A stretch of 64,000 nt of DNA from Thiotrichales bacterium (GTDB lineage Bacteria > Pseudomonadota > Gammaproteobacteria > Francisellales > CACEW01). The position numbers and the translations under genes are program-made. How positions within the stretch are numbered: position 1 is the stretch's first letter; each line of letters opens with the position of its first letter. This document shows positions 1-64,000 of the stretch, piece after piece. The notes beneath the pieces were generated by a model, which searched no databases, was not told the DNA's origin, and saw only the letters and a list, made by a program, of their open reading frames with translations. Location of the stretch: positions 49,758 through 113,757 of the forward strand of contig CANJUQ010000002.1 of NCBI GenBank assembly GCA_947478175.1, given 5' to 3'.

Positions 1-86
1 CAGACCATTGGGTAATGGATGGCTCCTTACAGACCCAATTAAAAGAACTTGCGAAAGCACTGACACAGCAGCTTTCTCAGGCCTGA
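1..86 (+). CDS. atpH: ATP synthase F1 delta subunit, 3' end (partial)
   Basis: Frame from nt 3 reads DHWVMDGSLQTQLKELAKAL...TGA(84-86), typical of the delta C-terminus; lies directly upstream of atpA. Confidence 0.8.
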   Translation, partial: DHWVMDGSLQTQLKELAKALTQQLSQA

Positions 87-119
87 TAGAAATAGATAGA
101 AAATTAGAAAGGCAAAAAC

Positions 120-1658
120 ATGAACCAAAGCGCCCAAATTAGTCAGCTAATCAAAGAACGTATCGCTCACTTCGTCCCCACGCGAGAAGCTCGTGGAGAA
201 GGTGTTGTCATGAGCGCCCGTGATGGGATTATCCGAGTGAATGGTCTATTAGACGTCGCTTATGGCGAAATGGTTGAGCTCCCTGGCGACACTTACGGCT
301 TGGCGCTTAATCTTGAAAGAGATTCAGTCGGCATTGTTGTTTTGGGCAATGCGAATCATATTGTCGAAGGCCAAATTGCTAAGTGCACTGGAAAAATATT
401 ACAAGTCCCTGTTGGGCCTGGTTTACTCGGTCGTGTTGTAGACGCCCTAGGGAATCCCATTGATGGCAAAGGCCCGATCCAAGCGACGGAATATTCTCCC
501 ATTGAGAAAGTCGCACCGGGTGTTATCGCTCGTCAAAGCGTGGATCAGCCTGTTCAGACAGGCTTAAAGTCTATTGATGCTTTGGTGCCAATTGGACGTG
601 GTCAACGAGAATTAATTATTGGAGATCGCCAGACAGGCAAAACAGCCGTTGCGATTGACGCGATTATTAATCAAAAAAATACTGGCATTAAGTGCATCTA
701 CGTGGCGATTGGCCAGAAAGCATCGTCTGTCGCAAGTGTCGTTCATAAACTTGAAGAACATGGCGCCTTGGCTCATACCATCGTCGTGGTTGCGTCTGCT
801 GCAGAAGCGGCTGCGTTGCAATTTATTGCGCCTTATTCAGGTTGTGCGATGGGCGAATATTTTAGAGATCGTGGGGAAGACGCCCTGATTGTCTATGATG
901 ATTTAACCAAACAAGCCTGGGCTTATCGCCAAATTTCTTTATTACTGCGTCGCCCGCCCGGACGTGAAGCGTATCCTGGAGATGTTTTTTATCTGCATTC
1001 ACGTTTACTAGAACGCGCTTCCAGAGTTAACGCCGCCTATGTCGAAAAAATGACTAAAGGCGAAGTCGTTGGCAAGACAGGGTCTCTCACAGCGTTGCCC
1101 ATTATTGAAACTCAGGCAGGCGATCTTTCAGCCTTTATTCCCACTAACGTTATTTCGATTACAGACGGTCAGATATTTTTAGAATCTGGATTATTTAACT
1201 CAGGCATGCGTCCTGCTATTAACGCCGGCGCGTCAGTCTCTCGTGTCGGCGGTGCCGCTCAAACCAAATTGATTAAAAAATTAGGGGGCGGCGTCAAACT
1301 TTCATTGGCTCAATATCGAGAACTCGAAGCTTTTTCTCAGTTTGCGTCTGACCTAGATGACATCACGCGTCGTCAATTAGAAAAAGGCCAACGCATGATG
1401 GAAATCATGAAGCAAAAACAATATTCGCCTTTATCCATTGCTGAAATGGCTGCGTCTTTATTTGCCGTTGAGAAAAATTATCTAGATGACGTCGCAGTCA
1501 AAGACGTCATAAGTTTCGAAGCGGCTTTGCATGCTTATTTAAATCGCGTTCACAGTGCGCTCATAAGTAAATTAAATATCCAAGCTGTCTTAGATGCGGA
1601 CTCTGAAAAAATCTTAAAAGAAGCCATCGCTGAATTTAAAAAAACTCAGACTTGGTAA
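120..1658 (+). CDS. atpA: ATP synthase F1 alpha subunit
   Basis: GDRQTGKT Walker [22 protein letters not shown]; operon order. Confidence 0.99.
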
Positions 1659-1687
1659 AAAAAGATTGGGGAATGGGAAAGTAAATC

Positions 1688-2554
1688 ATGGGAACCGCCA
1701 AAGAAATTAAAGGCCGAATTCGAAGCATCAAGAACACGCAGAAAATCACGCGTGCAATGGAGATGATTGCGGCCAGCAAGCTTAAAAAAGCACGCGAGCG
1801 CATGGAAATGGCGAGGCCTTATGCTGCGTTGGCGCAGCAGGTGATTAGCCATGTCGCCAATGCCCATCCCGAATATAAACACCCCTATTTAATTCCCCGA
1901 GAAGTTAAACGAGTTGGATTTATTATTGTCTCGACGGATCGAGGCTTATGCGGTGGCTTAAATATCAATTTATTTAAGCGCGCTCTGAAAGAAATTAAAT
2001 TTTCTACCGATCAAAAAATCCAGGTAGATTTAGCGTTGATTGGCCAAAAATCTCAAAATTTTTTCAAACGGCTCAATCATGAGATTATTGCTTATGCGCA
2101 TCACTTAGGTGACAAGCCGACTGTCATGCAATTAATTGGCTCCGTTAAAATTATGCTAGATAGCTATGATGCCGGAAAAATAGACCGCTTATATTTAATC
2201 TCTAACGAATTCGTGAGTACTATTTCGCAAAAACCTTACTGTCAGCAAATTCTTCCCGTCATTCCAAAAATAGACAAAACCCTCTCTCATCATTGGGATT
2301 ATCTATATGAACCCGATGCAAAATCTTTATTAACTTTATTACTCAGACGTTATGTCGAATCCCAGGTATATGTCGGCGTGATTGAAAACATTGCGTGTGA
2401 GCATGCTTCTAAAATGCTCGCGATGCGAAATGCGACGGATAGTGCCCGTGATGTGATTAACTCGTTGCAATTGGCTTATAACAAAGCTCGACAAGCCATG
2501 ATTACGAAAGAGTTGGCGGAAATTTGCTCCGGGGCAGATGCCATAGAAAATTAA
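1688..2554 (+). CDS. atpG: ATP synthase F1 gamma subunit
   Basis: [36 protein letters not shown]. Confidence 0.99.
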
Positions 2555-2583
2555 AGATTAAAAAAATTAAAATTAAAAATTAA

Positions 2584-4038
<1,455 letters not shown>

Positions 4039-4077
4039 GATTTAAAATATTTAAAAAAATTAAAAGGCCTTCTGTTT

Positions 4078-4530
4078 ATGAATCATAAAATCACTCATCT
4101 CCAAGTGGATATTGTTTCTCCAGAGGGCTCTTTATTTTCTGGAAAAGCGACCGGGTTATTTCTTAAAAGTACTGAGGGCGAACTGGGTATCATGCCGGGA
4201 CACTTACAGCTATTAAGCCAAGTCGCGCCGTGTTCTTTACGCATGACCCATGATGACTCTGAAGAAACTCAAGAGACTTTGTTATTTGTGTCAGGGGGAA
4301 TTCTAGAAGTTCAGCCTCATGCCGTGACCATTTTGGCAGATACGGCTTTAAGACCTCAGGATGTTAACGAATCCGCGGCTAAACAAGCCCAAGAAGCCGC
4401 TCGTAAAGTCTTAGATGGTAAGAAAGCAACACCTCAAGATTTTCAAGAAGCTCAAGCAGTTTTATTAGACGCTATGGCCCGATTGCAAGTGATTGAGATG
4501 ATGCGGTTTAGGAAGCACGGCGGGCATTAA
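4078..4530 (+). CDS. atpC: ATP synthase F1 epsilon subunit
   Basis: VDIVSPEG, GELGIMPGH, SGGILEVQP..VTILAD. Confidence 0.97.
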   Translation: MNHKITHLQVDIVSPEGSLFSGKATGLFLKSTEGELGIMPGHLQLLSQVAPCSLRMTHDDSEETQETLLFVSGGILEVQPHAVTILADTALRPQDVNESAAKQAQEAARKVLDGKKATPQDFQEAQAVLLDAMARLQVIEMMRFRKHGGH

Positions 4531-4537
4531 GAAATTG

Positions 4538-4645
4538 TTCTTATTTTCGAATTTAGCGATTTTCGATAATAAGAAGGGAAATACTTACCAAAAGTGAGAA
4601 TAAGAAAGTCCGTTATTATCGATTTTTACAAAAAACGCTAATAAC
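4538..4645. repeat. Two related AT-rich inverted repeats between convergent atpC and metF
   Basis: TTCTTATTTTCGAA(4538-4551)/TTCGATAATAAGAA(4562-4575), 13/14 complementary; GTTATTATCGATTTTT(4612-4627)/AAAAAACGCTAATAAC(4630-4645), 14/16. Confidence 0.65.
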
Positions 4646-4706
4646 AGGCCCAGATAAACCCTAGTCAAATCAAACTAATTGCAACCGAAACTTGCGATTA
4701 GTTGTA

Positions 4707-5573
4707 CTAAACGCAGTTTCGATCGAAATTATAAATCTCCAAAATCCCCGCCGTCGCGGCATATTGATTCATGGTATAAAAATGCAACCCAGGCGCACCG
4801 CCCTGAATTAATTTCTCACAAAGTTTCGAAACCATTTCTTGACCAAAAGATCTTAAAGACTCCAGATCTCTTGGATTATTTTCATCGAATTTTTCTAATC
4901 TCTTACGAATCCATCTGGGAATCTCTGCCCCACAAGCATCAGAAAATCTGGCAATTTGGGAAAAATTTAAAATCGGCATAATGCCCGGAATAATGGGAAT
5001 ATTAATTTCATGTTTCTGACACTGATCTAGAAAATAAAAATAAGCGTCTGGGTTATAAAAATATTGGGTATACGCACAGTCTGCACCCGCTTGGGCTTTG
5101 TTTTTAAAATTTAAAAAATCTTGCTCTGGGGAAACACTTTGAGGGTGATATTCAGGATAAGCCGCGATGGCAATATGAAATTTATTGTTAAAATTTTCTT
5201 TAATAAAACTCACTAGCTCATTCGCATATTTTAATTCACCGACTTCTTGTGAACCCATGCCTGAAGGCACATCGCCTCTTAAACAGACTAAATGAGAAAC
5301 CCCTGAAGCTAAATAAGACTGGCAAAGCGCCAAAATATTTTCTCGCGTTGAATCAATACACGACAGATGCGCAGCGATGGGTTTATTAGTTTTAGATTGA
5401 ACAAGATTGACTGTTTCTAGTGTTTTTTGGCGCGTCGACCCTCCCGCCCCAAAAGTGACAGTAAAGCAGTCGGGATTAAAACTTAATAACTGCTCTGCCA
5501 CACCCTGTAATTTTTCTAGCCCTTCAGGCGTTCTAGGAGGGAAGAATTCAAAACTGAGATGGGAAGGTTTCAT
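4707..5573 (-). CDS. metF: 5,10-methylenetetrahydrofolate reductase
   Basis: LSFEFFPP, VTFGAGGST, AHLSC, LRGD, AYPEYHP, TQYF; start placed at ATG 5573 because the track extension overlaps ahcY. Confidence 0.96.
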   Translation of the reverse strand: MKPSHLSFEFFPPRTPEGLEKLQGVAEQLLSFNPDCFTVTFGAGGSTRQKTLETVNLVQSKTNKPIAAHLSCIDSTRENILALCQSYLASGVSHLVCLRGDVPSGMGSQEVGELKYANELVSFIKENFNNKFHIAIAAYPEYHPQSVSPEQDFLNFKNKAQAGADCAYTQYFYNPDAYFYFLDQCQKHEINIPIIPGIMPILNFSQIARFSDACGAEIPRWIRKRLEKFDENNPRDLESLRSFGQEMVSKLCEKLIQGGAPGLHFYTMNQYAATAGILEIYNFDRNCV

Positions 5574-5592
5574 GCTAACAGGCCCATTAATC

Positions 5593-6885
5593 TTAATACC
5601 GATAATGCTCTGGTTTATAGGGTCCATCGACGGCATAGCCAATATATTTAGCCTGTTTCTCTGTGAGCTTAGTCAGCTGCACGCCAATTTTACCCAAATG
5701 CAAGCGCGCAACTTTTTCGTCCAAATGCTTAGGCAGAACATAGACCTGGTGCTGATAGTGTGAACCCCGTGTCCAGAGCTCTAATTGGGCTAACACTTGA
5801 TTGGTAAAAGAAGCTGACATCACAAAACTAGGATGCCCTGTCGCACAGCCCAAATTAGCTAAACGACCTTCGGCTAATAAAATTATTCTTCTACCACTGG
5901 GGAAAATCACATGATCGACCTGGGGTTTGATATTTTCCCAGGGATAAGTTCTCAACGCAGCAACATCGATTTCATGATCAAAATGCCCAATGTTACAAAC
6001 AATGGCCTGGTCTTTCATTTTTAATAAATGCTCATGGGTAATCACACCGACATTCCCTGTCGTGGTAACAAAAATATCGCCATAAGCACAGGCATCGTCC
6101 ATTAAAACAACTCGGTAACCTTCCATCGCAGCTTGCAGTGCACAGATGGGGTCAATCTCCGTAATCATCACCGTCGAACCCATTGCACGAAGCGCTTGAG
6201 CCGCGCCTTTGCCCACGTCACCAAAGCCTAAAACAACAGAAATTTTTCCAGCGACCATGACATCCGTCGCTCTTTTTAAGCCATCTAACATGGACTCACG
6301 AATACCATATAAATTATCAAACTTAGATTTCGTCACAGAATCATTGACGTTAATCGCTGGGCATAACAATTTCCCAGCTTTATGCATTTCATACAGACGA
6401 TGAACACCCGTCGTGGTTTCTTCGGTTACACCTTTAATATTTTTCATGAGCGTTGGATATTTTTCATGAAGATGGACCGTCAAATCACCGCCATCATCCA
6501 AAATCATATTGGGAACCCAGTCATTGGGACCATGGATAGTCCTCTCGATACACCACATGTACTCTTCTTCTGTTTCGCCTTTCCAAGCAAAGACAGGAAC
6601 ACCGACTGCGGCAACCGCCGCGGCTGCATGGTCTTGCGTCGAGAAAATATTGCAAGAAGACCAACGAACTTCTGCGCCTAATACAATCAAAGTTTCAATC
6701 AACACAGCCGTCTGAATGGTCATATGTAAACAACCGGCAATTCTTGCCTCTTTCAAAGGCTTGCTATGACCAAACTCTTGGCGAAGAGCCATAAGACCTG
6801 GCATTTCTGTTTCAGCGATTTTAATCTCTTTGCGACCGAAGGCAGCCAGCTGAATATCGGCGACTTTATAATCTGTAAAACTCAC
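5593..6885 (-). CDS. ahcY: Adenosylhomocysteinase
   Basis: [38 protein letters not shown]; GTG start. Confidence 0.98.
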
Positions 6886-6931
6886 GTTAATTTTTTCCTA
6901 TGGGTGATTTTGTAAGGACGTAATTAAATAA

Positions 6932-6955
6932 GGGCGCAATGAATTGGGCCCCTAC
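6932..6955 (-). repeat. GTAG-type REP-like palindrome
   Basis: Minus strand GTAGGGGCCCAATTCATTGCGCCC: GTAG followed by a GC-rich hairpin, between metK and ahcY. Confidence 0.6.
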
Positions 6956-6972
6956 AATTATTTTTTAAATTT

Positions 6973-8142
6973 TTAATTTCTTTTAGGCAACTTGGCCGAG
7001 TCTCTTAAAGCCGCTGCTTTATCAGTCCGCTCCCAAGAGAATTGCTCTTCCTCACGACCAAAATGACCATAAGCCGCTGTGGCTTGATAGATAGGTCTGA
7101 GCAAATCTAATTGCTTAATAATCATGCGAGGACGCAAATCAAAATATTCCCGCACCAGCATTTCTATCTGGCTATGAGGGATTTTATTGGTCCCAAAAGT
7201 TTCCAAGTGAATAGAAGTCGGCTGAGCAATCCCAATGGCATAAGAAATCTGAATTTCGCATTTATCAGCCAAGCCGGCTGCGACAATATTTTTCGCCACA
7301 TAACGACCCATATACGCGGCAGATCTATCCACTTTTGAGGGGTCTTTTCCTGAGAATGCCCCACCGCCATGACGAGACATACCACCGTAGGTATCCACAA
7401 TAATTTTACGACCCGTCAGACCGCAATCGCCTTGAGGTCCACCAATGACAAATTTACCCGTTGGGTTAATAAAATATTTAGTCACTCCTGATAACCATTC
7501 AACTGGAATCACTGGCTTAATAATTTCTTCAATCACCGCTTCTTTGAGCGTGTGATATTGAACGTCAGGAGAATGCTGCGTTGATATAACAATTGTATCG
7601 ACTTCAACGGGTTTGCCATTGACATATCGCATGGTCACTTGGCTTTTAGCATCGGGTCTTAACCAAGGTAAAGAACCACTTTTACGGACTTTCGCTTGTT
7701 GCTGCATCAGCCTGTGTGCATAGGTAATAGGCGCTGGCATTAAAACATTGGTTTCATTCGTTGCAAATCCAAACATGAGGCCCTGATCTCCAGCCCCTTG
7801 ATCACCGTCTTCACGGTCAACACCCATCGCAATGTCAGGAGACTGTTTACCAATACCGCTTAATACAGAACAAGAATGCCCATCGAACCCCATCGTCGGA
7901 TCGTTATAGCCAATATCTAAAATTACTTTTCTAACTAGGTCTTCAATATCCACCCAAGCACTCGTTGTAATCTCGCCGGCCACTAATGCTAAACCCGTCT
8001 TAACTAACGTTTCGCAAGCCACACGCGCTTTTTTATCTTGTTTCAAAATAGCGTCTAACACGGCATCAGAAATCTGATCGGCAACTTTGTCCGGATGACC
8101 TTCAGAAACAGACTCTGAAGTAAATAAATAAGAATCAGTCAT
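6973..8142 (-). CDS. metK: S-adenosylmethionine synthetase
   Basis: [28 protein letters not shown]. Confidence 0.99.
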
Positions 8143-8292
8143 GCGTTCGAATCCTCTAAGTTAAACAACTTCAAAAATTAAAGGGCGCGATTCTAACGTA
8201 ACTAATCATCCAATTGCCAAGTGTTATTTCATCCGTGCAATTTGATTCAGCCAGCAAAATATGAATTTAAAAAGCTTAATTAATTGAAAAAA

Positions 8293-9786
8293 TCAGTCAA
8301 AGAAATCATCCAAAGTCACGACCCCACTAATGAGATCAACGCTGCTGCCATCCTCTTGCATCATAATCGGGCTACTTTTTAATCCATGTGCAGCAACCAT
8401 CGCCATAAACAATTGCTTCTTAGTCCCTGTTCTTTCTGAAAACACTTTCTTTTTGCGATTGAGCGCAATTGCATAATCCTTGGTGATAACAAATGGGTCT
8501 TTAGAATATTTGATTTCACAAAGCGTAATGGCGTCATCTCTACGATCAAACAACAGATCAATTTGCGCCCCACGTTCGCTCTCTCCTTTTTTAGGAATAT
8601 ATCGCCAACTATTAGCAATGGCCGTTGGAGAAATCCCTAATTTTTTTCTAATGGCTGATAAATGCTTATAGCAAATAGCTTCAAAAGCGTAACCACACCA
8701 AGAATTCCATGCAGGGGTATTCTGCAGTTCAAGCCAATTGCCCGGCTCAAGATCATGACTCTGTAAAGTTTCTTTGATGGGCTCAATCCATTGGAAGTAA
8801 AACAAGGTGTACTCATCAATAATCTTGTAATAAACCCCCTTCTTTTTATTAAAGTGCGGTTTAAAGCCCCTAATAAAATCAGCGTCTTCAAGTGCCTGCA
8901 ATTTGTCCAGACCGCCGGCCCCCTGAAGCGAGGCATCCAACTTATTAAGCAACTCATCTTGCCCAATACCCTCTCTTGTTTCTGCAATGATACGGAGGAT
9001 GTCTATGTACACTTGATAATCATCAAAGAGCGAAGAAAACAGCGTATTAAACTCGCTGAATAAAAGCCCATCTTGCGTGAAGGCTAAGTTTTCTATGATC
9101 TGCGCTGCAGACAATCCAGGTTTTATATTTAAAAGATAAAATGGCACCCCACCTGTCACCATGTACAGCTGAGTAATTTGCTCATCACTTAGGCTCACCC
9201 GATTGCTCTTTAAAAAAGTTTTAATCTCACGAAGCGTAAAGGGTCGAAGGTGTATTTTCCGTGTCGTTCGATTATGCAGGCCACCTTTATTATTAATAAT
9301 CTTTTTAATAATCCATGAAGAGGATGACCCACAGACGATTAACTTAATTTTTGGATTCATAGACCAATGCAAATTCCAGTAGTACTCAAGATTTTGTAGC
9401 AATTTTGAATTCCTAGTCTCCATCCAAGGCAACTCATCCAAAAAAATAACTAATTTATTTTCAGCCGAAGTCTTTAAAGACATTGCTTTTGTTAATAGGT
9501 CAAAAGCCTCATTCCAACTAGAGGGTTGGGTCAATGGCGCACCTCCATAAAAAACAGAGGCTATTTGAGTCGTAAAATTTTCCAATTGCATCGCCATGGT
9601 CCCTTTTCTCAGCCCCATCGCTTTAAAAAAAACTATCTTCTTTTTTCTCTCAAAGAATTCACGAATTAAGAATGTTTTTCCGATTCTTCTACGACCATAA
9701 ATAGTCAAAAGCTCAGACCTGTCAGAGGCCAACATTTCTTCTAACAAGGCCTTTTCTTGATCTCTGCATTGTATAATTTTATTCAT
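8293..9786 (-). CDS. AAA-type P-loop ATPase (archaeal-ATPase/ATPase_2-like) with winged-helix region and C-terminal PD-(D/E)XK-like domain
   Basis: GRRRIGKT Walker A, IFLDE Walker B, IVCGS, TGGVPFYL; C-terminal QIDLL...LCEIKY. Confidence 0.85.
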   Translation of the reverse strand: MNKIIQCRDQEKALLEEMLASDRSELLTIYGRRRIGKTFLIREFFERKKKIVFFKAMGLRKGTMAMQLENFTTQIASVFYGGAPLTQPSSWNEAFDLLTKAMSLKTSAENKLVIFLDELPWMETRNSKLLQNLEYYWNLHWSMNPKIKLIVCGSSSSWIIKKIINNKGGLHNRTTRKIHLRPFTLREIKTFLKSNRVSLSDEQITQLYMVTGGVPFYLLNIKPGLSAAQIIENLAFTQDGLLFSEFNTLFSSLFDDYQVYIDILRIIAETREGIGQDELLNKLDASLQGAGGLDKLQALEDADFIRGFKPHFNKKKGVYYKIIDEYTLFYFQWIEPIKETLQSHDLEPGNWLELQNTPAWNSWCGYAFEAICYKHLSAIRKKLGISPTAIANSWRYIPKKGESERGAQIDLLFDRRDDAITLCEIKYSKDPFVITKDYAIALNRKKKVFSERTGTKKQLFMAMVAAHGLKSSPIMMQEDGSSVDLISGVVTLDDFFD

Positions 9787-9832
9787 AAATCAAAATCTTA
9801 TTGTTTATAATTAATAACAATATTGTACGCCA

Positions 9833-9936
9833 AATCTGAATAATATTCAAAATATTTGACGTTATAATTCAACTTGGAAACAAGTTACAATCTGAATAAT
9901 CTTTCAATAATTTAGACAGTTTCTTCAACTTGGAAA
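9833..9936. repeat. Degenerate direct repeat with 56-bp period upstream of the ATPase gene
   Basis: AATCTGAATAAT at 9833 and 9889; TTCAACTTGGAAA at 9868 and 9924. Confidence 0.85.
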
Positions 9937-9943
9937 ATTAAAA

Positions 9944-10720
9944 TCAGCCTTTCAGCCCCAATCCTTTTCGCATACAAAATAAATTCAGCCAGAGCAAAAA
10001 AAGCATCACCCCTGTGATCACTCCAAAGGCGAGATAAATATTGCCATTAGAAATCCCCAGCATGCTGTATCTGAAAATATCGACAAAATAATAAATCGGA
10101 TTAAACAAAGACACTTGCTGCCAAAAATAGGGCAATTGCGACGTCGAATAAAAAACACCGGCTAGATAAATCAAAGGCGTCAAAACAAAAGTGGTCACAA
10201 TTGTCGTGTCATCAAAACTTCTGGAAAACATCGCATTTAAAAAGCCAGCCAAAGAAAATAAAAAACTGGCAATCAACATGGCTAAGATAAATAAAACCGG
10301 ATGCAGCATATGAATCCCCCCAAAGATGGCGCTGACAATAAAAGCAATCACGGCGATACATAAAGCCCTAGCAACACCGCCAGAACAATAGCCAATGACG
10401 ATCATCCAGTCCGGCATGGGAGAAACTAAAAGCTCTTCAATAGATCTCGTAAATTTCGCACTATAAAAAGAACTCACGACGTTCATATAAGCATTAATAA
10501 TCACCGGCATCATGATCAAACCCGGCGTAATAAAAACCACATATGAAAATCCATCCATGATTCCCACGCGACTCCCGATCACTCGACCAAAAATTAAAAA
10601 ATATAAAATCAAAGTAATAGCCGGGGGCAATAAAGTCTGAGGCCAGATTCTTAAAAATCTTTTGCATTCTTTTCTTAATAAACCCTGAAACCCAATCATG
10701 AGCATGGCAAAGTGGTTCAT
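9944..10720 (-). CDS. yadH: ABC-2 type transporter permease (YadH-like)
   Basis: RFLRIWPQTLLPPAIT, PGLIMM, IEELLVSP, LTPLIYLAGVFYS. Confidence 0.9.
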   Translation of the reverse strand: MNHFAMLMIGFQGLLRKECKRFLRIWPQTLLPPAITLILYFLIFGRVIGSRVGIMDGFSYVVFITPGLIMMPVIINAYMNVVSSFYSAKFTRSIEELLVSPMPDWMIVIGYCSGGVARALCIAVIAFIVSAIFGGIHMLHPVLFILAMLIASFLFSLAGFLNAMFSRSFDDTTIVTTFVLTPLIYLAGVFYSTSQLPYFWQQVSLFNPIYYFVDIFRYSMLGISNGNIYLAFGVITGVMLFLLWLNLFCMRKGLGLKG

Positions 10721-11631
10721 GATTTTTCTCCTGAGTTTTTTTCTGTCAGATGCATAAACAATTGTTCCAATCTGTTTGATTTATTTCTCACGCGATAGAT
10801 CACAAAGCCCTGGTCTTTTAATTCATCTATAAAAACTTGCAGGGGCTGCTCTTTTCTGATTTCTTTTTCTAAGATCTGGCGATCGCCTGTTTTAATATTT
10901 TCTATTTCAAGAATCACTGTCTCGAATTCCAGCTCTCTTAAAATTAAAGCCATCTCCGTGTCTATTAAAATCTTCCCCTGATCAATAATCGCAATTTTGT
11001 TACAGAGATTTTCAGCTTCTTCTAAATAATGCGTTGTTAAAATAATCGTCACGCCTTCTAGATTAATTTTCTTTAAAAATTTCCACATGGCCTGCCTGAT
11101 TTCAATATCTACACCCGCTGTTGGCTCGTCCAAAATTAAAATTTTGGGCTCGTGCATTAAAGCTCTTGCGATCATCATGCGGCGTTTCATGCCACCAGAA
11201 AGCTGCCTCGCTGAGACTTCTTTTTTATCTAGTAAATTCATCTGGGCTAATAAAACATCTGCTCTTTTTTTAGCTTGATGTAAGGGGATGCCATAGTACA
11301 AAGCCTGGTTAATTAAAATATCTTTGACTTTCTCAAACGCATTAAAATTAAACTCTTGCGGGACTACACCCACATGCATTTTGGCTTCAATTGGATTTTT
11401 CTCGAGATTAAAACCATTGATCAAAACCATCCCAGCGGTTTTTTTAATCAAAGAAGTAATAATTCCTATGGTCGTCGATTTCCCTGCGCCATTTTTTCCC
11501 AATAAAGCATAAAAATCGCCTGATTGAACCGTCAAATCAATGCCCTTGAGGGCTTGCAGGTCATTACGATAAGTTTTTTGTAAATTTTTAATTTCAAGAA
11601 CTGGGACTGGGACTGGGACTAAGACTGGCAT
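10717..11631 (-). CDS. yadG: ABC transporter ATP-binding protein (YadG-like)
   Basis: GKNGAGKST, LSGGMKRR, ILDEPTAGVD, NRLEQLF; 4-bp overlap with the permease. Confidence 0.9.
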   Translation of the reverse strand: MPVLVPVPVPVLEIKNLQKTYRNDLQALKGIDLTVQSGDFYALLGKNGAGKSTTIGIITSLIKKTAGMVLINGFNLEKNPIEAKMHVGVVPQEFNFNAFEKVKDILINQALYYGIPLHQAKKRADVLLAQMNLLDKKEVSARQLSGGMKRRMMIARALMHEPKILILDEPTAGVDIEIRQAMWKFLKKINLEGVTIILTTHYLEEAENLCNKIAIIDQGKILIDTEMALILRELEFETVILEIENIKTGDRQILEKEIRKEQPLQVFIDELKDQGFVIYRVRNKSNRLEQLFMHLTEKNSGEKS

Positions 11632-11781
11632 AGCGCTATAGAACCTTCAAAAAAACAAGAGCCAAAATAAGGACGGCGGATATTACACAAATAGCCCCCC
11701 AGGATCACGGGGACTTTTTGTTTAATTCACTCTACACTTTGCGCCTTCAAAAATTTTAAAAATCAATAACGGGCTTTCTTT

Positions 11782-12459
11782 ATGAACCTCGCTGTTCGCT
11801 ATGTTTTATTTACTTTCCCACCTGTATTACTAGCCACCCTGCTCTGTCTCTTATTTATTGATAAACCCACAGCTATCCGTACGGCCCAATGGGTTTCTGA
11901 AAAATCGATTTCTACAACACCAGCACTAATTTCAGGGGATCTTTTAAATTTATTAACAGAATTGGTTTATTTGGGCGTCACCTGTTGGATGGTTCTTTAT
12001 TTTTTCTTTAGGACCGCCGGAAAAAATTCAAAATTTTTAGACTGCTTAGCTTTCATGTCGCTAACTATGGCCGTTGCTTTTTTTATTAAATCCACTTTGC
12101 AACTTTTCTTTGGACGGTATGTTCCTCGCTATGCCGATAGCAATATTTTAATTTTTGTTCGCAATAAAAGTCTTTATGGTTTTCATTGGTTTCAAGCAGG
12201 GAGCTTTCCATCCGGACACATGTGTGTTTTTGGGGCAGGACTCACAGCACTGGTCCTGTTTTATCCAAAAACAAAACCCATCGCGATTCTGTTAGGACTG
12301 GGGCTCGCAATCACCATGGTCCTTCTAAATTACCACTTTGTGAGCGACGTCATTGCGGGAGGGTACATTGGAATAAGCCTGGCGTTAGCGATGGCATCCG
12401 TAGTGCTGAAGAGTGGAAAACAAACCCACCACTGCCCATCCCTGAAGGAAGAGGCGTAA
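11782..12459 (+). CDS. PAP2-family membrane phosphatase
   Basis: SFPSGH and HFVSDVIAG motifs, multiple hydrophobic segments. Confidence 0.9.
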   Translation: MNLAVRYVLFTFPPVLLATLLCLLFIDKPTAIRTAQWVSEKSISTTPALISGDLLNLLTELVYLGVTCWMVLYFFFRTAGKNSKFLDCLAFMSLTMAVAFFIKSTLQLFFGRYVPRYADSNILIFVRNKSLYGFHWFQAGSFPSGHMCVFGAGLTALVLFYPKTKPIAILLGLGLAITMVLLNYHFVSDVIAGGYIGISLALAMASVVLKSGKQTHHCPSLKEEA

Positions 12460-13666
12460 AACCTCTTTTTTCCACTCCTGAAGGCGAGCAGGAAGGCAAG
12501 GTCCGGTAATAAAACCCATATGATGACGACAAACTACTATGGGTTTCCGCCGAGGCCCCTAAGTCGAGTAGATCGGGGGATTCTGCTTCTGCAGCGTCAC
12601 CTAAAAAATCTGGCGACCCCGCTCCTGCCCCAGAATTAGGTTTTTGTAACACACTGAAGAACAGACTACTTGACATGCCTTCATCAGGACGCGTTCCAAC
12701 AACATCTGTCACCATACTCGTACCAGTGCCATGGACTGTAGATTCAAACCGTAAAAACCTGCAGCTGTTCGCTATTATTACACCCTGACTTCTAAATAAT
12801 TCATGAATAAGCTCAGGCAGACTTCTTAGAAGTAAATTCAATTGGTCTTTTGGAAAAATTTTGAGCGCCTCAATTTCTTGAGGCAATAGATCACGCGAAG
12901 AAAAAATAGATTTAATCGCTTCGGTCACTGGCGCAAATTTTTCTAAAGACTCATCAGTCATAGACAAAGAACGGCCGACAGAAGAAACTCCATCAGGTGA
13001 ACCCACTTCTTTCCCAGCGCTGCTATTTGAAGAAAATATACCGGCCAACTTAGCAAGCACACTTTTCCTGCTTGCAGAAGGTGACGTGGTCGGTGTTATT
13101 TCAGGGGAAGAAATAGGTGAAACAGCCGACGGGGCAGATATCGCTTCTTTTAATAAAAAAGAAATTGACAGTCTGTTTGCAAAATGACTCCGAAAAAAAG
13201 CTTGCCCCTCTTCATTAAGAACCAAATAAAAAAGACTGCTTAATTCAATATCGCTAAGCCCAACTAGAGCTATCAGGCCTCTAATTTTTTCATCCGCCAA
13301 AGCTAAAGGAGACAGTCCTTTCAAGGCTGTTTTTACAATTTCAAAAATATCATTAGCCGCATCCTCATTTGAAAGAGAAGCACCATGCTCACCGTCTCGA
13401 TAAGATCCAAGTGAATTGCCTAAAGCACGCTCCCTGGAGTTTTTTCTAGCTTCTAACAAGAAAGAAAGAAAATGATGATGCGCAGATCTGGCGACGATCA
13501 AATCCTGATCAGCGATTGCAACATGCTCAAGTAACTTAAGTAAGTTCTCACGAGCCCTTTTTAATTCCTTGGGACCTCCAATTTCACGCAACGCCTTCTG
13601 TGCTTTTTCTGGATTGAGCTCTCGAATAGCGCCTGAAATTAAATTAAAAAAGAGCTCTGCGCTCAT
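12350..13666 (-). CDS. Hypothetical Ser-rich protein (candidate effector)
   Basis: 438-aa ORF with AGGGGA RBS; low-complexity S/P-rich middle; no recognisable family; overlaps the PAP2 3' end by 110 bp. Confidence 0.7.
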   Translation of the reverse strand: MSAELFFNLISGAIRELNPEKAQKALREIGGPKELKRARENLLKLLEHVAIADQDLIVARSAHHHFLSFLLEARKNSRERALGNSLGSYRDGEHGASLSNEDAANDIFEIVKTALKGLSPLALADEKIRGLIALVGLSDIELSSLFYLVLNEEGQAFFRSHFANRLSISFLLKEAISAPSAVSPISSPEITPTTSPSASRKSVLAKLAGIFSSNSSAGKEVGSPDGVSSVGRSLSMTDESLEKFAPVTEAIKSIFSSRDLLPQEIEALKIFPKDQLNLLLRSLPELIHELFRSQGVIIANSCRFLRFESTVHGTGTSMVTDVVGTRPDEGMSSSLFFSVLQKPNSGAGAGSPDFLGDAAEAESPDLLDLGASAETHSSLSSSYGFYYRTLPSCSPSGVEKRGFTPLPSGMGSGGFVFHSSALRMPSLTPGLFQCTLPQ

Positions 13667-13769
13667 AAGATATCCCCTGACAGATTATAAATTATTGTTA
13701 TGAATATTTAGGTATTTACTCAGCGCGCGATTTTAAGCCCCCATGTTCGCTTAAATCAAGCACTCAAAA

Positions 13770-14027
13770 TTAATTCTTTTGAACAAGAAAAATAATTTTT
13801 TCATCTCGCTCGGTTATCTCAATAACACTATGTTTCTGTAAGCGGCACCAAGTAGGAATGTCATGTTTAACACCAGGGTCTGTGCAGATGATTTCTACTC
13901 TTTGGTTTTTATCCATCTTTTTAATTTGGTTTTGTAATTTAATCACGGGCATTGGGCATAACATCCCAGTTGCATCAATCACTGCATCAATCATTATTTT
14001 CATATTTTCAGAAAAACTTTCAGACAT
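13770..14027 (-). CDS. tusA: TusA-family sulfur carrier
   Basis: IDATGMLCPMPVI and TDPG..DIPTWC motifs. Confidence 0.88.
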   Translation of the reverse strand: MSESFSENMKIMIDAVIDATGMLCPMPVIKLQNQIKKMDKNQRVEIICTDPGVKHDIPTWCRLQKHSVIEITERDEKIIFLVQKN

Positions 14028-14029
14028 GA

Positions 14030-15064
14030 CTATAAATACCAGTTAGGTAAGATCTCTTCTGATTTAAACGGATCAACCGTTAAAAAATAAGAAATCCCAT
14101 GAGAATCTGTATATTTCAAATCGACTTTTTCAGAATCTCGGCCTTGTGAAAATCTGGCGACAATACGCGCTGCCAGCTCTCGATCTTCTGGCATTATTTT
14201 TCCATCGACTAAAGCTAAAGGCCCCATATGAGACAAAATTTCAAAATAGCCCAACTGTTTTTTATACCCATTCATAAAATTATTTTCGCCTTCTTCGCGA
14301 CCAATAATTAATTTAAAGCCTGGTTTTGGGCGAATATGCCGGCCGATTTTTAATAAAACAATATCGTCCAATTCATACTGACGCTCACCTCGAGAAGTCC
14401 AGAGATCCGTCAATTTCGACGAATACTGTTCATTGGTTAAAAAACAACAGCCACCCGCTGGTTGAGCGTAATCAATAAAACCATATTGCTTCGCGAGTTC
14501 TATTTGAGGCTTTCGATTACGGCCGTGAAAACTTAATAACTTAGATCGATCTAACCAACCCTCACGTTCAGGCAAAGTTTCTGGCAAATGCTGGGCACAA
14601 AGGGGTCGGACTAAGCGATCAAAAATTTCTGATTCTTTGGCGACGATAGGCATGGTATTTTTTCTTTGCGACATGGGCCGTTGCCCCATGACTTCCCCTG
14701 TAATAATAAAATCAAAATTATTCTCTTCCATCCATTGTTTGGCTTTTTTGACCATAAAGACTTTACAGTCCAAACAAGGATTTAAATTTGCGCCATAGCC
14801 ATGTTTTGGATTCAATAAAACATCTTTATATTCTTCGACGACGTCAATAATATGCAAAGGAATACCCAACTGCTCTGCGACCCATAAGGCATTATTTCTT
14901 TTTTGTTTGGACTGCTGCTGTTTACGAATGGCATGTGTATGGCCCTCAACGCAGAATCCCGTATAAAAATTAATCCCCTCGACATGAATCCCTTGATCCA
15001 AAATGACTCGAGTGGCTAACAGAGAATCTAATCCCCCTGAAATTAAAGCAACGGCCTTACGCAT
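14030..15064 (-). CDS. PP-loop tRNA sulfurtransferase-like protein (ThiI/MnmA superfamily)
   Basis: SGGLDS PP-loop, NPCLDCK, TGEVMGQRPMSQ, GGCCFLT; 2 bp from tusA. Confidence 0.82.
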   Translation of the reverse strand: MRKAVALISGGLDSLLATRVILDQGIHVEGINFYTGFCVEGHTHAIRKQQQSKQKRNNALWVAEQLGIPLHIIDVVEEYKDVLLNPKHGYGANLNPCLDCKVFMVKKAKQWMEENNFDFIITGEVMGQRPMSQRKNTMPIVAKESEIFDRLVRPLCAQHLPETLPEREGWLDRSKLLSFHGRNRKPQIELAKQYGFIDYAQPAGGCCFLTNEQYSSKLTDLWTSRGERQYELDDIVLLKIGRHIRPKPGFKLIIGREEGENNFMNGYKKQLGYFEILSHMGPLALVDGKIMPEDRELAARIVARFSQGRDSEKVDLKYTDSHGISYFLTVDPFKSEEILPNWYL

Positions 15065-16496
15065 TGGAATTTTTCTCACTATTTTTTTCTAATTTTTCTG
15101 GATGTTTTTTATATTTATTTCTTGTCTTGGCTAACCAGACAGCAGGCAGACTCATGAAGATCAAACCCAAACTAATCATCACGGCATAGTGAACAATACT
15201 GCCCGCATTGATATTCGAAGGGGGTAAAAACCCAATCAAAATAGTCACAACAGACCCGATAATGCCCATCACGCCGACAACCCCAGTCCCCCAAGCACCA
15301 CCTGGAATCTGATAACCGTTGATCAAACTATTATTTTTTCGAGACCTGATTTTCAAAACAATGCCGGCTATGAACATTAAAATATACATAAACATATAGA
15401 GCTGAGCGGCCAGTACGTTTAGATACCAATAAGAGGCGTTAATACTGGGAAGTAAGATAAAAATAACCAAGGTACAAGTGACGATGGCTGCTTGAATTAA
15501 TAACAAAGAGACAGGCGCTCCGTAATAATTTTCTTTCAGCAACCACTGGGGAAAATGCCCCTGCCGACCTGCATAATGCAAGCCCCGAGTCGGAGCGATC
15601 AGCCAATTATTTAACCCGCCTAAACCACCAATAATTAAAGCCCCGCCAATCATAGGCATCAGCCAATGCACGTGGTAATCACTAAAAAATACATTGAACG
15701 CCTGCATGATTCCCGCAATTAAACTTAACTGGGACTGAGGCATGACAATCGCGATAGATAAAGAACCCAATACCAAAGTAATTAAAATAAAAGCCGTCGC
15801 AATGGCCAAGGCTCTCGGGAAAGCCGTCTTGGGATTTTTAGTCTCTCGGACATGGATGGTCGCGATTTCAATACCACACATAGACAACATCACGCCCGTC
15901 AAAGTCACCCAAAGATCTGGGTGAGAAAAACTAGGAATCAAAGCCCGCGGATGTAAATCCACATGCATCGGCTGACCCTTCCAAACCCAAATAATTCCGG
16001 TCGCAATAATCATGGCCATGGGTAAAACCAAGCCAAATAAGCTGCACAGATTGGCAAAAAAACCAGAGGCTTTCATGCCAAATAAATTCAAAAAAGTAAT
16101 AATCCAGAAAGCTGCGAGAATAAATAACATCAAGAAAATTCTGGACTCTGCCCAAGCAGGACAAAATAAATAAGCGACAGTTCCAGCCACAAAAGAAAGT
16201 AACGCCGGGTAATAAACAACGTTTTCAATCCATTGATACCAAATAGCCACAAAACCCCAACGAGGCCCTAAAGCTTCTCGAACCCAACGATAGATTCCAC
16301 CTTCGCCTTCATGAGCGGCAGAAGCCAGCTCAGCGGAAATCATCCCTGAGGGGATTAAGAAAAACAGCGCCCCTAAAATAAAAAAAGCAACGATATTGCT
16401 GCCAAACAAAGCCGTCGCCGGCAAATTTCGAATGCTATCAACTGATCCAATCGTGATTAAAACTAAACTCATCACGCCCAAGGTTTTCAGAGACAT
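15057..16496 (-). CDS. APC-family amino acid permease (GadC-like)
   Basis: SIRNLP, AELAS..EGGIYRWV, GIEIA..H; about 12 TM segments. Confidence 0.9.
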   Translation of the reverse strand: MSLKTLGVMSLVLITIGSVDSIRNLPATALFGSNIVAFFILGALFFLIPSGMISAELASAAHEGEGGIYRWVREALGPRWGFVAIWYQWIENVVYYPALLSFVAGTVAYLFCPAWAESRIFLMLFILAAFWIITFLNLFGMKASGFFANLCSLFGLVLPMAMIIATGIIWVWKGQPMHVDLHPRALIPSFSHPDLWVTLTGVMLSMCGIEIATIHVRETKNPKTAFPRALAIATAFILITLVLGSLSIAIVMPQSQLSLIAGIMQAFNVFFSDYHVHWLMPMIGGALIIGGLGGLNNWLIAPTRGLHYAGRQGHFPQWLLKENYYGAPVSLLLIQAAIVTCTLVIFILLPSINASYWYLNVLAAQLYMFMYILMFIAGIVLKIRSRKNNSLINGYQIPGGAWGTGVVGVMGIIGSVVTILIGFLPPSNINAGSIVHYAVMISLGLIFMSLPAVWLAKTRNKYKKHPEKLEKNSEKNSNA

Positions 16497-16543
16497 TATT
16501 TTTCAACCCTTAATTAGACCTAATCAGACCCCTAAGAACTCAC

Positions 16544-16571
16544 AAAAAAAACCACGCCGAAGCGTGGTTTT
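16544..16571 (-). terminator. Rho-independent terminator of the RRM gene
   Basis: Minus strand AAAACCACGC-TTCG-GCGTGGTTTTTTTT: UUCG-capped stem plus U tract. Confidence 0.85.
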
Positions 16572-16592
16572 CATCAAAAGTTAAAATTAATC

Positions 16593-16620
16593 GTAAGAGC
16601 GAAATTAATTACGCCCCTAC
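16593..16620 (-). repeat. GTAG-type REP-like palindrome
   Basis: Minus strand GTAGGGGCGTAATTAATTTCGCTCTTAC, 11/14 self-complementary. Confidence 0.6.
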
Positions 16621-16626
16621 TAAAAA

Positions 16627-16995
16627 TTAATTTCTTTTGAACTTATCAAAGCCGCCGCCACTAGGACGTCCGCCGCCGAAGCCGCCGCCGCCACTAGGAC
16701 GTCCGCCGCCTGAAGAGCGTCCGCCGCCACCGCCGCCGCCAGTACGTTCGTCGTCATTAGCGACGTTAACGCGCAAAACTTTACCTTCGAATTCGGTATT
16801 GTTAGCAGCTAGGGAATTTTGAACGGATTGTTCATCTTGATACGTGATGAAACCGAAACCGCGTGAACGGCCTGTTTCGCGATCTTTGATGATACGGACA
16901 TCAGCAACTGGGCCGAATTGTGAGAAATGTTGCTCTAAAGTGTCAGCGTTGGTGCTGAAATTTAGGTTGCCGATGTAAATTTTTAATTGACTCAT
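16627..16995 (-). CDS. RRM RNA-binding protein with Gly-rich tail
   Basis: RNP2 IYIGNL, RNP1 RGFGFITY, repeated GGRPSGGG tail. Confidence 0.95.
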   Translation of the reverse strand: MSQLKIYIGNLNFSTNADTLEQHFSQFGPVADVRIIKDRETGRSRGFGFITYQDEQSVQNSLAANNTEFEGKVLRVNVANDDERTGGGGGGGRSSGGGRPSGGGGFGGGRPSGGGFDKFKRN

Positions 16996-17230
16996 GGTCT
17001 GATCCTTAAACATAAAAAAAACAAATGCCCAACTCGCCAGACCTTTCGCTAAAAAACTAAAAATTTAAAAAAAATTAATAATTAAAAATAAAAGACCGCA
17101 AAAATTAAGCCGGCGGATCATACCATGCTTCTTAAAGAATACTAGGTTGATTTGGCAAATCTTATAGAAGGTTTTGCAGGGGATTTTGCAGGGGGCTTTG
17201 AACATCTAAATTTACCCATAAAACCTAAGG

Positions 17231-17887
17231 TTATCCCCGCGCTCCAAACAACAACGTCCCCAACCTAACCAAACTTGCACCCTCTAAAATAGCCGCCCTA
17301 AAATCAGCACTCATACCCATGGATAAATCATCGCCAATCAAACAATTTTGCTGTTTTAAAAAATCTAACAACTCTCGTAATTTTCTAAACGGCTCGCCCT
17401 GCTGATCTAAATTATTTAGTTCTCTCGGCGCGGGAATACACATCAGGCCTTTTAAATAAATATTGGGCAGTTTTTCGCATTGCTTAACCAGATCCAATAA
17501 ATCTTCTGGCATCACCCCTGATTTGCTTTCTTCTCGATCAATATTGACCTGAATTAAAACAGAAAGTGGCGCTAATTCTACTGGTCTTTGGTTAGACAGT
17601 CTTTGGGCAATTTTAAATTTATCGACGCTATGAATCCAATCAAAATTCTTGGCAATTTCAGCGGTTTTATTAGATTGAATCGGCCCAATAAAATGCCAAA
17701 TAATATTTAAATCTTTTAAATTATTTATTTTACCTAGGGCCTCTTGAAGATAATTTTCTCCAAAATTTTTAACCCCCTGGTTATATAAATTTTTAATTTT
17801 TTCTATCGGCTGTTTTTTACTGACTGCGATTAAAATCACCGAGTTTTTTTCTAACTCAGCCAGCAAGGGCGCGATGGAGTCTGTCAC
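17231..17887 (-). CDS. yggS: PLP homeostasis protein (YggS family)
   Basis: LIAVSK, FGENYLQE, WHFIGPIQSNK, LSMGMS; start uncertain (GTG 17887 chosen). Confidence 0.93.
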   Translation of the reverse strand: MTDSIAPLLAELEKNSVILIAVSKKQPIEKIKNLYNQGVKNFGENYLQEALGKINNLKDLNIIWHFIGPIQSNKTAEIAKNFDWIHSVDKFKIAQRLSNQRPVELAPLSVLIQVNIDREESKSGVMPEDLLDLVKQCEKLPNIYLKGLMCIPAPRELNNLDQQGEPFRKLRELLDFLKQQNCLIGDDLSMGMSADFRAAILEGASLVRLGTLLFGARG

Positions 17888-19040
17888 AAGCGGTCTCCAG
17901 TGTTTGTAAATCTGTCGCATAAGAAAATCTAATATATCCAGGCATCCCAAACGCCGTCCCAGGAACCCCGGCTAATAAAGCTTTTTCTAATAGCCATTCA
18001 CATAAGACAACATCGTCTTTTAGGTTTAATTTTTTAATCGCTTCTCGGCAATCTACAAACGCATAGAAAGCCCCTTCTGCGCCTGAAAAATAAAGCCCTG
18101 GAATTTGATTCAGTCTTTGTTTTAGAAATTTTTGTCTTTCTTGATAAGCCTGAACCATGACAGGAATATGATCCTGATTGCCTAACAAAGCCGCAACAGC
18201 GCCTGCTTGTGAAATAGAACACGGATTAGATGTCGATTGCCCTTGGATCTTACTCATGGCTTTAATCATTACTTTAGGCCCTGCCGCGTAGCCGATTCTT
18301 AAGCCTGTCATCGCATGGCTTTTAGACAGGCCATTGATAACAACCGTTCTAGAAGTCAGCTCTGGACAGACATTCAAAATATTCACAAACGGCTGATCGG
18401 TCCATTGTATTTTTTCATAGATATCATCCGTCACAACCCAGACCTGAGGATGTTTTTTTAAGACTTCTGAAATTTTAATTAATTCTTCTCGACTTAAAAT
18501 TTCTCCCGTGGGATTAGACGGAGAGTTCAATACTAATAATTTAGTTTTTGGAGTGATGGCTTGTTCGATTTGTTCTGCTGTAATTTTCAAATCTGAATTT
18601 CCTAGGGGGGATAAAATCACAGGAATCGCGTCAGATAACTTAGCCATGGCCGGATAAGACACCCAGTAAGGCGCTAAAATAATCACTTCATCACCCGGAT
18701 TTAATAGCGCCTGAAATAGATTATAAAAACTATGTTTCGCCCCGACAGACACTAAGATTTCATCTGTTTGATAATTTAACTGATTATCTTCTTGAAGCTT
18801 TTTAGCAATCGCTGCTCTGAGCTCATGCGTCCCATCTAGTTCTGTATATTTGGTCTTACCCGCATGAATGGCTTCAATCATGGCGACTTCAATATGAGGC
18901 GCGACTTTAAAATCAGGTTCACCCGCAGACAGGCTAATAATATCTAAGCCCTGTTTTTTGAGCTGCATGGCTTTAGTCGAAATAGCGACAGTCGCTGATG
19001 GCTCAACGGACATCACTCGGTCAGATAAAGAAAGAAGCAT
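17856..19040 (-). CDS. Class I/II PLP-dependent (aspartate-type) aminotransferase
   Basis: GEPDF, NSPSNPTG, DDIYE, SKSHAMTGLRIG. Confidence 0.93.
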   Translation of the reverse strand: MLLSLSDRVMSVEPSATVAISTKAMQLKKQGLDIISLSAGEPDFKVAPHIEVAMIEAIHAGKTKYTELDGTHELRAAIAKKLQEDNQLNYQTDEILVSVGAKHSFYNLFQALLNPGDEVIILAPYWVSYPAMAKLSDAIPVILSPLGNSDLKITAEQIEQAITPKTKLLVLNSPSNPTGEILSREELIKISEVLKKHPQVWVVTDDIYEKIQWTDQPFVNILNVCPELTSRTVVINGLSKSHAMTGLRIGYAAGPKVMIKAMSKIQGQSTSNPCSISQAGAVAALLGNQDHIPVMVQAYQERQKFLKQRLNQIPGLYFSGAEGAFYAFVDCREAIKKLNLKDDVVLCEWLLEKALLAGVPGTAFGMPGYIRFSYATDLQTLETACDRLHRALAG

Positions 19041-19147
19041 GGGGATTAAATCTCTCGGGCTAACTTAAAAAAGAACCGCAGATTCTGCCAGGGGTGAACA
19101 AAGATGCCTAGGGGAAAATTAAAAATCTGTATTTCGGATATCCATCA

Positions 19148-19504
19148 TCAACAAACGGTCAACTTCCGACCAATGCCTTCTGCTAAAAGAGTTGCCGCAA
19201 AGGTATTTAAACTCACCCCTTCTTCTTTAGCTTGAAGCGCAAGAGCAGCATGTAAAGATTTTGGGACCCGTAAGCGCCATTGACCACTGTAGTTTTCAGC
19301 AACACTGGGCTTCGGAATGGGGTCTCCAAACTCTTCAGCCGTTTTAATCCATGATTTAATGGCTGACTTAATTTCAATGACTGCTTCTTCCACAGATTCA
19401 CCATCCGCAATGCAACCTGGCAAGTCCAAAGCTTCAGCTACATAGCCACCCCCTTCTTCTTTTGAGAGAGGCCGAATTGAAATGGGGTAATCAAATTTTT
19501 TCAT
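19148..19504 (-). CDS. hicB: HicB-family antitoxin
   Basis: DLPGCIADGESVEEA, then YSG..LRVPKSLH..LA..A..EGVSLN (RHH). Confidence 0.92.
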   Translation of the reverse strand: MKKFDYPISIRPLSKEEGGGYVAEALDLPGCIADGESVEEAVIEIKSAIKSWIKTAEEFGDPIPKPSVAENYSGQWRLRVPKSLHAALALQAKEEGVSLNTFAATLLAEGIGRKLTVC

Positions 19505-19740
19505 TGTATTCCTCCAAGTTCGTCAATGAGATCAATAAATTTTTTAACATAGACCGGCTTAATGGGTTTATGCGCTGGAACCGTCAATTTCTCAGCATTC
19601 TTAATCCTAAACGTAACATGGCTGGTTCCCGGCTGCCGATAATCAATTCCGAGTCGTTTTGCAATCGTTTTAAGATCTTCAATACACCAGTCCCGAGGAT
19701 TGGAGCGCATTTTCTCTATTTGTTTATCAAATTTACTCAT
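19501..19740 (-). CDS. hicA: HicA-family mRNA interferase toxin
   Basis: GTSHVTF, TVPAHKPIKPVYVK; 4-bp overlap with hicB. Confidence 0.9.
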   Translation of the reverse strand: MSKFDKQIEKMRSNPRDWCIEDLKTIAKRLGIDYRQPGTSHVTFRIKNAEKLTVPAHKPIKPVYVKKFIDLIDELGGIQ

Positions 19741-19748
19741 GGCTTACA

Positions 19749-19767
19749 TGGTACCACAGAAGGAACC
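19749..19767. promoter_or_regulatory. Possible HicB operator
   Basis: Palindrome TGGTACCA followed by a degenerate GGAACC just upstream of the hicA start. Confidence 0.3.
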
Positions 19768-19870
19768 TCTTTCAAGGAAGAATACAGGGAAACTCCCATG
19801 ACCTACGAGGGGTTTTACTGAAATTCATGTCAAAACAAACCGTTAAAATTAAAAATTGGCCTGTAAAATA

Positions 19871-19958
19871 TGGCGGAGAGAGTGAGATTCGAACTCACGG
19901 TGCTTTTACACACGCCGGTTTTCAAGACCGGTGCTTTAAACCACTCAGCCATCTCTCC
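19871..19958 (-). tRNA. tRNA-Ser (anticodon TGA)
   Basis: GGAGAGATGGCTGAGTGG...CCGGTCTTGAAAACCGG, long variable arm, GTGAGTTCGAATCTCAC, encoded CCA; 88 nt. Confidence 0.97.
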
Positions 19959-20214
19959 GAAGTTTGATTATATGAAGCCAGGAAAGAGTGGGATTCACCT
20001 AAGAAAACCAATCTTTCCTGATTTTTACAGTGGTGTTCCTCCCAACTGCGGGGCGGGATCATACAGATATTTAAATTTTTTAAAATGGGGAAACTGGCAG
20101 CACCCTGTGATAAACTCGCGCGCTTTTTTTGACCCCTAATTTAATTTATTAATTATTTTTAAATAATTCTTAATTAAAATTTAACAAAATTTTAACCAAT
20201 CGAGCCTATCTAAC

Positions 20215-22023
20215 ATGACTATTAAACTTAGAAATATCGCCATCATTGCCCACGTCGACCATGGTAAGACAACACTTGTTGACCAATTGCTCAGACAATC
20301 AGGAACCATTGGCGACCGCGGTCCCAAAACAGAAAGATTGATGGATTCAAACGATCTTGAAAAAGAACGGGGCATTACCATTCTGGCTAAAAACACAGCC
20401 ATTGATTGGAACGGTTATCACATCAATATCGTCGACACCCCAGGCCATGCGGACTTTGGTGGTGAAGTCGAGCGGATTCTCTCGATGGTCGATTGTGTAT
20501 TGTTACTGGTCGATGCCGTCGATGGCCCCATGCCTCAAACCCGTTTTGTGACCCAAAAAGCGTTTGAACAAGGCCTAAACCCTATCGTTGTCGTCAATAA
20601 AGTTGATAGAGATGGCGCACGCCCTCACTGGGTCGTTGATCAAATTTTTGATTTGTTCGACAAACTCGGCGCGACGGATGAACAGCTAAATTTCCCTATT
20701 ATTTATGCGTCGGCTATTAACGGCTACGCCATGAAAGAACTAGAAGATCCTAGAATTAACATGGATCCACTGTTCCAGACCATCATTGATAAAGTCTCGC
20801 CTCCTGAAGTCAATTCAGAGGGCCCCTTCCAAATGCAGATTTCTTCATTGGATTATTCCAGCTTTGTAGGTGCCATTGGCATTGGCCGTATTACTCGAGG
20901 CCGTGTCAAATCCAATATGCAAGTCGTTATCGTCGATGCTGAGGGTAACAAACGCCAAGGTCGTGTTTTACAAATTTTGGGCCATTTGGGTCTAGAACGC
21001 CGCGAAGTTCCAACAGCTGAAGCTGGGGATATTATTTGCGTTACGGGGATGGAAGGTCTGCATATCTCAGACACGCTCTGCGACCCTAACTTTCCTGAAG
21101 GCATGACACCTCTAACGGTCGATGAACCGACCGTCACGATGACATTCCAAGTGAATGACTCCCCTTTTGCCGGCCGTGATGGCAAATACTTAACTTCTCG
21201 TCAGATCAAAGCGCGTTTAGATCGAGAATTAATTCATAACGTTGCCCTGAGAGTCACAGAACATCAAGACTCAGACAAATTCCAAGTTTCAGGCCGTGGT
21301 GAGCTTCACTTGGGAATCTTGATTGAAACCATGCGTCGCGAAAAATATGAGCTAGCTGTTTCGAGACCTCAGGTCATCATGAAAGAAGTCGATGGCAAAA
21401 TGCACGAGCCCTTCGAACATGTCTATGTCGATGTCGAAGATACATTTCAAGGCGCCGTCATGGAAAGATTGGGCGCTCGCCAAGGGGATTTGAAAAACAT
21501 GGTTCCCGATGGGAAAGGCCGTGTCCGTTTGGAATACATGATGCCCTCTCGCGGTCTGATTGGCTTCCATACCGAATTTTTAACCTGCACTTGCGGAACC
21601 GGAATCATGCATCACGTGTTTGATCATTACGGCCCCGCCAAGACAGATATTCAAAACGAAAGACTACGCGGTGCTTTAATTTCTAACTGTACCGGGAAAG
21701 CCCTGGCTTATGCCCTATTTAGTACACAAGAGCGCGGGGATTTATTTATCAGCCCAGGCCTCGAAGTCTACGAAGGCATGGTGATTGGCTTGCATTCCAG
21801 GGATAACGATCTTGTTGTCAATCCGACGAAAGCAAAACAACTCACCAATATTCGTGCTTCTGGATCAGACGAAAATATTATTTTAACGCCGCCCATCAGG
21901 CATTCGCTTGAGCAAGCCTTAGAGTTTATTAACAATGATGAATTAGTTGAAGTCACGCCGCTTTCTATCAGAATTCGTAAGCGTTATTTAACAGAGTCAG
22001 ACCGGAAGAAATACGGGAAATAA
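20215..22023 (+). CDS. typA: Translational GTPase TypA/BipA
   Basis: [33 protein letters not shown]. Confidence 0.98.
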
Positions 22024-22044
22024 TTTTTGAATTTTTTACGCATG

Positions 22045-22070
22045 AAGGGCGGCCCGCCGGCTGCCCCTAC
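22045..22070 (-). repeat. GTAG-type REP-like palindrome
   Basis: Minus strand GTAGGGGCAGCCGGCGGGCCGCCCTT; 8-bp GC stem, just after the typA stop. Confidence 0.6.
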
Positions 22071-22092
22071 AGGATAAAACAGGGGGAAAATC

Positions 22093-23706
22093 TTGATACG
22101 GCCATTTTTTTTATCTTTATTTTGCCTGTTCTTTTTATCTTTCTCCGCCGTTTCCCTTTATGCAGACATGCCATCTCTTGAACAACAGCTAGGCCTTCCA
22201 GCCACTAATTCTCTAGATCCTCAAAACCAACCGCTCCCAGCTAACCAAGCTTTTCAACTTCAATCTCAAGTCTTTCCTGGCAAAGTCATTCTCCAATTTT
22301 CAATCGCCCCCAGTTATGCGCTTTATCAAAATCGCTTTGCGTTTACTTTATCTCCAGAGACAAATCCCAAAAATTCCCAAAATACTCAAACTCAAATCGG
22401 CCCCGTGAATTTTCCCTTGGGAATCACTAAAGAAGATCCCGTCTTTGGAAAACAAATTGAATATCAAAATTCTCTAACTCTCATCATTCCTATTTTGGGA
22501 CCCGCTTTTCATAAACCCTTATTAGACATCGCTTATCAAGGCTGCTCGGCTCAGCTTTGCTATCCTGTTTTGCACCAAACTATTAATTTAATTCCCAATC
22601 CATCTGCGCAAAATTTAACTCAAAATTTAACTCAGAATTCTCTTCAAAATAATTCAAAAAAACAGACCATAAAATCCACAAAACCCTGGTGGTTAGCTTT
22701 AATCAGCCTATTTATTTTGGGAATCTTACTAGCCTTTACGCCCTGTATTTGGCCACTTTACCCCATCTTGTCTGGCATTATTTTGGGTCAAGAAAAAAGA
22801 ACAAATTATAAAAGTTTAATTTTGTCTTTAAGTTATGTCCTCGGCATGAGTATTAGCTACGCATTTTTAGGCTGGCTGATTACAAAACTAGGCGCCAGTT
22901 TTCAAGCTGACTTTCAACGCCCTGAAGTCGTTATTGTCATAGCGCTGGTTTTAATTTTGATGGCGCTATCCATGTTCGGAATTTATTCCCTACAACTGCC
23001 TACTTTTATGCGTCACTGGGTCAGCCTCGCCGATCAAAAACTCAAAGGCGGATCGTTCTTGGGTGTATTTCTAATGGGCGTGATTTCCATCTTAGTGATC
23101 TCCCCTTGTGCTAGTGCGCCTTTGATTGCCGTGTTAAGTCTTATGATTCAGACCGGCAATACGCTCTTAGGGGCTATTTCTTTATTTATATTAGCCCTGG
23201 GCATGGGCGTTCCTTTAGTTTTAATCAGCCTAGGTTTAGGCAAATTCTTACCCAAAACGGGCCCTTGGATGCAGCGCGTTCGGCGCTTGATCGGGGTTTT
23301 GATGCTGATCATTGCGGCGTATCTATTATTCAGATTAATCCCTATGCCTTGGCTTGAGAGATCCTCTGTCCGAGTGACTAATTTACCTGCTTTAGAAGCT
23401 GAAATTCAGAAGGCCCACCCACCTGTTTTATTAGATTTTTATGCCAGCTGGTGCATAGAGTGTCGCGGCCTTGCCAGTACGTTAGATAATCCAGAACTAG
23501 AACCTTTATTAAAAAACGGGACCGTGATCCAAATTGATGTCACACAAGACACCCCCAGTTCTAATATTCTTATGAAGACTTATCATGTTTTGGGATTACC
23601 CACCCTGATTTTATTAAATAATCAAAAGCAAGAAGCCTGGCGATCTGAGGGTAATATTCCATTAGAAAAATTAAAAAATGCGCTGGTTCAAGAAGAAAAA
23701 TCTTAA
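22093..23706 (+). CDS. dsbD: Thiol:disulfide interchange protein DsbD
   Basis: Signal peptide, YQGC...CYP, FTPCIWP, SPCASAP, thioredoxin WCIEC. Confidence 0.93.
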   Translation: MIRPFFLSLFCLFFLSFSAVSLYADMPSLEQQLGLPATNSLDPQNQPLPANQAFQLQSQVFPGKVILQFSIAPSYALYQNRFAFTLSPETNPKNSQNTQTQIGPVNFPLGITKEDPVFGKQIEYQNSLTLIIPILGPAFHKPLLDIAYQGCSAQLCYPVLHQTINLIPNPSAQNLTQNLTQNSLQNNSKKQTIKSTKPWWLALISLFILGILLAFTPCIWPLYPILSGIILGQEKRTNYKSLILSLSYVLGMSISYAFLGWLITKLGASFQADFQRPEVVIVIALVLILMALSMFGIYSLQLPTFMRHWVSLADQKLKGGSFLGVFLMGVISILVISPCASAPLIAVLSLMIQTGNTLLGAISLFILALGMGVPLVLISLGLGKFLPKTGPWMQRVRRLIGVLMLIIAAYLLFRLIPMPWLERSSVRVTNLPALEAEIQKAHPPVLLDFYASWCIECRGLASTLDNPELEPLLKNGTVIQIDVTQDTPSSNILMKTYHVLGLPTLILLNNQKQEAWRSEGNIPLEKLKNALVQEEKS

Positions 23707-23724
23707 ATAAAACAAACTATTAAT

Positions 23725-23785
23725 ATTATGCCGTGAGCATTATGTTCTGACAATTATGTATAACCCATAATGGATCAGGTATAAT
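23725..23785. promoter_or_regulatory. 14-bp-period operator-like array upstream of the ATPase gene
   Basis: ATTATG at 23725, 23739, 23753, then inverted CATAAT 23766 and TATAAT 23780. Confidence 0.65.
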
Positions 23786-23827
23786 CACCCCCTCACAAAA
23801 TCAATCAAAAAAACAGGCCAAAAAATC

Positions 23828-24937
23828 ATGTCTCTCATGTTCCCAGCCGGACTTGCTATGGGCGAGGCGTTTTATGATCGAGTGAACGAACGTCAATTTT
23901 TAAAGAAAAATATCACTCATGGCTTACATACTGTTTTAATTGCTCCCAGAAGATTTGGAAAAACTTCCCTCATCAAAAAAACACTCGACGAAATGGAAAT
24001 TTTATATTTATGGCTCGACTTCATGGCGATTACTTCTCAAGAAGAAGCTCAAATCAGATTTTTAAATCACATCGGTGAACTGGTTATAAAAATAGCAAAA
24101 ACAGAAGAACGGCTTAAAAAAATTGCCCCTCAATATTTTCAACTATTTAAACCAGAGATCAGCTTGGGGATTCCTGGTTTTTTAAAAATTAGCTTTAAAG
24201 CCGACAATATCCCACAGGTCGGCATCAGTGCTGCTCTCATTAGCCTAGACCTACTGGCTCAAGCCTCAGGGATACGACTCGCCATTGTCTGTGATGAGTT
24301 TCAAGAAATTGTTGGAATAGACAAAGAAGCCACCCTCCAAGCTTCTATCAGACATGCTGCTGAACGCGCACAAGCCATTACTTATTTATTTTCAGGCAGC
24401 AAACATCGCCCCTTACGTCGCTTATTTAATGGCAAACAAAACCCACTCTACGAACTCTGCGATCAGATGACTCTTAATAGAATCTCAGAAGAAGATTATC
24501 GGGAATATTTACAACAAGAAGCTAAGAAAAAATGGGGACATCCTTTAGGCGGAGAAGTCCTTCGAAAAATTTTTTATTACACTGATTATTACCCCAAATA
24601 TATCAACGCCCTCTGCGCAAAAATCTGGTTCTCTGGCTTAGAACCCACCCCAGAACTAGTAGACACCCTATGGGGAAATTATATTTTTTCTAAAAAATCA
24701 GACATCGCCGAAGAACTAGATGACCTGACCTTGAACCAAAGAAAACTTTTAAAATATTTATGCTTCAATCCCACAGAATTTCCTTTTAGTCATGAGACTT
24801 CTCTCAGATCTGGCATGCCTGCCTCGGCTATTCAAACAGCACTTCCAGTCTTACTAGACAGAGATTTAGTGATTGAACTAGAAGGCATTCACACTGTTTT
24901 AGATCCTACTTTTAGATCTTATTTTGAGATGTTTTAA
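23828..24937 (+). CDS. AAA-type P-loop ATPase (archaeal-ATPase-like) with C-terminal winged helix
   Basis: APRRFGKTS, VCDEFQE, LFSGS, YPKYIN; C-terminal HTH-like region. Confidence 0.82.
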   Translation: MSLMFPAGLAMGEAFYDRVNERQFLKKNITHGLHTVLIAPRRFGKTSLIKKTLDEMEILYLWLDFMAITSQEEAQIRFLNHIGELVIKIAKTEERLKKIAPQYFQLFKPEISLGIPGFLKISFKADNIPQVGISAALISLDLLAQASGIRLAIVCDEFQEIVGIDKEATLQASIRHAAERAQAITYLFSGSKHRPLRRLFNGKQNPLYELCDQMTLNRISEEDYREYLQQEAKKKWGHPLGGEVLRKIFYYTDYYPKYINALCAKIWFSGLEPTPELVDTLWGNYIFSKKSDIAEELDDLTLNQRKLLKYLCFNPTEFPFSHETSLRSGMPASAIQTALPVLLDRDLVIELEGIHTVLDPTFRSYFEMF

Positions 24938-25513
24938 ATGCTAAATAATTCCCCGAAAACTCTAAAAACCTGCATCATCGTCGACCGCGATGGCGTCATT
25001 AATTTTGATTCGCCTGACTATATAAAAACCCCTGACGAATGGATCCCCATCCCTGGCAGCCTCGAAGCCATCGTAAAATTCAATCAGGCTGGTATCCCCG
25101 TTGCAATGGCGACTAATCAAGCCGGCCCGGCTCAGGGAAAATTTTCACATGAAAATTCAGAAAAAATCTTTAACAAAATGCTAGAAAATTTAAAAAATCT
25201 GGGGGGCCATTTTGATTATATAGCCCAGTGTAAACATCATCCTGAGGACCACTGTGAATGCCGAAAACCAAAACCCGGTTTACTAATAGAAATCTCCAAA
25301 AAACTAAATATTAATTTATCTAACTGTATTTTTATTGGCGATAGCTTGAAAGATATTCAAGCTGCTCAAAGTGCCGGCGTAAAACCCATCTTAGTTTTGA
25401 CAGGGAATGGCTTAAAGACTCAAGAAAAATTAAAAAAAATAAATCTCTCAATAGATATTTATTTAAATCTTCAGCAGTTTTCAGAGCATTATTTTAATAC
25501 CCCTAAGATCTAA
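24938..25513 (+). CDS. gmhB: D-glycero-D-manno-heptose 1,7-bisphosphate phosphatase
   Basis: DRDGVIN, TNQ, CKHHPEDHCECRKPKPG, IGDS. Confidence 0.93.
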   Translation: MLNNSPKTLKTCIIVDRDGVINFDSPDYIKTPDEWIPIPGSLEAIVKFNQAGIPVAMATNQAGPAQGKFSHENSEKIFNKMLENLKNLGGHFDYIAQCKHHPEDHCECRKPKPGLLIEISKKLNINLSNCIFIGDSLKDIQAAQSAGVKPILVLTGNGLKTQEKLKKINLSIDIYLNLQQFSEHYFNTPKI

Positions 25514-26138
25514 GATTGACGCTCTGAACAAAGTCCTTAATCAGCTTTGGTGAGACTTCTTCCCATTGGCTCAAAGTCATACGATATAAAACTTGCCTAG
25601 AAAAAAAATGCTCTTTTGAGACTCTAGGATGATAAAAATCATCTTTGGATTCATGAGTCATTCCAAGCTTTTCCATGATGCGAATAGATTTTTTATTCAA
25701 TAGAGAAGTAATCGACACTATTTCAGGTAACTTCTGTTTTGAAAAAGCCCATTGCAAAACAAAGGCTGCGGCCTCTATCGCATAACCCTTTCCCCAATGA
25801 TTTCTGACTAGCTTCCAACCAACACCAACGGCAGGCGTGAAATGCGCTTTAAAATCATGAATGGTTAGTCCCACAGATCCAATGAACTCACCCGTAGATT
25901 TGAGCTCGCAAGCCCACAAACAAAAACCAAGATTTTCAAATTCTTTTCTTCTAGCAGCTATTTGATTATTACTTTCTTCAATAGTTAGAAGACCCGGGGT
26001 AAAACGCATGACTTCTTTATCTTGGTTCATCGCTGAAAATGGCTCTAAATCTTGATCTCTCCAAGGTCGTATGATCAATCGATGCGTTTTAATAGAAAAT
26101 TCAGACTGGGTTTGTCCATCACTCATCAATACTTTCAA
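25503..26138 (-). CDS. GNAT acetyltransferase (RimJ/RimL-like)
   Basis: IKTHRLIIRPW, HWGKGYAIEAA, N..SIRIMEKLGM; TTG start overlaps the ATP-grasp stop (alternative ATG 26126). Confidence 0.9.
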   Translation of the reverse strand: MKVLMSDGQTQSEFSIKTHRLIIRPWRDQDLEPFSAMNQDKEVMRFTPGLLTIEESNNQIAARRKEFENLGFCLWACELKSTGEFIGSVGLTIHDFKAHFTPAVGVGWKLVRNHWGKGYAIEAAAFVLQWAFSKQKLPEIVSITSLLNKKSIRIMEKLGMTHESKDDFYHPRVSKEHFFSRQVLYRMTLSQWEEVSPKLIKDFVQSVNLRS

Positions 26139-27409
26139 TCTATGCCTATGACAGAAACACTCTGAAAATTCTTGAGAATCTCAAAGTCATTTTCCAAAAT
26201 CTCATGATCATCATTCCAAGCTTCTATGCTGGCTGATATATCTCTTAATCCCTTGCATCCCGACATTTCACTTCCAATATCAACTAACCATTTTATTTTG
26301 TGCTGGCTTTTTATATTGGGAATCAGAAGCTCTTTAACAACACCAGGAATCATTGGGAAAATACCGCTTAAATAGTGCGTTTTTATTTCCATGGATAAGG
26401 GCGAATCTGGAAGCGTAAATGGGATCTGCATTTCAATTTTGAAAGCAATATCTTCGAAACCAATGCCGTATTCTTTTTTGTACATTGGCGTAACAACAGC
26501 GCCTGGACTTCTCGCAGCAATTTCTAAAAATACTATTTCACCAGAATCTTTGATAAACATTTCGTGGTGGCTGGTCCCTGTATGAAAGTCTAGGGTATCC
26601 AAAACAGATTCATTGAAAGAAAAAATTCTTTTTACAATGGGGTCCTTATTTTCCAAGGGAAAGCTAATGACTGATTTCCCAAGTTGAAAATCAAAGTTTG
26701 GGTTGGTGTACTGACAACAGACTGCAAAGAGTGTTTTGCCATTCTGACGAATGGTATCGCAATGATATAAAGTCCCAGAAATAAACTCTTCAACTTCATA
26801 CTCCATATGGCTAGAAGTATTTTTTAATGCACCGCCAAGTTCTTTCAAAGAATGAATAATCTCAACCCCTGCACCACCCAATAATTTTGTTGGTTTTATT
26901 ACAAAGGGCAGCTTGAATTCTGTTTTTAGATTTTCAAATAAAAGATCAATTTTACTGTCATGTTCAGAAACAAATTTCTTGTATTTTGGAAGACGAATGT
27001 TGGCTTTACCCAAAGCATCTTTCATTAAAACTTTATCTCTAAAAACCAAAGTTTGTTCAAAGCCCATGCCTGGTATCTTCAGTTCATCTCTTAGTTGGGC
27101 AGCTAAAAGAAGATTATCTTCAGACTGACAAATGACTCTAAGAAATTCAGAGTTTTTTAATTCTTCTTGAATAATTTTTTTTGCAAAAGAAAAATTTATT
27201 TTCTCAAGATGCGCGGACTCAGGCTCTGGCGAAGCTTCAATGCGTGAAAAATATTTTCCATAAAGCGCATTAAATTTTTTGAAATCATGACTTGATGTAA
27301 TAGCCACTAATCTAATTTTATTTTTAGATAAATCCTCTAAGTCATAATTCATCATCTTTGTGCAGGTGTTAATAATCACTGCTGTTTTCATTGAAATCAT
27401 TGAAAGCAT
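26135..27409 (-). CDS. ATP-grasp ligase (L-amino-acid ligase-like)
   Basis: FRDKVLMK, PFVIKPT..GGAGV, VEEFISG, HHEMF, FLEIAARSPG; GGAGA RBS 6 nt before ATG 27409. Confidence 0.88.
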   Translation of the reverse strand: MLSMISMKTAVIINTCTKMMNYDLEDLSKNKIRLVAITSSHDFKKFNALYGKYFSRIEASPEPESAHLEKINFSFAKKIIQEELKNSEFLRVICQSEDNLLLAAQLRDELKIPGMGFEQTLVFRDKVLMKDALGKANIRLPKYKKFVSEHDSKIDLLFENLKTEFKLPFVIKPTKLLGGAGVEIIHSLKELGGALKNTSSHMEYEVEEFISGTLYHCDTIRQNGKTLFAVCCQYTNPNFDFQLGKSVISFPLENKDPIVKRIFSFNESVLDTLDFHTGTSHHEMFIKDSGEIVFLEIAARSPGAVVTPMYKKEYGIGFEDIAFKIEMQIPFTLPDSPLSMEIKTHYLSGIFPMIPGVVKELLIPNIKSQHKIKWLVDIGSEMSGCKGLRDISASIEAWNDDHEILENDFEILKNFQSVSVIGID

Positions 27410-27425
27410 TGAAAGTCTCCTAGTC

Positions 27426-28589
27426 TTAGAATTTTTTACATAAAAATAAAAGCGCAATGACGGCTGCAGTCAATCCGCTGAGATACCAAATTAAATTTCC
27501 ATCATAGGCATAGACGCTCATGCCCAGCATGGGTGAGAAAAATGAAGCTAATGAAAATACCGTCTGGTAAAGCCCCATGCTCCCGCCCTTTTTTTCGCCA
27601 GAAGCGCGAAGCAACATGGCTAGCTGAGCCGGGAACAAAATAATTTCTCCAAACGTCCATAAAACACAAGAAAAAATGACTAAAAGAACATCTTTTGCCC
27701 AAGGTAATACAAGAAAACCAAGACCGATGAGTAGCACACCAGAGGCACATACAAAATTAGATTTTTTATTTTTTAATATATGCGTGATGGGGACTTGAAA
27801 AAATGCAATCAAAACGCCGCTGATGACATATAAAAAAGAAATAAAACTGGGAGTGAAATTCTGACTGTTTTTTAAGAACAAAGGATAAGTAGAAAGACTC
27901 TGGTTAAAAACAAGTAAAATAAAAAACATCAGCACTAGCAAAAAATAAAAATTAGATTGACTGACTTGGCTTTGATTATTCCCTGTGGCTTCACTCTTGG
28001 GATTTTTATTTAATTTTTGATCTTTCATAGAAAAAATAATTAAAAAAGAAATCAGAGAAGAAAAAGCATTAAAGACAAACACAAAATAAATATCTTTGCT
28101 TGCTAAAAAACCAGAAATCGCCGCACCAAAAGCCATTCCAAGATTAATAGCCACCCTTCTTAGGGCGACAATTTTTTCTAGAGATCCCTGATGCTCGCCA
28201 TGTGTGATCGTCAGTATGAAGGCCGGTCTAAAAATATTGGACGAAACGCCGAAGCCACACATCAAAATAATCAATAAGAGGGGGACTTTTATGACACCCA
28301 AAGGAAAAAGTAAGAGCGCACTTGAAAGCAAACTTATTTTGCAAACTCTCAAAGGGGTTAGCCGATCACTCAATAGGCCACCCAGATAACCGCCCACAAT
28401 GCTAAAAAAACCAAAAAGAGAGAGCACGATTCCAATCTCTATGACGCTGTAATGCAGCGAATTTAAATAAAGCGATAAATAAATAATGATCATTAAGCTC
28501 ATGGCGTTAATAAATCCTGCGGAAAATATTCTCCAGGTCTCTTTCGAGAATCCTTTATAAGGGACCAGTAAATAATTGACGGCTTTCAT
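27426..28589 (-). CDS. MFS efflux transporter
   Basis: GGLLSDRL motif A, INLGMAFGAAISG, about 12 TM segments. Confidence 0.9.
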   Translation of the reverse strand: MKAVNYLLVPYKGFSKETWRIFSAGFINAMSLMIIIYLSLYLNSLHYSVIEIGIVLSLFGFFSIVGGYLGGLLSDRLTPLRVCKISLLSSALLLFPLGVIKVPLLLIILMCGFGVSSNIFRPAFILTITHGEHQGSLEKIVALRRVAINLGMAFGAAISGFLASKDIYFVFVFNAFSSLISFLIIFSMKDQKLNKNPKSEATGNNQSQVSQSNFYFLLVLMFFILLVFNQSLSTYPLFLKNSQNFTPSFISFLYVISGVLIAFFQVPITHILKNKKSNFVCASGVLLIGLGFLVLPWAKDVLLVIFSCVLWTFGEIILFPAQLAMLLRASGEKKGGSMGLYQTVFSLASFFSPMLGMSVYAYDGNLIWYLSGLTAAVIALLFLCKKF

Positions 28590-28647
28590 CTGTGATTAAT
28601 TTTCCAAAGAAATTTATTGCTATCTATTGGGCTCAGCCATTTTATTT

Positions 28648-29640
28648 TTAAAGTTTCGACTGTATTTGATGCGTGACCATTGTGAGCTCTCTAATAGGCG
28701 TTTTTCTTAAATAAGCATGAATATTTTCAACTGCCTCTCGAAAATAAAATCCATAGTTTTCTTCTGTGACATAACCAATATGCGGAGTTGCCAGGACATT
28801 GGGCAAGCTCCGAAATGGATGATCAAGGGGTAATGGCTCTATGTTAAATACATCCAGACCCGCACCAGCGATTTGGCCGCTTTTTAATGCGACGATCAAA
28901 TCGTCTTCATTCACAATGGCTGCTCTTGAAGTATTAATCAGATAAGCACTGGGTCGCATCGTTAAAAAATCTTTCGCACCAATAAGATTTTTAGTTCTTT
29001 CGCTCAAAACCAAATGTACAGAAACAAAATCACTAGATTCTAATAAATCTTGTTTAGAGCTTGCTAAAGAAATACCGAGAGAATCTGTTTTATCTTTTGT
29101 TAAATTTTGGCTCCATGCCATAACATCCATTCCAAATGCTTTTCCAATTTTTGCAACTTGAGTGCCAATTTTACCAAGACCTAAGATACCCAGGCGTTTT
29201 CCATGCAAGCCAATACCTACCGTGCTTTGCCAAGGTCCCGACTGTCTCAACAAAAGAGATTCTTTTGTAATATGACGAGCCAGGCCAAGAATTAAAGCCC
29301 ACGTATGTTCAATAGGAGGCTCCGGCAGGCTTCTTGTCCCACAAACGACGATTCCATTTCTACTCGCAAAATTAAGATCAATCGCTGCATTGCGCATTCC
29401 CGAGGTCACTAATAATTTTAACTTAGGCAATTTTGACAGAAGCTCTGCATCAAACACTGTTCGTTCACGCATCATCACTAAGATTTCTTGATCTTTAATT
29501 TTTTCTATCAACTGCGCTTGAGCTGAAGGTGGATAATAAGTGCTGATAAATTGAGTTTTTACTTGGTCTTTTAGCGATGACCAATCAGCCATTCTTTCTG
29601 CTACTTTTTGATAATCATCGAGCACAGTGCAATTAAGCAT
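28648..29640 (-). CDS. D-isomer-specific 2-hydroxyacid dehydrogenase
   Basis: VLDDYQ, GLGKIG, INTSR, AGLDVFNIEPL, TPHIG; AGGAGG RBS before ATG 29640. Confidence 0.92.
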   Translation of the reverse strand: MLNCTVLDDYQKVAERMADWSSLKDQVKTQFISTYYPPSAQAQLIEKIKDQEILVMMRERTVFDAELLSKLPKLKLLVTSGMRNAAIDLNFASRNGIVVCGTRSLPEPPIEHTWALILGLARHITKESLLLRQSGPWQSTVGIGLHGKRLGILGLGKIGTQVAKIGKAFGMDVMAWSQNLTKDKTDSLGISLASSKQDLLESSDFVSVHLVLSERTKNLIGAKDFLTMRPSAYLINTSRAAIVNEDDLIVALKSGQIAGAGLDVFNIEPLPLDHPFRSLPNVLATPHIGYVTEENYGFYFREAVENIHAYLRKTPIRELTMVTHQIQSKL

Positions 29641-29843
29641 GGAAAGCCTCCTAGAACCTGGAAAAAATACATTTGCTATATGGGCTGGTTTTTTGGATGA
29701 AACTAAAGAGAGTCTTTGTAAATTTCTAATCATATTTTCGGGCGTCTTTCTGATAAAAAATAAAAATAACTTTATGCATTTATGTATTAAAAAATTTAAA
29801 AATATTACATTACATTCTGTTCAGCTTAATCCGGAGATTCGTC

Positions 29844-30908
29844 ATGTTTACAACATGCTCGCAATATACAGAAATTACATTGACCGACAAAGAGCGTCTT
29901 AATATTGCAGAGGGCTTGTCAGATATAAAATACGACCCCAATGGCAATGATAACTACATCTGTGACGTGAGAATTTCGGCTTATAGATTCTTCCCAGAAC
30001 GGGTATTGAAAATCTTTGAAAAAGAAAAAGCTTCTTGCAATCCATCCCCATGCATCGTGATTAATAACCTACCCATAGATGACAAAATATCGGGCAGTCC
30101 TTCCTTTGAAGAAACTGGTCTTTCTTATAAATCTGGAACATTAAGCGAAAATACAATCATTGCCGTTTCTTTACTTTTAGGAGAGCCCTACTCGGTTAAA
30201 TTTGAGGGACTTGAGCTGGTTAATAATATTGTCCCCCACAAGAATCATTTAGATAAATATACGGGCCTTGGATCAAAAGCAGAGTTAGATCTTCATATAG
30301 AAAATTCTGCGTTGAAATTTATATTTGACGATGATTGCTCACCCTCAGGGGTCCTACTTCTTGGCTTAAGACAAGACCCAAACGCCTCTGTTAACACCTA
30401 TTTTTCAGATGCTTGTTTAGCCTTAAAATTACTCGATAGTGAGACTCTAAAAATTCTAAAGTCACCCCTTTTCAATGTAAAACTCCCCTATAGATGGCGG
30501 GAAATTATGAAAAGAACAATGACAGCCAAAGTACCGCTTATCTCCGGACCCGATCATTCGCCGAGAATTCATGCTGCTTTTTATCCTGACATGGTTCACA
30601 TAGATGACAAAGAGGCTCGAGCCGCCTTCGATAAGTTTTATTACGCTTTAAAGAAAGTGTCTGTCGGAATCGATATCAAACCAGGACAGTTGGTTTACGT
30701 AAATAATAGGTTTTCATTGCATGCTCGTGGCTCATTTGATCCTACTTATGATGAAAATGGATTGGGATATAGATGGCTTCAACGTACTTTTATAACGCAA
30801 GATTTATGGGCCATGCGAGATTTCAGGCTAACCGGCAGAATTTATGATCCTGGTTTAACAATGATTAAATCCATTGTTGATTTGGAAGAGCCCCTAACTG
30901 TCTCATGA
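29844..30908 (+). CDS. Fe(II)/2-oxoglutarate dioxygenase, TauD/clavaminate synthase-like
   Basis: LDLHIEN (HxE), NNRFSLHARGSF (distal His), RWLQR. Confidence 0.88.
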   Translation: MFTTCSQYTEITLTDKERLNIAEGLSDIKYDPNGNDNYICDVRISAYRFFPERVLKIFEKEKASCNPSPCIVINNLPIDDKISGSPSFEETGLSYKSGTLSENTIIAVSLLLGEPYSVKFEGLELVNNIVPHKNHLDKYTGLGSKAELDLHIENSALKFIFDDDCSPSGVLLLGLRQDPNASVNTYFSDACLALKLLDSETLKILKSPLFNVKLPYRWREIMKRTMTAKVPLISGPDHSPRIHAAFYPDMVHIDDKEARAAFDKFYYALKKVSVGIDIKPGQLVYVNNRFSLHARGSFDPTYDENGLGYRWLQRTFITQDLWAMRDFRLTGRIYDPGLTMIKSIVDLEEPLTVS

Positions 30909-30943
30909 AAGAGCTCATCTCGACCCTCCCATCATGCCTTCAT

Positions 30944-32548
30944 TCAACCCAACCCTGTTTCATCTTTCCCCCTGGCAAATGCAAACCGGGATTCATCAGG
31001 CATTCTTTCCATCGGTGAATGCGCCCCCCCCATCACGACCAAAGAGGTTTTTCCTGGCGCCCTTTCTGGAAATTCTTTAGAAACAACCCGCTGGGCCTTT
31101 AATTCAAGAATCTCTTTACGCAAGGTAATCACTTGATGCCGAGTTCCCTCAACCTCTCTTCTAAAAAACTCATTAGCAGAACTAGAGGCTACTAATTCTT
31201 GCTGCGTCCGTGCCAACTCACCACGAAGACTTTGCAAAGCCTTATTCAATCCATCTCGCTCTGCTTTAAAATCTGATTTTTCTTTTTCAAATTTTTTTCT
31301 ATCTGACAGGGCCTCTTTTAAAGATTGCCCAACCCTCTGGGATTCAGCTTGGACCCTTGCAAGTTCTTTACTTTTTTGATCCAGCACCTTACGCATATCT
31401 TTTAATTCTTTTTTAGAATCTGCCTCTAATACCCCTTTCCCAAAAGCAACAGCAGCCAACTCACGCCCTAGCACTCCTAATCGCTCTTCTAAAAAATCTA
31501 TTCGATCCAAACGCTTTGTCGTATGCGTATCTAGCCATTTTGGACACCCTGTCACACGGAGTTGATTAAGAGGTTTCAGTCCTAAGCTTTTCAGGAAAGC
31601 AATAGACTCTAACATTCTCCCCAGTTTCGGGGAGTTACTCAGAGCCTGCAAACAGGTCGCCTCCAAAATACTTTTACTCGCCGCTTGAAGTGCCACACTC
31701 AATGCATTGACTGGATGCCGACCCCCAGTAGAAGCCATAGAAGATGGCAAGCTACTACTGACAGCCTCATAGGGACTATCCATGGTGGCCGCCAGATCCT
31801 CTTCTGACAGATAGATAGCGATCTCTCGCAGCCAATTCACACGACCTAAAAGCGCCGCTCGAAGCAATAAAGTAGAACCCTCATGAGCCCCACTGGTCTG
31901 GGTTAATAATTGATGCCACCCAATCGAATCTTCTTTTGCAAAATGCTGGGTTAACAAGTGAAATTTTTCAAAATTTTGAGCCTCATAGACTGGGCAGAGC
32001 AGCGCAAAATTCAAATACACACCTAGCTCTGAGGGAACTAGAAGGGTTCTCGCCAATATCACTTGAAAATAATCAAAACTAGGAATCACCAACGCATAGG
32101 ACAGCAACGATATATTTTGTTCTGCAGGCCCATCCCTGTCATCAGGACTCACCATATGAGTTCGGTATTTTTTTTCAAAAGCCCCATCACTCTTTTTTCC
32201 TGCTGTATAGAGAATTCTAAGAACAGTTTTCTGCCCCTGAATGATAGGCGGAGGAGTCTGCTCAGCGAGTTCATAAAAAATGGGCAAATGACCTTCTTTA
32301 TCTTCAGGAATTTTTGAGTCGTCCCACTCTTCTGTATCTGCTGTATCCCCAGAATCCACAGAGCCCTCAGAATCTATGACGGCAACACCTGCTCCCGAAG
32401 GACCCGAGACGTCCGAAACAGTTTTTGCATGTTCAATCAAAAGCGCACTTAACAATTTTTCCGACGGCGCCCCGGCGACAGGATTCTCTAAAACAACCTG
32501 ACTAGAAGCCGCACCCGAAGTCTCTTTCTTTTTTTTCTCTTTTGGCAT
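30944..32548 (-). CDS. Hypothetical protein with basic N-terminus, ankyrin-like segments and coiled coil
   Basis: MPKEKKKKE, STLLLRAALLGRVNWL, NALSVALQAA, heptad-rich C-terminal third; paralog of 32580-34295. Confidence 0.8.
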   Translation of the reverse strand: MPKEKKKKETSGAASSQVVLENPVAGAPSEKLLSALLIEHAKTVSDVSGPSGAGVAVIDSEGSVDSGDTADTEEWDDSKIPEDKEGHLPIFYELAEQTPPPIIQGQKTVLRILYTAGKKSDGAFEKKYRTHMVSPDDRDGPAEQNISLLSYALVIPSFDYFQVILARTLLVPSELGVYLNFALLCPVYEAQNFEKFHLLTQHFAKEDSIGWHQLLTQTSGAHEGSTLLLRAALLGRVNWLREIAIYLSEEDLAATMDSPYEAVSSSLPSSMASTGGRHPVNALSVALQAASKSILEATCLQALSNSPKLGRMLESIAFLKSLGLKPLNQLRVTGCPKWLDTHTTKRLDRIDFLEERLGVLGRELAAVAFGKGVLEADSKKELKDMRKVLDQKSKELARVQAESQRVGQSLKEALSDRKKFEKEKSDFKAERDGLNKALQSLRGELARTQQELVASSSANEFFRREVEGTRHQVITLRKEILELKAQRVVSKEFPERAPGKTSLVVMGGAHSPMERMPDESRFAFARGKDETGLG

Positions 32549-32579
32549 AGCGCCCCCTGACTTAAATTTCTAATTCCAA

Positions 32580-34295
32580 TTAATCACCCAGATCAAAACT
32601 AAAATCCTCTGAGCTATCTCTATCAGCAGATACAGCGCCTTCCTCTGACTCAGAAGCAAATTCAAAACGAGATTTAGATCTAGTAGTCGAATAATCAACA
32701 GGGCTCTGTTTCTTTCCTAAAAGACCCTCTCTAGGCACTGGAACAACCACTGGTGAAAAACTGCTTGCCATCACAAGCGCTGAGCGACTCTGAGCCGCTG
32801 ACAAGCTAGCTGACCCTGAATCTGTTTTTAGCGCTAATTTGTTCTGAAGAAATTTGACTTGTTCTTGCAAAGCCTGAATTGAAGCTCGCAGTTTTTTATT
32901 CTCACCTTCTAATTGCAAAAGATCCTTACGAACGCTACCCGCATCCTGACGGGATATTTCCAGTTCTTTTTTAGTCTTCGCCAGTTCAGCTTCTAGCCTT
33001 GAGACTCTTACTTCTGAAGCTTCTCGCTGAATTTTTTCTCGATCTAACAATCTCTGACTTTCACTTAATTTCGCCTGGGTCTGCGTTAAAAATTTATCTT
33101 TTTCTAGCAAATCTTTCTGCAATTTTTTAACTTGCTTCTGATCCCCGCTGGATACTAAATCTCTCCCAGCAGACAGTGCTGCCAAACTGGCACACAGCTT
33201 GTGTATTTCGCCCAAATATTTCGCACTCATCTCGTCATTTTCTTTTATCTGAACTTGAATCTGCTTTTCTAAATCAGCCAATCGCCCTAAAGAAACAAAA
33301 TCCTCAGGATTAATCCACAAAGGAGTTGCCTGAGTTCTCACTGCTTCAAGCGGCACGAGTCCCTTGAATATTAAAAAACTAATAGATTCCATCGCACTTC
33401 GAAATTTTAGGCTCAAAAGGGCCTCTCCCAGATACTCCGAACTACTGAGCAATTCTTGCTGCGCTCGACGCAAGGCCAAATCTAAAGCATTCAACATGAC
33501 AGGCCTGCGAGAGGACTCTTCAACAGAAGCCGGCTCTAAATCAGGAATCGATATGCTTAATTCCGCCGGAGATAAAAATGCTTCCATGGTATGGATCCAA
33601 GAGAATCGACCAATCCCTGCTGCACGTAAAAATAAATTCTGTCCAAGCATATCAATCGTATTTTCTGTCCAAAGCACACGCAGAACTGTGTGAGACGGTT
33701 CATCAAATTTTTCTATGAATAATTTTAATTTTTCATCACTCTCTGGAAGCCAACACGTCAGCGCATAATTTAAGTAATACCCAACATCCTCTGGCAGTTC
33801 ATCAGTCTTATCTAAAACAGCTTTAAAAAAATCAAGCTCTCCAGGAACGGCCAAGGCATACCCTAGTAAAGACAAAGCGTGCACGTGAGTTTTAAAAGCT
33901 TTACCGCTAGCACCCGCAGTACCAACACTGACACTCTCTGACAAAAAACTGATGGTGAATGTGTTATAGAAATCTAAACCATTCAAAGTAGTCCCTGAGG
34001 TCAAAAATTCAGCAATGCCTCTTTTTTGTCTTAGTCTTTGCAATTCTGTTGTGTAGTCTGGAATAACCGCTAAATCAGGCAACCAATTATTGGGGCCATA
34101 TTCTTTTTTAAGTTCTTCCAAAATAAGCGCTATCGCACTCTCTTGGGGTTCAGCGAATGCCCTGGGTACAAGCGCCTCTTCGGCACCTCCGCCCGCGCCT
34201 CCAGCCGCTCTCAAAGCGGATGCAGAACTCGCAGATTCTGAAGAAGAAACTACTTCTCTCTCTTTCTTACTCTTAATTTTATTTTTCTTAGGCAT
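32580..34295 (-). CDS. Hypothetical protein with basic N-terminus, ankyrin-like segments, coiled coil and acidic tail
   Basis: AAGGAG RBS then MPKKNKIKSKK; QNLFLRAAGIGRFSWI, NALDLALRRA; tail ESEEGAVSADRDSSEDFSFDLGD. Confidence 0.8.
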   Translation of the reverse strand: MPKKNKIKSKKEREVVSSSESASSASALRAAGGAGGGAEEALVPRAFAEPQESAIALILEELKKEYGPNNWLPDLAVIPDYTTELQRLRQKRGIAEFLTSGTTLNGLDFYNTFTISFLSESVSVGTAGASGKAFKTHVHALSLLGYALAVPGELDFFKAVLDKTDELPEDVGYYLNYALTCWLPESDEKLKLFIEKFDEPSHTVLRVLWTENTIDMLGQNLFLRAAGIGRFSWIHTMEAFLSPAELSISIPDLEPASVEESSRRPVMLNALDLALRRAQQELLSSSEYLGEALLSLKFRSAMESISFLIFKGLVPLEAVRTQATPLWINPEDFVSLGRLADLEKQIQVQIKENDEMSAKYLGEIHKLCASLAALSAGRDLVSSGDQKQVKKLQKDLLEKDKFLTQTQAKLSESQRLLDREKIQREASEVRVSRLEAELAKTKKELEISRQDAGSVRKDLLQLEGENKKLRASIQALQEQVKFLQNKLALKTDSGSASLSAAQSRSALVMASSFSPVVVPVPREGLLGKKQSPVDYSTTRSKSRFEFASESEEGAVSADRDSSEDFSFDLGD

Positions 34296-34330
34296 GCCTG
34301 ACACTCCTTTAAATTTTAAATTTTTATGTT

Positions 34331-34702
34331 TTATGTTTTATGTTTTTTATATCGAATATCTAAATACAAATTATAAACCGACACGACCGTCGGAAAGGCG
34401 TTAGATAAAATTCCCACGGAATCATTCTTTCCGAAAATAAAATAAGACAAGAGCAATAAACTCCCCGATAAACTCATCAGCCAAAAGGCTCGATTTAATG
34501 ACGGTTTTTTATTTTTTCTGGAAATATACATTTGGACAAACCAACGGCTTCCAAATAACAAAACCCCCAGGAAACCAACGATTTTCCAAGGGGTCAAAGT
34601 AAAATCAAGATGTTTAAAAAAATTCAAGAAATTAAAAAACTCTGCACTGATCATCGCGCTAATATCAAAATTCATGGGGGGTGGAACTCCGGGTTTAATC
34701 AT
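34331..34702 (-). CDS. Lipid A biosynthesis N-terminal (LAB_N) domain membrane protein
   Basis: GFLGVLLFGSRWFVQ...AFWLMSLSGSLLLLSYF; start uncertain. Confidence 0.8.
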   Translation of the reverse strand: MIKPGVPPPMNFDISAMISAEFFNFLNFFKHLDFTLTPWKIVGFLGVLLFGSRWFVQMYISRKNKKPSLNRAFWLMSLSGSLLLLSYFIFGKNDSVGILSNAFPTVVSVYNLYLDIRYKKHKT

Positions 34703-34749
34703 CCGGCGCGCTATATATCATGAGGTCTCGCTGGGGACAATAATCTCTT

Positions 34750-35877
34750 TTAAAATCCCAATCCACTCATGCCCACTAATACTCTGGATTGAACCGACGG
34801 ACGGGTTAATAAATTTTTTAAAACCCACTCTCTGACTCGATTAAAAAATGGCGAATGCGCTTGGCCCATCAGCCTAACTAATCTTTCTGAGTCATATAGA
34901 ACTTTTAAATTAGCTTTATATCGATGGTCATGATACTGCTCTAAACATTGATCCATCGTCATCGCCGCCAAAGTCACTGCGTCTTCTAAGCCCATGCTGA
35001 GATCTCGACCATCCCAAGGCAAATGCTGATGTGCACAATCACCTACAAAGAAAATTCGACCATATTGGTAAGACCTTATTTGATGCGTCGTCACACGACG
35101 TTCTGTATGCCAAATAATTTCTTCTGCCTTCACCGGCTGAGGTAAAAACGTATGGGCATTCGATAAATTAGAAACAATGCGAAATAAATTATTTTTAATT
35201 CTCTGAACATAAAGCAATCCATCAGGCAATAAACAGCAAGTTGCATCGCCATAATTTAAATCTGTTTGGATATCTACAAGACTCCAATGATGCTGATATT
35301 CCGTCAGACCAAAACCAATTTTTAATTTCTGCCGAATATTCGAAAATTCCCCTTCAGCGGCAACCACGATTTTAGAAATAATCTGAGATTCAGAACCCTG
35401 TGCGTTTTTCAAATCACACGTCACTAATATTTCTTGCTGCATATGTGAAATCAAAGATGTCCCAAATTCAATCAAGACTCCATAAGATTTCAGGGCTTCT
35501 ATTAAGATTTTTTCTAGCTCACTCTGGGGTAAGGCCAATAAAAATGGATATTTATGATGCAAATGTGAAAAATCCAAATCTGTAATTTTTTTATAATTCG
35601 CATTACGAATTTCTAAATGACTGATTTTATGGCCTGCCTGAATAATCTTCTCAGCAATTTGTAAAGCTTCTAATAATTCTAAAGCTCTGGCATTAAGACT
35701 CACGGACCCATTCAAAGGCGAAATCCCAGCATGGGATTCAATGATTCTCACAGACAAACCTAAACGGGCATAAGCCAATGCAGCAGCCAGTCCAGCCGGC
35801 GTGGCGCCGATGACCAGGACATCTAAAGCACTAACAGGTGGGACAAGGACGGGAGAAGACGGGTAAGATTCTGACAT
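34750..35877 (-). CDS. FAD-dependent monooxygenase family protein
   Basis: DVLVIGATPAGL, PQSELEKIL, GRIFFVGDCAH. Confidence 0.82.
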   Translation of the reverse strand: MSESYPSSPVLVPPVSALDVLVIGATPAGLAAALAYARLGLSVRIIESHAGISPLNGSVSLNARALELLEALQIAEKIIQAGHKISHLEIRNANYKKITDLDFSHLHHKYPFLLALPQSELEKILIEALKSYGVLIEFGTSLISHMQQEILVTCDLKNAQGSESQIISKIVVAAEGEFSNIRQKLKIGFGLTEYQHHWSLVDIQTDLNYGDATCCLLPDGLLYVQRIKNNLFRIVSNLSNAHTFLPQPVKAEEIIWHTERRVTTHQIRSYQYGRIFFVGDCAHQHLPWDGRDLSMGLEDAVTLAAMTMDQCLEQYHDHRYKANLKVLYDSERLVRLMGQAHSPFFNRVREWVLKNLLTRPSVQSRVLVGMSGLGF

Positions 35878-35991
35878 TAAGATCACATTTAAATGTAAAT
35901 TTAAACCCAGAATAGATGAATATAAAAACATTACATATTTACATGTTTTTGACTACACCCTATTGATAACAGAACGATCCTGGAGAACCCG

Positions 35992-36219
35992 ATGAATTTC
36001 AATCTTGACCTAGATGACAAACTGGGAATGACCCTTGCCCAATATGCTGAAAAAACAGGGATTTCTCGTAATAGTTTGATTCGAAAAGCGATAGACGATT
36101 TTATAAAAAAAAGGTGTCAAAACTGGCCTGACGAAGTATTAAATTTCAAAGGAATTCCTGACTTCCCCGCTTTTGAAGCAGACCGCTCTCAACTTTTAGA
36201 TCCTCAGGATTGGTTTTAG
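35992..36219 (+). CDS. CopG/ribbon-helix-helix protein (orphan antitoxin-like)
   Basis: GGAG RBS; A...GISRNSLIRKAI RHH signature; acidic tail. Confidence 0.75.
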   Translation: MNFNLDLDDKLGMTLAQYAEKTGISRNSLIRKAIDDFIKKRCQNWPDEVLNFKGIPDFPAFEADRSQLLDPQDWF

Positions 36220-36232
36220 AAGACTGGTTAGA

Positions 36233-37306
36233 TTAATAAACCGCTGCCTCACCCAAGTTTTTCAATAAAATTAATCTTATTTTCCCTTCAAGATTTTTCT
36301 TATCCCGACCCATGGCTATCTGCATTTTCTCAGGAGCCAGACAATCCAATAAATTTTCTGGAATCTCTGCGGGTAATTTAAAAAATTTTAATAAATCCCT
36401 AGTTCTAGTTAAAACAACCGGATCTAATTTAAAAATTTCGATAGATTTTTCGATGGCTAAAACCATGCCCATAGACACCGCTTCGCCATGCAAGAAAACT
36501 TTGTAATCCGTCAGGGTCTCAATGGCATGGCCATAGGTATGACCCAAATTTAAATAAGCTCGAATGCCCGTTTCTTTTTCGTCGATTTCGACAATATGGC
36601 CTTTGATTTCGCAAGATCTTTGAATGATCTGAATTAAAATTTCTGGATCTCTGGCCAAAATTTTTTCTTTATTTTTTTCGAGAAACTCAAAAAAATTTGC
36701 ATCCGCAATCAGGCCGTATTTAATTACTTCGGCTAATCCTGCGTAATATTCTCGATCTGGAAGTGTCTTCAAAGTTTGGACATCAATTAAAACCATTTTT
36801 GGCTGATAAAAACTTCCAATCATGTTTTTACCCAAAGAATGATTAATGGCCGTTTTTCCACCGATCGATGAATCCACCTGGGCTAACAAAGTCGTCGGGA
36901 TTTGAATATACGGAATACCCCGTTGATATAAACTTGCCGCTAGGCCAGTGATATCGCCAATCACCCCACCCCCTAAAGCAATCAAAAGCGTATTTCGGGG
37001 CATCGCAGCTGAAAGTAAGGCTGTAAAAATCTGATTGAGAGAATCCCAGTTTTTAGCGCTCTCACCGTCTGGTAAAATCACAGAGATTATTTTTTTATTA
37101 TTATTTTTATGACCTAGCTCAAAAAAAATTTGAAGTTTGGGTAAATAAAGTTTTGAAACAGATTCTGAAGTCACAACGCAAATATAATTAGCTGCAGGAA
37201 TTAAATCTAAAAAATTTGGCTGGTCTAATAAATAATCTTGAATATGGATGGGATAAGAATGCTGACCCAGATTAATTTTAAGAGAAACAAACAGGGAAAC
37301 AGACAT
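36233..37306 (-). CDS. aroB: 3-dehydroquinate synthase
   Basis: GGGVIGD, PTTLLAQVDSSIGGKT, LNLGHTYGHAIE. Confidence 0.97.
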   Translation of the reverse strand: MSVSLFVSLKINLGQHSYPIHIQDYLLDQPNFLDLIPAANYICVVTSESVSKLYLPKLQIFFELGHKNNNKKIISVILPDGESAKNWDSLNQIFTALLSAAMPRNTLLIALGGGVIGDITGLAASLYQRGIPYIQIPTTLLAQVDSSIGGKTAINHSLGKNMIGSFYQPKMVLIDVQTLKTLPDREYYAGLAEVIKYGLIADANFFEFLEKNKEKILARDPEILIQIIQRSCEIKGHIVEIDEKETGIRAYLNLGHTYGHAIETLTDYKVFLHGEAVSMGMVLAIEKSIEIFKLDPVVLTRTRDLLKFFKLPAEIPENLLDCLAPEKMQIAMGRDKKNLEGKIRLILLKNLGEAAVY

Positions 37307-37309
37307 GCC

Positions 37310-37834
37310 TTAAAACTCATCCTCTTCGAGCATTTTGATAATCGTATTCGCGACAGATCTAACCGTCCCCGCATCCGTATCAACAATCAAATCTGCAATT
37401 TCAGCATAAAGAGGCTCTCGCTCTCCGGCTAACTCAATAATTTTTTCACGACGATCTTCGACTTGTAATAACGGCCGGCGCGTATCTTTTTCAGTCCGCT
37501 CAACTTGTTGATCAATCGTTGCACGAAGATAAACAACAGTTCCACGCGCACTGAGTTTTTCACGACTTTTTTGGGATAAAACAGCGCCACCGCCCGTTGC
37601 CAAAACAATGCCCGATTTTTCTGTGAGTTCTTCGATCATTTTTTGTTCGCGAATTCTGAATTGATCTTCGCCTTCAATATCAAAAATCCAATCGATACTG
37701 GTACCGCAACGTTCTTCAATCTCACGATCCGAATCATGAAATTGCATTTTTAATAAATCAGCTAACTGACGTCCGATGGTGCTTTTACCAGCGCCCATAG
37801 GCCCAATTAAAAAAATATTGCGTGACTTCATCAT
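37310..37834 (-). CDS. aroK: Shikimate kinase
   Basis: [22 protein letters not shown]; start at ATG 37834. Confidence 0.97.
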
Positions 37835-38069
37835 GGTGTCTGTGATTCTCGCTTTTGTTAAAAATTTAATATTAAAAATATGAAAGAGCTTCAGATAAAA
37901 CTGACTTGCCTTTTGAATTAAGACCCTCATCAAACCAATGCTTCAAGAGCAATTAGTCATGAATTAGTCACGAGGTCCGGCTTTCAGCGGGCGGGGATTA
38001 TAGACAGATCTGTTTAATTTTCATACGGATAAAAATAGGGTCAAAATCAATCCAAATCAGGATTAATTT

Positions 38070-38639
38070 TTATTCCTTCACTCGCGACAAATATTCGCCA
38101 TTGCGAGTATCAATCTTTAAAACATCCCCTTCGCTAATAAACAAAGGAACTTTGACAACAGCGCCCGTTTCTAATTTTGCAGGTTTTGATCCTCCACCTG
38201 ACGTATCACCTTTCAAACCGGGATCAGTCTCAACGACTTTCAGGTTCACAAAATTAGGCGGAACCACACATAGCGGCTTACCATTCCAAAGGGTCAAACC
38301 ACATTCGTCTTGCTCTTTGAGCCATTTCTTTGTGTCACTGACTGCCTCAGCACCGACCTGATACTGCTCAAAAGATTCGGCCTGCATAAAATGAAAAAAC
38401 TCACCGTCAAAATATAAATACTGAACATTGAGGGTCTCGACATCCGCCATCTCAAACGTATCGCCGGATTTAAACGTCCGATCAATCACACGCCCATGAA
38501 GCAAATTACGAATTTTGACCCGATTAAAAGCCTGGCCTTTACCTGGTTTTACAAATTCGTTTTCTAAAATTTCATAAGGTTGGTTATCTAAAAGCAGTTT
38601 GATACCACCTTTAAATTCGTTAGTTGAGATCATGGACAT
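38070..38639 (-). CDS. efp: Elongation factor P
   Basis: KPGKGQAF loop, [13 protein letters not shown]. Confidence 0.98.
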
Positions 38640-38709
38640 AGTTTTATTCTCTTATTTAAGTTTTAATTTTTTAAGTTATGTGAATTATTTAAGTTATTTA
38701 AATTTTGGG

Positions 38710-40242
38710 TTACTCAGGTTTCATATGGGGGAAGAAAATCACATCTCGAATTGACGGCGCATTGGTAAATAGCATGACTAAACGGTCAATCCCGATGCCT
38801 TCTCCGGCCGTCGGCGGCAAACCATATTCCAAAGCTCGGACATAATCTGCGTCATAAAACATCGCTTCTTCATCCCCAGCTTCATGAGCTTTGACTTGCT
38901 CTTGGAATCTTTCCGCTTGATCTTCAGGGTCGTTTAGCTCTGAAAAACCATTCGCGATCTCTCTTCCGCCCATGAAAAATTCAAAACGATCGGTAATAAA
39001 ACCATCCTGATCATTCCGCCTCGCTAACGGCGAGACTTCTGCGGGATATTCCGTAATAAACGTCGGCTGAATTAAATTAGATTCAACGGTCTTTTCAAAA
39101 ATCTCAATCTGGACTTTACCCAAACCTTCTGAGCCTTTTAAAGCTATTCCTAATTTTTTAGCAATCGCTTTGGCTTTTTCAAAATCTTTCAGATCTTCTA
39201 GTTTTAATTCAGGGTTAAAAAATAAAATCGACTCCAGAACACTCATGCGAGTAAACGGCTTGGATAAATCAAACTCGGTCCCTTGATAATTCAAAATCAA
39301 ATGGCCATTTACTTCTTGAGCCAAGAATTTAAATAATCTTTCAGTCAGATCCATCATGTATTGATAGTCTTGATAGGCACAGTAAAACTCACACATGGTG
39401 AATTCTGGATTATGTCTTGTCGACAAGCCTTCGTTCCTGAAGTTTCTATTGATCTCAAACACTCTTTCAAAACCGCCGACAACTAATCTTTTTAGATATA
39501 ACTCTGGAGCAATTCTTAAATACATTTCGAGATTCAAACTGTTATGAAACGTCTTAAACGGCTTGGCACTCGCACCGCCAGGAATTACCTGCATCATGGG
39601 TGTTTCGACTTCCATATAATTCTCAGCCATTAAGAATCTTCTAACACCATCGACTATTTGAGATCTAATTTTAAAAACCCGACGGCTTTCTTCGTTAACA
39701 ATTAAATCCACATAACGTTGACGGTATCTAATTTCTGTATCTGATAAACCATGAAACTTATCAGGCAACGGTCTCATCGATTTAGTTAATAACTGGACCG
39801 ACGTCGCATGAAGGCTGAGTTCCCCCGTATTGGTTCTAAACGGATGGCCTTCGATGCCAATAATGTCGCCAATATCCCAATGTTTAAAATCGTCATAAAT
39901 CCCTTCTGGGAGATCGTTCTGACGCAAATAAGCCTGAATCTTCCCAACACCGTCCATCAATGTCACAAAGCTGGCTTTACCCATGACTCTACGAAGCACA
40001 ATTCGACCGGCAATCTTAAAGCTGGGCTTAGGATTTAAGGCTTCTAAATTTTCTTTAGACATTTCGCCATAAGCTTGATTTAAAGCGGCTGAATCCGAGT
40101 TTTTAAAAAAATTATTAGGAAACGCTGCCTGGCCCTTTTGAGCTGCCGCCTGCCGTAAAGTATCTAATTTTTCTTTCCGAACTTGCATTAACTCGCTTTC
40201 GCTGAGTACGGGTGTTTGAGCCCCTTGCGTCGCTTCTATCAT
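38710..40242 (-). CDS. lysS: Lysyl-tRNA synthetase (class II)
   Basis: OB domain ([14 protein letters not shown]), [28 protein letters not shown]; start at ATG 40242. Confidence 0.98.
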
Positions 40243-40331
40243 GTGTTTTAAAAACCCCAGCCAAAAAAAGGGCGCAATAGTAATCAGTTTTGGGGCCAAG
40301 TGCTACTTCAAGTTTGGCTTAGTTGGGCCGG

Positions 40332-41705
40332 CTATTTTTTACGGTAACGCGTATTTCTTGTCTGGCCAATTCTTTCTAAGAGCCCTTTTTCAACCCAACC
40401 GCTTAGTTTTCGTAGCGCGGTCGATTTTGAAATAGAAAGCACTGGCATAACATCTGAAATCGAAACCTCAGGGCTACGTCCCAACAAATCCAGCATCTGA
40501 TCAAACTCAGAAACCCCTATTTCAGACTTTAATTTTTCTTGTGTTGCTAACCGCTGATTTGATGGGCGGGGCAAAATACATTTAACAAAATTTTCTCCAT
40601 TAAAAATTTTAGGAACATCCAACCCATTTTTTTCATACGCATCAAAAACAGTAATAAACCCAGTCCCCATCTTTTCTATGTACCCAACTTCTCTCATGAT
40701 TTTGCAGATGCCAGGATTTCTCAAATAAGTAATGCCTGATTTTAAGTTCTCAACACTCAAAGGCCCTGGAAATGACCCAGGGCTAAAAAATTCCAACCGA
40801 TCATCATAAATTGCAATTTTGGCTGGGGCTTTCAGGGCATAGCTTCGATGAATGATCATGTTTAATAGCACTTCTCGAATGGCGATCTCTGGGATCTCCA
40901 ATTTCTCAGTCCGTTGTAATCCCTGAATGGTAAATGAACGGTACAAGCGACTCGAAATAAAAGCACTGGCCTGTTTAAATTGATTAAACAGCGTCCCTTC
41001 ACAATCCACGGTCGCAATGACTTCCCGACCGTCTATTCCACTAAAATGCGAACAGATAATCATGGCTTCTGAGAAAAATTCTTGGGGATTTTTTCCAAAC
41101 AAAAGCAAGCCCAAAACCGTCGGATAGCTCCGTGCTTGGTCTTGCACCAAAATCCGATAAGACCGCAGGGTCAGCTCATCTAAAACAAAATCTCTGGCAT
41201 TTTTTCTGTTTTTTAAGAAGGTTTCGATCGCTGAGAGATCTAGATATTTTTCCCAGTCCGCCTGAAAAACAGGCAGGCTTTCATAATCAAACCCTTTTGA
41301 TTTCCAAGTTAGTTCATCAATCATTTCAGGGCTCGCTCGCAAGGTATGCCGACCCAACCGAACAAACACACCCTTTTGAAAACCTTCTGATCGTTTGAAA
41401 TAAGGCTTATTCATGCCCTCTGATACTTCAATAATTAAAACCGATTGCTCCCCAAAGCGCTGGGCGTAGACCCGGGGAAGCACGTGAGGGGAACATGAAT
41501 CTGCAATAGATTTATCGATTGATTCCATCAGGTTTTCTATTTCAGAATCAGACAATCCAATAATTTCTCGATTATCGGCAACGCCTAAAACCAATTTCCC
41601 ACCATGGGTATTACAAAAACCAATCATTGTTTTGACAATTTGATCATTTTTGGGAGTTTCTCTTTTGAGTTCTATCAAATTTGATTCCGCTTCTGGGTAA
41701 CGCAT
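40332..41705 (-). CDS. Schlafen/AlbA_2 domain + HATPase_c_4 (RecG C-terminal-like) + wHTH protein
   Basis: ESNLIELKRE, FCNTHGGKLVLGVAD, REVLLNMIIHRSY, EKMGTG, C-terminal HTH. Confidence 0.88.
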   Translation of the reverse strand: MRYPEAESNLIELKRETPKNDQIVKTMIGFCNTHGGKLVLGVADNREIIGLSDSEIENLMESIDKSIADSCSPHVLPRVYAQRFGEQSVLIIEVSEGMNKPYFKRSEGFQKGVFVRLGRHTLRASPEMIDELTWKSKGFDYESLPVFQADWEKYLDLSAIETFLKNRKNARDFVLDELTLRSYRILVQDQARSYPTVLGLLLFGKNPQEFFSEAMIICSHFSGIDGREVIATVDCEGTLFNQFKQASAFISSRLYRSFTIQGLQRTEKLEIPEIAIREVLLNMIIHRSYALKAPAKIAIYDDRLEFFSPGSFPGPLSVENLKSGITYLRNPGICKIMREVGYIEKMGTGFITVFDAYEKNGLDVPKIFNGENFVKCILPRPSNQRLATQEKLKSEIGVSEFDQMLDLLGRSPEVSISDVMPVLSISKSTALRKLSGWVEKGLLERIGQTRNTRYRKK

Positions 41706-41735
41706 ATCTTTTGCTCCAAATTTTTAAAACCGCCT

Positions 41736-41794
41736 TTCGATTCATTTTTCGGTTCATATTCGCGTCAATATTATAAATATGAAGCGTATGAAGC
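41736..41794. promoter_or_regulatory. Short direct/inverted repeat array upstream of the AlbA_2 gene
   Basis: TTCGATTCAT 41736, TTCGGTTCAT 41748, TTCGCGTCAA 41759; inverted TATGAAGC at 41778 and 41787. Confidence 0.5.
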
Positions 41795-42044
41795 AAATAA
41801 GTAATATAAAAATAAAATTAATATCAATATTTTCAATATCTTGATTTTTAATTCTTAAATCATTCAAATCAAAACCCCATCAGATTTAAAAAAACACTGA
41901 TCTCTAACTCAATTTTTAATAATTCGATTTTGATATTTTGATTATTGATGGACTCCCCCACCCTAAAAGCAGATAATCTCGCCGCTTTTTTGGCCAGACA
42001 ATCTCAATAATCCAGAAAAAATCCAGATAACAGGGACTGAATTC

Positions 42045-42707
42045 ATGCAAGACAGCAGAGAAGATAAAGAAGATGAAGACCAAAACAAAATGATCATCAT
42101 TGGCATCGCAGGGGCTTCAGGGTCTGGTAAAAGTTTAATTTCAAAAACCATCGTTAACGAACTTGGCTCTAGCCGCGTCGCCGTTGTTTCAGAAGATGCT
42201 TATTACAAAGATTTATCCCATTTACCCTACGAAGAACGTGCCCAAGTTAACTTTGACCATCCGGATTCGATTGACCATGAGCTACTTTATGAGCACCTCA
42301 AAAGACTCCAGGCTGGCGAAGAAGTCCAAATGCCTGTGTATGATTATTTAACCCATACGAGATCCATTGAAACGGTTACTTTAAATAAAGCCGTCAGAAT
42401 CATTGTGCTCGAAGGGATTTTATTATTCACCGATCCGAATCTCAGACACATTATGGACATTCGCATCTTTGTCGATACACCGCCTGATATTTGCTTTATT
42501 CGACGCCTGCTTCGAGACACGAAAGATCGTGGTAGAACCATGGATTCCGTCATTGATCAATATCAAAAAACCGTCAGGCCCATGTTTTTACAATTTATTG
42601 AACCCTCAAAACGCTACGCGGATCTCATTGTCCCCCATGGCGGCAAAAACAGAATCGCCATCGATATGATCAAAGCCAAAATGCGTGAAATGTTAGGAGC
42701 CCCATAA
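42045..42707 (+). CDS. udk: Uridine kinase
   Basis: [41 protein letters not shown]. Confidence 0.97.
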
Positions 42708-42709
42708 CC

Positions 42710-43909
42710 ATGGCCCGTGCGGTGATCTTAATGATGGATTCTTTCGGCGTTGGTGAAGCCAAAGACGCTGCAAAATTTGGAGATACAGGCGCAAATACTC
42801 TAGGCAGCATTCTCAAAACTACTCAAATTAAATTACCTAATTTAGCCCGATTAGGCCTGGAAAAAATCGCCGAAAGATCCCAAAAAAATCCAGGGCCCTT
42901 GGCTTATTCTTTAGGCTATAACGGCCCCATCGAAGCGGCTTATGGATTTGCTGATGAAATTAGCTTTGGCAAAGACACCCCCTCCGGGCATTGGGAAATG
43001 GCGGGTCTGCCGGTCTGTTATGACTGGGGTTATTTTAAAAATTTAAAAAATTCTTTTCCTGAAAAATTACTTGAAGATTTTATTCGTGAAGCCAAACTTC
43101 CTGGCGTTTTAGGCAACTGTCATGCGTCAGGAACAGAAATTATTAAAGACCTGGGAGACCTGCATGTTCAAACAGGCCAACCCATTGTTTACACCTCTGC
43201 AGATAGTGTTTTTCAAATTGCTGCTCATGAAGAAAGCTTTGGCTTAGAAAGACTCTATGAGATTTGCCATATCGCTCGAAAACTCGTCGATGAATACAAT
43301 ATTGGACGCGTCATCGCTCGGCCATTTATTGGGACCTCTGGGCATTACCAAAGAACCTCTCATCGCCATGACTATGCAACGCCTCCTCATGAAAAAACTT
43401 TATTGGATTATCTAATTGACGCAGGTCACAAAGTCATTGCGATTGGCAAGATCGCCGATATTTATGCACATCATGGGATTTCCCAAGAGATTCTTTCTGA
43501 AGATAACAATTCACTTTTTTCAGAGACTCTTAAAGCTTTTAGATCAGCCCCTGACAAAACTTTAGTCTTTACAAACTTTGTCGATTTTGATTCGAAATAT
43601 GGCCATCGCCGAGATCCTCAGGGCTATGCCAAAGCTTTAAAAGAATTCGATGACAGACTCCCCGAAATAGAAAAACTATTAGGCCCTGATGATCTTTTAT
43701 TAATTACTGCCGATCATGGCTGCGACCCTTTATTTCCAGGCTCTGATCACACCCGTGAAAGAGTGCCCATTATATTTAAAGGCCAGTCCATCCAACCTCA
43801 GTATTTAGGCCATTCGGAATGTTTTTCGGATATGGGCCAAACATTGGCAAAACATTTTGGAATCAAACCATTAGAACATGGGAAAATATTAGGGGACTAT
43901 AAACAATGA
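42710..43909 (+). CDS. deoB: Phosphopentomutase
   Basis: MDSFGVG, GKDTPSGHWE, YTSADS, TADHGCDP. Confidence 0.97.
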   Translation: MARAVILMMDSFGVGEAKDAAKFGDTGANTLGSILKTTQIKLPNLARLGLEKIAERSQKNPGPLAYSLGYNGPIEAAYGFADEISFGKDTPSGHWEMAGLPVCYDWGYFKNLKNSFPEKLLEDFIREAKLPGVLGNCHASGTEIIKDLGDLHVQTGQPIVYTSADSVFQIAAHEESFGLERLYEICHIARKLVDEYNIGRVIARPFIGTSGHYQRTSHRHDYATPPHEKTLLDYLIDAGHKVIAIGKIADIYAHHGISQEILSEDNNSLFSETLKAFRSAPDKTLVFTNFVDFDSKYGHRRDPQGYAKALKEFDDRLPEIEKLLGPDDLLLITADHGCDPLFPGSDHTRERVPIIFKGQSIQPQYLGHSECFSDMGQTLAKHFGIKPLEHGKILGDYKQ

Positions 43910-45684
43910 TTATCAGCACTCGCGTCGAACAACTTCGTCAACTCATGCGTTCTCACGGCATTGATTTTTACTATGTGCCTTCTTCCGATGCTCACCAAAA
44001 TGAATATGTCCCCGAGTGCTGGCAACGTCGTCCTTGGATCAGTGGTTTTACAGGCTCAGCAGGAGATGTCTTAGTTGGTTTGAATCAAGCTTATTTGTGG
44101 ACCGATGGTCGTTATTTTTTACAAGCAGAAACCGAGCTAGATCCTCAGACTTATCAGCTCATGAAACGCCAACAAGGCTCTGGAAATTCTTTTTTTGATT
44201 TTATTTCCCAGCAGCCTAAACACACGAAACTCGGCGTAGACCCTCAAACTTTGAGCACTCAAGAAGCTGGGAAATTAGAACAAATCTTAAAAGACATAGA
44301 AGGCGAATTAATTTCTATTGATCAAAATCTAATTAGCCAGATTCAAACCCCAGCGCTTTCTTTACCTAAAAATCCCGTCCGCTTAGCTGATTTAAAAACC
44401 GCAGGGCAATCCGCCCATGAAAAAATCCAAAATATTCAAACCATTTTAAAAGCTGAACATATCGACCATTTGATTATTAATACTTTGGATTCGATTGCTT
44501 GGTTATTAAATATTAGAGGCCATGATATTGCGTTTAATCCTTTGGTTTTAAGCTATCTAATAATCGACCAAGATAAAATTCACTGGTTTGTAGATCTAAA
44601 CAAACTTAGCCCTGAATTATTAATTTATTGCCAAGCTGAACAGATCTCCGCCCATGCCTATGAAAACTTTGGGCCTGTTTTAAAACATCTGACCGGCCAT
44701 GTGTGGATCGACCCTGCGTCGGCCAGTGTTTGGATTAAAAATTCACTGAAAAACGCCCGCGTGCTAATTCAGAAAAAATCACCCATAGAATTACTGAAAG
44801 CCTGTAAAAATCTTTCTGAAATAAACGGATTCCAAGAAGCCCATATCAAAGACGCAGTGTCTTTAATTAACTTTTTCTACTGGCTTGAAAAAAATCAAAA
44901 TTGGAAAAATCTGACTGAATATTCTGTCGGTCAAAAACTTTTAGAATTCAGATCTCAAGATCAAAATTTCGAAGGCCCTAGTTTTGACACCATTGCCGGC
45001 TATGGAACTAACAGTGCTGTGATTCACTATCGAGCTCAAGAAAATTCCGCGAAAAAATTATCAGATCAAAATTTATTTTTATTAGATTCCGGTGGGCAAT
45101 ATCCCCAAGGAACCACGGATATTACGCGCGTGTTTCATTTTGGAGTCCCAACGACTGACCAGAAAAAACATTACACCTTGGTTTTAAAAGGCCATTTAGC
45201 TTTGGCTAGAGCTGTCTTTGTTCAGGGGACCACGGGGATGCATTTAGATACCCTAGCGAGACAGTTTTTATGGGAAGCCGGCTTAGATTTCTTACACGGA
45301 ACGGGCCATGGCGTAGGCTGTAATCTTTGTGTTCACGAAGGCCCTCAAAGAATCTCTCCCGCTTTTAATACTCAAGCTTTATTACCTGGCATGGTGGTCA
45401 GCAATGAACCAGGGGTCTATTTCCCAGGAAACTATGGCATTCGAATTGAAAATCTTTGCGTGGTGAAAGAAAAATTCCCGAAAGATTCTCACGGCATTGG
45501 CGTGGGGCCATTCTTAGGCTTTGAAGATTTAACTCTGGTTCCCTATAGCCAGAATTTAATTGATTTTAATTTATTAAATCCCCAAGAAATTTCTCAAATT
45601 AATCAATATCACCAAAGGGTTTTAAATACAGTTGGACCGAGATTAAAGCCTGAAGTTAAAGCCTGGTTGGAATCAAAAATTTAA
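43906..45684 (+). CDS. Xaa-Pro aminopeptidase (M24B)
   Basis: DAHQNEY, WTDGRY, DSGGQY..GTTDITR, HGTGHGVG, VHEGP, NEPG. Confidence 0.95.
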   Translation: MIISTRVEQLRQLMRSHGIDFYYVPSSDAHQNEYVPECWQRRPWISGFTGSAGDVLVGLNQAYLWTDGRYFLQAETELDPQTYQLMKRQQGSGNSFFDFISQQPKHTKLGVDPQTLSTQEAGKLEQILKDIEGELISIDQNLISQIQTPALSLPKNPVRLADLKTAGQSAHEKIQNIQTILKAEHIDHLIINTLDSIAWLLNIRGHDIAFNPLVLSYLIIDQDKIHWFVDLNKLSPELLIYCQAEQISAHAYENFGPVLKHLTGHVWIDPASASVWIKNSLKNARVLIQKKSPIELLKACKNLSEINGFQEAHIKDAVSLINFFYWLEKNQNWKNLTEYSVGQKLLEFRSQDQNFEGPSFDTIAGYGTNSAVIHYRAQENSAKKLSDQNLFLLDSGGQYPQGTTDITRVFHFGVPTTDQKKHYTLVLKGHLALARAVFVQGTTGMHLDTLARQFLWEAGLDFLHGTGHGVGCNLCVHEGPQRISPAFNTQALLPGMVVSNEPGVYFPGNYGIRIENLCVVKEKFPKDSHGIGVGPFLGFEDLTLVPYSQNLIDFNLLNPQEISQINQYHQRVLNTVGPRLKPEVKAWLESKI

Positions 45685-46406
45685 GCCCACACTGTCTTGA
45701 TCTTAATTTTTAAAGCTTCTTCCAAATGCTCTGGAATATTTGAAAGATCAATCAATCTTTGATTTCTTTCAAAATGGTTTTGAATCTTTCCACCAGCTGG
45801 ATGGGGTTGATCGAACATCTTTTGGCGTTCTTGTTCGTTTTCAAAAATAAGCTTTAAGCGCTTAGTTAAAACTCGAGGATAAGCTGAAGGGATATTATCT
45901 CCGCGATCGCCCCGAATGCATTTAAGAAATAAATCAAATTTAACGTTCTGAGCCGGACGCCTATAAGTCTGGGTTCTGGGATCAAAAAGCCAAACTTGGT
46001 CATTCATCAGCTGCTCAAAATCTTTGTCTGAACTGACAATAATTTTATGGCCCGGTAAATATTGCGTCAGGGCATAGATGACATCGTCAGCTTCACAGCC
46101 GTCATGCTCTAAGCAGTGCTTAATATGTTTTGTTTTGTAATGCCCAATCGCCCGCCTCACTAAGCGCTTGAGGGTGTCCTCTTGGCGATGGGCTTTATAG
46201 TCGGGAAAAATATCTTTTCGCCAATAACTCGAAGCATCACAGGCAAAAATAAAACGATCGGGAGAAAACATGCGATACCAAGTTCGCATATAAACCGCCG
46301 CACGTTCGGCGAGTTCTTCGGCAGCGGAATCATTATCAACCAAGGGATCTTGTCGGTAGCCACTTAGATACATGATGTTAGAGAGATCAAAAATAAGAGT
46401 GCGCAT
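45681..46406 (-). CDS. 5'-3' exonuclease/flap endonuclease, T4 RNase H-like
   Basis: IFDLSN, YWRKDIFPDYKAHR, EADDVI, SSDKDF, GDRGDNIP, ERNQRLIDL. Confidence 0.85.
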   Translation of the reverse strand: MRTLIFDLSNIMYLSGYRQDPLVDNDSAAEELAERAAVYMRTWYRMFSPDRFIFACDASSYWRKDIFPDYKAHRQEDTLKRLVRRAIGHYKTKHIKHCLEHDGCEADDVIYALTQYLPGHKIIVSSDKDFEQLMNDQVWLFDPRTQTYRRPAQNVKFDLFLKCIRGDRGDNIPSAYPRVLTKRLKLIFENEQERQKMFDQPHPAGGKIQNHFERNQRLIDLSNIPEHLEEALKIKIKTVWA

Positions 46407-46416
46407 CAGTTCTTTC

Positions 46417-47103
46417 TCACCACCCCATGACTTGTTTTACAAACGGGACGGTGACTTTCCGATGATGATGGATCGAAGCTTGTTTTAATTTTTTCATGAT
46501 TTCGCCTAAAGACGCCATGTCTCGTTTAGAACGATGCAATAAAAATTCACCGACTTCTTGTGGGAACACCATGCCAATTTCATGCGCTTGTCTTTGTAAA
46601 ACACTTAAAGCATCCACACCCACTAACGACTCAACTTTAAGACTCAAGCTCCAGGCCAATCTCGAAGTCAGATCACTTAAGGCAAAATTGAGATGGACTG
46701 GTAACTGGGTTCCGGCCATTAAGACTCTCGTTCCCCGAATAAAGCTGGCGTTATAAAGATGAAATAAAGCTTCTTCCCATTTGAGATCCCCGGCGATGGC
46801 GTCGACATCGTCTAAACAAATTAAAGAAAGCGTCTCTAAGTTATGCAGCATCTCTTCGTGATAGTCCGAGCGATCTTTCAGGCTGACATAAATGGCTGAT
46901 TCATGACGCTTCATGACTTCAACACAAGCGCCTTGTAACAAATGTGTTTTGCCAGCACCCTTAGGGCCATAGAGATAAACAAACCGCTCGCCTTCCCAAT
47001 GAAGTAAGCGCTGGAGATGTAATAAAACATTCTCGTTTTTTTTGGGATAGAAATTATCCAATCCTACTGAAGGCTCAAGTTCTAAACCGAGCGACAGCTG
47101 CAT
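46417..47103 (-). CDS. hda: DnaA regulatory inactivator Hda
   Basis: N-terminal clamp motif QLSL, GAGKTHLL, CLDDV, EEALFHLYN, DLTSRL. Confidence 0.95.
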   Translation of the reverse strand: MQLSLGLELEPSVGLDNFYPKKNENVLLHLQRLLHWEGERFVYLYGPKGAGKTHLLQGACVEVMKRHESAIYVSLKDRSDYHEEMLHNLETLSLICLDDVDAIAGDLKWEEALFHLYNASFIRGTRVLMAGTQLPVHLNFALSDLTSRLAWSLSLKVESLVGVDALSVLQRQAHEIGMVFPQEVGEFLLHRSKRDMASLGEIMKKLKQASIHHHRKVTVPFVKQVMGW

Positions 47104-47202
47104 GGAGATATCTTCTGTCAGAGTCAAAACTCAGTCACCGGTAGGCAAAAATGGGGGGCGATGATACCATGATTCGCTCTGTTTTCACCCTGAGCTTTTA
47201 CT

Positions 47203-48936
47203 TTGAAAAGTCTCCCCTCTTTCTCCCGTCCTCGATATTGGGTTTTGGCCCTTTTACTCTTAATCATTTTTTTATCTGTGATTGCCCGATTGATTTATTT
47301 AACTTATGGCAATCGCGATTTTTTGATAAACCACGCGATCTCCCAGTCCATTCATAAGCATATTCTCCCCGCAGATCGTGGGATAATTTATGATCGTAAC
47401 GGCATTGCTTTAGCGATTAGTACGCCCGTCGATAATATTGTTCTAGATCCTAAAGTCTTTGTTCAAGATCCCAGTAAATTTGAGTTATTAACGCAAGTCC
47501 CCTGTTTAAATTTATCTATGACAAATCTGCTGACTATTTTAAAAAATAACTCCAATAGCGTTTTTTATTACATTGCGAAACAAGTCCCACCCAACTGCGC
47601 CGATCAAATAACGGATTTAAGACTGGCGGGTGTTTATGCCGAACTCCAACAAAAAAGCTTTTATCCCATTGGCCCGGCTTTGGCTCAGCTAGTTGGATTT
47701 ACCAATGATGCTAATCAAGGCGCTTCAGGCTTAGAGCTTTCTCTTAACTCACAACTCCAGGGAACCAGCGGTTTAGCCTGGGTCGAAGAAGATGGCATGG
47801 GACGTATTTTAAAAATTAAACAAATTATTCGTCCGCCCGTTCATGGCCAAGATGTGACGCTCAGTATTGATAGCCGTTTACAAACGATTGCCTATGAAGC
47901 TCTGAAAGAAAAAATAACTGAAACCCAGGCAGATTCAGGATCTTTAGTGGCTATAGATGTCAAAACAGGGGAAGTTTTAGCTGCTGTGGCTTACCCAAGC
48001 TTTAATCCCAATGACCCGAATGATCGCGTGGGCAGCAAAGTTAAAAATTTAGTCTTTACAGATGCTTTTGAACCGGGCTCAACCATGAAAGTTTTAACCT
48101 TGGCAGCAGGACTCGAAAGTGGGTTATTTACACCCGATACACCGATTAATACTTCGCCCGGTCGAATTATGGTGGGAGGCCATCAAATTCATGATGACAG
48201 TGATTATGGCCAACTGACCATGACGTCTGTTTTGACTAAATCTTCCAATATTGGCGCATCCAAAATAGCCCTCGCGATTCCTCACCAATTATTATTTGAT
48301 CAAATCGAAAAAGCTGGTTTTGGAATACCGCCAACCACTCAATTCCCTGGAGCGACGGGGGGAATTCTTCACTCGGTCGATCATATGGGTGATTTTGAAT
48401 ATGCGACCATGAGCTTTGGCTATGCCATCTCAGCGTCTTTATTACAAATGGCCAAAGTCTATGCAGCCATTGCTAACGGCGGGATCATTCATACGCCTAG
48501 CTTATTAAAACTAACCCAACCGCCCGTTGATTCTCGCCTGATGCCAGCAGCCGTCGCTGCTCAGCTCATGGTCATGTTGCATACCGTTGTCAGTTTCCAA
48601 GGAACAGGCTTACTGGCCAATATTCCTGGCTATCAAGTCGCAGGAAAAACAGGAACAGCGCATTTGATTGGCGACAAGGGTCTGTATGTCAATCATTACA
48701 ACGCCATCTTTATTGGCATTGCACCGTATCAAAATCCGCGTGTTGTCATTGCCGTGAGAATTCAGAATCCGAAAGGCCATTTCAATTCTTTCGGAGGCGT
48801 CTCTGGCGCACCTATTTTCGCCAAAACCGCATCGGCTGCGATGGCTTTGTTAAATGTCCCACCCACAGAACCTCAAGTGGATATCGATTTCTTTAAGAAA
48901 GAACATACGTTCTTGCAGCAGATTATTAATGCCTAA
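47203..48936 (+). CDS. Class B penicillin-binding protein (FtsI-like)
   Basis: RGIIYDRNG, EPGSTMK (SxxK), KSSN (SxN), GKTGT; not in a dcw cluster. Confidence 0.92.
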   Translation: MKSLPSFSRPRYWVLALLLLIIFLSVIARLIYLTYGNRDFLINHAISQSIHKHILPADRGIIYDRNGIALAISTPVDNIVLDPKVFVQDPSKFELLTQVPCLNLSMTNLLTILKNNSNSVFYYIAKQVPPNCADQITDLRLAGVYAELQQKSFYPIGPALAQLVGFTNDANQGASGLELSLNSQLQGTSGLAWVEEDGMGRILKIKQIIRPPVHGQDVTLSIDSRLQTIAYEALKEKITETQADSGSLVAIDVKTGEVLAAVAYPSFNPNDPNDRVGSKVKNLVFTDAFEPGSTMKVLTLAAGLESGLFTPDTPINTSPGRIMVGGHQIHDDSDYGQLTMTSVLTKSSNIGASKIALAIPHQLLFDQIEKAGFGIPPTTQFPGATGGILHSVDHMGDFEYATMSFGYAISASLLQMAKVYAAIANGGIIHTPSLLKLTQPPVDSRLMPAAVAAQLMVMLHTVVSFQGTGLLANIPGYQVAGKTGTAHLIGDKGLYVNHYNAIFIGIAPYQNPRVVIAVRIQNPKGHFNSFGGVSGAPIFAKTASAAMALLNVPPTEPQVDIDFFKKEHTFLQQIINA

Positions 48937-49028
48937 AAATAATTTCAAAAAATAAAATCACGAAATTGGAACCAGTTTTGTGGAAAAAATCACGTTTTAG
49001 GAACATAACTCATCCTAATGAGTAAAAA

Positions 49029-49069
49029 ATGACATCGACATGCTGTAAATTACAGCATGCTCATGTCAT
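49029..49069. promoter_or_regulatory. 41-bp imperfect palindrome (operator-like)
   Basis: ATGACATCGACATGCTGTAA-A-TTACAGCATGCTCATGTCAT, 17/20 arm match, 42 bp upstream of the ATPase start. Confidence 0.7.
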
Positions 49070-49111
49070 AATTTACATGTCTCGCTAGTTATTTCAGCAG
49101 GTACATAAGTA

Positions 49112-50365
49112 ATGCGTCCCATCTCTGAATTATTGATTGAATCTCTTGGTTTTTTTCCAGCTGTTTTACTTTTGGGTGCCAGGCAAATCGGCAAATCAAC
49201 ACTTGCCAAAGAATTAATTTCACAAAAAATCTTAGATCAATACGTTACTTTGGATGATTTAACGACACTCTCAGCCTTCAAAGCAGACCCCGATGGCACA
49301 CTGGCTTCTTTTACCAATCGAATTGCTCTTGATGAGATACAGCGTGTGCCTGATTTGATGCGAGCCTTGAAAAAAAACATTGATGAAAATCGCCAGAACG
49401 GCCGTTTTTTACTGACCGGTTCCACCAATGTCCTGTCACATCCTGAGGTCACTGAAAGCCTCACAGGACGATTAGATATATTCATTCTCGAGGGTTTGGG
49501 TATTGCAGAATTAAATAATCGACCCAGTCCACGAGCTTTAAAAATCTTGCTACAAGAATCTGTAGAAAGTTTTACAAATCACTTAATCCAATCATCGAAA
49601 GAAATCCCTCCATTAAGACCAGCTGATCTATGGGAAGCTATTTTTTTTGGCGGCTACCCAGAAATTGCTTTGGCTAAAAATATTAATTTTAAAGAACGTT
49701 ATTTTCAGGCCTATCAAACCACTTACATTGAAAAAGATGTTCGAGATCTTTCCAAGGGAATCGATATTGTCCAATTTGCTCAAGTGGCTAAAGCCTTTTT
49801 TATTCAGTCAGGCAAGTTAATCAATTTTTCCAACATGGCTAATGACCTGCAGTTAGATCAAAGATCCATCAAACGCTATTCAGAGCTTTTAGAGGCCACT
49901 TTCCAAATTGTATTTTTACAACCCTGGTCTCGTAACACGCTTAAAAGAATCATCAAAACACCCAAGGTTTATGCCAAAGACTCTGGCTTCATGAGCTTTA
50001 TTCATCGTGTTTTATCACCCGAAAACTTACCAGAATCTTCCTGTTTTGGCGAAGCGCTTGAGACTTTTGTTTTTACAGAATTACGAAAACAAACCCAAAT
50101 GATTCCAGGGCTCTCTACTTATTTTTATCGAACCCACCTGGGAAAAGAGGTCGATTTTGTTTTGGAATATGGCGAAAAATTAATTGGCCTTGAACTAAAA
50201 GCCGCTACTAGCGTCAATGCAAAAGATTTTGCAGGGCTTCAGGATCTAGAAGAAGCTAATCAGGGAAAACTAGAATTAGGCATTGTTTTATACCAAGGCA
50301 CCGAAATCCTCCCTTTTGGAAAAAACAAATTAGCGGTGCCTCTTAAATATTTTCTATTTGCATAA
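49112..50365 (+). CDS. AAA_14 ATPase with DUF4143 domain
   Basis: GARQIGKST, LDEIQR, LTGS, ESLTGR, GGYPE, KTPKVY..DSG, EVDFV...ELK. Confidence 0.9.
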   Translation: MRPISELLIESLGFFPAVLLLGARQIGKSTLAKELISQKILDQYVTLDDLTTLSAFKADPDGTLASFTNRIALDEIQRVPDLMRALKKNIDENRQNGRFLLTGSTNVLSHPEVTESLTGRLDIFILEGLGIAELNNRPSPRALKILLQESVESFTNHLIQSSKEIPPLRPADLWEAIFFGGYPEIALAKNINFKERYFQAYQTTYIEKDVRDLSKGIDIVQFAQVAKAFFIQSGKLINFSNMANDLQLDQRSIKRYSELLEATFQIVFLQPWSRNTLKRIIKTPKVYAKDSGFMSFIHRVLSPENLPESSCFGEALETFVFTELRKQTQMIPGLSTYFYRTHLGKEVDFVLEYGEKLIGLELKAATSVNAKDFAGLQDLEEANQGKLELGIVLYQGTEILPFGKNKLAVPLKYFLFA

Positions 50366-50373
50366 AAAAAAAT

Positions 50374-51600
50374 TTAATTTTTCGACAAAACAACCCAATA
50401 AATCCCAACAATCAAAACCATCAAACCCGCATCCACGCTCAAAATCGGCAAAGCGTTTTTAAGTGGAATCAAAGTCACCAGAAAGCTCATCAAGCTAGTA
50501 ATGGTCATATTAATTAAATACATGACCGCCGTAGCTGTCCCTTGAATATGTCTAAACAAAGTCATCCCTTTGCCCATGGACAGGGGAAATAAAAAACCAC
50601 AGCACCCAAAAGTCACCAAGCTTATAAAAATCATTAATATTAAATTCAAATCTTGAGACAAATCTTTAATAAAAAACCCGGCTAATAAACCCAACATTAC
50701 AACCACAAAAACAACATGAATAACTCCAAAAAAAATCTGCCTGGGTTGTTTCTTTTTTAATAAATAGCGACATAAAAAAGTCGCAGCCAAAAAACAACAG
50801 CCTAATAACAAAGCCAAATGCCCAAAGAAAATCGATGTATGCCCCAGCACGGTTTGAATTAAAAATGGCCCAAGGGTTTGAAACGTAATAATCAAGGCAT
50901 AAGCCAGGCCCATTAAAACCGCCAACATCACAAATAATGGATTCGAGAGCACTTCTTTCATATTTTTTCGAATGGTTTTGACATTCAACGGCTGCAAATG
51001 ATGATGCGTCTCAGGAATGATTTTCCAAACAATCACTAAACCCAAAAAAGCAACGATCGCAAAAAAATAAAACCCTGCTTTCCAGCCAAAATAAAATTGC
51101 AAATAGCCCCCTATCACCGGCCCTATGACAGGCCCTAGCCCCCACATGGTCCCAATTAAAGTCCCCATATGAACTAGGCGTTCTGCAGGCAAAATATCTG
51201 ACAAAACTGCACGAATTAACACGGCAAATCCGCCCAAAGTCACACCCTGGAAAAAACGCATGGTTAATAAAAAATCCATGTTGGGAAATAATGCCGGCAA
51301 AAGACTACAAAGAACAAAACCGATTAACATGCCGCGAATTAAAAGCTTTCGACCCCATGCGTCAGTCAAAAACCCCGTTAAAAAATTACCGAGGCCATAT
51401 CCCAAAATATAAATAGAAACCAAATCCCCAGAAATTTTATTAGACACATGAAAATATTGAGCGATGGGAGGCAGAGACGGCGCAATCAAATCAATGGCAA
51501 AACCGACCAGCGGCATTAAGAATAAGAGAACCCAAACAATCAAACGAGTATTCAACGGGGTTTCTAATTTTTGAGAAGATTTCAGGGAAGCTATCGACAT
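50374..51600 (-). CDS. MFS drug:H+ antiporter (Bcr/CflA-like)
   Basis: IDLIAPSLP, TDAWGRK, GPVIGG..FGWK, IPET. Confidence 0.9.
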   Translation of the reverse strand: MSIASLKSSQKLETPLNTRLIVWVLLFLMPLVGFAIDLIAPSLPPIAQYFHVSNKISGDLVSIYILGYGLGNFLTGFLTDAWGRKLLIRGMLIGFVLCSLLPALFPNMDFLLTMRFFQGVTLGGFAVLIRAVLSDILPAERLVHMGTLIGTMWGLGPVIGPVIGGYLQFYFGWKAGFYFFAIVAFLGLVIVWKIIPETHHHLQPLNVKTIRKNMKEVLSNPLFVMLAVLMGLAYALIITFQTLGPFLIQTVLGHTSIFFGHLALLLGCCFLAATFLCRYLLKKKQPRQIFFGVIHVVFVVVMLGLLAGFFIKDLSQDLNLILMIFISLVTFGCCGFLFPLSMGKGMTLFRHIQGTATAVMYLINMTITSLMSFLVTLIPLKNALPILSVDAGLMVLIVGIYWVVLSKN

Positions 51601-51745
51601 GATTCAACCTCATGTATTTTTCTAAGTGTTTTAAAACAGGCAACAACTTGGAATACAAAACTCCTTTCGTCAATTTAATCTTGTACATACCGACTCTGAT
51701 CAGTACCCTAGCGTCCGTTTTTAATCCACAGGAGGAAATCTAACC

Positions 51746-52327
51746 ATGTCTTTTACCTTACCTGCCCTACCTTATGCCAAAGATGCTTTAGTACCCCATA
51801 TCAGTGCTGAAACCCTGGAATATCACTACGGCAAGCACCATCAGGCTTATTTAAATAATCTCAATAATTTAATCCCCGGCTCACCCTTTGAAAAATTATC
51901 ACTAGAAGAAATCCTCTTGAAATCTTCAGGCGCTATTTTTAATAACTCAGCCCAAGTCTGGAACCATACGTTTTACTGGGAAAGCTTAAGCCCCAATGGC
52001 GGTCATGCCCCTAAAGGCCAACTCGCCGATGCGATTAATCAAACCTTCGGTTCTTTCGAAAAATTCAAAGAAGCTTTTACACAGAAAGCAACGACAAATT
52101 TTGGTTCAGGTTGGACCTGGTTAGTTAAAAATAAATCAGGCCAATTAGAAATTATCAATACTTCGAATGCTGCGAATCCTATGACCGACGGACACAAACC
52201 ACTCATTACTTGTGATGTCTGGGAACATGCGTATTACATTGATTATCGCAATGCGCGTCCTAAATATGTCGAAGCATTTTTTGCCTTGGCCAACTGGGCT
52301 TTTGCGGAGAAAAATTTCGAGGCATAA
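51746..52327 (+). CDS. sodB: Fe superoxide dismutase
   Basis: [24 protein letters not shown]; AGGAGG RBS. Confidence 0.96.
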
Positions 52328-52387
52328 ATAAACAATCAATTAAATAAAATTAAATTAAATTAAATTAAATTAAAAAAAGGATCCCTC

Positions 52388-52891
52388 ATGTCAGGCATGA
52401 CTCCAGAACAAATGTTTCTTCATTTCGAAAATTATTCTTTAAAAAAACTCAAAAAAATTCTCACCCCAATACATCTTCAATATAAAGCCCCCTGGGGAAC
52501 CACTCTCTTACATCTGGCAGCGATGCGAGATAAAGCAGACGAGGGTCCTGAGATTCTGAAATATTTAATTAAATTAGGCGGGGCAAGTTTAAATTTAAAT
52601 ATTCGCAATAATTACGGCACCAGCCCCTATTGGGCCGCCAAATTCCTGGGATGCGAAAGCCAAGCGGCTTATTTATATCAACAAGGTGCTGACCCTGAAT
52701 TCAAGCTGGCTCCTCCACCTCTGCGGACAACTCCCCTTAAAACACTTCGAACTCCTCCTCTTCCGACTATTCCAGAAGACTTTTCTGAAGAATTTTCTAA
52801 TAAAAGCACTGCTTTTAAGCAATATCTCAAAAAAAATCCTTCGCCTACTTCTATTGCTCAGAGCTCCCCCTCCAGCGTGACTGCCTGTTGA
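52388..52891 (+). CDS. Ankyrin-repeat protein with Pro/Ser-rich tail
   Basis: GTTLLHLAA, NIRNNYGTSPYWAA...GADP. Confidence 0.8.
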   Translation: MSGMTPEQMFLHFENYSLKKLKKILTPIHLQYKAPWGTTLLHLAAMRDKADEGPEILKYLIKLGGASLNLNIRNNYGTSPYWAAKFLGCESQAAYLYQQGADPEFKLAPPPLRTTPLKTLRTPPLPTIPEDFSEEFSNKSTAFKQYLKKNPSPTSIAQSSPSSVTAC

Positions 52892-52966
52892 AACCCTCCA
52901 AAGGGTCGCCTAGGCTCGGGCCTTCTTTTTCAGATTGTCAAAAATAAGTCCCTTTGGAGATTTCCC

Positions 52967-53620
52967 ATGTTTAAAAAAATGTTTAAAAAATCTTGTTTCG
53001 CCCTGTTATTGACCAGCATTCAGCTTTCTGGTTTTGCATTAACCAACCAAGAGATTTTTGCGGGAACGCTCATGGGACAAGGATCAGGGACCTCTACGCC
53101 CACAACTGGAGCTACAGTTTCTCAGAATCAACCCACCTGGCGATGCATCGCAAAAAGCGCTTTGGGAGGCCCTCAATTTCAAGTCACTCATCAGGGAACC
53201 CAACAGTGGGTCAGCCAACAGGCTATGTCCCAATGTCAAAACAACCCAACCAGTACTAACCCCTATGCGAACCCCAGCTGCACAGCCACTTGTACCCTCG
53301 TGAGCGGCAGCACGACTTATCAAGCGACAAGCTATAAGCCCACTGCCTACCAAAATAATTCCTACCAAGCTCCCGCCTATAATCCCAATGGTGCCATTAC
53401 CCCACCTGAAAAAACCAATACTGGAAATAATACTGCCTCAGGACAATCCAACCAGACCACCCCTCTTCCACCTAAGCCTTATCAAGCCATCGTCGCTGCT
53501 CCTAATTCAGCCAAAATAGCCACAAACTCAGCCACCACCCCGCAATCCCAGCCCTCTTCTAATCCCTCAACGACTTCTTACAGCAATCCTTATCAACAAG
53601 TCATGGGCAGTGGGAATTAA
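52967..53620 (+). CDS. Secreted hypothetical protein with 4-Cys domain and low-complexity tail
   Basis: Signal peptide (..SGFA), WRCIA...SQC...SCTATC, S/T/P/Q/N-rich tail. Confidence 0.75.
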   Translation: MFKKMFKKSCFALLLTSIQLSGFALTNQEIFAGTLMGQGSGTSTPTTGATVSQNQPTWRCIAKSALGGPQFQVTHQGTQQWVSQQAMSQCQNNPTSTNPYANPSCTATCTLVSGSTTYQATSYKPTAYQNNSYQAPAYNPNGAITPPEKTNTGNNTASGQSNQTTPLPPKPYQAIVAAPNSAKIATNSATTPQSQPSSNPSTTSYSNPYQQVMGSGN

Positions 53621-53708
53621 AGAAATAATTAGAGAAATAACAGTAGTGATTATTCAACAAAATTATTAAGATCCCTGTCCGTTTTAACCCCCTGGATTTT
53701 TAGGCTTT

Positions 53709-54716
53709 ATGAAAATATTGGTCACAGGCGCTGCAGGTTTTATTGGATTTCATCTTTCTCAGCTTTTATTAGCCCGTGGTGATGAAGTCATTGGGTTAGA
53801 TAATTTAAATAATTACTACGACGTCAATTTAAAAATAGCTCGGTTAGATCAACTCAAAACTCATCCTAATTTTAGTTTTATCAAACTAGATCTGACTGAC
53901 AGGGCGGGTATAGAAAAACTCTTCCAAGAAAATAATATCCAAAAAGTCGCCCATCTAGCCGCCCAAGCCGGCGTGAGATACTCAATAGAAAACCCACATA
54001 CTTATATAGACAGCAATATCACTGGGTTCTTACATATTTTAGAAGGCTGCCGGCACCATAAAATTCAGCATTTAGTTTATGCGTCTACTAGCTCTGTTTA
54101 TGGCGCTCATACAAATCAGCCATTCACAGAAACAGAAAGCACTGAACACCCGATGGCTCTCTACGCTGCGACTAAGAAAGCCAATGAAATGATGGCGCAT
54201 TCGTATTCCAGCTTATTTAATTTACCGACGACTGGCTTAAGATTTTTTACGGTCTATGGCCCCTGGGGTCGGCCGGATATGGCCTTGTTTTTATTTACGA
54301 AAGCCATTTTATCTGGCGAGCCCTTAGATGTTTTTAATCATGGAAAGATGATTCGAGATTTTACCTATGTGACTGATATCGTTGAAGGGATCAAACGGGC
54401 TTTAGATAACCCGGCTAAGCCAGACCCAAACTGGAATAGTGATAAACCTAATCCTGCGACCAGCTATGCGCCTTATAAAATTTATAACATTGGAAATAAC
54501 CAGCCGGTCCAACTAATGGATTACATAAAAGCCATTGAACAATCGACGGGGAAATCAGCAAAATTTAATTTTCTCCCCATGCAAGCCGGCGATGTGCCAT
54601 CCACTTGTGCAGATGTTTCCAGATTAGAAAAAGACTTGGGATATCGACCCAAAGTCTCTGTGACAGAAGGGGTCGAAAATTTTGTGACATGGTATCGAGC
54701 ATACTTCAATATTTAA
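53709..54716 (+). CDS. NAD-dependent epimerase, UDP-glucuronate 4-epimerase type
   Basis: [44 protein letters not shown]. Confidence 0.92.
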
Positions 54717-54841
54717 TTTTTACTTTTTAAGGGGTTATCTTGGATACGATGATTAAACTTGTTTCTAGCACAAAGCTTCCGTAGATAACCAAAAAAATTC
54801 ATCTAATATTTTCTTTTTTTAACTTTTAGGCAGGGGCACTT

Positions 54842-57800
54842 ATGAAAACTCAAATACGGTTGGTTTCACTTTCGATTTCGTTGGCGCTCTCTGGAATAGC
54901 CTGCGCAAGTACACAACAAGGCTTACTGATTAATTATTTACCCGCCACTTCTGTCGATCCCCATTGTCAAAATTCCATGCAAATCCAAACCTGGAATGGC
55001 TCCGGCTCTCCAGCGACTGGAAACTCCACCACACCGATTGGCCCCGGTGGAAGCACCACCGGCGCTCAAATGATCAGCAGTGGTGTAACCCCCGCCCCAA
55101 CCCCGGGAAATAATCAGGTTTACTTTGAGCTTGTCCCCGCTCAAGGAAGTACTACACCTTTAATTTGTCCTAACTATGCGCCGCCCGATGCGCCTGCACC
55201 CGGAAGCAACAACCCCTCCGTAACAAGCAACAGCTTCAAACTGGATGCACCTGATTTCATGACCACTCAACCGATGCCCACCGTGACAGTCCAATACACA
55301 GGATGCCAACCAACAACCGTTGGAGGTTCAACTTATCAACCTACTTTCACTTGTACTTATTCTGGTTTTACAGCCGGTGTTACCCCTAAAAATCAAATCA
55401 ACATGAGCCAAGTCCCCGATGCCGTAGCTTATATTGGTTCTAATTATGACTGGAAAGCCAATCCCTTGCTCTCTCTCGGGGCTAATTTTAACGACACCAA
55501 TACCTACCCCAATGGCTATAAAATTCCCGGCCAAAGAATTTATTACAATCTGACATTAACAACGCCGGGTACCCTGAATAACCCCATCAGCCTGACCCAT
55601 TCTAGCAACCGCGCCAACCCGGCTATGGGGATGGATTTTTCTGGAACGACCGGCTCATCCCCTACCGGTCAATTCGCTATCGGCGGTGCTGCCGATAATC
55701 GAAATAATATTTCCACCATTAATTCCAGTGACGACACAGCGCCGCTCTTAGCACCTCAAGATAATCAACTACAAACCTGCTCTGCAGGAAAATCTGAATC
55801 AGGCCAAGCGTATTATCAATGCCAAGTGAATATTTGTGCGTGTGATCCTGGACTACCCGCCAGTAGCGTAGGCTCTTGCTATATCAATGGAACCGGCTCG
55901 CCCATTTTGGCGGCCATTACTTCAGGCGACAGCGAAACTGCTAATTACTTAGACTCTTCTAGTTTCTCTTGTGCTGGCCAAACGCCAGGCCAAGCCGGCC
56001 CGGTTTTCCAAAGTTTTAATTTGTTTTTAGAGAAACCCTTCTTAGCTGCCAGTGTTCAAGATTTAGCGAATTACAATGTCTCCCAAGCCGTGACAAAATA
56101 TGGCAGTACGTATCCTGCGGCTCCAGGAACAACTTTCCCCGGCATGGTTAGACTGGTCATTCCTGTTCAAAGTGGCGGTGTCAGTGGCATTCCTTTAGGG
56201 CAATATTTTATTGATGGAATTAATGCCGATGGCACGCCGTCTTTCTTAAACTCGCCCGGTGAGGCTACATATCAAATTGTTCCCGCAGCAGTGACTACTG
56301 GGACTAATAAGACTATTTGTGGAAAAAATTACCCGGCTCTTCCTAATGGCTTTAATACCACACAAACTATGACACCAGGTGTCGAACCCATCCTATCCAA
56401 CGCCACTGCCACTTGTGATTGGGGCCCCATCAAAATACAACCGGGCGTAGATAATGCAGGGACACCTGATCAAGATGGTCTGAAATTATCCATTGATTCA
56501 ACCAATGGTTTATTACTTGTTGACGCCAGCCAATTTAAACCAACCACTGGAAGCACCCAAGGCGGACTCTATCAAGTCACGATCCAAGCAACAGATGCAG
56601 AACCGGGTTCCACAGGAACGGTCTATCAGACTATTTATCTCAATGTTTCCAGTCTTAACCAATCTGAATACAGCGCCACTGGGTCACCATTAGGTGCAGG
56701 TTCATTAGGCTTTTCACCCTTGACCCCCTTTAACTCAGCATGGATTTACATGCCAGGTTATGTGACTAGCAATAATCCTAATGGACCCACTAGTTCTTCA
56801 GGCTCTTCTACGACCAGCCCTGGAAGCAGCAGCAATACAACCGGCAGTAATAATGTCTGTAAAACTCAACCAGACCCCACGAATCACTCTGCCAATCAAA
56901 CGAGCAGTGACCCTTGTGTAATTTACAGCGACACGCTGAATCAAGTGGCCTCTGCGGGAACCCCTGTCCAATATGTCACGGCAGATATGATGTGGATTGC
57001 CTTTGCTAATTCAGCTGATTCTTTCCCAATGCCCGATGGTCCTGGCGGCTCATACACACTCAGTCCAATTAACAATAATTTTTTCACTAGCCAATCGGTC
57101 ACCCCTAATCCCGACACGACCACTATTCAAGATGTCGTGAGTTACTTCTCAACTAATAATCCCAACGTCCGCTTTATCTTAACTTCTGAATTAGACAACC
57201 CAGTGATGGGCGAACTCAGCCAAATGCAAGATACGTTAGCTCCTAATCAAACTCCGGGGACTGACTTTACCCAATTAGACCGACTCGTTTGGTCAACCAC
57301 TCTACCCTTCGTTCCTAGTGGAAACCCTAATAGCAATCTTTTAAGTGGCTTACAGTTTGATGTCGAGCCATTTAAAAACTCCCCAACTGCTGCTGAATAT
57401 TACAAACGTGTTTCAGATATTTTAGCCAGACATGGTAAAGTTTTTGAAACCTTTGCTTTCGCTGATGCTGCTATGCCTGAAGGGACTTCACTCAATATCC
57501 CCACTCCTTCTATCACTATGGCGATGGGCCCCTTGGGAATTTTCTTACCCTCTATGTATGACGTAGGAAATGCCACAGACCCTAACTATGCCAGCACGTA
57601 TGCTTCCAATTTTATGCCTGGAACACCTAATGTGATTGATAATAATTGTCATTGGAGCGGAAGCTTTGCTTATAACTACACACTAAGTGGTCATAGCATG
57701 GATGGCGTTCCACTCCCCATCCAAGGTTATTGCAACTTGAGTCTCACAGACACTATTTCAAATGATGCAATGCTCTTGGGCTACACCGAAAAAATGCCGA

Positions 57801-59386
57801 CTGACCAACCAGAAAGCAATAGCAATGGGCTGTTTACTAACATGCTTTCAGCTTACGGTGGTCACTTTCAAATGGCAGTTCCAAGCCAAGGTTCTGCTGA
57901 AAACTATACGGCGCAAATTGTCATTAACCCCGTTTGTTCCGTGAACAATGAACAAGGATCTAATCCCAATGGCACCCTTGAACCCTTAGATATGGCAGTT
58001 GTTAAGCAAGACCCTTACAGTGCGCATTTAGGCCCTGATGTCTGTAGCAGCACTCCAGGCGCTAACATGGTCAATGTCATTCCTGGGTTGCCTAGTAACT
58101 TTGCTTACGGGGGAACTATTCCGACCTCTATCACTGACGTTATCAACGCCGTTGGTGCAGACCAAAAGAATCGCATCACTGATGCCAATCTCAATGCTGC
58201 AATGCCTCTGATTATTTCCCAATTAAAACCTCTGACTTATTACATGGGAACCGATCAATATTGCGTGTCTCAACAAGGTGCTGGATTCTCACCTTCCACT
58301 GACCATCTCAATGAAACCTGGGAAGATGCTTGTCGTTATTTGATTTATCTTTCTAATCCTAATAACGAAACAGGCAGCCCTGTGGTAAGCGCTTTCTCGG
58401 GTTTAAATAATGGCGCAACGCCTTCCCAAGACGCTTATATCCAAGCTTTAATTAGCTTTGCCCAAGGTAATTTTGATACGCAATTTAATACTGGCAAAGC
58501 CATGGATATTGGAACGCCAGCCACCAACCCAACTAACCTAGGGCTTGCCATGTACTCTCTTGCCTCTGAGTCGGTCATTGGCTGCTTTGCTGGTGAGTCT
58601 CATGCTTTGAAAGAAAACTGCTTGTTGGGATTACCGGTGACTACGCCGTTGAATGATCCAAGTGGGGGGAATGTTGCACCGGTGGGTCATGTATCAATTA
58701 CTGTCCAAAAAGCAATTTACATCAACCCAACCTCTTATTCTTTGACTTGGGTATTAAATTGCCCAGGAACGACAGCCCCAAGCGACCTTTCATCTTCTAT
58801 ATCAACAGCTGCTGTCACTGGATCTGGGCCTAGAACATCACTCTCAATGGTTGCAGGTGCAGGTAAAACTTGTGGCGCTTCCAGTACAGAGACTTTTTCA
58901 ACTTATGGCGGATACACTGTTTCGCCTAGTTCTCAAGTTTCGGTTTCTTTGGTTAATAGCCAGTTCCAGGCCATTACTCCTTCTGTAACCACTACTTTAT
59001 CTACAAGCAGCTCCACCCAGTTAAACCCCGTTTGGTTCGACGTTTATCAGTACACACAACCTTCATCTGGCGCTTCGGTGACAATCCAAAAAGCGAGCTA
59101 TATCAGCTCAACTTCTTATAGCATCACTTGGGTTTTAAATTGCACAACGGCCCCAAGTAATCTCTCATCTTCCATATCGACAGCAGCTGTCACAGGGTCA
59201 GGACCACGAAAATCTCTTTCGATGGTTGCCGGAGCTGGTAAAGTTTGCGGTGCTCCATATACCGCCTCGTTCAGCACTTATGGTGGTTACACTGTCTCAC
59301 CAGGAAACCAGGTCTCTCTTGCCCTAGTGGATAGTAAATTTCAAGAAATCACCAAGGCTCAAACAGCCCCACTGACCAGCCCTTAA
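54842..59386 (+). CDS. Large secreted multidomain protein: Ig-like segment, GH18-like TIM-barrel motif, two C-terminal repeats
   Basis: Signal peptide; LSIDSTNG...YQVTIQATD; SGLQFDVEP and PSMYD; duplicated ~100-aa module. Confidence 0.85.
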   Translation: MKTQIRLVSLSISLALSGIACASTQQGLLINYLPATSVDPHCQNSMQIQTWNGSGSPATGNSTTPIGPGGSTTGAQMISSGVTPAPTPGNNQVYFELVPAQGSTTPLICPNYAPPDAPAPGSNNPSVTSNSFKLDAPDFMTTQPMPTVTVQYTGCQPTTVGGSTYQPTFTCTYSGFTAGVTPKNQINMSQVPDAVAYIGSNYDWKANPLLSLGANFNDTNTYPNGYKIPGQRIYYNLTLTTPGTLNNPISLTHSSNRANPAMGMDFSGTTGSSPTGQFAIGGAADNRNNISTINSSDDTAPLLAPQDNQLQTCSAGKSESGQAYYQCQVNICACDPGLPASSVGSCYINGTGSPILAAITSGDSETANYLDSSSFSCAGQTPGQAGPVFQSFNLFLEKPFLAASVQDLANYNVSQAVTKYGSTYPAAPGTTFPGMVRLVIPVQSGGVSGIPLGQYFIDGINADGTPSFLNSPGEATYQIVPAAVTTGTNKTICGKNYPALPNGFNTTQTMTPGVEPILSNATATCDWGPIKIQPGVDNAGTPDQDGLKLSIDSTNGLLLVDASQFKPTTGSTQGGLYQVTIQATDAEPGSTGTVYQTIYLNVSSLNQSEYSATGSPLGAGSLGFSPLTPFNSAWIYMPGYVTSNNPNGPTSSSGSSTTSPGSSSNTTGSNNVCKTQPDPTNHSANQTSSDPCVIYSDTLNQVASAGTPVQYVTADMMWIAFANSADSFPMPDGPGGSYTLSPINNNFFTSQSVTPNPDTTTIQDVVSYFSTNNPNVRFILTSELDNPVMGELSQMQDTLAPNQTPGTDFTQLDRLVWSTTLPFVPSGNPNSNLLSGLQFDVEPFKNSPTAAEYYKRVSDILARHGKVFETFAFADAAMPEGTSLNIPTPSITMAMGPLGIFLPSMYDVGNATDPNYASTYASNFMPGTPNVIDNNCHWSGSFAYNYTLSGHSMDGVPLPIQGYCNLSLTDTISNDAMLLGYTEKMPTDQPESNSNGLFTNMLSAYGGHFQMAVPSQGSAENYTAQIVINPVCSVNNEQGSNPNGTLEPLDMAVVKQDPYSAHLGPDVCSSTPGANMVNVIPGLPSNFAYGGTIPTSITDVINAVGADQKNRITDANLNAAMPLIISQLKPLTYYMGTDQYCVSQQGAGFSPSTDHLNETWEDACRYLIYLSNPNNETGSPVVSAFSGLNNGATPSQDAYIQALISFAQGNFDTQFNTGKAMDIGTPATNPTNLGLAMYSLASESVIGCFAGESHALKENCLLGLPVTTPLNDPSGGNVAPVGHVSITVQKAIYINPTSYSLTWVLNCPGTTAPSDLSSSISTAAVTGSGPRTSLSMVAGAGKTCGASSTETFSTYGGYTVSPSSQVSVSLVNSQFQAITPSVTTTLSTSSSTQLNPVWFDVYQYTQPSSGASVTIQKASYISSTSYSITWVLNCTTAPSNLSSSISTAAVTGSGPRKSLSMVAGAGKVCGAPYTASFSTYGGYTVSPGNQVSLALVDSKFQEITKAQTAPLTSP
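58691..58998 (+). repeat. C-terminal module copy 1
   Basis: ITVQKAIYINPTSYSLTWVLNC...KTCGASSTETFSTYGGYTV...FQAIT. Confidence 0.9.
59078..59383 (+). repeat. C-terminal module copy 2
   Basis: VTIQKASYISSTSYSITWVLNC...KVCGAPYTASFSTYGGYTV...FQEITKAQTAPLT. Confidence 0.9.
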
Positions 59387-59405
59387 AGATTTAGCGCCTC
59401 TTATC

Positions 59406-59432
59406 AAAGCCCTCCCCGAGGGCTTTTTTTTT
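59406..59432 (+). terminator. Rho-independent terminator
   Basis: AAAGCCCTC-CCC-GAGGGCTTTTTTTTT. Confidence 0.88.
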
Positions 59433-59517
59433 GTTCTCTTCTTTCTTGAAAAAAAAACTTCTTCACCTAGCCTCTCGGCTTCTCAAAAAAATCATCCAAT
59501 CACCGAGGGACACGCCC

Positions 59518-62517
59518 ATGAAATTCACCCGCTCTTTGCTTTCTTCCGCTTTGCTCTTAGCCACTACTCAAGTATTTGCCACCCAGCTAGTTCCCTACGG
59601 AAGCGGGGTTTATTTTTATTCATGGACGGCCAATGAATATTGTTCGACTGACACCAGCATTAACCCAACAGGCAGTTGCCCCGAAAAATGGACTGACACC
59701 GTCAAAAATATTAATGCCCAACTCCCTACAGACCCTACAACAGGCGCTATAACCGCTGATAAAGCACAGATTAAATATATTTATTTAGATTCCATTCAAT
59801 TTAATTTCTCTCATGCTGATGCCCCGCTCTCTCAATCCATTTTTAAAGTCGGTGGCTGTGGTGATACCGCTGATATTACTTATTGTGTTAACTCAGGTGG
59901 CCTGACTTATGCCAGCCCTAATAATCAAAATGGTCCTGACGCTGTTAAGCAATTAGCCACAGAGTTAGGCATGCCCGCTTCGACTTATTACATCATGCCT
60001 ATGATTTCAGACGCCCGAGATAAAGGCATAATGAACATGTCGTCAGGCCAACTTCAATCACTCGCTTTTTCGCTGGCTTGTATTGTCAATCCAAGCGCTA
60101 GCGTTCCAAATCCTTGGCTATCTAATCTTGATCAATCCCCCTTCACTGGTGGACCAACAAGTTGTAAAGATGTCTTTATGGGCAGCATGACGAATTATTC
60201 TGCACAAAATATCAGCGGGCTTGCTTTTGACGTTGAAAACCCAGATTTCAGTGGTCGTCATTATATTCAAGCCAATGGCACACTAGGTCCTGTTGATCAA
60301 AATAGCGCTTCAGATTTTTATTCCACGCTTCAACAATCCATTGGTGCCATGACTCCAGCCAAATATATTATGTTCTCACGAGGCCCAGGGGGCTTGCTTG
60401 AAACTAATGATGGCCAGCAAGCAGGCACAGTCTTATCACCTACTACAGGCTTACCTATAAGCTTACCTACTTTTGGAGAAATATTAGGCGGCAATCCTAA
60501 CGGCATGTCTTATACCCCAGCCGTCACAACAGGCTTAAATCAAAACCCGGGCCCTAAATTTATTTTCTCCCCTCAAATTTATGATTTATGCGATGGCTTA
60601 GGTAACACGACCACCAGCTGGGCCTGCCCATTGGCTGCGCCTATTGATCCAGGCATGGATTATCAAAACGGTGCCAATTCTGTCGCCACCCCTGCTATTG
60701 ATGCTGTTAAGGGCTCAGAAAATTGGGGGAAACAAAATGCTGCTAGTAAAAGCGGCGCCCTCCGTGGTCCCGTCGCTGGTGCTTATTACAACAATTATCT
60801 ATTTCTACAAGCCATCCCCAATTCTCCTATGCCAGGTTCCACATCGACCCTATTAAGCCCCAATAGCACCCCTTTAAATCTTTCCTGGGTTTTATTTTTC
60901 CCTGATGGGAACCCACAAGATAAATATTACAGTTTGTACAACAACCCATTAAACGACGTGACTGTACAAGCCATGTCGATGCCTTATCTTTTTAAATCAG
61001 AGCTTGAAGGCAAATCGTTCATGCCTGTTATAACAGTGAGTGGCGTCACCAGTGGTGTGATCTCAACGACTCAATATCCGCTATCTAGCATGACCAATAC
61101 GAATCCCATTTCCCCTCCTGACGTCCCTGTTCAGCTTACTATTTCAGGCGGAGCTTCCAGCCAAATCTGGGAACATGTGAACCTATACAATGTTGATGCA
61201 GGCCTCATTACTCCTAACTCAACCCTACCGAACACAATCACACCCACCACATCAGGTGCGACAATTGATTACTACAGATACCCCACTCAGTTTGATACGA
61301 CAGGTAAGTATGAACAACCTGACCTCTTCCCTAATCCTGATTACATTACGGATGTTAACAATGGGGACTCTGTTATAACCCAGTACTACTCAATCCCCTT
61401 TACCCCAAGCATGATTTATACCAACAAACAATTCTGCCAATACGAGAACCCCAATGGCTCTTCTGGTGGAACTATTCCTAACTGTATTTCTTACAAAAAC
61501 CCCTACGGCGAAACCGTTGCTGCTTATGCAGATTCGTTCTTTACAACGCTGCAATATGCTTTAGCGAATGATTCTGCAGCTGCAAGCACACAAACCTCTG
61601 CGCCTTTCTATGGCGTCGCCATGTATCCATTCACGCCTTATGGTTATTTCGATCAAGCGTGCACGGCCTCTGCGACCAACCTCAATCCTTGCAAAGCAGG
61701 CTTCTTCCCTGAAGCCCCAGATGGCTTAGTCAATGGCCAAAAACCCCAGACTAGCTTCTGGAAAATCTATGTCGGAAAATTTGGGAATCAATGGACGGGA
61801 GCGTCTACTGGAACCATCCCAACAGCCCAAGCCAATGGAGGAACAACCCCTTTTGCACCCGCTTCAGAAACTTTAATCACTCTACCTGCAGGGTATTACA
61901 GCAATAGTGGCGGTACGGCGACAGTGAATTTCAATGTCAGCACTTATCCAGCAGGGACAACCACCGATTCTAATATCAACAGCTATCGCGCTAGACTTGT
62001 CGACGCAACTGGCATGGTTGTTGCTTCTTCTGATCAAGGCGGATCTTGCAGCACAACTTCTTGTACAATTACCAACGCTCCTGGCGGAAATTACACCTTG
62101 GAAGTTCAAGCGTTAGCTTCGAATGGCGGCGTGATTACAGAAGTGGATGCAGCGGCGATGTCTCCAGGTGCGCCTCCTGTGCCAAGTTCACAAGCGGCAA
62201 TTACTATCCAAAATGCAACTTATGTCAGCCCTACTTCTTATACAATAACTTGGATTTTGAACTGCTCAGGGACAACACCTCCAAAAAATCTTTCCTCATC
62301 TATATCAACGGCAGCAGTGACGGGGCCTGGACCGAGAACATCACTCTCAATGGTCTCAGGTACAGAAAAAACTTGTGGCGCTTCCAGTACAGAGACTTTT
62401 TCAACTTATGGCGGATATAACGTTGCAGTAGGTTCTCAAGTTTCTGTTTTCTTAGTTGATGACCAGTTTCAGGCCTTAACAACACCTCAAACAGCTCCAT
62501 TGACTACTGGCAACTAA
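59518..62517 (+). CDS. Secreted GH18-like protein with FN3-like segment and shared C-terminal module
   Basis: GAGGGA RBS, MKFTRSLL signal peptide; SGLAFDVENP, PQIYD; CTITNAPGGNYTLEVQA. Confidence 0.85.
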   Translation: MKFTRSLLSSALLLATTQVFATQLVPYGSGVYFYSWTANEYCSTDTSINPTGSCPEKWTDTVKNINAQLPTDPTTGAITADKAQIKYIYLDSIQFNFSHADAPLSQSIFKVGGCGDTADITYCVNSGGLTYASPNNQNGPDAVKQLATELGMPASTYYIMPMISDARDKGIMNMSSGQLQSLAFSLACIVNPSASVPNPWLSNLDQSPFTGGPTSCKDVFMGSMTNYSAQNISGLAFDVENPDFSGRHYIQANGTLGPVDQNSASDFYSTLQQSIGAMTPAKYIMFSRGPGGLLETNDGQQAGTVLSPTTGLPISLPTFGEILGGNPNGMSYTPAVTTGLNQNPGPKFIFSPQIYDLCDGLGNTTTSWACPLAAPIDPGMDYQNGANSVATPAIDAVKGSENWGKQNAASKSGALRGPVAGAYYNNYLFLQAIPNSPMPGSTSTLLSPNSTPLNLSWVLFFPDGNPQDKYYSLYNNPLNDVTVQAMSMPYLFKSELEGKSFMPVITVSGVTSGVISTTQYPLSSMTNTNPISPPDVPVQLTISGGASSQIWEHVNLYNVDAGLITPNSTLPNTITPTTSGATIDYYRYPTQFDTTGKYEQPDLFPNPDYITDVNNGDSVITQYYSIPFTPSMIYTNKQFCQYENPNGSSGGTIPNCISYKNPYGETVAAYADSFFTTLQYALANDSAAASTQTSAPFYGVAMYPFTPYGYFDQACTASATNLNPCKAGFFPEAPDGLVNGQKPQTSFWKIYVGKFGNQWTGASTGTIPTAQANGGTTPFAPASETLITLPAGYYSNSGGTATVNFNVSTYPAGTTTDSNINSYRARLVDATGMVVASSDQGGSCSTTSCTITNAPGGNYTLEVQALASNGGVITEVDAAAMSPGAPPVPSSQAAITIQNATYVSPTSYTITWILNCSGTTPPKNLSSSISTAAVTGPGPRTSLSMVSGTEKTCGASSTETFSTYGGYNVAVGSQVSVFLVDDQFQALTTPQTAPLTTGN
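62200..62514 (+). repeat. C-terminal module copy 3
   Basis: ITIQNATYVSPTSYTITWILNC...KTCGASSTETFSTYGGYNV...FQALTTPQTAPLT; 62368-62417 identical to 58865-58914. Confidence 0.9.
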
Positions 62518-62550
62518 ATAAAAAAACTAATTTATTAAGCAAGTATAGCG

Positions 62551-62573
62551 GCCCTCCCCCGAGGGCTTTTTTT
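62551..62573 (+). terminator. Rho-independent terminator
   Basis: GCCCTC-CCCC-GAGGGCTTTTTTT, near-identical to the one at 59406. Confidence 0.88.
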
Positions 62574-62645
62574 GCTGAAATATTCTTTGAAAAAACCAAC
62601 CCTTCCCCTAGGATTTATATTAGAAAACCAATCTGGACTATCCCC

Positions 62646-64000
62646 ATGAAATCCACTCAAACTTTACTTTCATTGGCTTTGTTTTTAACCAGCACAGCCG
62701 CCTTTGCCACCCTCCCTGCTATCGATATGGGCAGTGGTGTTTATTTTTATGCTTGGAATGCCAATGCTCATTGCTCGACCACCAACACAATTACAAACCC
62801 AACGGGAAGATGCCCAGAGCTCTGGACTGACACCATCAAAAATATCAATGCCCAAGTTCCCGCTAGTTCTAACCGGGCTCAAATTAAGTTTGTTTATTTA
62901 GATTCCGTCACTCTCAATTTACCTGCAGCACCGATTACCAAAACTATTTTCACCGTCGGTGGCTGTAGCGACTCCACTGACATCGTCTTTTGTTCTCGAT
63001 CAGGGGGGCTGACTTATTCTGATCCCCAATCGGAATCAGGCTATCAAGCCGTCAGTGATTTAAATACCGCCCTAGGTTCTAGCTATTACGTGATGCCTAT
63101 GGTTTCTGCCGCGGGAGATACCAGCTTAGAAAGCCTCAATGCAAATCAACTTGAATCACTCGCTTATTCGCTGGCCTGTATTGTTAACCCTAACGCAACG
63201 CCTCCTGCTGGTTTAACTAACGGCCCTAGTGCTTGCTCAGCTGTCTTAACGGGTACAAGTTTAAATCCAACCAACCTCACGCCAACGATCAGCGGTTTAG
63301 CTTTTGATATTGAAGGGCCTGATTTGAGCAGTCACAAAAATGCAGATCCCTATAGTGCTGGTGATTTTTATGGTGCAGTACAAACAGCAATTGGAGCTAG
63401 CAGTTCTCAAAATCCTAAATTTATTATGGTTTCTCGTGGACCGAATGGTCTCAATGAAGCCCAAGATGGGAACAAAATTGATAACCCTACTCAGGCTCAG
63501 ATTAGCCTTACATTTGGGACGGTCCTAAACACACTAAATCAAAACAGCAACCTGGTGACTTTTATTTTCTCCCCCCAAATTTACGACCTCTGTGATGGCA
63601 TGGGCACTTGGGCTTGCCCGGTCACGACGCCTTATACGCCAACGGGTACTAGCACTCCAACTTATGCTCAAAGCTTATTTCTTCAACCCATTCCTGCTGA
63701 TACAGCTGATGGCAATGGCTGGGATGCCAATGATATTTTGTTCCAAAAATTTTCAGCACCGTATCAATTTTTTAATCAGTTAAATGGCCATTCAATCCCC
63801 ACCCCTGCGCTTTATCCTAATGTCCCAGTTCAGCCTTCTATTTCTGCTGGAGCCTCGAGCCAAATCTGGTCCCATGTGAATTTATATAATGCAGATTCAA
63901 CTAAAGACCCATTTTTATTAGGTGTGCCAGTCTATTCAGGTGCTCCTGTCAGCTTTCAACCCTCGATGATTTATCAAAACAAAAAAGCCTGCCAAGCAGA
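62646..64000 (+). CDS. Third secreted GH18-like paralog (partial, runs off the window; absent from ORF track)
   Basis: Manual translation: MKSTQTLLSLALFLTSTAAFA signal, GSGVYFYAW..C..NPTGRCPELWTDTIKNINAQ, SGLAFDIEGP (63291), FIFSPQIYDLCDG (63561), GASSQIWSHVNLYN, all in one frame and colinear with the 59518 protein. Confidence 0.88.
   Translation, partial: MKSTQTLLSLALFLTSTAAFATLPAIDMGSGVYFYAWNANAHCSTTNTITNPTGRCPELWTDTIKNINAQVPASSNRAQIKFVYLDSVTLNLPAAPITKTIFTVGGCSDSTDIVFCSRSGGLTYSDPQSESGYQAVSDLNTALGSSYYVMPMVSAAGDTSLESLNANQLESLAYSLACIVNPNATPPAGLTNGPSACSAVLTGTSLNPTNLTPTISGLAFDIEGPDLSSHKNADPYSAGDFYGAVQTAIGASSSQNPKFIMVSRGPNGLNEAQDGNKIDNPTQAQISLTFGTVLNTLNQNSNLVTFIFSPQIYDLCDGMGTWACPVTTPYTPTGTSTPTYAQSLFLQPIPADTADGNGWDANDILFQKFSAPYQFFNQLNGHSIPTPALYPNVPVQPSISAGASSQIWSHVNLYNADSTKDPFLLGVPVYSGAPVSFQPSMIYQNKKACQA

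What the first reader, a model, noticed from the sequence alone, without database searches (positions are those of the whole stretch)
25503..30908. Compact candidate NRPS-independent peptide cluster: CAS-like dioxygenase, dehydrogenase, MFS, ATP-grasp ligase, GNAT
Seen: four closely packed minus-strand genes (dehydrogenase, MFS, ATP-grasp, GNAT; gaps of 58 bp, 16 bp and a 4-bp overlap) diverge from an HxE-type Fe/2OG dioxygenase, with no regulator. Established: HxE clavaminate-synthase-like enzymes (AsnO, VioC, lysine hydroxylases) oxidise free amino acids; ATP-grasp L-amino-acid ligases paired with MFS exporters make Trojan-horse dipeptides (bacilysin BacD/BacE); the tabtoxin locus combines a CAS-like enzyme, a ligase, an MFS and a GNAT resistance acetyltransferase. 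Inference: a minimal pathway that makes a modified amino acid, ligates it to a carrier residue, exports it and protects itself by acetylation. I do not recognise this five-gene combination as a characterised cluster.
Basis: partly seen in the sequence, partly recalled or inferred. Interest (0 to 1): 0.75.

Follow-up and report, generated by a model that had tools for sequence, protein, structure and literature searches.

The report
Small ATP-grasp peptide gene cluster
A freshwater bacterium carries a compact set of genes that most likely oxidises an amino acid, joins it to a second building block and pumps the product out; the design principle is known, but this gene set and its product are uncharacterised.

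Summary
The five genes are real and packed as described, with two corrected starts. The dioxygenase has an intact HxE...H iron site and models as a free-amino-acid hydroxylase (AsnO, KDO1, VioC as nearest structures). The closest solved relative of the ATP-grasp protein is the rhizocticin L-amino-acid ligase RizA.

Dioxygenase, MFS and ATP-grasp form a recurring core. All 7 intact dioxygenase homologues (35-46% identical) whose neighbourhoods I read have an MFS and an ATP-grasp gene within 5 kb. They come from a metagenome contig, two Legionellaceae genomes, Pantoea and Rahnella plasmids, and Burkholderia. None of the three core genes has close kin in about 39 related genomes.

The dehydrogenase and the GNAT are different. 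They have 55-62% identical kin in relatives, in other gene contexts. A dehydrogenase role is still backed by an unrelated 2-hydroxyacid dehydrogenase at the same position in the closest intact locus. The GNAT is PA3944-like and is never conserved beside the ligase, though every homologue context I read also holds an efflux pump.

The cluster matches none of tabtoxin, bacilysin or the Hil operon. I found no paper on it. The product is unknown. It is a new variant of a known kind, of moderate interest.

The parts
29844..30908 (+). CAS-like (clavaminate-synthase-like, TauD superfamily) Fe(II)/2-oxoglutarate dioxygenase, 354 aa. It is a probable hydroxylase of a free amino acid.
   Evidence: PF02668 scores 33.5 bits. 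The NCBIfam GntD model scores 91 bits, below its cut-off of 345. AsnO is the best PDB sequence hit, E 4.7e-15, with the HxE and distal His aligned. In 36 homologues H151 and H293 are kept 36/36, position 153 is E in 32 and D in 4, R310 is kept 36/36 and R314 35/36. The AlphaFold2 model has pLDDT 90.6, and Foldseek ranks AsnO, KDO1, VioC, OrfP and NapI on top with TM 0.76-0.82. A GGAG box lies upstream of the ATG.
29641..29843 (.). AT-rich divergent intergenic region of 203 bp between the dehydrogenase and dioxygenase starts. It is the presumed site of promoters for both directions.
   Evidence: Sequence read. Consensus promoter-like sites are no more frequent than in shuffles (12 found against 16.2 expected). 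There is no Rfam match and no Fur-box match at up to 3 mismatches.
28648..29640 (-). D-isomer-specific 2-hydroxyacid dehydrogenase, 330 aa from the corrected start. It is the first gene of the minus-strand operon.
   Evidence: PF02826 scores 186.7 bits and PF00389 45.6 bits. No NCBIfam equivalog cut-off is reached; PGDH scores 207 against 454. The best PDB hits are 3gg9 and 4s1v (E 7e-59 and 3e-58), and McyI scores 6e-42. The start at 29640 has an AGGAGG box. Orthologues of 49-62% identity in relatives lie in other contexts.
27426..28589 (-). 12-helix-type MFS transporter, 387 aa, a probable exporter.
   Evidence: PF07690 scores 130.9 bits over its full length, and PF05977 (secretion-effector/EntS type) scores 33.5 bits. 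Weak NCBIfam hits go to Tet(A/B/C), an H+ antiporter family and EntS. It is 44% identical to the MFS beside the ATP-grasp homologue in L091, and 29-31% identical to those in L092, L013, L014 and L175. The best hit in relatives is 33%.
26135..27409 (-). ATP-grasp carboxylate-amine ligase of the L-amino-acid-ligase kind, 424 aa.
   Evidence: PF13535 scores 35.8 bits and PF07478 33.7 bits. A family profile hits RizA (4WD3) at E 1.4e-39 and BacD at 1e-17; the single sequence hits 4WD3 at 7e-18. That 4WD3 is RizA/apo-RhiM comes from passages of PMC13579937. Columns invariant in 25 homologues include K172-P173, E207, H281, E283, E296, R300 and G303. An AGGAG box lies before the ATG at 27409.
25503..26138 (-). 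PA3944-like GNAT N-acetyltransferase of the RimJ/RimL type, 207-211 aa. It is the last gene of the operon. Its 3' end overlaps the convergent gmhB by 11 bp.
   Evidence: PF13302 scores 115.4 bits. PA3944 is the best PDB hit at E 3e-39, in a gapless alignment of 177 residues. The catalytic Ser148 position is kept and the E102 position is Gly. The residue roles come from passages of PMC8072286. The start is TTG 26138 or ATG 26126.

Best explanation
This is a small NRPS-independent pathway for a modified-amino-acid peptide, or pseudopeptide. Its core is dioxygenase + MFS + ATP-grasp ligase.

Proposed steps:
1. The CAS-like Fe(II)/2OG enzyme hydroxylates, or otherwise oxidises, a free amino acid.
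2. The 2-hydroxyacid dehydrogenase does a redox step on the same building block or on its partner. It either oxidises the new alcohol or interconverts a 2-oxo and a 2-hydroxy acid.
3. The RizA-like ATP-grasp ligase activates one carboxylate as an acyl phosphate and joins it to the amine of the other unit.
4. The MFS pump exports the product.
5. The co-transcribed PA3944-like GNAT acetylates a free amine of the product or an intermediate. This would be either tailoring or self-protection.

Shown: gene order and spacing, family membership, intact catalytic motifs, the recurrence of the core trio, and the lack of close kin of the trio in related genomes.

Inferred: every substrate, the order of steps, the direction of transport, the bioactivity, and the roles of the dehydrogenase and the GNAT.
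For: Families and motifs.

The dioxygenase clade recurs with MFS and ATP-grasp. All 7 intact homologue contexts that I read have both genes within 5 kb:
- the window;
- L092;
- L175 and L176, two Legionellaceae genomes, in an island flanked by integrases;
- the Pantoea alfalfae plasmid L179;
- Burkholderia pyrrocinia L180, where the dioxygenase diverges from MFS-ATP-grasp exactly as in the window;
- the Rahnella plasmid L182.
A 30% identical Streptomyces homologue also abuts two ATP-grasp genes.

Within the window's own ATP-grasp family:
- L092 has dioxygenase-MFS-ligase intact.
- L014 has the dioxygenase in two frames.
- L013 keeps only a 75-residue remnant of it.
- L091 (ligase 46%, MFS 44%) has dehydrogenase-MFS-ligase in the window's order, with a non-orthologous dehydrogenase of 25% identity. 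An unrelated enzyme of the same family at the same position argues that this function is needed.

More distant relatives of the ligase (28-38%) sit beside TauD, PF10014, glutamate mutase, radical-SAM or aminotransferase genes, together with EamA, LysE or MFS exporters.

Acquisition: the dioxygenase was found in no other of the 39 scored relatives apart from one 26% hit. The best hit in relatives is 32% for the ligase and 33% for the MFS. GC is 0.35-0.38 across 25-30 kb against 0.39-0.47 in most flanks.

GNAT homologues sit by efflux pumps in 4 of 4 contexts read: the window, G000 contigs C13 and C20, and G006.

The design has published precedents. I saw passages only of the Hil operon paper (PMC3684760), mangotoxin (PMC13725569) and fuscazine (PMC13149037).
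Against: - No product, activity or expression data exist, and no RNA run holds the stretch.
- The five-gene set was seen nowhere else.
- The dehydrogenase has 49-62% identical orthologues in four relatives, beside an alpha/beta hydrolase, MscS and other genes, never beside MFS or ATP-grasp. It could be a resident bystander.
- The GNAT has two full paralogues and a fragment in the same genome, and kin in 10 of 17 same-family genomes. It was found next to none of the 166 other ATP-grasp loci. None of its 106 listed homologues, apart from the window's own protein, shares a contig length with an ATP-grasp homologue.
- The closest ligase homologues (55%, P0007 and P0008) and the closest dioxygenase homologue (73%, P0046) lie on contigs I could not read. 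Their listed contig lengths do not coincide.
- The ATP-grasp genes next to the Pantoea, Burkholderia and Legionellaceae dioxygenases are only 20-25% identical to the window's. The link is therefore between kinds of enzyme, not between orthologues.
- Several loci hold decayed copies: L011/L098, L112, L090, L013 and L014.
- All NCBIfam equivalog cut-offs are missed, so no substrate can be transferred.
Confidence: 0.55

Rival explanations
1. Only the dioxygenase, MFS and ATP-grasp genes form the functional unit. The dehydrogenase and the GNAT are resident genes that merely lie beside or inside it and act on other substrates.
For: The dehydrogenase and the GNAT have 55-62% identical kin in relatives, in unrelated contexts. 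B. pyrrocinia, L092 and the Pantoea and Rahnella plasmids have the trio without them. No GNAT lies beside any other ATP-grasp homologue. GNAT paralogues elsewhere in the genome sit in general resistance-like contexts.
Against: The dehydrogenase lies between the dioxygenase and the MFS, as the first gene of the operon, with a strong ribosome-binding site. L091 and Pseudoalteromonas rubra L023 carry a different 2-hydroxyacid dehydrogenase with the same ligase family. The GNAT start lies 8 bp after, or overlaps by 4 bp, the ligase stop.
Confidence: 0.2
2. The product is a metal-binding compound (a hydroxy-carboxylate metallophore), not an antimetabolite. A hydroxylated amino acid and a 2-hydroxy acid would supply the ligands, the ATP-grasp enzyme would join them, and the EntS-like MFS would export the product.
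For: The MFS hits the PF05977/EntS type. The dioxygenase and the dehydrogenase would both generate hydroxy-acid functions (inference). The Legionellaceae and L092 loci carry two MFS genes each. That ATP-grasp enzymes occur in some siderophore pathways such as vibrioferrin is recalled, not tested.
Against: No Fur-box match at up to 3 mismatches anywhere in the window. The ORFs scanned hold no receptor, reductase or NIS synthetase. The ligase is nearest to dipeptide ligases.
Confidence: 0.1
3. The unit serves primary metabolism or salvage. The MFS imports a compound that is oxidised and ligated for use inside the cell, for example as a physiological dipeptide.
For: Transport direction cannot be read from sequence. 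A paper seen only as a search listing reports an L-amino-acid ligase in staphylococcal sulphur amino-acid metabolism (PMC9486568). The genome is small (2.03 Mb), so retained genes may be metabolic.
Against: The core genes lack close kin in relatives. Related loci lie in integrase-flanked islands, on plasmids, or as decayed copies. That pattern fits accessory rather than core metabolism. The MFS resembles efflux families.
Confidence: 0.1
4. A VanH/VanA-like pair: the dehydrogenase makes a D-2-hydroxy acid and the ATP-grasp enzyme makes a depsipeptide for cell-wall remodelling.
For: The pairing of a D-2-hydroxyacid dehydrogenase with an ATP-grasp enzyme. Weak hits to VanH models (97.8 bits) and to Ddl models.
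Against: VanH cut-offs are missed by far (97.8 against 540). Ddl hits (E about 1e-10) are much weaker than RizA (1.4e-39). There is no VanX/VanY-type peptidase or VanRS. The presence of an MFS and a dioxygenase does not fit.
Confidence: 0.03

Closest known systems
Rhizocticin ligase RizA/RhiM (PDB 4WD3) and its cluster in Bacillus subtilis
   Same: It is the closest solved relative of the ATP-grasp protein: profile E 1.4e-39 and pairwise 7e-18. RizA joins L-Arg to an unusual amino acid by the acyl-phosphate route (passages of PMC13579937).
   Different: By my reading of the 265-residue alignment, about a quarter of the residues are identical. The window has no phosphonate genes. Substrate specificity cannot be transferred.
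Bacilysin (BacA-E): L-amino-acid ligase BacD with exporter BacE
   Same: Same logic: make a modified amino acid, ligate it with an ATP-grasp enzyme, export it. BacD is a profile hit at E 1e-17.
   Different: The BacD equivalog scores 27 bits against a cut-off of 850. No prephenate-branch enzymes are present. The modifying enzymes here are an Fe/2OG dioxygenase and a 2-hydroxyacid dehydrogenase.
Tabtoxin cluster of Pseudomonas syringae
   Same: I did not check this composition.
   Different: The window holds no beta-lactam-synthetase-type gene and no lysine-pathway-like genes of the tabtoxin route (Pfam lists). The composition of the tabtoxin cluster is recalled from memory, not tested here.
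Hil operon of Pantoea, Rahnella, Pseudomonas and Xenorhabdus (PMC3684760, passages)
   Same: It comprises amino-acid dioxygenase(s), a dehydrogenase, the PF13535 ATP-grasp ligase HilD and the MFS HilE. Its authors propose an oxidised amino acid ligated into a dipeptide. The end product is also unknown.
   Different: The Hil dioxygenases are PF13640 and PF10014 and its dehydrogenase is an SDR (PF00106). It also has a LysR regulator and a binding protein. Here the enzymes are PF02668 and PF02826, and there is no regulator.
Fuscazine (Fuz) and mangotoxin (Mbo) pathways (PMC13149037; PMC13725569; passages)
   Same: Free-amino-acid oxidation combined with stand-alone ATP-grasp ligases. In Fuz, the Fe/2OG enzyme FuzA is a VioC-like Arg 3-hydroxylase. 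Mbo also includes a transporter.
   Different: Those pathways use two ligases plus a hydrazine or alkyne machinery. None of that machinery is present here.
PA3944 of Pseudomonas aeruginosa (GNAT)
   Same: It is the closest solved relative of the GNAT (E 3e-39), and the catalytic Ser is conserved. PA3944 acetylates the Dab3 side-chain amine of polymyxins in vitro (PMC8072286, passages).
   Different: The substrate-side E102 position is Gly here. The passages I read report only in-vitro substrates for PA3944.

Membership tests
CAS-like free-amino-acid Fe(II)/2OG oxygenases (AsnO, VioC, OrfP, KDO1) | HxD/E...H iron-binding triad | tested here: met
   H151-x-E153 and H293 align with the AsnO ligands. 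In 36 homologues the two His are kept 36/36, and position 153 is E in 32 and D in 4.
CAS-like free-amino-acid Fe(II)/2OG oxygenases (AsnO, VioC, OrfP, KDO1) | C-terminal Arg that binds 2-oxoglutarate (RxxxR region) | tested here: met
   R310 is kept 36/36 and R314 35/36. They align with the RWLQR stretch of AsnO. Which Arg binds 2OG is recalled, not tested.
CAS-like free-amino-acid Fe(II)/2OG oxygenases (AsnO, VioC, OrfP, KDO1) | Overall fold like the solved members | tested here: met
   The model has pLDDT 90.6. Foldseek gives AsnO E 9.7e-28 with TM 0.78, KDO1 TM 0.82 and VioC TM 0.79, at about 21% identity.
CAS-like free-amino-acid Fe(II)/2OG oxygenases (AsnO, VioC, OrfP, KDO1) | Membership of a named equivalog (GntD, VioC, clavaminate synthase) | tested here: not met
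   Scores are 91 against a cut-off of 345, 58.7 against 418.6, and 56.1 against 450. No substrate can be assigned.
CAS-like free-amino-acid Fe(II)/2OG oxygenases (AsnO, VioC, OrfP, KDO1) | Turnover of a free L-amino acid | not testable with these tools
   This needs an enzyme assay.
L-amino-acid ligases (ATP-grasp; RizA, BacD, TabS type) | ATP-grasp domain above the Pfam threshold | tested here: met
   PF13535 scores 35.8 against 27, and PF07478 scores 33.7 against 24.
L-amino-acid ligases (ATP-grasp; RizA, BacD, TabS type) | Closer to characterised LALs than to other ATP-grasp classes | tested here: met
   With the family profile: RizA 1.4e-39, BacD 1e-17, BL00235 1.4e-17, Ddl 1e-10 or weaker, CPSase 1e-6.
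L-amino-acid ligases (ATP-grasp; RizA, BacD, TabS type) | LAL C-terminal domain 2 (PF18603) | tested here: not met
   It was not reported at E <= 0.001 for the window protein. It is present in the other ATP-grasp proteins of L023 and L175.
L-amino-acid ligases (ATP-grasp; RizA, BacD, TabS type) | Conserved nucleotide- and Mg-binding residues | tested here: inconclusive
   K172-P173, E207, E283, E296, R300 and G303 are invariant in 25 homologues. Assigning them to ATP or Mg binding is by recall, not by a structural alignment.
L-amino-acid ligases (ATP-grasp; RizA, BacD, TabS type) | Dipeptide formation from unprotected amino acids | not testable with these tools
   This needs an assay.
Tabtoxin-type cluster | Beta-lactam synthetase and lysine-pathway-like genes beside the ligase | tested here: not met
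   None appear among the Pfam hits of the 49 window ORFs. The defining gene list is recalled.
Hil operon | Tandem PF13640 and PF10014 dioxygenases, an SDR, a LysR regulator and a binding protein | tested here: not met
   None of these families occurs in the five genes or their flanks. The definition comes from PMC3684760.
PA3944-like GNAT | Acetyltransf_3 domain, full-length similarity and the catalytic Ser | tested here: met
   115.4 bits. E 3e-39 in a gapless alignment, with the Ser148 position kept and the E102 position not kept.
D-isomer 2-hydroxyacid dehydrogenases | Catalytic and NAD-binding domains, with a GxGxxG motif and an Arg/Glu/His triad | tested here: met
   PF02826 scores 186.7 and PF00389 45.6 bits. 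GLGKIG, NTSR, NIEP and TPHIGY are visible in the translation; reading them as the motif and triad is by recall. All equivalog cut-offs are missed.
MFS drug/metabolite exporters | Full-length MFS_1 domain with likeness to efflux subfamilies | tested here: inconclusive
   MFS_1 scores 130.9 bits and MFS_3 33.5 bits. Hits to Tet and EntS models are far below their cut-offs. Transport direction is not testable.

The most novel reading that the evidence does not exclude
The dioxygenase-MFS-ATP-grasp trio marks a widespread, uncharacterised class of oxidised-amino-acid peptides. The class would be exchanged horizontally between plant-associated bacteria (Pantoea, Rahnella, Burkholderia) and Legionella-like and other host-associated or aquatic lineages. 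The dioxygenase clade would make one new non-proteinogenic building block, possibly from the aspartate family. In this freshwater bacterium the pathway has been rebuilt with a recruited resident dehydrogenase and a resident acetyltransferase that serves as immunity.
Probability: 0.3. Interest if true: 0.65.

Novelty: new variant of a known kind. Interest (0 to 1): 0.45.

Why it matters
ATP-grasp peptide pathways are invisible to most cluster-mining rules, yet they yield potent antimetabolites such as bacilysin, tabtoxin, rhizocticin and mangotoxin.

This work gives a concrete, testable marker: a distinct clade of CAS-like dioxygenase that sat beside an MFS and an ATP-grasp ligase in every intact context I read, in at least five lineages. 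My four literature searches aimed at it found no paper on it.

If its product were identified, it would add a new building-block hydroxylase and a new ligase specificity. It would also show how a small-genome freshwater bacterium rebuilt an imported pathway with its own dehydrogenase and acetyltransferase. If the product turned out to be ordinary, the value would be limited to annotation.

Tried and rejected
- Island borders: there is no integrase near the cluster, the only tRNA lies 5.5 kb away at 19871-19958, and the flanking repeats are meaningless.
- Synteny: same-family genome G006 shares only gmhB over 38 kb, which is uninformative.
- Same-genus genome G001 is a limited record. Few of its candidates were scored and its letters were not given out. 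I did not pursue it. Only the dioxygenase search reports it with no candidates.
- Regulation: no Fur-box consensus match at up to 3 mismatches, no Rfam family in 25000-31500 at E <= 1, and promoter- and terminator-like sites below the shuffle expectation.
- Expression: no RNA holder is listed for the stretch. Laid contigs show identical sequence in lake and freshwater runs X5 and X7, with no variants in the five genes that say anything about function.
- Matching contig lengths between the homologue lists of ligase, dioxygenase and GNAT gave no coincidence apart from the window's own contig. The lists are incomplete: L092's proteins appear in neither.
- The ESM Atlas returned only generic ATP-grasp clusters.
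- Literature searches found analogues but no paper on this gene set or on the Pantoea, Burkholderia or Legionellaceae versions.
- The E-64 pathway uses an unrelated, glutathione-synthetase-like ATP-grasp enzyme (passages). I kept it only as a reminder that the carboxylate partner need not be an amino acid.
- I did not try to assign a substrate from pocket residues. The alignment to AsnO in that region is unreliable.

Full report
**Observation**

The window holds the five genes as described. Pfam and NCBIfam assign them as follows:
- 25503-26138 (-): an Acetyltransf_3 GNAT.
- 26135-27409 (-): an ATP-grasp_4 / Ddl-C protein.
- 27426-28589 (-): a full-length MFS_1 transporter.
- 28648-29733 (-): a D-isomer 2-hydroxyacid dehydrogenase.
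- 29844-30908 (+): a TauD-superfamily dioxygenase whose best curated models are GntD, VioC and clavaminate synthase, all far below cut-off.

The 58-bp and 16-bp gaps are exact. The ATP-grasp ATG at 27409 has an AGGAG box and matches the 424-aa database protein. The 4-bp overlap with the GNAT applies to a TTG start; the database protein starts at an ATG 12 nt further on, which leaves an 8-bp gap. The dehydrogenase most likely starts at 29640, which has an AGGAGG box and where the PDB alignments begin. The divergent spacer is therefore 203 bp. No regulator domain occurs in the cluster or in the flanking ORFs I scanned. The flanks are housekeeping genes (typA, dsbD, gmhB; aroB, aroK, efp, lysS) plus two unknown coiled-coil genes.

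**The proteins**

*Dioxygenase.* AsnO is the best solved sequence hit (E 4.7e-15), with HxE, the distal His and the RWLQR stretch aligned. In an alignment of 36 homologues, H151, H293 and R310 are invariant, position 153 is E in 32 and D in 4, and R314 is kept in 35 of 36. An AlphaFold2 model (pLDDT 90.6) is closest to AsnO, the lysine 3-hydroxylase KDO1, VioC, OrfP, NapI and CmnC (TM 0.74-0.82, about 21% identity). All of these act on free amino acids. The substrate cannot be named.

*ATP-grasp protein.* A profile of 25 homologues hits PDB 4WD3 at E 1.4e-39, well ahead of BacD (1e-17) and D-Ala-D-Ala ligases (1e-10 or weaker). The single sequence gives 7e-18. 4WD3 is RizA/apo-RhiM, the rhizocticin ligase that joins L-Arg to a phosphonic amino acid (passages of PMC13579937).

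*Dehydrogenase.* It is nearest to two structural-genomics 'phosphoglycerate dehydrogenase-related' proteins. Among characterised enzymes it is near McyI (6e-42) and glyoxylate reductases.

*GNAT.* It aligns without gaps to PA3944 (E 3e-39). It keeps the catalytic Ser148 position and has Gly at the E102 position. PA3944 acetylates the Dab3 amine of polymyxins in vitro (passages of PMC8072286).

**Relatives and contexts of the ligase**

In the 5.8-billion-protein collection the ligase has 21 homologues at 45-55% identity, all from metagenome sources. In the exhaustive representative search, 300 clusters score E <= 1e-30 and 1644 score E <= 1e-10.

I scanned the species-genome and metagenome collections and kept 79 and 78 loci. 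I then searched 167 loci with nine window proteins. The results, excluding the window's own locus, were:
- The GNAT matched no other locus.
- The dioxygenase matched 3 loci: L092, L014 and L013.
- The MFS matched 6 loci.
- The dehydrogenase matched 12 loci.

The closest readable loci are these:
- L091 (ligase 46%, MFS 44%) reads dehydrogenase-MFS-ligase with a convergent FAA-hydrolase gene.
- L092 (39%) reads dioxygenase-MFS-ligase, all intact.
- L014 (37%) has the dioxygenase in two frames.
- L013, Fastidiosibacter lacustris (34%), keeps only a 75-residue remnant of the dioxygenase.
- L090 (50%) has an MFS remnant next to a TraG gene.
- L011/L098 and L112 hold ligase fragments.

L091's dehydrogenase is only 25% identical to the window's. 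It is 48% identical to the one in the Pseudoalteromonas rubra locus L023, which combines this ligase family with a second ligase, a PF10014 dioxygenase, a dehydrogenase and an FAA hydrolase. Two unrelated members of the same enzyme family therefore sit with this ligase family, and in L091 at the same position as in the window. This is the main argument that the dehydrogenase works with the cluster.

More distant ligase relatives (28-38%) lie beside TauD, PF10014, glutamate mutase, radical-SAM, aminotransferase or aromatic-lyase genes. EamA, LysE or MFS exporters accompany them.

**Relatives and contexts of the dioxygenase**

Homologues at 42-47% identity occur in Legionella and Fluoribacter species, Variovorax and Pseudomonas. 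They also occur on Burkholderia, Pantoea and Rahnella replicons: 13 plasmid records match at E <= 1e-20, 7 of them at 42-46%. In a sample of 121 genomes of the Legionella family, 3 matched at E <= 1e-10, two of them at 46%.

I read seven intact contexts. All seven have an MFS and at least one ATP-grasp gene within 5 kb:
- the window;
- L092;
- L175 and L176, which read MFS ... dioxygenase - Asp/Glu racemase - unknown - LAL_C2-type ligase - MFS, between integrase genes;
- Pantoea alfalfae L179 and Rahnella L182, which read TetR - dioxygenase - MFS - three ATP-grasp genes - aminotransferase - FMN monooxygenase;
- Burkholderia pyrrocinia L180, where the dioxygenase diverges from MFS-ATP-grasp, the window's layout without the dehydrogenase.

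These are about five independent lineages, not seven. I did not open the records behind H1-H3, H6, H8, H9, H11 and H12. A truncated Vibrio copy (H13) has no annotated neighbour of this kind, but that annotation is incomplete. A 30% identical Streptomyces homologue sits between aspartate kinase, aspartate-semialdehyde dehydrogenase and diaminobutyrate transaminase on one side and two ATP-grasp genes on the other.

The ATP-grasp genes in the Pantoea, Burkholderia and Legionellaceae loci are only 20-25% identical to the window's. What recurs is the kind of partner, not the orthologue.

**Origin within this genome**

I searched 40 related genomes; G016 was never scored and G001 mostly was not. The results were:
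- The dioxygenase was found only as one 26% hit.
- The ligase reaches at best 32%.
- The MFS reaches at best 33%.
- The dehydrogenase has 62%, 62% (broken), 53% and 49% identical orthologues in G012, G006, G021 and G039. There they sit next to an alpha/beta hydrolase, MscS, FKBP and other genes.
- The GNAT has 10 of 17 same-family genomes with matches and two full paralogues in the window's own genome.

In the four GNAT-homologue contexts I read, a transporter lies within two genes:
- the window;
- G000 contig C13, where a GNAT-GrpB-GNAT fusion is followed by an MFS;
- G000 contig C20, which reads glyoxalase - tRNA_SAD - GNAT - beta-lactamase-fold - MFS;
- G006, which reads MatE-GNAT.

GC is slightly lower across the cluster (0.35-0.38) than in most flanks. 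No mobile-element border was found. I read this as an imported trio that was rebuilt with two genes of resident lineages.

The stretch occurs with identical sequence in freshwater and lake metagenome runs of at least three studies. No RNA holder is listed.

**Mechanism**

Best reading (0.55): an NRPS-independent pathway.
1. The dioxygenase oxidises a free amino acid.
2. The dehydrogenase performs a redox step on that unit or on its partner.
3. The ligase joins two units through an acyl phosphate.
4. The MFS exports the product.
5. The GNAT acetylates an amine.

One chemically coherent but unproven scenario runs through the aspartate family. AsnO is the best hit, and the neighbours include an Asp/Glu racemase and aspartate kinase. 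A beta-hydroxylated aspartate-type product would itself be a 2-hydroxy acid, which would suit a McyI-like dehydrogenase.

Rivals: only the trio is functional (0.2); a metallophore (0.1); salvage or primary metabolism (0.1); a VanH/VanA-like pair (0.03).

**Comparison with known systems, and novelty**

The design matches a known kind: bacilysin, tabtoxin, rhizocticin, dapdiamide, mangotoxin (passages), fuscazine (passages) and the still product-less Hil operon (passages). The cluster is a member of none of these. The defining genes of tabtoxin and the Hil operon are missing, and every equivalog cut-off is missed.

Four literature searches found no paper on this gene set or on its Pantoea, Burkholderia or Legionellaceae versions. 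The library lacks most subscription journals, and I opened no supplements.

Verdict: a real cluster and a new variant of a known kind. The substrate and product are unknown. Interest is moderate (0.45).

Noticed in passing
window 30944-32548 (-) and 32580-34304 (-): Two adjacent genes of 534 and 574 aa have no Pfam family. They are tandem paralogues (29% identity over 390 aa, E 9e-35) with coiled-coil-like C-terminal halves, and give only faint SMC-type hits.
   Followed up: partly
window 54842-59386 (+) and 59431-62517 (+): Two very large ORFs (1514 and 1028 aa) have no Pfam match at E <= 1e-6.
   Followed up: no
L202 (G000:C13) 1762-3411 and L203 (G000:C20) 200-4500: Paralogues of the GNAT sit in resistance-like neighbourhoods. 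One is a 549-aa GNAT-GrpB-GNAT fusion followed by an MFS. The other lies in the row glyoxalase/bleomycin-resistance fold - tRNA_SAD - GNAT - beta-lactamase fold - MFS.
   Followed up: partly
L058, L017, L093 (Parachlamydiales MAG, Nucleicultricaceae MAG, metagenome contig): L058 and L017 share the module glutamate/methylaspartate mutase (E and S subunits) - LysR - ATP-grasp ligase (33% to the window's). L017 and L093 add a downstream nitroreductase-family gene. L093 shows LysR - ligase - nitroreductase; only ORFs from the LysR gene onward were scanned in it. This may be a separate small pathway built on methylaspartate.
   Followed up: no
L023 (Pseudoalteromonas rubra) 5505-12395: A row of a LAL_C2 ligase, this ligase family (38%), a PF10014 dioxygenase, a 2-hydroxyacid dehydrogenase, an FAA hydrolase and a HlyD-type protein. 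Its dehydrogenase and hydrolase are orthologous to those of metagenome locus L091.
   Followed up: partly
proteins P0206, P0209, P0213, P0216: Relatives of the ligase (30-32% identity) are embedded in proteins of 1544-2122 aa, each with two matched stretches. This suggests fused or tandem ATP-grasp architectures.
   Followed up: no
L197 (G006:C16) 15255-16225: The orthologue of the dehydrogenase in a same-family genome is split into two frames with internal stops. It is probably a pseudogene or an assembly error.
   Followed up: no
window 8293-9786, 23828-24937, 40332-41705, 49112-50365, 19148-19504, 16627-17013: Several ATPase_2/AAA_14, DUF4143 and Schlafen AlbA_2 genes and a HicB antitoxin are scattered among housekeeping genes. 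There is also a 128-aa protein with a eukaryote-type RRM_1 domain.
   Followed up: no
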